A DNA stretch of 19,547 nucleotides from Calditrichia bacterium (GTDB lineage Bacteria > Calditrichota > Calditrichia > RBG-13-44-9), in assembly GCA_037381445.1 (NCBI GenBank), contig JARRQT010000038.1:1-19547 (forward strand), in the 5' to 3' direction. Below are positions 1 to 19,547 of the stretch, one piece after another. How positions within the stretch are numbered: position 1 is the stretch's first letter; every line of letters starts with the position of its first letter. A model generated the notes under the pieces. It searched no databases, had not been told where the DNA came from, and worked only from the letters and a program-made list of their open reading frames with translations. The translations under genes were made by a program, and so were the position numbers.

Positions 1-203
1 GCATCGGCCAGTTTGTGCTGCAGGTCTTTATTGTGCACCAGGTAGAAATGCCACGGCTGGCGGTTGCCGGCCGATGGCGCCTGGCGCATCGATTCCACCA
101 GAATTTCAATGTGTTCTTCCGGAATGGCCTCCGATTTGAAGGAACGACAGGAATGCCGCTCGAATACTGGTTTTAGACTATCGGGCAGATTTTCAACATT
201 CAT
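1..203 (-). CDS. Nitroreductase family protein (N-terminal part; runs off the window edge)
   Basis: Not in the ORF track. Manual translation from ATG at 203 gives MNVENLPDSLKPVFERHSCRSFKSEAIPEEHIEILVESMRQAPSAGNRQPWHFYLVHNKD..., with the nitroreductase motifs RxSxRxF and APSAGNxQPWxF. Confidence 0.9.
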   Translation of the reverse strand, partial: MNVENLPDSLKPVFERHSCRSFKSEAIPEEHIEILVESMRQAPSAGNRQPWHFYLVHNKDLQHKLAD

Positions 204-343
204 TATTATTCTTTTTTTAGGTCAAATCTACAAAAATTAGACAGCTATGGCAAAATATTGATTCTTTTTTTGAAAGTGTTATCGCGATGGCCAGAAATGC
301 AGCTGCCTTTACAATGTAAAGGTCCATTGTACAGGGATTGCCA

Positions 344-955
344 TTAAACATCCTGCTGCTGATGGATGGCCCGCAGAATTGCCAGAAGTTCGGCTTCAAG
401 GGATTTGCAGCGATCCGCCGCATACCAGGCGTGCAACTTCTGCAGGATCTGCTCCTTGGACAAACCGTTTTCCCGACTCCTTTTAAAGAGGATATGTGCA
501 GGAGCGGGACGCGGGCCCCATTGAAATAATTCCACACCTTCCCCGTCAAAAGCGATGAGCTTGGGAATGCTGCGTTTGCCGTCCGTGAGATAATGGTCCA
601 TGAGGTCCGGATTCTGCTCCCGGTAGAGAAACTTAAGTTCAATTTTGGGATTTACCTCCGCCATCCGGGCAATCATAGGCAAGGTCTGGGCCGAATCACC
701 GCAACTATCTTCCGTCAGCACCAGCCATAGCTGATTTTGCTCGACAGACTGCAGCGCTTCCCGCAAATTGTCTGACATCCGGTATGTTTTGTAGATCCGC
801 AGAAAACGCCGGTAATTGAGGGGAATAAATTTGAAGTGCGGTTCATTCATCATCTCCGGCTTCAATTCGACGATCTTTCGCCGCATGTTTTCCAGTAGTT
901 CCTGATAGTCCGAAGCATTTTTGATTTCTGCATCCCTTATCATTATTCTTCCCAT
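344..955 (-). CDS. Thioredoxin-like protein (Thioredoxin_9-type), CxxS active site
   Basis: 203 aa. WLVLTEDSCGDSAQTLP, then LMDHYLTDGKRSIPKLI and WGPRP, matching the Thioredoxin_9 family pattern. Confidence 0.85.
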   Translation of the reverse strand: MGRIMIRDAEIKNASDYQELLENMRRKIVELKPEMMNEPHFKFIPLNYRRFLRIYKTYRMSDNLREALQSVEQNQLWLVLTEDSCGDSAQTLPMIARMAEVNPKIELKFLYREQNPDLMDHYLTDGKRSIPKLIAFDGEGVELFQWGPRPAPAHILFKRSRENGLSKEQILQKLHAWYAADRCKSLEAELLAILRAIHQQQDV

Positions 956-1163
956 AAATTTCCCTTTTATTATCCGGATATCCGCTCGAAAATTTCCGTT
1001 TCATAGTCTGGGATGCGGCTGCCGGTGGAATTGTTACAAATTGTAAAAATGGCATAGATACCCCCGTTATCCGCCAGATCGGAGAGGAAGAAAATTCAGG
1101 ACATCTTCACCTGAGGTATCGTGCCGGAAAATGTTCAATAATGTATGATGTCTTCCCGGGATA

Positions 1164-1522
1164 CTAAAAATCCGGCACATTTCTGAAAATGTCTTCAATC
1201 GTTTCGCGATTATGAATCTTACGGTATGATTTCCCGGACACCAAAACTTCCGCCGATCCGGACCGGTTGTTATAATTGGAGCTCATAACGCGGCCGTATG
1301 CACCGGCATCGCAAATCACTGCGATATCGCCCGCTTCCGGCTCGGGGAAATTCCTCTCCCGCAGATGTATATCCGCATTCTCGCAGATTTGCCCGGTGAC
1401 CAGATATTTAGCGGAATCGCTTTGCGGTTTTCCGTCGATGAGAATCTGATGACAGGCCTTATAGAGCGCGGGCCGCAAAAGTGCATTCATGCCCGGCCAT
1501 TTCTTTCGCCTCTTGTGATCAT
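1164..1522 (-). pseudogene. lysA: Diaminopimelate decarboxylase remnant (C-terminal ~110 aa only)
   Basis: GMNALLRPALY, VTGQICENAD, GDIAVICDAGAYGRVMSSNYN and RETIEDIF are LysA C-terminal motifs. The N-terminal PLP-binding barrel is absent. A probable original start (ATG 1522, overlapping the lysC TGA, with AAGGAG at 1539-1534) is out of frame with the conserved part and stops at 1487. Confidence 0.85.
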
Positions 1523-2958
1523 TCCGGATTGGTCTCCTTCCCGCCGGATTCAAAAAAATTACGATGCAGTTTCATCACCGCATCATTCAAATAGTGTTCG
1601 GGGATTACCACGCTCAAATTAACGTTTGAAGTCCCGAAAGTAATCATTTCAATGGGAATTCCGTCCAGCGATTCGAACACCTTATGCAGAAAGCCGGGAC
1701 TTTCTTTTATATTTTCGCCCACCAGTGAAATAATCGATGTTTTTCCGGTAACTTTGACATTGGAGAATTCGCTCAATTCCTTTACGATATTATCGATAGA
1801 ATAATTGTCATCAATTGTCAGTGAAACCGTAATCTCTGATGTGGAAATGAGATCCACGGAGACCTTGTGGCGGGAGAACACCTTGAATATGTTTTCCAGA
1901 AAACCGTAGGCCAGCAGCATGCGGCTTGATTCCACCGTAAGCACGGTGATATTTTTGCGGAAAGCAATTGCTTTGATCACCCCCGGGCGTTTGCTTTCCA
2001 GCGTGATGGTTGTTCCGGGATCCTCAGGAACGGCGGTATTTTTGACCAGCACCGGGATATTCTTTTCCAGTGCCGGCAGGATCGTGCTGGGATGCAGCAC
2101 ATTGGCGCCGAAGTAAGCCAGTTCCGCCGCCTCTTTAAAAGAAAGATCACGCTGGGAAAAGGCCGATTTGATAAGCCGCGGATCTGCAGTCATGACTCCG
2201 CTGACGTCTGTCCAGATTTCAATTCGCTCGGCATGAAGCGCATTTCCCAGAAGCGCTGCAGTATAATCGCTGCCTCCCCTTCCCAGCGTGGTGGTCAATC
2301 CTTCCCCGGTGCTCCCGATAAATCCCTGGGTAACGATTACGCCGGAAGAATCAAGAACAGGTTCCAGTTTCTGTCCGGTCAGACGATCTAATTGGGATTT
2401 ATCCGGCCGGGCGCCGCCGAAGCTCTCATCCGTGATCATCACTTCCCGCACATCAAACCAGCGGCAATCGACAGCCAGTGATTTCAGATAGGCGGCAAAA
2501 ATTCTGGTGGAAAACAGTTCGCCATGAGCCGCGACCGCATCCCGGACCCGGGGCGTGGCTTCCCGAATGTAGTATACCCCGATTAGCAGGATTTCCAGGG
2601 TTGAAAAATACCGTGCGACTTCATTTTTAAGCATCTGATCCTGATCGAGGCCGAGTTCCCGGATCATGGTCATATGATTTGACTCGATGTTTTTCTTGAT
2701 TCCCGAAACCTGCTCCATCTGCCCGGCGGAAGCCAGTTCAACCATCTGGAGCAGAGCATTTGTAGTACCGGCCGTCGCCGACAATACAACCGCCACAGGA
2801 AAAGCCAGTTCAACCATCTGGAGCAGAGCATTTGTAGTACCGGCCGTCGCCGACAATACAACCGCCACAGGAACTTTATAACTCCGGGCAATTTTGGCCG
2901 CATGCTGCATGGCGGCTGCGTCTTTCACCGACGTCCCGCCGAATTTGATGACTATCAT
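1519..2958 (-). CDS. lysC: Aspartate kinase (LysC/AKIII-like, C-terminal ACT domains) with a 24-aa internal duplication
   Basis: KFGGTSV, GELFS, TTTLGRGGSDYTAA, IWTDVSGVMTADPR, EAAELAYFGANVLHP and ACT-like C-terminal regions (VDLISTSEITVSLT). Confidence 0.93.
   Translation of the reverse strand: MIVIKFGGTSVKDAAAMQHAAKIARSYKVPVAVVLSATAGTTNALLQMVELAFPVAVVLSATAGTTNALLQMVELASAGQMEQVSGIKKNIESNHMTMIRELGLDQDQMLKNEVARYFSTLEILLIGVYYIREATPRVRDAVAAHGELFSTRIFAAYLKSLAVDCRWFDVREVMITDESFGGARPDKSQLDRLTGQKLEPVLDSSGVIVTQGFIGSTGEGLTTTLGRGGSDYTAALLGNALHAERIEIWTDVSGVMTADPRLIKSAFSQRDLSFKEAAELAYFGANVLHPSTILPALEKNIPVLVKNTAVPEDPGTTITLESKRPGVIKAIAFRKNITVLTVESSRMLLAYGFLENIFKVFSRHKVSVDLISTSEITVSLTIDDNYSIDNIVKELSEFSNVKVTGKTSIISLVGENIKESPGFLHKVFESLDGIPIEMITFGTSNVNLSVVIPEHYLNDAVMKLHRNFFESGGKETNPE
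2730..2873. repeat. Exact 72-bp tandem duplication inside lysC
   Basis: 2730-2801 is identical to 2802-2873 (aagccagttcaaccatc...cgccacaggaa). The protein contains PVAVVLSATAGTTNALLQMVELA twice. Confidence 0.97.
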
Positions 2959-3113
2959 AATACTATCCTGTTGCTAAGGTTCAACATATCCCCCCTTGTC
3001 ATCGGCTGACCCTCGATATGCAGAATATTATTCCCCGCATTTCTCAAACTGCCGCATCCATATATATCATTCCGGACAGTATGAACAAAAGCATTCTTTA
3101 TTCATCGGGGAAT

Positions 3114-3142
3114 AATGTAAGCAAAGAGACCGGGAAAATCAA
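3114..3142 (-). promoter_or_regulatory. Candidate sigma70-type promoter for lysC
   Basis: Minus strand TTGATT (3142-3137), 17-nt spacer, TACATT (3119-3114), about 155 nt upstream of the lysC start. Confidence 0.4.
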
Positions 3143-3203
3143 AAACAGCCTGATGGAAACCAAAAATTATTTCACGCTTTTTCAATCCGTTTTTGGAAAC
3201 AAA

Positions 3204-3238
3204 TCAAAAACAGCAGGCGCGGATCACTCCTCCTGCTT
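3204..3238 (-). terminator. Probable rho-independent terminator downstream of the SnoaL-like gene
   Basis: Minus strand AGCAGG-aggagtgatccgcg-CCTGCT followed by GTTTTTGATTTGTTT. Confidence 0.55.
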
Positions 3239-3345
3239 AAAAACAATTTGCGCGTTGAGCATTTTTCAATGACCATTCACTGGGCGGAATGAAAACAGGT
3301 TCTGTTACGAAATAACACCGCGATATACAAGACGTTTCAAGTCCT

Positions 3346-3732
3346 CTAAAACATTGTGTTATCATTCTCCGAATTTTCCGGGACAGCCTGAATGACATCC
3401 CAATGTTCCACGATCTTTCCATTTTCATCGAATCTGAAAATATCCATACTGGCATAATCGCTGTCGCCCGGCCACAGCTGATAACAGTGCAAAACCACGT
3501 AATTGTCCTCTGCAATCGTGCGCCTGAAATACACTTTTTTGCCCGGATATTCCTCGGCCATGCGTTGAAAATATTGGATAAAGGCTTCCTTGCCGTTTCC
3601 AACATGTGGGTTGTGCTGAATATATTGCGAGCCCGCATATCTTTCAATCGCCTCCTCTGGTTTGCATTCATTAAAGGCAAGCGAATAGAAGGCCTGCGCA
3701 TTCCGTTTGTTCTGCTCCAGACGATTTTCCAT
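3346..3732 (-). CDS. SnoaL-like / NTF2-family protein (ester cyclase-like)
   Basis: 128 aa. YIQHNPHVGNGKEAF, RTIAEDNYVVLH and DIFRFDENGKIVEHWDVIQ are typical of the family. Confidence 0.9.
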   Translation of the reverse strand: MENRLEQNKRNAQAFYSLAFNECKPEEAIERYAGSQYIQHNPHVGNGKEAFIQYFQRMAEEYPGKKVYFRRTIAEDNYVVLHCYQLWPGDSDYASMDIFRFDENGKIVEHWDVIQAVPENSENDNTMF

Positions 3733-4076
3733 GATGAACTGCTCCGCATTTATGGATTGATGAATTCGAAAAAATGTTCAAAAGATAATTACCTCTTCAA
3801 CATATTGGGAAAATCTGGTTCAAAAATTTCCCAAATAACAGATTCGGCGGATCCCGACTCCATTACAGGTTTTTTAAGAATTATGTGAGAATTTTTGTTC
3901 CGCGGGGGAGGACTATTGAAAAGCGGCTTTCCGAGCAGAGTCTGAATCATAAAAAATCATGGATGAGAGATTTATCAGAATGCGTTTCCCTTCTCATTGA
4001 AATTAAGATGCCGCAGAATTTGCACTGTCAGCGATTGGGAATATTGGGCAAGATAATTTATGAATTTATCAGGCAT

Positions 4077-4119
4077 ATATGGTGTCCGGCGGCCTGAAAA
4101 AGACGGCCGGACACCATAT
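4077..4119. terminator. 14-bp perfect inverted repeat (hairpin, possible terminator)
   Basis: atatggtgtccggc (4077-4090) pairs with gccggacaccatat (4106-4119) around a 15-nt loop, about 30 nt after the stop at 4150. No clear U-tract. Confidence 0.55.
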
Positions 4120-4149
4120 TCATTTCTGAATTGGAGATAAAAATATTTG

Positions 4150-4401
4150 TTATTTCAGCAGTACACATTTTTTCATCGCCGAGAAGCCATCGGACTGCAT
4201 CCGGATGAAATAAACGCCGGAAGGCTGACTGGAAGCATTCCAGGTCAAAGTATGCATTCCCGCCGACTTTTTCCCTTCAAAAAGATCGGCAATCTTTTGC
4301 CCGGTGATGTTAAAAACGGATATCCGGATCCGGGATGTCCCGGAAAGTGAAAAAGATATGTGAGTCACCGGGTTAAACGGATTGGGATAGCTTAAACGGC
4401 A
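4150..4401 (-). pseudogene. Orphan secretion-system C-terminal sorting domain (T9SS type A / FlgD-Ig-like), gene remnant
   Basis: Extending the 4150..4368 frame upstream gives CRLSYPNPFNPVTHISFSL...ISVFNITGQKIADL...PSGVYFIRM...KKCVLLK. This is the classic YPNPFNP...SGVYF...K CTD. An in-frame TAA lies directly upstream, and there is no passenger domain or signal peptide. Confidence 0.8.
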
Positions 4402-4443
4402 TTATTAAAAAGGCGATAATTAATTTTTAGAATTCTTCCTGAT

Positions 4444-4479
4444 TCGATTGGCCCCATCAAAAAAGATGGGGCTAACCGA
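4444..4479 (-). terminator. Hairpin immediately after the amidase stop codon
   Basis: gccccatc (4451-4458) pairs with gatggggc (4465-4472) around an A6 loop, and the stem extends imperfectly on both sides. Confidence 0.6.
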
Positions 4480-4484
4480 GAATA

Positions 4485-6152
4485 TTATTGAAAAAGCGCG
4501 GGATGCATTTTATTGAATTGGGTGGTATTTTGATAGGTTTGGGCAACACCCAATACGGTTCCCTCTTCATAGAGACGTCCGATGAAACTGATACTGGTGG
4601 GGCTTCCTTTATCATTGAATCCGTTGGGAACCACCACGCAGGGATGCCCGGTCAGGTTGGTCAGCAGCAGATCGTCGCTGAAAGAAGGAGCCACATAAAC
4701 ATCTATGTTTTTCATCAGGTCTGCCATTTTTTGAATCAGCAGGTAACGGGCCCGATTGGCCTGGATGTATTCCACCGCCGGGATAAAACGGGAAGCACGG
4801 AACACATTGGGCCAGGCGTCACGGATCTGGCGCACCATCAGACTGTCGCGCCCGGAGCGGGTCAGTTCGTCGAAGGCGGCTGCCGCCTCGGCGTTCAGAA
4901 TGAACGACATGGAGTTCACCGGCAAATCGGGCAGTTCAACAAGCACCAGCTTCGCGCCAAGCTCACGGAGTTTAGCAAGCGTTGCTTCATTGTTTTTTCG
5001 GTTGGAACTGTCATTCTCAAATTCTGATTTCAGGTAGCCGATGCGGAGGGCAGAATAATCGGCTTTGTTCGCATAGTTGAAGGGCAGATCGCGCACCGTC
5101 TGATCAATCCCGTCCGGACCGATGATCTCGTTGAAAACAATGGCGCAGTCCTCCGCCGAGCGGCAGATGGGCCCGATCTTATCCATGCTCCAGCTCAGGG
5201 TCATGGCGCCCGTGCGGCTCACCCTTCCGTAAGTGGGACGCAGTCCGGTATCCCCGCAGCGGGTAGAAGGCGAAACAATGGAGCCCCAGGTTTCAGTCCC
5301 GATGGAGAATGCAACAAGACCAGCGGCAGTTGCCGCAGCCGGACCCGCCGAAGAGCCGCTGCTGCCCTGCTCCAGATTCCAGGGATTCAGCGTTTTCCCG
5401 CCGAACCAGACATCTCCCCACGCCAAGGCCCCCAGTGTCAGCTTTGCCACCAGTACTGCCCCGGCATCCTCCAGCTTTTTGATCACGGTAGCGGTTTCAT
5501 CGATATACTGGTCCTTATACGGCATGGCACCCCAGGTCGTGGGATAACCTTTCAGCGCCAGCAAATCCTTGACCCCATAGGGAATCCCCTGCAGCATACT
5601 GACATATTCACCAGCCGCGATTGCCTTGTCCGCCTGCTGCGCCTGCTTCAGTGCCAAGTCTTCGGTCAGGGTCACCACACATTTCAACTGCGGTCCGTAT
5701 TTTTTCAGGCGATCGAGATACATTTTTGTTAGTTGAACGGAAGTGAGTTTCCGGCTCCGCAGCAGCACAGCCAGGTCACGCACGGAATAGAAAGCCAGGT
5801 CTTCGAAATTTTCCGGGACCGTGACATTTTGCGGATTGCTCCATTCGTTGGGGAATTGCTGATCAGGAAATTCAAATCCTACCGGCACAGGATTGAATTC
5901 CAGGGCCGGCGGCACACTGTTGGGCAGCGGCACTTTGCGGAGTTCCCGATAGCTTTGCAGGTTACCTTCCAAATCGCCCAGCATGGAATCCTGCTCGGCC
6001 GGACTGAATTTCAGTCCCAGCAGATTTTCCGCAACCGCCACATCACTGGCAGTAATAGTTTGCTTTTCCTGCGACAGCAGGACATTCATCCCGCCAAGAA
6101 GCATTGCAAAGCACAAAATCAGGGATAAAAGAGATTTCTTTTCCTGTTTCAT
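4485..6152 (-). CDS. Amidase signature (AS) family protein, probably secreted
   Basis: GIPYGVKD (catalytic Lys), GSSGSSAG and GTETWGSIVSPS (Ser-cisSer-Lys triad), GLRPTYGRVSR. The N-terminus has a basic then hydrophobic signal-like segment. No gatB/gatC nearby. Confidence 0.9.
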   Translation of the reverse strand: MKQEKKSLLSLILCFAMLLGGMNVLLSQEKQTITASDVAVAENLLGLKFSPAEQDSMLGDLEGNLQSYRELRKVPLPNSVPPALEFNPVPVGFEFPDQQFPNEWSNPQNVTVPENFEDLAFYSVRDLAVLLRSRKLTSVQLTKMYLDRLKKYGPQLKCVVTLTEDLALKQAQQADKAIAAGEYVSMLQGIPYGVKDLLALKGYPTTWGAMPYKDQYIDETATVIKKLEDAGAVLVAKLTLGALAWGDVWFGGKTLNPWNLEQGSSGSSAGPAAATAAGLVAFSIGTETWGSIVSPSTRCGDTGLRPTYGRVSRTGAMTLSWSMDKIGPICRSAEDCAIVFNEIIGPDGIDQTVRDLPFNYANKADYSALRIGYLKSEFENDSSNRKNNEATLAKLRELGAKLVLVELPDLPVNSMSFILNAEAAAAFDELTRSGRDSLMVRQIRDAWPNVFRASRFIPAVEYIQANRARYLLIQKMADLMKNIDVYVAPSFSDDLLLTNLTGHPCVVVPNGFNDKGSPTSISFIGRLYEEGTVLGVAQTYQNTTQFNKMHPALFQ

Positions 6153-6384
6153 AAAGGTATCCTCATTTTTAGGCTAAGAGTAATTTCTCGAAAAATCCTA
6201 AACACGAATGTCCGGTATCTGACGCATCCTCTGGGATTCTGTGTCACTACTAACGAACGACGTAAGACAAAATATAAAGCAGATTTTTCAAAAGGACAAG
6301 GGAAAGCAGGAACAGAAAAAGTCAAACTTCTTCTGCGAAGCCGGCCAATACATATTAATTGGGAATAGGATTGCCGTCAGACAA

Positions 6385-8145
6385 TCAGCGTCGCCCTTTT
6401 TGCCCGCTCTTTCTTTGCGGCCTTGCTTTTGCCACAGCATTCTGCTTTCCTTTGCTTTTTCCGGGACGGGTAACAATGCTCTTCTGTTTCTCCTTACCGG
6501 CTAAGCTCTTTTCCACAAATATTTCTTCGCGAGTGAAAGGATCCAGGCCTGTGTAATACATCACTGCGGAATAGGTGGAAGGAAGCGGGGTGAAAATCTG
6601 CACCTGTTCCGGGTTGATCTTCAGGTTTCCGGAAACGAATGTTTTCAAATCCCTCATCTCGGCCTCGCCACAACCCGGATGGGCTGCAATCAGGTAATAG
6701 GTCAGGTATTGCTTTTTACCCGCCGCCCGGGTGTATCTAAAGAACAGGTCATGGAATTCCTGCAGCAGCCTTTTCCCCGGTTTTCCCATACGGGCCAGCA
6801 CACGATCTTCGGTATGCTCGGGTGCGATTTTCATTTGACCGGAAACATGATGGCGAACCACTTCCTCCAGATATTTCGTGCCGTGGAGGGCATCCCCCAG
6901 CACCAGGTCATAGCGGATACCTGAAGAGACAAATACTTTCTTCACGCCCTTTATGTTGCGAAGTCTCCGCAGCAGACCGATCTGACGGGAGTGATCGATT
7001 TTCAACTGCGGGCAGAGTTTTGGATAGAGGCACCTTTTGTGAACACAACTCCCCTTTTCCAATTTCAGCCGGCATTCGTAGCCATACATGTTCGCGGTGG
7101 GACCGCCCACGTCCTGAACATAGCCCTTGAAATCCTTTTCATGCGTTAGTTGAACCGCCTCCTTCAGTATGGAATCCTCGCTGCGCCATCTCACCGTCCT
7201 GCCTTCATGCACGGCAATCGAGCAAAAATTACACTCCCCGTAACAACCGCGGTGGGTAGGAAGCGAAAATTTGAAAGTGGTCAGCGCTTTCACTTCTCCC
7301 TGCTGTTCATAAAAAGGATGGACCTTGCGCTCATAGGGCAGATCATATACGCGGTCCAGTTCAGCCTGGTTTAAATAGGGCGCCGGGGGATTCTGCACCA
7401 GATAACGGGCATCCTGCTTTTGATACAATCCCTTCCCTTTCAAAGGATCGTTGTTGCGGTAAAACAGATGAAACATGTCAATAAATGCATTTTTGTCCTG
7501 CACAACGGTTTCGTACGATGGCAGTTCAACAAAGTGCGACGGAAGCTCCCGGGAGCTATAACAGATTCCGCGAAGATCGATAATATCTCTGCTTTCCTTC
7601 AGTCTTGCAGCCAATTCAATTATTGTTTTTTCGGCCATGCCGTATACCAAAATATCAGCTTTGGCATTGAATAAAATCGATTTGCGGATTTTATCAGACC
7701 AGTAATCGTAGTGGGCGATTCGGCGCAGGCTGGCCTCGATACCGCCCAGCACCACCGGCCGGGTATTCTTGAAATATCTTCGAATCAGGTTTGTGTACAC
7801 GATGGCGGCCCGATCAGGACGGCGGTTATTCAATCCCCCCGGTGTGTAGTCATCACTTTTTCTTTTGCGGCCGGTTGCTGTATAATTGGCCACCATGGAA
7901 TCGATGCTGCCCCCGGAAACACCCCAGAAGAGCGCTGGCTCACCCAGACGGGTGATATCAAGGGCTGAATCCGTGTCGGGCTGGCCAATAATCCCCACCC
8001 GGTAGCCTGCGTCCATGAGCACCCGGCCTACTACCGAAATTCCCATATACGGGCTGTCGATATAGGCATCCCCGGTAACCAGAATCACATCGGGACGATC
8101 CCAGCCCAGTTGCTTCATTTCATCTTTGGTGGTTGGCAAAAACAT
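6385..8145 (-). CDS. ygiQ: YgiQ family (UPF0313) radical SAM protein
   Basis: FLPTT...DVILVTGDAYIDSP, GGIEASLRRIAHYDYWSD, radical SAM motif GCYGECNFC, GGPTANMYG, SGIRYDL, APEH and QVQIFTPLP. The start was moved from 8250 to ATG 8145 (MFLPTT, AGGA upstream), matching the usual family N-terminus. Confidence 0.92.
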   Translation of the reverse strand: MFLPTTKDEMKQLGWDRPDVILVTGDAYIDSPYMGISVVGRVLMDAGYRVGIIGQPDTDSALDITRLGEPALFWGVSGGSIDSMVANYTATGRKRKSDDYTPGGLNNRRPDRAAIVYTNLIRRYFKNTRPVVLGGIEASLRRIAHYDYWSDKIRKSILFNAKADILVYGMAEKTIIELAARLKESRDIIDLRGICYSSRELPSHFVELPSYETVVQDKNAFIDMFHLFYRNNDPLKGKGLYQKQDARYLVQNPPAPYLNQAELDRVYDLPYERKVHPFYEQQGEVKALTTFKFSLPTHRGCYGECNFCSIAVHEGRTVRWRSEDSILKEAVQLTHEKDFKGYVQDVGGPTANMYGYECRLKLEKGSCVHKRCLYPKLCPQLKIDHSRQIGLLRRLRNIKGVKKVFVSSGIRYDLVLGDALHGTKYLEEVVRHHVSGQMKIAPEHTEDRVLARMGKPGKRLLQEFHDLFFRYTRAAGKKQYLTYYLIAAHPGCGEAEMRDLKTFVSGNLKINPEQVQIFTPLPSTYSAVMYYTGLDPFTREEIFVEKSLAGKEKQKSIVTRPGKSKGKQNAVAKARPQRKSGQKGRR

Positions 8146-8423
8146 GAGTTTCCTGAATTCGGCCTGCTCAATTAAACCATTCGTTCCCGGCCGCCGCAAG
8201 CAGATATTTTTCTCTGTTTCTTTGCTCAACCGGGCTGCAGATTGATACACATATCAGCGCATTCGGTTTCCGTTAAAAATTAAATCATCTGCAGCAGCGA
8301 CGGCTGAACCCCATTTCCGAAAAAGAAATAAAAGAAAAACTGTTTTTTCGATGGAAAATCGAAGCGGATTGGTTTCGGAAAGCAACCGAAAAATTTTGCA
8401 GGGTAAATTTCTTATCCGTCTCT

Positions 8424-9032
8424 TCATTGAATTTGATCTGGCCCGATGATCCCTCCCGATATGACAATTTTCATGGCCTCCTCAATGGTCCAGCCAGGAT
8501 CACGGGTCTGCGATTCCCGAACCAGCACCATGGTACCGGAAGTCGGCATGGGCGGGGTGGGAATGTATACCTTGAGCAGAATTTCATCATTGTGGCCCCG
8601 GTCGTGAATTGCACCGGTTACAAAACCGACCGTCCACATACCCTGCTTCAAGTATTCGACCAGCACCACCCGTTTGAACACCTGGCGTTCCGGCAGGGCC
8701 AGCGTGACGGAAAGCTGCTTGCCTACCTGGTAAGTGGTATTGAGAAGCGGAATTCGGCTCACAATTTTTTCGATGATGCCAAAAATCTGCCGCCCGATCA
8801 TGTTGCTGGCGATGACGCCGACAAAATAGATCACCACCAGCACCAATAAAATTCCCAGCCCCGGTATGCTGAAACCAATGATTCGTTCTATTATGCGGGT
8901 CACTTTCTGATCGATGCCCACATAAAGCAGACGCAGAACCAGGAAGGTGAGAACCGGCGGGATCAGGGCCAGGATTCCCCGGAAAATATATTTTTTGAGA
9001 TGGACGAAGGATGATTTCAAACCGTTCGACAT
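8424..9032 (-). CDS. DUF502 domain membrane protein
   Basis: Two N-terminal hydrophobic segments, then RIPLLNTTY, FKRVVLVEY, GFVT, VYIPTPPMPTSG and EEAMKIVISGG. Starts 5 nt after the ligase stop. Confidence 0.88.
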   Translation of the reverse strand: MSNGLKSSFVHLKKYIFRGILALIPPVLTFLVLRLLYVGIDQKVTRIIERIIGFSIPGLGILLVLVVIYFVGVIASNMIGRQIFGIIEKIVSRIPLLNTTYQVGKQLSVTLALPERQVFKRVVLVEYLKQGMWTVGFVTGAIHDRGHNDEILLKVYIPTPPMPTSGTMVLVRESQTRDPGWTIEEAMKIVISGGIIGPDQIQ

Positions 9033-9037
9033 AACAA

Positions 9038-10120
9038 CTACCGACCCTGTTCCTGTTCGATGGCAAGCATGACGGCTTTGCTGAAATCCTCCGGGGTAAC
9101 GCCCGGCGATTGAATCCGCAAGGCATGGTACGATTCCACGATCTTTTCCCGTACCGTCTCGGATTCCATAGAAATGCCGCGGAGCGCCTGCTCCATGCCC
9201 CCCAGGGCCATCCCTGGTAACAGCGTGAAATCACCGGAGAGCGCCACATCATCGATGCGGTTGTCATGCAGCCGGACGGTGGCGCGGATGAGTCCGCCGG
9301 GCGCTTTGTAAACCGAATCCAGCAATTTGACATCTTCATGAATTTTAATGCCGCTTTGTTTTAAAGTGCCTTTTCGGTAGAGCCATTCATCCGAAAGAAA
9401 CCGTTTATCGATCCGCTGCACCATCGTCTCTTCTTCCTCAGACCAGGTACCGGGGATCACCTCGGCATTCAGGGTTTTGGCCATCTTCTCCGCATAAAGC
9501 CTTTTCACCTTCTCCCGGTCCGGAATCTTCCCAAGCTGGTCCTTGATGGTGGTCATATACTGCTCCAGACTCTCAAAAATTTTATCGCGCATTTTTTCGG
9601 AGGGCACCTTCAGAACCCTGGCCATTTTTGATTTGTCAAAATCGAACATCAGGCTGCCGACCAACACTTCAGCCTCGCCGATTTGCGCCGCCCCGGTTCC
9701 CCCGATTTTTTTCCCATCCACATGAATATCGTTCACCGGCCGCAGATAGGCCGGTATATCGAGCGCCCGGTAGGTTTCAACCAGCGGTTTTACGTATAGG
9801 CGGAAACGTGTTTCCAGATCGGCGGGTAAAGAACCGGGATGAAAAATCCATTGCACAAATACCTGGTTATTGTCCAGGTACACGGCGCCGCCGCCGACCT
9901 CCCGGCGGTACACCGGAAACCCGCTCTCCCTGCAGTAATCGAGATCCACTTCCTTCTCCAAATCCTGATGAAATCCAATACAAACATAAGGCCGCGCGGG
10001 GTTTACCAGAATAACCGTATCCGGAGAATCCGGCTTCATGGCATAGGCAACCGCATGATAACAGGTTTGTGAGCGCAGGGGCGATACATTTCCCAAATCG
10101 AGCAGTCTGATTTGTTTCAT
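9038..10120 (-). CDS. lplA: Lipoate:protein ligase (LplA family, catalytic plus C-terminal accessory domain; resembles the sLpl(AB) type of sulfur metabolisers)
   Basis: IGFHQ, RREVGGGAVYLD, PVNDI, GKKIGGTG (catalytic Lys), GSLMFDFD, LKVPSEKMRDK and a C-terminal KAPGGLIR...ALSGDF accessory domain. Confidence 0.9.
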   Translation of the reverse strand: MKQIRLLDLGNVSPLRSQTCYHAVAYAMKPDSPDTVILVNPARPYVCIGFHQDLEKEVDLDYCRESGFPVYRREVGGGAVYLDNNQVFVQWIFHPGSLPADLETRFRLYVKPLVETYRALDIPAYLRPVNDIHVDGKKIGGTGAAQIGEAEVLVGSLMFDFDKSKMARVLKVPSEKMRDKIFESLEQYMTTIKDQLGKIPDREKVKRLYAEKMAKTLNAEVIPGTWSEEEETMVQRIDKRFLSDEWLYRKGTLKQSGIKIHEDVKLLDSVYKAPGGLIRATVRLHDNRIDDVALSGDFTLLPGMALGGMEQALRGISMESETVREKIVESYHALRIQSPGVTPEDFSKAVMLAIEQEQGR

Positions 10121-10401
10121 AAATTCTTTCCTATACCCGGAAATCCGGAGTTTATTTGAATCTACAAGGGCATAATACGAACGTTATTGAATGTGAAACC
10201 ATGGCGGGAAATTTAATTTCCGCCCGGCGATTTCTCAAATGAAAAAGTGCAGCATTGCAATTCCTTCGGAGGGAACTAAAAGCCTAGATCGGCTCGATTT
10301 GTTGATCCTTCAATATTTAACCTCCTTCCCAAAATCCTTCAAAACCATCCCAGGCCGCGATCTCCTGGCAGAAATTCCCTTTTTGTCAGCGATGGGACAT
10401 C

Positions 10402-10890
10402 TCAAAGGTCTTTTTCCAGCAGCTCCCATTTTTTCAGAATCGCCATGGCCCGCTCCACGATTTCCGGAATGGCAGCCGCCACGGCAGAGCTCATTTCTGC
10501 TCCGATTTCTATGTCTTCCGGTTGAGCGCCAATGAGATGCAGGTACTTAGGGAATTTACCCCGCATGGCCGCAAATTCCAGGACCTCCTGGAAGGTTACC
10601 TGGTGCTGCGACATTTTCACCTGCGTATAAAGGGGAATCGCGTCTTTGCTCAATTCAATCACTGTTCCCGGTTCTTTGCGGGCATCAATGGCGTCCAGCA
10701 GCAAAAGGTGGCTGGATGCTTCCACGAAAGGGAGGAGATTCATTCCCAGCACGCCGCCGTCCAGTAATTCTACATTATGGGTATTACCAATTCGCTCCTG
10801 CAATGGCTTCAGGCAATGAACACCCAGCCCTTCATCGCGGTTCAGAATATTTCCCAGTCCCAAAACAATCTTGCGGTCTTTTCCGAACAT
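10402..10890 (-). CDS. hyaD: [NiFe]-hydrogenase maturation endopeptidase (HyaD/HybD family)
   Basis: VLGLGNILNRDEGLGVH, LLDGG, LLLLDAID, KMSQHQ. Lies directly downstream of the large subunit. Confidence 0.93.
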   Translation of the reverse strand: MFGKDRKIVLGLGNILNRDEGLGVHCLKPLQERIGNTHNVELLDGGVLGMNLLPFVEASSHLLLLDAIDARKEPGTVIELSKDAIPLYTQVKMSQHQVTFQEVLEFAAMRGKFPKYLHLIGAQPEDIEIGAEMSSAVAAAIPEIVERAMAILKKWELLEKDL

Positions 10891-10905
10891 AAGGTCCTTT
10901 AAATA

Positions 10906-10944
10906 CAGGCATCTTCAGTAAGAAAATATCACTAAAGATGCCTG
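10906..10944 (-). terminator. Intergenic hairpin between the hydrogenase large subunit and the protease (partial terminator or mRNA stabiliser)
   Basis: caggcatctt-c-agt (10906-10919) pairs with act-a-aagatgcctg (10931-10944). It is followed on the minus strand by TATTT. Confidence 0.55.
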
Positions 10945-10994
10945 CTTCGATTGAGTTCCCGGTTCATTTTTTCATTATTGGACGAAATCAGCTC

Positions 10995-12734
10995 TCACTT
11001 CAGACAGACATTAAAACCCGTTCCAACTTCCCCGACGGATTTGCCGTCAGCATCTACCATGTGAATCGCGCAGGCCAGACAGGGGTCGAATGAATGTATG
11101 GTTCGCAAGATCTCCAAGGGTTGATCCGGAACAGCCAGGGTGGTTCCCGGAAGCGAAGCTTCATACGCACCGGGCTGATCTTTATTATCACGCGGCGATC
11201 CGTTCCAGGTAGTAGGAACCACCATCTGATAATTGGAGATCTTCCCGCTGTCAATCACAATCCAGTGCCCTAACGCGCCCCGGGGGGCTTCCATAAAGCC
11301 GAATCCTTCCGCATGGTCTGGCCAACTGATCGGATCCCATTTTTCACCGTTGAAGGTTTGTGTGTTGCCGGACTGAATGAGGGTGATCAGCTCATCATAA
11401 TATCTCGGCAGCAGATCGCCAAAAACCTTGGTTTCGATGGCGCGTGCGGCAATCCGTCCCAGAGTGGAGAACAGTGCAGACGGCGGCGCTTTCAGCTTAT
11501 CCAGCACCACCCCCACCAGCTCCTGGGTGGGTTTATTGCCGGTGGCATACATGGCCAGCACCCGGGCCAGCGGTCCTACTTCGACAGGAGTTTCATTCCA
11601 GCGCGGCGCTTTCAGCCAGGAATATTTTTGATCCACTTCAAGATATTCGTAGGGAGGTTTGGGTCCCGTGTAATTGAAAACCGTTTCACCCTTCCACGGG
11701 TATAAACCGGCATCATTTCCCTGACTGTATTTGTACCATGAATGAGTTACAAACTCTTTCATCTTCTGCATATCATAGGGATCGGGGACGGTAATATTTT
11801 TCAGGTCCCGGTTCAGGATAAGGGTACGAGGCACATACAATTTCGAAAGATCATGGATATTGCCTTCCGGGAATTCACCCCAGGTCAGGAAATTTCCCAG
11901 GCCTTCGCCCAGCGCGGCATATTCCTTGTAATATGGGGCAATTGCCAAAACATCAGGCAAATAAACCTGGCTAATAAAGTCATTAATCTTGGTAATTGAA
12001 TCGTTAATTATAGACAGCCGGTCCGCATTCAGTGCCTGATCATTTTCCATATTTATGGGAAGCGGTACACCGCCCACCACAAAATTGGGATGGGGATTTT
12101 TTCCGCCGAAGATCACATGGATTTTAACCACATGGGCCTGCCAGTCCAGCGCTTCCAGGTAATGGGCCACCGCCAGCAGATTGATTTCCGGCGGAAGTTT
12201 ATAGGCCGGATGTCCCCAGTAACCGTTGGTGAAAAGACCCAATTGGCCGCTGTTGACGATGGCCTGTACTTTTTGTTGAACATCTGCGAAGTAACCGGGG
12301 GAAGAATTGGGCCAGGCGGAAAGACTTTGCTGAATATCGGAAGTTTTTTTCGGATCGGCTTTCAGCGCGCTTACCACATCCACAAAATCCAGCGCCTGCA
12401 GGTGGTAAAAATGCATCACATGATCATGCACGTATTGTTGGGCAATCATCATATTTCGGATGACATTCGCAGCCTGCGGGATCTGAATTTTCAGAGCGTC
12501 TTCCACCGAGCGAATGGAGGCGAAGGCATGGACAGTGGTGCATACGCCGCAGGCCCGCTGGGCAAATGCCCATGCTTCCCGGGGATCACGCCCTTTTAAA
12601 ATGATTTCTATACCACGCACCATGGTCCCGGAAGAGTAGGACTTGGTAATGGTATTATTCTGGTCCAGCTCCGCCTCAATCCGGAGATGGCCCTCAATAC
12701 GGGTTATCGGATCAACTACAAGTCGTTTGCTCAT
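10995..12734 (-). CDS. hynL: Group 1 [NiFe]-hydrogenase large subunit (Isp/Hyn-type by gene context)
   Basis: VDPITRIEGHLRIE, L1 QRACGVCTTVH, HFYHL, GGKNPHP, EAPRGALGHW, YQMVVPTTWN and L2 SFDPCLACAIH followed by a 21-aa cleavable tail. L2 has Cys, not Sec. Confidence 0.97.
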   Translation of the reverse strand: MSKRLVVDPITRIEGHLRIEAELDQNNTITKSYSSGTMVRGIEIILKGRDPREAWAFAQRACGVCTTVHAFASIRSVEDALKIQIPQAANVIRNMMIAQQYVHDHVMHFYHLQALDFVDVVSALKADPKKTSDIQQSLSAWPNSSPGYFADVQQKVQAIVNSGQLGLFTNGYWGHPAYKLPPEINLLAVAHYLEALDWQAHVVKIHVIFGGKNPHPNFVVGGVPLPINMENDQALNADRLSIINDSITKINDFISQVYLPDVLAIAPYYKEYAALGEGLGNFLTWGEFPEGNIHDLSKLYVPRTLILNRDLKNITVPDPYDMQKMKEFVTHSWYKYSQGNDAGLYPWKGETVFNYTGPKPPYEYLEVDQKYSWLKAPRWNETPVEVGPLARVLAMYATGNKPTQELVGVVLDKLKAPPSALFSTLGRIAARAIETKVFGDLLPRYYDELITLIQSGNTQTFNGEKWDPISWPDHAEGFGFMEAPRGALGHWIVIDSGKISNYQMVVPTTWNGSPRDNKDQPGAYEASLPGTTLAVPDQPLEILRTIHSFDPCLACAIHMVDADGKSVGEVGTGFNVCLK

Positions 12735-12743
12735 TCTATCCTC

Positions 12744-13064
12744 CTATTGATTACGAAGCCAATCTAAAGCTTCATCTTCGCTGTCAAAGTACTGCACATG
12801 GTTGGCATAATAGCTGGGGTCGATGTCGAGTATTTTGGTGTCAATTTTCGCGCCAAAGATAGCCGCTGTCGGCATCATGGGTCTGAAGTTTTTAATATTC
12901 CGCTCGCAGTCCGCAGGATTTGTGCCGGTCAAATCTATAAGCAGTTTCCCGTGATAATCTTTCAGGAATATTGCCAGGGACTGAACATCCTGCGGCGTAA
13001 ATTTCCCGGTGTGTTTACAGCGAAGAATACCTTTTTCAACCGGTGTGAGGGTAAAGGATGCCAT
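12744..13064 (-). CDS. Small hypothetical protein, SpoIIAA-like (STAS/SEC14) fold candidate
   Basis: 106 aa from ATG 13064 with a GGAGGT RBS (preferred over the track start at 13154). The pattern GKFTPQD...KLLIDLT...AAIFG...YFDSEDEALDWL resembles SpoIIAA-like proteins. Ends 9 nt before hynL. Confidence 0.7.
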   Translation of the reverse strand: MASFTLTPVEKGILRCKHTGKFTPQDVQSLAIFLKDYHGKLLIDLTGTNPADCERNIKNFRPMMPTAAIFGAKIDTKILDIDPSYYANHVQYFDSEDEALDWLRNQ

Positions 13065-13237
13065 AACAACACCTCCACATAAAATTTTTGTTTTTTTGTG
13101 CAATCCTCCGGAATAAGGGAAACCGGAAGTATTTCCATTAAAGAGACATATCACATAACGCCATCATGAATATCCCCTCTGTTTACCGGCTTTTCCGTTA
13201 TGCCATCAAACTGCATCTCCTTTTATTTTGATGCTGG

Positions 13238-14551
13238 TCATTCCATTGCTTTTGAGACTAGATCGGACAGACTTCTCGCTTTAATATCCGATTTGTAATA
13301 ATCCAAACCATCATTGAACTGCAACAGGCAGTTTGAACAGACCATACAAACTGTTTTCGCGCCGATTTTATTCATCTGATCCATTTTCAGACCAAAGGCA
13401 GCGAAGCGCAGGGGATCTGCTTCCTTGATGGAAATGACGCCACCACCACCGCCGCAGCAAATCGATTGTTCTCTGTTTGGCGTCAACTCCTTGAAGGAAT
13501 TTGGGGCTAACATTTTCAATATTTCACGAGGCTCTTTGATGTGACTCCCGCGGCGCTGAATTTTGCAGGCATCATGAAAAGTGATAGTACCATTGTCATA
13601 GGCGCCTTTTTTCAGCTTAATCCGACCACTACGAATATAATCCGTCATTACTGCGATGATATGTGTAACAGTCAAGCCCTTGGGCACCTGCACAAGGTTT
13701 GCAGCCGTCCAGCGAAGGGCATCGTAGGCATGGCCGCATTCGCTCACCATAATACGTTTAACCCCCAATTCCTTTGCAGCATCGAAAAGGCGGCTCAGGA
13801 AAAGTCTGGTGTGCTCATCGCTTCCTTCAAAAAAACCGAAATTTACCATTTCACGGCCCTTGGTGCTGATGGTCCAGTTCTCGCCGGCCTTATTCAGGAT
13901 TGTTGCAATTGCCGCAATGGTGGAAGGAAATTTCATCATTTCGATAGAAGTGAATGCTACCAGGGTATCAGCTCCTTTTTTATTCATGGGGATATCCACC
14001 TCCCACTCATCGGTAATCCATTCCAGGCGCTCCTGATAACGATCCAGGGTCAGGCCCAGCGGGCTTCCAATCTCAATCTGTTTCTGCACGGCATCGTGCA
14101 GGTCTTTGGGCGTTACACCGGCGGCCGTCAAGGCACCACGCACCCGGTGGATAATGGGACCGAGGTCAATTCCCATAGGGCATACCAGGGAGCATTTATT
14201 GCAAACCGTGCAGGCTTCAAAAACGATTTTACTCCAATGTTCCAAATCTTCATCAGTAATCGGCTTTTCCAAGCCAACGGCTAAACGAAGTCTTCCGCCC
14301 AAAGTAAACCGCTGCTCATAAGCCCGACGCAGAATTTCAATTTTCCAAACGGGAGAGTAGGAAGGTTCCCCGGTTGCCTGATAATAATGGCAGCCATCGG
14401 CACAAAGTCCGCAGCGGGTACAGGCTTCCAACTGGCTGGCAACCCAGCCGCCGGTTTCCCTGATCAGCGCATTGACTGCAGTTTCCGAACGGGTAGACTT
14501 CGCCTTCCCGGTTTCGACTACATTTGCACTAACTGCTGATTCTGCATTCAT
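13238..14551 (-). CDS. isp2: Isp2-like / HdrD-DsrK family Fe-S oxidoreductase with a CCG domain
   Basis: Two ferredoxin motifs (CTRCGLCADGC, CTVCNKCSLVCP), ECGHA, and a complete C-terminal CCG motif HDAC...CCGGGGG...CSNC. Located between the hydrogenase subunits. Confidence 0.88.
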   Translation of the reverse strand: MNAESAVSANVVETGKAKSTRSETAVNALIRETGGWVASQLEACTRCGLCADGCHYYQATGEPSYSPVWKIEILRRAYEQRFTLGGRLRLAVGLEKPITDEDLEHWSKIVFEACTVCNKCSLVCPMGIDLGPIIHRVRGALTAAGVTPKDLHDAVQKQIEIGSPLGLTLDRYQERLEWITDEWEVDIPMNKKGADTLVAFTSIEMMKFPSTIAAIATILNKAGENWTISTKGREMVNFGFFEGSDEHTRLFLSRLFDAAKELGVKRIMVSECGHAYDALRWTAANLVQVPKGLTVTHIIAVMTDYIRSGRIKLKKGAYDNGTITFHDACKIQRRGSHIKEPREILKMLAPNSFKELTPNREQSICCGGGGGVISIKEADPLRFAAFGLKMDQMNKIGAKTVCMVCSNCLLQFNDGLDYYKSDIKARSLSDLVSKAME

Positions 14552-14564
14552 AAATTTCCTCCTT

Positions 14565-15242
14565 TCATGGCGTTACCGCCCGTTTGCCGAACTGTGCACC
14601 ATGTATTGTCCGTGAGAAGAAATATAGCATGAAGTGTGAAATACGGCTCAAGGGAATCCAGATGAGCAAGAGGTCCACTGCAATCATATGCAGACTGAAC
14701 GCCGCCTGATATTCAAACCACAGATGACGCGACATAACGTAACCGGTGATAAAAGGCAGAAATACGATGGTCCAGTTAAACCAGTCCGCCGTTCGGGTAA
14801 TTTTCTTCAGAACCGGGTGGACAAGTCTGTTAATCAGCAGTGCAACCAATGAAATAATGCCGATGGCAGCCAGCCAATCGACATAAGGCGCCGGCAAGGT
14901 GGGCCAGCCGAATCCAAGTATGCTTTTCCATACCAGCATGTGCGGGGCCCCGAAAAAGATGATTCCGAAAAGTGACAGATGGAAAACTCCACCCGCCACA
15001 TAGGTCAGTGCATTTTTATTAAAAGTCAGTTTTACCCAGGGAATGAAGGGTAGGATAAGTATAGATTTAAGGTAAGTTATTACAACCCCGCCGATTTTGC
15101 TCCCTTTGCTGGGAACACGATCCCGTTGCCAGCCCAACAGCACAACCCGGAAGAGCCGAAAAAACATTCCGAAAAGAAAAAACACCAGGGCGGCGTAAAA
15201 CATGGGACCGCGGAGAAACCGAAGTAGTTCATCCCAGGCCAT
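14565..15242 (-). CDS. isp1: Isp1-like / NarI-DsrM family membrane cytochrome b
   Basis: About five hydrophobic helices, candidate haem-ligand His residues in VFHLS, PHML, SLHMI and ISHF, and a WIPLSRISHF motif typical of NarI/DsrM-like proteins. Follows the small subunit. Confidence 0.85.
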   Translation of the reverse strand: MAWDELLRFLRGPMFYAALVFFLFGMFFRLFRVVLLGWQRDRVPSKGSKIGGVVITYLKSILILPFIPWVKLTFNKNALTYVAGGVFHLSLFGIIFFGAPHMLVWKSILGFGWPTLPAPYVDWLAAIGIISLVALLINRLVHPVLKKITRTADWFNWTIVFLPFITGYVMSRHLWFEYQAAFSLHMIAVDLLLIWIPLSRISHFMLYFFSRTIHGAQFGKRAVTP

Positions 15243-15251
15243 ATTTACCTC

Positions 15252-16361
15252 CTATTTCTCTTTTTTTGATTCATGTTCAGCGCGCTTCTTATTAATACTA
15301 TTTGCACCTGCCAATGCCACACCAACCGCAGCGCCGGCACCTGCCGCAATGCCAAATGCCGCCAGATCAGGACGATTTAGTGGTGCTGACTGACCCTGGT
15401 AAAATCCACCACCATCCCAGAAGTTGGGCTGGGAGCAGGCCAGGCAGGGGTGATTGGATTGTACAGGAAAGGAAAGTCCCTGATACCATTTCAGGGAAGA
15501 ACAGGCATTGTAGGTAGTAGGTCCTTTGCAGCCCAGTTTGTAGAGACAGTGGCCGGCGCGGGCACCATCGTCATCAAAACTATCGGCATATTTTCCGGCA
15601 TCATAGAACGGACGACGCAGGCAGTGGTCATGAATGGTGTGGCCGTAAAACGTCATGGGGCGGTTGAGGCTGTCCATCTCCGGCAATTTTCCCATTACCA
15701 GGAAATACACAATGGTGCCGGTGGTCACTTCGGGAATAGCAGGACAGCCGGGGATATTGAGAACCGGCTTGGAAGTAATCACTTCCCACACGCCGCGCGC
15801 ATTTGTGGGATTCGGATTAGCCTTGGGAATGCCGCCAAAAGCTGCGCAATTCCCGGTCGCGATAATCGCTGCTGCACCTTCCGCCGCCTCATTGAGCAGA
15901 TCAATATTTCCACGTCCGCCGATAGTGCAGAAAACCTGATCTTCGCCAATTGCCGGACTTCCTTCAACGACCAGAACATATTTACCTTTATACTTCTCCA
16001 TGGCTTCTTTCTTGGCCTCTTCTGCCTGGAATCCGGCAGCCGCCATCAGGGTTTCCTGGTAATCCAATGCAATTTTGTTCAGCACAAGCTTCACTAAACT
16101 GGGCGACCAGGAACGGGAAATCGCTTCTGTGCAACCGGCGCAATCCTGCAACTCCAACCAGATAATGGGCACACGGGGCTTGCTCTTCAACGCATCGGCC
16201 ACCATTTTTTCCGGGCTGGGACCTGCAACAGCCCCCAGCGCCTTGACCGGCGGGGAGAACTCAACTCCCATCAAACCCGCCAATAATCCGCAGAATTTCA
16301 TAAACTCCCGTCGCGAGACACCTTCTTCTTTGAGATGCTGATAGATGGTTTTTTCAGCCAT
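15252..16361 (-). CDS. hynS: Group 1 [NiFe]-hydrogenase small subunit, Tat-exported, with a C-terminal membrane anchor
   Basis: Tat motif SRREFMK. Proximal ligands CAGCTE, GNCAAFGG and PGCP; distal HDHC...CLYKLGC; medial YNAC...HPCLAC; hydrophobic C-terminal helix. Confidence 0.97.
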   Translation of the reverse strand: MAEKTIYQHLKEEGVSRREFMKFCGLLAGLMGVEFSPPVKALGAVAGPSPEKMVADALKSKPRVPIIWLELQDCAGCTEAISRSWSPSLVKLVLNKIALDYQETLMAAAGFQAEEAKKEAMEKYKGKYVLVVEGSPAIGEDQVFCTIGGRGNIDLLNEAAEGAAAIIATGNCAAFGGIPKANPNPTNARGVWEVITSKPVLNIPGCPAIPEVTTGTIVYFLVMGKLPEMDSLNRPMTFYGHTIHDHCLRRPFYDAGKYADSFDDDGARAGHCLYKLGCKGPTTYNACSSLKWYQGLSFPVQSNHPCLACSQPNFWDGGGFYQGQSAPLNRPDLAAFGIAAGAGAAVGVALAGANSINKKRAEHESKKEK

Positions 16362-16390
16362 TAGCTTCTCCTTTCTATAGAGAATGTGAT

Positions 16391-16837
16391 TTATTCACAC
16401 GAAATATTTTCAGCCTCCAGTTTGGCCTTGTAGGTTTCCAGACCTTCGGCGCCGGTCACCAGCTCGGACCTTTCCTGGTCCCATGCACTCGCTTCCAGTT
16501 CGGCAATCCAGCCCTCACCGTAAGGATCGCTGATGGCCAGATTGGGATCGGCGTCCAGTTTCTCGTTGACCTTCACCAGTGTTCCGGTTACCGGCGCGGG
16601 AACGGGTCCCACATATTTGCTGCTTTCCACCGTAGCAAGGCTTTTTCCCTTGGGAATCTCTTTCCCAATATTTTTAGTTTTAGCCGTCACCGCATTCAGT
16701 TTCCCGCCGGACAGTTTTCCCGCCACAGTATTCATACCGACGCGAATAACATTTCCCTGCATTGGTTTCGCCCAGATGTGCTTATCAATAAAATAATAAA
16801 GATCTTCCGGAAGATCACAACCTTTTAGCTTACTCAT
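16391..16837 (-). CDS. lbpA: Lipoate-binding protein of the GcvH fold, LbpA-type
   Basis: GcvH-like LPEDLYY...HIW...VRVG-like...APVTG...VNE...DPYGEGWIAEL. The lipoyl-Lys74 sits in ESSKYVGP (LbpA-like ESxKxVGP rather than GcvH ESVKAASD). Cys7 and Cys147 near the termini match the LbpA pattern. No gcvP/gcvT in the window. Confidence 0.85.
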   Translation of the reverse strand: MSKLKGCDLPEDLYYFIDKHIWAKPMQGNVIRVGMNTVAGKLSGGKLNAVTAKTKNIGKEIPKGKSLATVESSKYVGPVPAPVTGTLVKVNEKLDADPNLAISDPYGEGWIAELEASAWDQERSELVTGAEGLETYKAKLEAENISCE

Positions 16838-16849
16838 GAGAACCTCCTT

Positions 16850-17218
16850 TTAAAATGATAAAACAGTTTTACATTCTTCCGCCATTTGCCACATGGAAGC
16901 GCCGCCAACCATCTTGACATTTTCGATCAAATCTTCCTGGGTGAGATCATGAAGTTCCATGGAAGCCGTGCAGGCAGTCATCTTTACACCGGCTTCCAGT
17001 GCTTCCTGCAGAAATTCGCCCGCCGATTTTCCGCCTTCCTTGGGATAAATGGTCTCCGCCAGCCCTTTCTTCAGCAGCAGAGTTCCGTCAATGGTAAAAA
17101 ACATCGTAACTTCGTAATCCATAGCAGCGGCCAGTGTGGCCATGAAAAATGGCGTGGCACAGCGCCGGGGGGTATCTGGCCCGCTGGTCATAACAACCAT
17201 GACTTTATCTTCATCCAT
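16850..17218 (-). CDS. DsrE/DsrF-like sulfurtransferase family protein
   Basis: 122 aa. TSGPDTPRRCATPFFMATLAAAMDYEVTMFFTIDGTLLLKKG...GVKMTACTAS (Cys83 at the DsrE active-site position)...VLSF. Confidence 0.85.
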   Translation of the reverse strand: MDEDKVMVVMTSGPDTPRRCATPFFMATLAAAMDYEVTMFFTIDGTLLLKKGLAETIYPKEGGKSAGEFLQEALEAGVKMTACTASMELHDLTQEDLIENVKMVGGASMWQMAEECKTVLSF

Positions 17219-17277
17219 AGCGTTCTCCTTCCGGGTTTATAAGTTACCGGTTTCACATATTTGAATAAAAATAAATC

Positions 17278-17754
17278 CTAAAATGTCAATGTGATGGCAT
17301 CATGACTGGCATATTCCAGAAAAGTAGCGGCGCCACCGATTTCGAGATTGTCCAGCAAATCTTCCTTTTTAATCCCCATAACATCCATTGTCATCTGGCA
17401 GGCAATCAGCCTGACATCCATCTCCATTGCCATTTCAATAAGCTCGCTCAATTTTGCCACATTGGCCTTTCTCATCCAGCCATTCATCATGGAAGTTGCC
17501 ATGGAGGTCATTCCCGGCAGCATGCCCACAATATTCGGAATGGATACGGGCATTGCCGGATTGGCAATAGGCGCAACCTGTAATTTATCTGCCCTCCCCT
17601 TTTTGAGAATTTCCAATCCGTAGAAGGTAAAAAAGATAGCAACTTCCATATCCAGCGCTGCGGCAGCGGTTGCCAGGATAAGCGGCGGATAAGCGGCATC
17701 CAGCGAGCCATGAGCCGCAATAATTGCCAGCCGTTTCTTGGTTTCTTCGGCCAT
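17278..17754 (-). CDS. dsrE2: DsrE2-type sulfurtransferase (DrsE_2 family)
   Basis: AYPPLILATAAAALDMEVAIFFTFYGL, LIACQMTMDVMG (single Cys119) and GGAATFLE. Directly follows tusA. Confidence 0.87.
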   Translation of the reverse strand: MAEETKKRLAIIAAHGSLDAAYPPLILATAAAALDMEVAIFFTFYGLEILKKGRADKLQVAPIANPAMPVSIPNIVGMLPGMTSMATSMMNGWMRKANVAKLSELIEMAMEMDVRLIACQMTMDVMGIKKEDLLDNLEIGGAATFLEYASHDAITLTF

Positions 17755-17804
17755 AATTGTTTCTCCTGAATTCTTGTGTTTTGGTTATTGTTGCTCACAA
17801 ATTG

Positions 17805-18041
17805 CTATTTGGTCTTCTTGATGTAAAAAACGAATTTGCCGCCTTCTTCCTCGTGCTCCAGCAGCTGATGGCCGGTTTTTTGTGTCCAGGCATTTACATC
17901 GCTGACGGAACCGGGATCCGTCGCGATCATTTTTAAGACCTCACCGACCTTCAGGCCGTCTACTGCCTTTTTGGTCTTGATAATTGGCATCGGACACGCC
18001 AGCCCGCTGCAGTCGAGTGTTTGATTCGGATTCACAGCCAT
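17805..18041 (-). CDS. tusA: TusA family sulfur carrier protein
   Basis: 78 aa. LDCSGLACPMP (CPxP persulfide Cys16), GEVLKMIATDPGS and FVFYIKK, with an AAGGAGG RBS. Confidence 0.95.
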   Translation of the reverse strand: MAVNPNQTLDCSGLACPMPIIKTKKAVDGLKVGEVLKMIATDPGSVSDVNAWTQKTGHQLLEHEEEGGKFVFYIKKTK

Positions 18042-18399
18042 TTTAAATCCTCCTTATGTATTTTTCTGATTTCAATTTTTGAAGGCAAGGATATTGCCCT
18101 CCTATTCAACTGATGATGTAATGAAAAACAACTCTTTCCAACCCGAGAGGATTTGAAGGTAGATTATACGATCGTTGCAGAAGATCTAACCCACCGCAGC
18201 AGAGAATATTACTTATTCATTCGAAATAAAATTTCTCCCTGCCTCCTCCTTCTATTTCCTTGCACTATAATTATCAAATTAAAATGAAGATTTTATGAAG
18301 AACTCTGAAGCATGTTACAGATATAGCCAGGATTCAATCGTGGCTATTTTGTTGCGGGTTGGGCCGCCAAAGGGAAATTATCAATTCCCTGCAAACCCT

Positions 18400-19164
18400 T
18401 TAATCTTCTGCATCAATTTTGCTCAAATCCGCGATCTTCTTCAAACGACGGGAGAACTCCGCCCTTTCCCGGGTGACCTGTTCAAAGGTTTGAGCTACTT
18501 TTTCCAGCCACGGGGCTATTTGTTTTTGGCGTTTTTCGCCAATCACCTGAATTTCCTTTGCGGCGGCGGTCAACGCCTTCTCGTCCAGATGATACCGCCC
18601 GGCCAGACGATGGATTCGCTCCTTTTCTTCGACGGGATCAGGCTGGCTGGTATAAAATTGTCCCGCGATCAGCATGGCCGCCAGTTCGCCGTCCAGTTCT
18701 ATGCGGGCGCGGGCATACTGCAGACCAGCATGGCAAGTAACGAATTGGGGTCGAACACTCGATTGCTCCGCCAGTTTTTTCCAGCAATCGATGCAATCCT
18801 GACGGCCCTTGTCCATGGAAAAAATCATATCACAGAAACGGCATGAATTACTGATGTGCGTCAGCGGTTCGCCCTCCGGCGATGTGGTGACCGAACCGAC
18901 ATCAGCAATTTCTGCAAAAACATCCTGAATGGGGGCGATACAGTGAATGGGCAGAATAGATTTCATCTGCATTTTGGTCTGGGATTTGGGAACATCCTGC
19001 ACGGCAATGAGGTCCTGAATATTTTTCCGGGGGAAACGCCAGTGGTTTCCCACCTTTACCGCTTTCAAACGCCCGTCATTAATCATGCGGTAAATGGTGG
19101 TCCTGTCCACTTTCAGCAAATCCAGAACCTGTTTGGTTGTTAATAAATCTTCCACAACATACAT
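18400..19164 (-). CDS. Transcriptional regulator: excisionase-type HTH (HTH_17) fused to a PocR sensory domain
   Basis: N-terminal LLTTKQVLDLLKVDRTTIYRMINDGRLKAVKVGNHWRF (excisionase/HTH_17). C-terminal GEPLT..SNSCRFC...C..C...FVTCHAGL...ELAAMLIAGQF (PocR domain). Confidence 0.88.
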   Translation of the reverse strand: MYVVEDLLTTKQVLDLLKVDRTTIYRMINDGRLKAVKVGNHWRFPRKNIQDLIAVQDVPKSQTKMQMKSILPIHCIAPIQDVFAEIADVGSVTTSPEGEPLTHISNSCRFCDMIFSMDKGRQDCIDCWKKLAEQSSVRPQFVTCHAGLQYARARIELDGELAAMLIAGQFYTSQPDPVEEKERIHRLAGRYHLDEKALTAAAKEIQVIGEKRQKQIAPWLEKVAQTFEQVTRERAEFSRRLKKIADLSKIDAED

Positions 19165-19166
19165 CC

Positions 19167-19197
19167 ATTTGCTATAGCTTACTACTATTTGCTATAG
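19167..19197. promoter_or_regulatory. 11-bp direct repeat at 20-bp spacing (candidate operator)
   Basis: atttgctatag at 19167-19177 and 19187-19197, with a degenerate ttactac unit between them. Overlaps the predicted -10 and transcription start. Confidence 0.6.
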
Positions 19198-19224
19198 TAT
19201 ATAAAATGAAATTGGACATGTCAA
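19196..19224 (-). promoter_or_regulatory. Near-consensus sigma70 promoter of the HTH-PocR regulator
   Basis: Minus strand TTGACA (19224-19219), 17-nt spacer, TATACT (19201-19196), 31 nt upstream of the ATG at 19164. Confidence 0.8.
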
Positions 19225-19450
19225 GAAATAAATTGGCCGAAAAGCCTAATATCGAATCCGAAAAAGAAGACGATTCCTCCCGGTATAAAAATTTAATATC
19301 CCTGGTAAGCGGAGAGGTACCGATTTCTGCCAAAACTGCTTTTAGGAATAGGCTCCATGGGTCGCTTCATAAATGAAACATTCCGGGCTCTCTGTCATAT
19401 TTAATATGTTTTCGCGATTTCAAACAATATTTCAGCACAGGAGGCAGGTC

Positions 19451-19547
19451 ATGAAGCATGCAGCACAATTTGTTATTTTATTTCTTTCTCTTTCTATCGG
19501 ATTTTTGCATGCCACTCCCACAAAAGTTGTGGTGAGGGCGCTGGCCA
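19451..19547 (+). CDS. Start of a divergent, probably secreted hypothetical protein (runs off the window edge)
   Basis: GGAGG RBS, then MKHAAQFVILFLSLSIGFLHATPTKVVVRALA..., which looks like a signal peptide with an LHA cleavage site. The frame is open to the end of the window. Confidence 0.7.
   Translation, partial: MKHAAQFVILFLSLSIGFLHATPTKVVVRALA

Follow-up and report, generated by a model that had tools for sequence, protein, structure and literature searches.

What does an Isp-type [NiFe]-hydrogenase do when its genes lie among those for sulfur carriers, a lipoate-binding protein and a lipoate ligase? The question is raised by a stretch of 19,547 nt from a Calditrichia bacterium (GCA_037381445.1, contig JARRQT010000038.1, positions 1 to 19,547; hereafter the window), whose source genome is 92% complete. 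The Fe-S subunit Isp2 has previously been described as heterodisulfide-reductase-like or as feeding an unnamed acceptor (10.1101/2022.12.13.520232, PMC10892978). We tentatively favor the view that the hydrogenase and the carriers together make up a reductase powered by H2: sulfane sulfur bound to lipoylated LbpA would be released by Isp2 as sulfide. The functional steps of this proposal are drawn from gene context and homology; gene identities, gene order, conserved residues and recurrence were observed.

An ORF check of the window gave eleven minus-strand genes in the order tusA-dsrE2-dsrE-lbpA-hynS-isp1-isp2-orf-hynL-protease-ligase, and Pfam and NCBIfam profiles confirmed their protein families. 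With the longest ORF starts, the intergenic gaps are 50, 59, 12, 29, 9, 13, 83, 9, 104 and 281 nt; the seventh becomes 173 nt when the orf begins at the ATG at 13064, the start common to its relatives, and with that start the co-oriented genes and spacings given in a preliminary description of this DNA are borne out. That description listed all eleven genes but overlooked a regulator upstream (18400..19164, minus strand; PF12728, PF10114), which joins an HTH_17 (excisionase/BldC-like) domain to a PocR sensory domain, has Cys111, Cys124, Cys144 and His145 invariant in 19/19 sequences, and is counted as part of the unit because 18 of the 25 related loci that were mapped have it; its gene ends 358 nt short of tusA. 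From spacing and synteny we infer that the eleven genes are co-transcribed. A promoter and terminator scan of the window was overall at chance level (17 vs 14.5; 12 vs 15.0). Its top site, with an 11/12 consensus match, is a Sigma-70-like promoter (-35 at 19224-19219, -10 at 19201-19196) overlapping a direct repeat of 10-bp period (19197-19168, unit CTATWGCAAA), the whole spanning 19168..19224 on the minus strand, and the repeat is predicted to be the regulator's operator. The repeat lies 5' of 8 of 22 regulator genes, compared with 0 of 4400 shuffles, for a motif that was picked by eye from the same sequences. The scan also placed a promoter-like site (9/12 match) inside the gap preceding the ligase gene, which measures 281 nt in the Calditrichia contig and less than 25 nt in loci L033, L036, L046 and L048. 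A DUF502 gene lies 5 nt past the ligase; it was not found in related loci and is excluded from the unit.

Isp-type hydrogenases are defined by isp1 (cytochrome b) and isp2 (Fe-S) genes located between those of the two subunits (10.1101/2022.12.13.520232), and the order hynS-isp1-isp2-hynL, recognized in the preliminary description, conforms to this layout. HynS (15252..16361, minus strand; TIGR00391) has a twin-arginine signal, SRREF, a motif kept in 25 of 26 sequences, and a C-terminal membrane anchor formed by the hydrophobic segment 332-350. HynL (10995..12734, minus strand; PF00374) has the NiFe cysteine motifs RACGVC and DPCLACAIH and a cleavable C-terminal tail, and is followed by a maturation protease gene (10402..10890, minus strand; PF01750, TIGR00072). 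The closest solved structure to HynL is 3MYR (804 bits vs 721 for the next), from Allochromatium vinosum. The placement of isp1 and isp2, the Tat signal and this nearest structure are shared with the Isp-type (HydDB group 1e) HynS-Isp1-Isp2-HynL of Allochromatium, Thiocapsa and Acidithiobacillus, for which a link to S0 reduction has been reported (PMC7735108, PMC10892978). Unlike those systems, the operon adds tusA, two dsrE genes, lbpA, the ligase, the regulator and a STAS/SEC14 gene, and its HynL, 58-60% identical to theirs, falls in a separate, non-proteobacterial clade of a tree that was built without labelled HydDB references. The added orf (12744..13064, minus strand) encodes a 106-aa STAS/SEC14 (SpoIIAA-like) accessory protein with a weak PF11964 match (E 2e-4), Cys16 and Cys53 in 15/15 sequences and a value of 0.96 for atlas clusters; the gene is present in 16 of 25 loci and thus optional.

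The two proteins encoded between the hydrogenase subunits resemble DsrMK. Isp1 (14565..15242, minus strand) is a DsrM/TmcC-like membrane cytochrome b that matches the TmcC and HmcE models under cut-off, with five hydrophobic segments and with His88, His101, His173, His185 and His203 in 24/24 sequences. For Isp2 (13238..14551, minus strand) the best model is DsrK (239 bits, below the cut-off of 400); two cubane motifs, a single five-cysteine CCG motif (Cys329, 365, 366, 405 and 408) and the ECGH cysteine, Cys272, are present, and all of these residues recur in 38/38 sequences. The predicted structure of Isp2 (pLDDT 91) has EtfD and HdrB as its nearest folds; a PDB search turned up no structure for LbpA, DsrK or Isp2. 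The ECGH cysteine of DsrK has been proposed to be catalytic (PMC10861901), and at its position an in-frame TGA with a hairpin downstream, likely to encode selenocysteine, occurs in 29 of 77 distant Isp2 homologs. The TGA homologs are ~30% identical to Isp2 and none is within the hydrogenase operon, which counts against the favored reading. Isp2 His274 also counts against catalysis, as it aligns with EtfD His583, a residue said to render that cluster non-catalytic (PMC13083937), yet catalytic DsrK has the same motif (PMC10861901). With the menaquinol:DsrC-trisulfide oxidoreductase DsrMK(JOP) (PMC10861901), the pair has in common a diheme-type membrane subunit and an Fe-S subunit with two cubanes, CCG and ECGH; in contrast, its donor is a fused hydrogenase, and neither DsrC nor DsrA was found in the genome. 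Hydrogenase-free DsrMK-like pairs adjoin TusA/DsrE/LbpA, TusA/DsrE2 or DsrC, in separate clades; such modules come after an ArsR-family gene, and some DsrC-DsrMK-like modules adjoin a cysteine desulfurase gene. An origin of the operon by insertion of a hydrogenase into a hydrogenase-free carrier module is unsupported, as Isp2 nests among other hydrogenase-linked Isp2. The Isp2 tree was a quick IQ-TREE run, and those of LbpA, ligase and HynL were made with FastTree; support is SH-like only, and rows with <70-85% query coverage were removed, and with them genes carrying frameshifts or truncations, for example in L053 and L049.

The candidate substrate, LbpA, is encoded at 16391..16837 (minus strand). 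One cysteine near each terminus, missing from GcvH, is the LbpA signature (PMC6067878), and Cys7, the lipoyl lysine Lys74 and Cys147 are invariant in 42/42 sequences; the predicted structure has a pLDDT of 85. In the LbpA tree the protein groups with two-cysteine LbpA, away from GcvH, which upholds its earlier identification. Identity as the glycine cleavage H protein was rejected: the GcvH model gives 68 bits vs a cut-off of 116, and a check for a separate glycine-cleavage system that might use this carrier located a true GcvH adjoining gcvPA/PB on contig C96. The lipoate-protein ligase (9038..10120, minus strand; PF21948) is of the sHdr-cluster type, interleaves with ligases of type II sHdr-like clusters and is ~25% identical to the housekeeping LplA that the genome encodes along with LipA; it is likely dedicated to the operon's LbpA. 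Across loci, ligases of at least two clades occupy this position, and L039 has LipS1/LipS2 in addition, neither of which was found in the Calditrichia genome. Three sulfur carriers precede LbpA. TusA (17805..18041, minus strand; PF01206), with a CPMP motif and a Cys16 kept in 23/23 sequences, is the sole TusA homolog of the genome found by blastp. The DsrE2-type carrier (17278..17754, minus strand; PF13686) scores 175 bits with NF047629, below the cut-off of 210, has 2QS7 as its closest structure and keeps Cys119 in 22/22. The third (16850..17218, minus strand) keeps Cys83 and an extra Cys20 in 24/24 and is closest to 3MC3 (E 1.4e-18). The hallmark of DsrE3A is a Cys-X7-Cys motif (PMC4175335), and although 3MC3 is nearest we classify this sulfurtransferase as DsrE3A-like only, because the second cysteine is missing from 62/62 aligned DsrE.

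The same gene order recurs in bacteria of several phyla, which argues that the cluster reflects more than chance. It was found in 31 other genomes examined and so is not unique to this contig; extrapolated roughly from 5 of the 64 parts of the collection, which contained 19 loci, the total would be about 240 species. Among 301 Anaerolineae-class genomes the linkage is reciprocal, with lbpA lying 1.8-2.5 kb upstream of 13/13 close Isp2 homologs. In a separate count of LbpA loci, LbpA of at least 57% identity lies directly before hynS in 19/19 cases, and neither hynS nor hynL was seen at the other 61 kept loci. Operon-linked Isp2, LbpA and HynL each group as a single clade (SH-like 99, 100 and 99). 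Four Anaerolineae-class Isp loci are without lbpA, and carrier genes are absent at 11 proteobacterial Isp-hydrogenase loci, where Isp2 has the same cysteines and can therefore serve another partner.

A check of the genome for sHdr, dsrAB, sox and psr genes, proposed in the preliminary description, which had made its interpretation depend on there being no separate sHdr, returned no sHdr match by tblastn with two query sets in the 92% complete genome, the core sHdrA, sHdrB1 and sHdrC1 included, and no DsrA, DsrC, SoxB or Psr/Phs; DsrAB and DsrC together with a DsrK match above cut-off, as expected of a Dsr-pathway DsrMK, were not found. Elsewhere, sHdrB1 occurs in 3 of 20 operon-bearing genomes. 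In the Anaerolineae class dsrA is present in 6 of 13 operon-bearing genomes vs 9 of 288 others, and dsrD, usually a marker of reducers, in 3/3 co-occurring Dsr clusters checked, which counts for the favored reading. Counting against reduction of LbpA-held sulfur, no dsrA was found in 25 of 31 operon-bearing genomes and no close PhsA-like gene in 23 of 31, and the YeeE/YedE sulfur importer was not found in the Calditrichia genome; the absence of the ligase from three sufficiently long loci, and of tusA and dsrE2 from L034, weighs on the same side.

In the favored scheme, Tat-exported HynSL would oxidize H2 at the outer membrane face, and the hemes of Isp1 would relay the electrons to Isp2, with its two cubanes and single noncubane cluster. 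Sulfane sulfur of polysulfide or small persulfides would move through DsrE2/DsrE to TusA, a DsrE-to-TusA transfer that has been shown, one-way in vitro, for sHdr-linked homologs (PMC11094781). TusA would then load LbpA, giving a persulfide or trisulfide on the lipoyl dithiol, with Lys74 presumably lipoylated by the operon ligase, or on Cys7/Cys147. The noncubane cluster and Cys272 of Isp2 would reduce this sulfur, much as DsrK acts on DsrC trisulfide. Under standard conditions the span from H2 to polysulfide is only ~150 mV, a value near that of the proton-motive force, and the enzyme is therefore likely to be reversible, with a small energy yield. Action of Isp2 on carrier-bound sulfur, as put forward in the preliminary description, is favored by the comparative data (conserved residues, TGA homologs and hydrogenase-free carrier modules), although some related modules do without LbpA. 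The companion idea that the hydrogenase takes the place of sHdr fits the gene context, but DsrMK acting on DsrC trisulfide is the closer mechanistic model. The reported reduction of S0 with H2 in the dark by Thiocapsa Hyd (PMC10892978) counts for a reductive reading, and the fact that characterized LbpA all function in oxidation (PMC6067878) counts against it. With the type II sHdr-LbpA oxidation system (PMC6067878, PMC11094781, PMC10332631) the operon shares two-cysteine LbpA, TusA, DsrE2, a DsrE3A-like protein and a related ligase; unlike it, the cluster has no sHdrA, B1, C1 or H, none was found in the genome, and a membrane hydrogenase joined to a DsrMK-like pair acts as redox partner. In the YTD clusters (yedE-tusA-dsrE) of bacteria that reduce or disproportionate sulfur, TusA and DsrE likewise occur in anaerobes (PMC8528874, PMC13490349), whereas the operon lacks a yedE gene and has LbpA, the ligase and the hydrogenase.

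It is also possible, though unlikely, that the chemistry is reductive but that Isp2 reduces a persulfide on TusA (or DsrE2), with LbpA in a helper role, its dithiol resolving the persulfide or the protein buffering sulfur. Because 11 DsrK-like genes in a separate clade are accompanied by tusA and dsrE2 only, as in three further metagenome loci (L214, L220 and L245), LbpA is not required by every related module and may not be the direct substrate; the one-way flow from DsrE to TusA (PMC11094781) points the same way. Against this, lbpA abuts hynS in 25/25 mapped loci (20 of them selected via lbpA), L034, which is from an Oscillochloris strain and lacks the ligase as well, retains lbpA and dsrE without tusA and dsrE2, and the ligase is kept in 18 of the 21 loci long enough to show it, being absent from three.

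The system could instead supply cytoplasmic reductant, Isp2 reducing oxidized lipoyl-LbpA and a dihydrolipoamide dehydrogenase passing electrons on to NAD+, or the dithiol clearing toxic persulfides. The genome has two dihydrolipoamide dehydrogenases over cut-off, an LbpA-E3-NAD+ link has been proposed (PMC6067878), Isp2 has been modelled as feeding a low-potential cytoplasmic acceptor (10.1101/2022.12.13.520232), and an ArsR-family gene, as often found in stress operons, precedes the hydrogenase-free modules. We nevertheless consider this improbable: three conserved sulfur carriers would be superfluous for NAD+ reduction alone, the mapped loci showed no E3 gene, and the genome already has a soluble hydrogenase, group 3b-like, for NAD(P).

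An oxidative run, in which Isp2 would convert sulfide or thiols to sulfane sulfur on a carrier, with the electrons passing to quinone or, powered by the proton-motive force, into H2 production, would agree with the oxidative role of characterized LbpA/TusA/DsrE sets (PMC6067878, PMC11094781), with the closest LbpA and ligase relatives, which sit in type II sHdr-like clusters, and with the description of group 1e as bidirectional (PMC7735108). We find this direction distinctly unlikely, since no sHdr, Dsr or Sox was found in the genome to process the sulfur further and the co-occurring Dsr clusters carry dsrD. That co-location reflects shared regulation only, the hydrogenase feeding the quinone pool and the carriers serving biosynthesis (Fe-S, lipoate, thio-cofactors), has in its favor the Isp loci without lbpA (four Anaerolineae-class, 11 proteobacterial), the cysteine desulfurase beside some DsrC-DsrMK-like modules and the housekeeping roles of TusA, but is very unlikely given the fixed order over several phyla, a ligase in the unit drawn from different clades, the repeated pairing of DsrK-like genes with carriers, and the genome's own LipA, LplA and GcvH.

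No description of this gene combination was found in the literature searched, although these lbpA genes may be tabulated in supplements to PMC10332631 and PMC11094781. The reduction of LbpA-held sulfur admits a broader and rather doubtful formulation, in which lipoylated LbpA would play the part of DsrC in a new route of sulfur respiration. H2 would be oxidized outside, Isp1-Isp2 would reduce a lipoyl-protein trisulfide inside, and S0 or polysulfide would yield energy with no need for Dsr, Psr or sHdr. The operon would then belong to a larger family of DsrMK-like enzymes that reduce persulfides on interchangeable carriers (LbpA, TusA/DsrE2, DsrC), of which the hydrogenase-free versions would be menaquinol-fed, and this would be the first reductive role for LbpA. 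For Isp2, the operon offers testable candidate partners, in the form of small, expressible proteins and residues to mutate. If the proposal is true, lipoate would be used both when sulfur is oxidized and when it is reduced, and H2-dependent sulfur reduction could take place in anaerobes, Anaerolineae for example, that have none of the customary marker genes.

The eleven genes from tusA to lplA are co-oriented on the minus strand of the window (9038..18041), in the order tusA-dsrE2-dsrE-lbpA-hynS-isp1-isp2-orf-hynL-protease-lplA that the preliminary description gave them, and the gaps it listed are reproduced when the ATG at 13064 is taken as the start of the small ORF (12744..13064). Pfam and NCBIfam confirmed the gene identities: TusA and two DsrE-family proteins as sulfur carriers, a GcvH-fold protein (LbpA), hydrogenase small and large subunits with a maturation protease, a TmcC/HmcE-like membrane protein (Isp1), a DsrK-like Fe-S protein (Isp2), and a lipoate ligase. 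A DUF502 membrane protein gene (8424-9032), 5 nt past the ligase, was not found in related loci. Within an aspartokinase gene, a perfect 72-nt tandem duplication (2730-2873) repeats 24 residues in frame and is either an assembly artefact or a very recent duplication.

A synteny search showed that the arrangement is not limited to this contig, as 31 other genomes, including genome G074, carry the operon. In an lbpA scan of 5 of the 64 parts of the genome collection, in which 80 loci of 596 were kept, hynS-isp1-isp2 lay directly downstream at all 19 loci with LbpA of at least 57% identity; at the other 61 (LbpA at most 48% identity, many on short contigs) neither hynS nor hynL was seen. The reverse test, run on 301 genomes of the Anaerolineae class (that of G089) with Isp2 as the starting point, found Isp2 of at least 61% identity in 13; in 13 of 13 lbpA lies on the same strand, 1.8-2.5 kb upstream, and no close lbpA occurred without Isp2. 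Six of the 31 genomes are known by lbpA and isp2 coordinates only; across the 25 mapped gene by gene, and with some losses at contig ends, we counted tusA in 22, dsrE2 in 23, dsrE in 24, lbpA, hynS, isp1 and isp2 in 25 each, the small ORF in 16, hynL in 23, the protease in 22 and the ligase in 18. By record title the phyla are Chloroflexota, Ignavibacteria/Bacteroidota, Acidobacteriota, Bacillota and Actinomycetota, mostly metagenome bins with fallible labels; locus L047 is almost identical to L041 despite a different family name, and the operon loci L035 and L053 are frameshifted. Operon-linked Isp2 and operon-linked HynL each form one clade, and the patchy distribution (2 of 86 genomes of its own phylum, 1 of 201 of the class of genome G092) suggests spread by transfer as a block. 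As a control, 11 proteobacterial Isp-hydrogenase loci, out of the 14 best Isp2 matches in 401 genomes, had no tusA, dsrE or lbpA within 11-19 kb, and four Anaerolineae-class Isp loci were without lbpA. Two Isp-hydrogenase loci (L131, L132) have a tandem double isp2 and no carriers nearby.

LbpA is defined, in PMC6067878, by a lipoyl lysine and one cysteine close to each terminus. When the window protein is aligned with 41 of the 120 listed homologs, Cys7, Lys74 and Cys147 do not vary, and in a tree built from 117 GcvH-fold proteins a single clade (100), nested in the two-cysteine group (99), takes in the 24 that are hydrogenase-adjacent. Because of this signature and tree position, we identify the carrier from its sequence as LbpA; the true GcvH of the source genome, which adjoins gcvPA/PB, is distinct and lies apart. 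Also invariant are TusA Cys16 (23/23 aligned), DsrE2 Cys119 (22/22), and DsrE Cys20 and Cys83 (24/24). The window DsrE is closest to DsrE3A (3MC3), and the Cys-X7-Cys motif of DsrE3A is absent from it. Ligases of at least two clades occupy this place in the operon, the window ligase being interleaved with ligases from type II sHdr-like clusters; locus L039 additionally ends with a ligase-LipS1 fusion and LipS2, and in three loci that extend far enough the ligase is missing.

Hydrogenase-free relatives bear on the role of Isp2. A tusA-dsrE2-dsrE-dsrM-like-dsrK-like-lbpA cluster occurs in five genomes (L123-L127), with an arsR gene upstream in both genomes checked, and 14 metagenome loci (L197-L210; at least 73%) agree as far as their contigs reach, seven with the whole set, five with lbpA and two with the upstream carriers. 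This module is a candidate quinol:lipoyl-protein persulfide reductase. Eleven further DsrK-like genes adjoin dsrE2 and tusA only, others adjoin dsrC, and one lies inside a type II sHdr cluster, ahead of a GcvH-like gene and LipS1/S2; LbpA is thus not universal among such modules. Since the DsrK-like genes of these module types form separate clades, DsrMK-like pairs must have become associated with sulfur carriers on several occasions, which is the strongest reason for supposing that Isp2 would act on carrier-bound sulfur. A group 1-like hydrogenase is encoded elsewhere in 13 of 15 genomes with hydrogenase-free modules. The reading we tentatively favour is H2-driven sulfide release from sulfane sulfur on lipoylated LbpA; that TusA is itself the direct substrate seems unlikely.

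The dsrE2-tusA-dsrM-like-dsrK-like module, without lbpA or hydrogenase, occurs in Anaerolineae- and Ignavibacteria-class genomes (L138-L140, L145, L147, L148, L151-L153, L160, L161; L214, L220, L229, L245), and L138 and L161 share the window's HTH-PocR regulator family. At L146:6488-9968, L150 and L154, the gene after dsrC-dsrM-like-dsrK-like encodes a class V aminotransferase of cysteine desulfurase-like type, and dsrAB was not seen in the vicinity. In the window's own phylum, L143:5470-12256 is a type II sHdr cluster running into a DsrMK-like pair, a GcvH-like gene, ligases and LipS1/S2.

The Isp2 sequence contains two cubane motifs, a single CCG motif and an ECGH motif, all invariant in 38 of 38 aligned proteins. 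Of 77 distant metagenome homologs, 29 carry an in-frame TGA at the position of the ECGH cysteine and 48 have cysteine there; just one other stop falls inside those alignments, and the downstream hairpin is more stable in the TGA versions (mean z -1.2, n=20, vs 0.1, n=40). A Cys/selenocysteine pair is a mark of a redox-active thiol. The DsrK/TmcB/HmcF-like genes with this TGA and a downstream hairpin (L218:1164, L219:3480, L216:3642 and 26 more among L215-L258) are likely to encode selenoproteins and to be cut in two by ordinary gene calling, and such versions may already be known. In PMC10861901, DsrMKJOP is shown to reduce the trisulfide of DsrC to sulfide, and the GECGH cysteine is put forward as catalytic. 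The nearest solved fold to Isp2 is EtfD; according to PMC13083937, EtfD His583, which aligns with Isp2 His274, renders the EtfD cluster non-catalytic. This match weakens the case for a catalytic Isp2 and does not remove it, because DsrK has the same histidine. That the operon serves to supply reductant or to clear persulfide is improbable.

The preliminary description called for a check of the source genome (92% complete) for sHdr, dsrAB, sox and psr genes, and sHdrA, B1, C1 and H, LipS1/S2, DsrA, DsrC and YeeE/YedE were not found in it, nor any SoxB match over cut-off; molybdopterin-family matches were rejected as Psr/Phs, being NuoG/Fdh-like or QrcB-like. The genome encodes LipA, a housekeeping LplA and two dihydrolipoamide dehydrogenases, along with a sulfhydrogenase-like enzyme and two further group 1 hydrogenases whose cytochrome b is of the ordinary kind. 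A second lipA lies in two pieces on contig C114. Although there are four [NiFe]-hydrogenase clusters, single-query searches found hypA, hypB and hypD but neither hypF nor hypC, which probably reflects incompleteness. Among operon-bearing relatives, sHdrB1 occurs in 3 of 20 and dsrA in 6 of 31; 8 of 31 have PhsA-like genes scoring ~500 bits, below cut-off. Of the 301 sampled genomes, 6 of the 13 operon carriers have dsrA vs 9 of the remaining 288 (Fisher p 7e-6, which kinship makes look stronger than it is), and dsrD is present in all three dsr clusters checked among carriers. Three Anaerolineae-class loci (L193, L194, L196) have dsrAB-dsrD-dsrC-dsrMK, then genes for a Rieske protein and for a molybdopterin/DsrO/DsrP-like set (full annotation for L193 only). 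We think it quite doubtful that the system runs in the oxidative direction.

A twelfth gene ahead of the eleven (18400-19164, minus strand) encodes an HTH_17+PocR regulator, found in 18 of 25 mapped related loci. Upstream of it, a promoter match (11/12) overlaps a 10-bp direct repeat that lies 5′ of 8 of 22 regulator genes vs 0 of 4400 shuffles, a post hoc test of a motif picked from the same sequences; BldC-like regulators recognise direct repeats. Co-regulation as the sole bond between carriers and hydrogenase is very unlikely.

No paper describing this cluster, or lipoate with an Isp-type hydrogenase, was found in a search whose coverage mostly excluded subscription journals, so that absence from print is unproven. 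The operon is a real, conserved and apparently undescribed combination of known modules, and it opens the question of the Isp2 substrate to direct testing.

Follow-up and report, generated by a model that had tools for sequence, protein, structure and literature searches.

LbpA-type proteins are lipoyl carriers defined by a lipoyl lysine and by two terminal cysteines that are absent from GcvH (Cao et al., PMC6067878). According to the same account, they do not replace GcvH and do not complement gcvH, they are described only as part of sHdr sulfur oxidation with every studied LbpA being sulfur-oxidising, and the potential of lipoamide is about -0.29 V. A second source reports that ligase specificity is set at three positions, which hold basic residues and a proline, that LbpA is marked against GcvH by a higher pI and by ligase-recognition residues that are basic or neutral, that the LbpA cysteines are dispensable for lipoylation and for recognition by the ligase, and that the two cysteines are near each other in the modelled structure of H. 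denitrificans LbpA2 (10.64898/2026.10.01.755906). TusA is stated to co-purify with DsrE and with LbpA (PMC11094781).

Hydrogenases of the Isp type are defined by the placement of isp1 and isp2 between the genes of the small and large subunits (PMC7735108, PMC10892978). Enzymes of group 1e are thought to use sulfur as an acceptor and are described as bidirectional (PMC7735108), and in darkness Hyd uses H2 to reduce sulfur (PMC10892978). For Isp2, the acceptor put forward in one preprint is ferredoxin or NAD+, and the Isp-type hydrogenases of Acidianus are described there as interacting with a sulfur reductase (10.1101/2022.12.13.520232).

Here, we analyze a locus in which genes of both kinds stand together. 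The window, meaning the whole stretch of DNA that was analyzed, is 19,547 nucleotides long, and the features that we recognize in it are collected in Table 1.

Table 1. Features of the locus. Fractions are genes found over loci in which the contig leaves room for them, among the best 80 of 169 loci.
Feature	Position	Strand	Remarks
predicted sigma-70-like promoter TTGACA-17-TATACT, preceding the regulator gene	19196..19224	-	11/12 consensus match
candidate operator: two CTATAGCAAA units 20 nt apart, degenerate unit between them	19168..19197	-	spans -10 box to start codon
regulator, Xis/BldC-like HTH_17 with PocR sensor domain	18400..19164	-	59/71
tusA-family sulfur carrier	17805..18041	-	PF01206; 68/75
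dsrE2-type sulfur carrier	17278..17754	-	71/77
dsrE-family sulfur transferase	16850..17218	-	78/78
lbpA, putative lipoyl carrier with two cysteines, hydrogenase-linked clade	16391..16837	-	Cys7, Lys74, Cys147; ESSK[FY]VGP; short insert at about residues 45-47
hynS, [NiFe] hydrogenase small subunit	15252..16361	-	TIGR00391 above cut-off; 3' of lbpA in 80/80
isp1, NarI/DsrM-like membrane subunit, predicted b-heme	14565..15242	-	76/76
isp2, DsrK/HdrD-like Fe-S subunit	13238..14551	-	PF02754; 75/75
optional STAS/SpoIIAA-like protein, 106 aa	12744..13064	-	weak PF11964; Atlas 0.96; 38/72
hynL, [NiFe] hydrogenase large subunit	10995..12734	-	PF00374; 72/72
hyaD-type hydrogenase maturation protease	10402..10890	-	64/67
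lipoate:protein ligase Lpl(AB)	9038..10120	-	groups with type II sHdr ligases; 63/68

Results

Sequence, fold and conservation of the carrier

The lbpA reading frame encodes 148 amino acids, with Cys7 and Cys147 as its only cysteines and with the lipoyl motif ESSK74YVGP. It lies 12 nt from the upstream dsrE and 29 nt from the downstream hynS. These residues and the distance to the hydrogenase gene agree with the sequence-only reading of this DNA, as do the sulfurtransferase and hydrogenase neighbours, which are TusA, DsrE2, DsrE and a [NiFe] hydrogenase. The protein matches Pfam GCV_H (E=2e-26), and its AlphaFold model (pLDDT 83) resembles H-proteins, with a TM of 0.77 to 1onl; it is thus predicted to be a GcvH fold with a conserved lipoyl lysine. 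Nevertheless, it scores under the cut-off of every NCBIfam model of the GcvH type (91.8 versus 117, 68 versus 116 and, for not_gcvH, 46.5 versus 144). Where sources name its homologues, the name given is 'glycine cleavage system H protein', which is the automated label that had been foreseen.

Conservation of the terminal cysteines in close homologues had been named beforehand as a test. Among the best 120 of 1424 homologues, Cys7 is present in 119/120, Lys74 in 120/120 and Cys147 in 119/120, and at the best 80 of 169 genome loci each of the three is found in 80/80. The Cys7 and Cys147 columns coincide with the cysteine positions of other LbpAs, and neither cysteine occurs in the GcvH consensus (14 rows). 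At the ligase-discriminating positions, which were mapped via an LbpA2-like protein and not the R. mucosus sequence itself, the protein carries K53/K55, K65 and P78, where GcvH has acidic residues (Asp-Glu/Asp opposite Lys65/Pro78). Its pI is 5.3, versus a median of 4.1 for GcvH. It shares 39-53% identity with the first-position LbpAs of type II sHdr clusters, 37-45% with LbpA2-like proteins and 30-38% with GcvH. The hydrogenase-linked proteins have a signature of their own: ESSK[FY]VGP where other LbpAs have KW, and the short insert near residue 45.

Placement of the carrier among LbpAs

Of 155 rows, 10 were dropped to give a quick tree of 145, and a careful tree was made from a 65-row subset; GcvH-L is not among the rows. 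The references include LbpAs of type II sHdr clusters from Calditrichota, the phylum of the window, and from Chloroflexota, the clusters having been labelled in-house by Pfam domains and gene order against the description given in PMC11094781. The LbpA2-like references are proteobacterial and Aquificota proteins, assigned by Cys7/Cys145, a terminal GGC and source names alone. In the careful tree, the hydrogenase-linked proteins form one clade (100/100), nested in a two-cysteine LbpA group (99/96); GcvH (100/98) and a cysteine-less group from lipS cassettes (100/93) fall outside it. The quick tree joins the hydrogenase-linked proteins to the LbpA2-like and first-position type II proteins (SH-aLRT 98), while the careful tree leaves their sister group unsettled. 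In AU tests on 145 columns, grouping the clade with type II LbpAs comes at near-zero cost (p=0.49), and grouping it with GcvH is not rejected (p=0.057). Thus, the separation from GcvH that the earlier reading expected of such a tree is seen in the topology, without a formal rejection by the AU test.

The terminal cysteines, the residues at the ligase positions, the place in the tree among LbpAs and a separate genomic gcv set together support the assignment of the window protein, from its sequence, as LbpA-type and not GcvH. The earlier claim of an LbpA therefore holds as regards sequence, tree position and the gcv genes elsewhere, although the published hallmark of being encoded with shdr genes is lacking. 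In other words, the protein passes the sequence tests for an LbpA, yet by gene content it is no part of an sHdr system, since no sHdr catalytic core was found in the 92%-complete genome. The suggestion that it may define a hydrogenase-associated subclade is borne out: such a subclade exists, with full support, its own signature and hynS as the next gene in 80/80 of the best loci.

Two terminal cysteines alone are no proof of sulfur metabolism, because a proteobacterial two-cysteine family has genes for Crp/Fnr, hemerythrin and thioredoxin/NnrS as its neighbours; for the window protein, it is the neighbouring genes that carry the argument. A member of that family, an Acidithiobacillus plasmid protein (33% identical), was considered as an sHdr LbpA reference and rejected on account of these neighbours. 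The family was treated as a separate group; its context comes from 6/80 metagenome loci read gene by gene, and none of the 80 loci bears the sHdr cluster label. The H-fold proteins of this family end in CMRC (L087:787-1233; L175:8846-11699; L185:9543-10447), and the family is another LbpA-like clade outside sulfur-oxidation clusters, perhaps linked to stress.

The C-terminal cysteine is absent from 8/16 LbpAs that hold the first position in type II sHdr clusters of Chloroflexota (L233-L244), so the two-cysteine rule has bacterial exceptions. In one protein of 222 aa (P0264), a GcvH/LbpA-like domain is fused to a TusA domain.

A conserved operon around the carrier

On the minus strand, the genes follow in the order HTH_17-PocR regulator, tusA, dsrE2, dsrE, lbpA, hynS, isp1, isp2, STAS-like, hynL, hyaD and ligase. 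A genome scan gave 169 confirmed relatives, and the best 80 loci, two of which share one isolate name, were analyzed. Their hosts are Chloroflexota (60), Bacillota, Aminicenantota and Ignavibacteriota (4 each), Calditrichota, Bacteroidota and Actinomycetota (1 each) and 5 with no phylum assigned. As the linkage counts in Table 1 show, pocR-tusA-dsrE2-dsrE-lbpA-hynS-isp1-isp2-hynL-hyaD-lpl is a conserved operon-like cluster found in at least six phyla; the gap between lbpA and hynS ranges from 9 to 635 nt (median 78) in these 80 loci. The flanking DUF502, YgiQ and amidase genes were considered as operon parts and set aside, as any other gene cluster is shared by at most 8/80 of the best loci.

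The putative sulfur carriers and the regulator keep their cysteines throughout. Among the best 80 of 169 loci, Cys16 of TusA is invariant in 66/66, Cys119 of DsrE2 in 70/70, Cys20 and Cys83 of DsrE in 77/77, and Cys111, Cys124 and Cys144 of the regulator in 51/51. The STAS-like protein has an invariant CxH and second Cys (38/38), and its gene stands elsewhere in the operon in two loci (L069 and L084).

By gene order, with isp1 and isp2 between hynS and hynL, the hydrogenase is assigned to group 1e, Isp type. HynS presumably carries a twin-arginine motif and a hydrophobic C-terminal stretch, as read in its sequence. Isp1 matches the TmcC/HmcE models below their cut-off, and its His88, 101, 173, 185 and 203 are invariant (71/71 among the best 80 of 169 loci). 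The best model for Isp2 is DsrK, at 239 bits versus a cut-off of 400. Isp2 contains two ferredoxin motifs (CxxCxxCxxxC), one complete CCG motif (C329, C365, C366, C405, C408) and an invariant C272; its cysteines are kept in 68-70 of 70 sequences from the same 80 loci. The closest solved structure to HynL is 3MYR.

Since the loci had been picked by the carrier, a reverse co-occurrence search was run. In Chloroflexota (251 sampled), the same 5 genomes, one of them the centre genome, hold the carrier and Isp2, each at more than 60% identity; in the phylum of the window, both co-occur in the same 2/86 genomes. The high identity and patchy occurrence suggest to us that the cluster was transferred as a unit. 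Over 48 loci, whose kin are not independent, the pairwise identities of the carrier track those of Isp1, Isp2 and HynL (rho 0.76, 0.74 and 0.70), as opposed to rho 0.34 for the carrier and the ligase. This low value and a quick ligase tree indicate that the ligase is exchanged between loci.

In 7/80 of the best loci (L029, L040, L058, L068 and L081, also L033 and L046), the hydrogenase operon is joined by a cassette that contains lipS1/lipS2-like genes and encodes ligases and an H protein devoid of cysteines. The LipS1 match in L081 lies inside a 701-aa open frame, a possible fusion.

Relatedness to type II sHdr clusters

Type II sHdr clusters encode homologues of TusA, DsrE2, DsrE, the ligase and LbpA, all at 40-69% identity and in similar order; the identity reaches 69% for TusA, 56% for DsrE2, 55% for DsrE and 65% for the ligase. 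Several type II sHdr clusters start tusA-dsrE2-lpl-dsrE-lbpA, and a DsrE homologue precedes lbpA in type II sHdr loci. In the quick ligase tree, the ligase of the operon interleaves with those of sHdr loci, far from the other ligase of the genome (25% identity); judged by context, it is probably of the sLpl(AB) type. Type II sHdr-like clusters occur in about 13/86 genomes of the phylum of the window. In one type II sHdr cluster (L106:3470-5920, G035:C7), there is an Isp1/Isp2-like pair, 28%/37% identical to the window proteins, with no hydrogenase; the pair stands directly before a cysteine-less H-fold gene.

The region upstream of the operon

The promoter candidate is the best of 17 sites in the search, where 13.7 are expected by chance. 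It overlaps an array of TAT[AT]GCA repeats with a 10-nt period that reaches the start codon of the regulator. At least two such units on this period are present in 34/54 regulator-led loci, in 0/16 loci that this regulator does not lead and in 31/2700 shuffles, the motif having been derived from the same loci in which it was counted. The exact paired motif has one occurrence in the genome. BldC-like HTH proteins are described as binding direct repeats head to tail (PMC5859096). Given such binding and the repeat array, the HTH-PocR regulator likely autoregulates the operon via the 10-nt repeats. The closeness of the promoter to the start codon suggests that the regulator mRNA is leaderless or nearly so. 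A search of the window against Rfam gave no match, and a terminator search of the window gave no excess.

Gene content of the genome and of other carrier genomes

As had been read earlier, no gcvP/gcvT or 2-oxoacid dehydrogenase occurs among the window proteins scanned. In the genome, which is 92% complete, a canonical gcvH-gcvPA-gcvPB cluster lies on contig C96 and gcvT on contig C332. No match to shdrC1/B1/A/H, lipT or lipS was obtained in this 92%-complete genome, and dsrA, dsrC, a YeeE-type sulfur importer and LipS1 were likewise not found in it. lipA is present, and two DLDH genes score over the cut-off. The intact lipA lies on contig C112 beside 2-oxoacid dehydrogenase-like genes, and a second lipA is split into two frames (G000:C114:8603-9374). 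The genome encodes two more [NiFe] hydrogenases of the group 1 type, on contigs C80 and C50, each with cytochrome b-like genes behind it, so that ordinary H2 uptake is provided for outside the operon. Within the window, an aspartate kinase gene contains a perfect 72-nt in-frame tandem duplication (2730-2873), possibly an assembly artefact.

A survey of carrier genomes covered those of 50 of the 80 loci, chosen mostly for longer contigs, most being incomplete MAGs. sHdrB1 was found in 2/50 and dsrA in 5/50; with the genome of the window included, LipS1 was found in 6/51 and a DsrC-family protein in 28/51.

Discussion

A possible role in hydrogen-driven sulfur reduction

The clade, the gene cluster and the invariant residues are there to be explained, in a genome with no detectable sHdr or Dsr genes. 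We give an even chance, judging from the sequences, to the proposal that LbpA, once lipoylated by the ligase of the cluster, is a cytoplasmic substrate for the H2-driven reduction of protein-bound sulfur to sulfide. HynSL would oxidise H2 outside the membrane, and the hemes of Isp1 would conduct the electrons inward. TusA, DsrE2 and DsrE would load sulfane sulfur onto LbpA, either at the lipoyl thiols or at the Cys7/Cys147 pair, and the CCG site of Isp2 would then reduce the resulting per-, di- or trisulfide on LbpA, thereby freeing the carrier and sulfide. DsrK is held to reduce DsrC-bound sulfur, which serves as the model for the step between Isp2 and LbpA. The HTH-PocR protein would bind the 10-nt repeats and regulate the operon. 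Overall, this would amount to the sulfur relay of sHdr-LbpA systems attached to a hydrogenase and run reductively. That it constitutes an H2:sulfur oxidoreductase pathway not previously described, with the lipoylated two-cysteine LbpA as a DsrC-like substrate of Isp2 and the sHdr relay working backwards on a hydrogenase, is a more tentative proposition, to which we give somewhat less than an even chance.

Several lines of evidence favour the reductive mechanism. Isp2 has a site of the disulfide-reductase type, with a full CCG motif, and the cluster offers no other substrate for it; the cysteines of the carrier are invariant, the linkage is fixed, the carrier and Isp2 co-occur in the reverse search, and the divergence of the carrier tracks that of Isp1, Isp2 and HynL. 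The resemblance of the sulfur carriers, the ligase and LbpA to their counterparts in type II sHdr clusters counts in its favour as well. Alternative partners are scarce, given that shdrC1/B1/A/H, dsrA and dsrC were not found in the genome and that sHdrB1 and dsrA are rare in the carrier genomes surveyed (2/50 and 5/50). Published accounts of sulfur as an acceptor for group 1e (PMC7735108), of dark sulfur reduction by Hyd (PMC10892978) and of the co-purification of TusA, DsrE and LbpA (PMC11094781) point the same way.

Other findings weigh against it. Genes do not reveal direction, and group 1e is described as bidirectional (PMC7735108); Isp-type hydrogenases are presented with no mention of a carrier in the available text of the preprint that proposes ferredoxin or NAD+ for Isp2 (10.1101/2022.12.13.520232). 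The DsrC-family protein of 28/51 carrier genomes could be the partner of Isp2 there, LipS1, which would complete the lipoyl arm, is found in only 6/51, and the YeeE-type importer was not found in the genome. tusA is missing in 7/75 and dsrE2 in 6/77 of the best 80 of 169 loci, so that the full sulfur relay would be dispensable in some of them; the loci of Oscillochloris sp. ZM17-4 and Chloroflexales ZM16-3, two carriers whose records are not MAGs, have neither gene. H2 has a potential of about -0.41 V, which against that of lipoamide leaves a small driving force relative to the membrane potential.

Alternative explanations

The same proteins could instead pass electrons without any turnover of sulfur. 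DLDH and NADH would reduce lipoyl-LbpA, Isp2 and Isp1 would pass the electrons out and HynSL would evolve H2, or H2 would yield NADH, while TusA and DsrE would supply sulfur for cofactor assembly. The two DLDH genes of the genome would suit such a role, as would the coupling of LbpA to NAD+ through E3 proposed in PMC6067878 and the bidirectionality ascribed to the enzyme group (PMC7735108). So would the hosts, since most carriers are Anaerolineae and Aminicenantes-type organisms. We regard this as unlikely, for no DLDH-like gene is found among the recurrent annotated neighbours at the best 80 of 169 loci, and the operon retains three sulfur carriers whose cysteines are invariant, even though LipS1 was found in only 6/51 carrier genomes. 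Anaerolineae and Aminicenantes-type organisms are often fermenters, which is why they were counted in favour of the electron shuttle. The invariance of Cys7 and Cys147 would be left unexplained by it, these cysteines being dispensable for recognition by the ligase (10.64898/2026.10.01.755906).

A use in the oxidative direction or in detoxification appears quite unlikely to us. Here, sulfide or sulfane sulfur collected by TusA and DsrE would be processed on LbpA and the electrons would leave via Isp2 and Isp1 to quinone or protons, a valve for sulfur stress or redox balance and not a respiration. It agrees with the action of all studied LbpAs in sulfur oxidation, as reported in PMC6067878, with the occurrence of sHdrB1 in 2/50 carriers and of type II sHdr clusters in 3/5 Chloroflexota carriers, and with the related two-cysteine family among stress-type genes. 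On the other hand, sHdrB1 was not found in 48/50 carriers, nor shdrC1/B1/A/H in the genome of the window. The oxidation of sulfide with protons as the acceptor is, moreover, uphill at standard state.

That LbpA and the hydrogenase are only co-regulated neighbours, with no interaction between LbpA and Isp2 and with Isp2 serving DsrC-like proteins, ferredoxin or a quinone-linked sulfur reductase, strikes us as improbable. DsrC-family genes do occur in 28/51 carriers, loci exchange the ligase gene (rho 0.34), and there is the interaction of the Acidianus Isp-type hydrogenases with a sulfur reductase (10.1101/2022.12.13.520232). These points have to be set against the one-to-one co-occurrence and the fixed order across phyla, against the failure to find dsrC here or in 22 other carriers, and against the Isp1/Isp2-like pair directly before an H-fold gene in the type II sHdr cluster of L106, though that H protein lacks cysteines.

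Finally, an ordinary or spare GcvH for glycine cleavage or lipoyl relay, to which the Pfam GCV_H match, the H-protein fold and the AU result (p=0.057) would lend themselves, is extremely unlikely in view of the canonical gcv genes on C96 and C332, the lower identity to GcvH (30-38% versus 39-53% to sHdr LbpAs), Lys65/Pro78 in place of Asp-Glu/Asp, the pI of 5.3 versus 4.1, the GcvH clade standing apart (100/98) and the reported failure of LbpAs to complement gcvH (PMC6067878).

Significance

All parts of the operon are of known kinds. In literature searches, we found no description of their combination or of the clade, though reviews and preprint supplements may mention the operon. It unites LbpA with an Isp-type hydrogenase and offers a small soluble protein as a candidate substrate for Isp2, whose acceptor in hydrogenases of this type is still conjectural according to 10.1101/2022.12.13.520232. 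If the reductive mechanism is true, lipoate has a role, and a reductive respiratory one, in hydrogen-driven sulfur chemistry, and many bacteria of sediments, soils and digesters without known dissimilatory sulfur genes may reduce sulfur. Many uncultured anaerobes would then be able to respire sulfur in the cytoplasm with no need for Dsr, Psr/Sre or sHdr. For annotation, ESSK[FY]VGP together with the terminal cysteines corrects the common label 'glycine cleavage H protein', and lbpA, tusA or dsrE alone should not be taken as markers of sulfur oxidation.

Comparison with described systems

The carrier shares its fold and lipoyl lysine with GcvH and GcvH-L. GcvH is acidic and lacks the cysteines, and the carrier falls under the cut-offs of TIGR00527 and TIGR03077; it has neither the acidic ligase surface nor the gcvP/gcvT context of a canonical GcvH, a role that is filled by the gcvH on C96. 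As for GcvH-L, the TIGR03077 score is 46.5 versus 144 bits, and the GcvH-L structure 5a35 is only 18% identical to LbpA. GcvH-L operons contain sirtuin/macrodomain genes, and no neighbours of this type occur in the window.

With DsrMK(JOP)-DsrC and HdrDE, the locus has in common a membrane subunit with predicted b-heme, an Fe-S subunit with a CCG domain and a small two-cysteine candidate substrate. DsrC is itself a small two-cysteine protein that is held to be the substrate of DsrK. Unlike in DsrMK(JOP)-DsrC, Isp2 scores below the DsrK cut-off, neither dsrA nor dsrC was found in the genome, and the candidate substrate has a lipoyl fold.

The gene order HynS-Isp1-Isp2-HynL is that of the group 1e hydrogenases of Thiocapsa, Allochromatium and Acidithiobacillus, and the best solved match of HynL, 3MYR, is what we take to be the Allochromatium hydrogenase. 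In contrast to known group 1e loci, the regulator, tusA, dsrE2, dsrE and lbpA precede the hydrogenase genes and a lipoate ligase follows, and the hosts are mostly uncultured Chloroflexota, Aminicenantes, Ignavibacteria, Calditrichota and Bacillota. For the known 1e/1g enzymes, no such carrier is mentioned in the available text of PMC7735108, PMC10892978 and 10.1101/2022.12.13.520232.

The closest resemblance is to the LbpAs of sHdr systems (LbpA2 of Hyphomicrobium/Thioalkalivibrio and those of type II), which have the GcvH fold, the lipoyl lysine, the N- and C-terminal cysteines, the basic and Pro residues at the ligase-discriminating positions, and TusA, DsrE2, DsrE and an sHdr-type ligase as companions. 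The clade of the window differs in having ESSK[FY]VGP with the short insert versus ES[GAS]KWVGP, and its lbpA is a single copy in the operon that precedes hynS, whereas the lbpA of sHdr systems is encoded with shdr. sHdr-LbpA systems have LipS1/LipS2; here, LipS1 was not found in the genome and is present in 6/51 carriers, while lipA is present. An Isp-type hydrogenase stands in place of the sHdr core, next to carrier and ligase genes that have their homologues in type II sHdr clusters.
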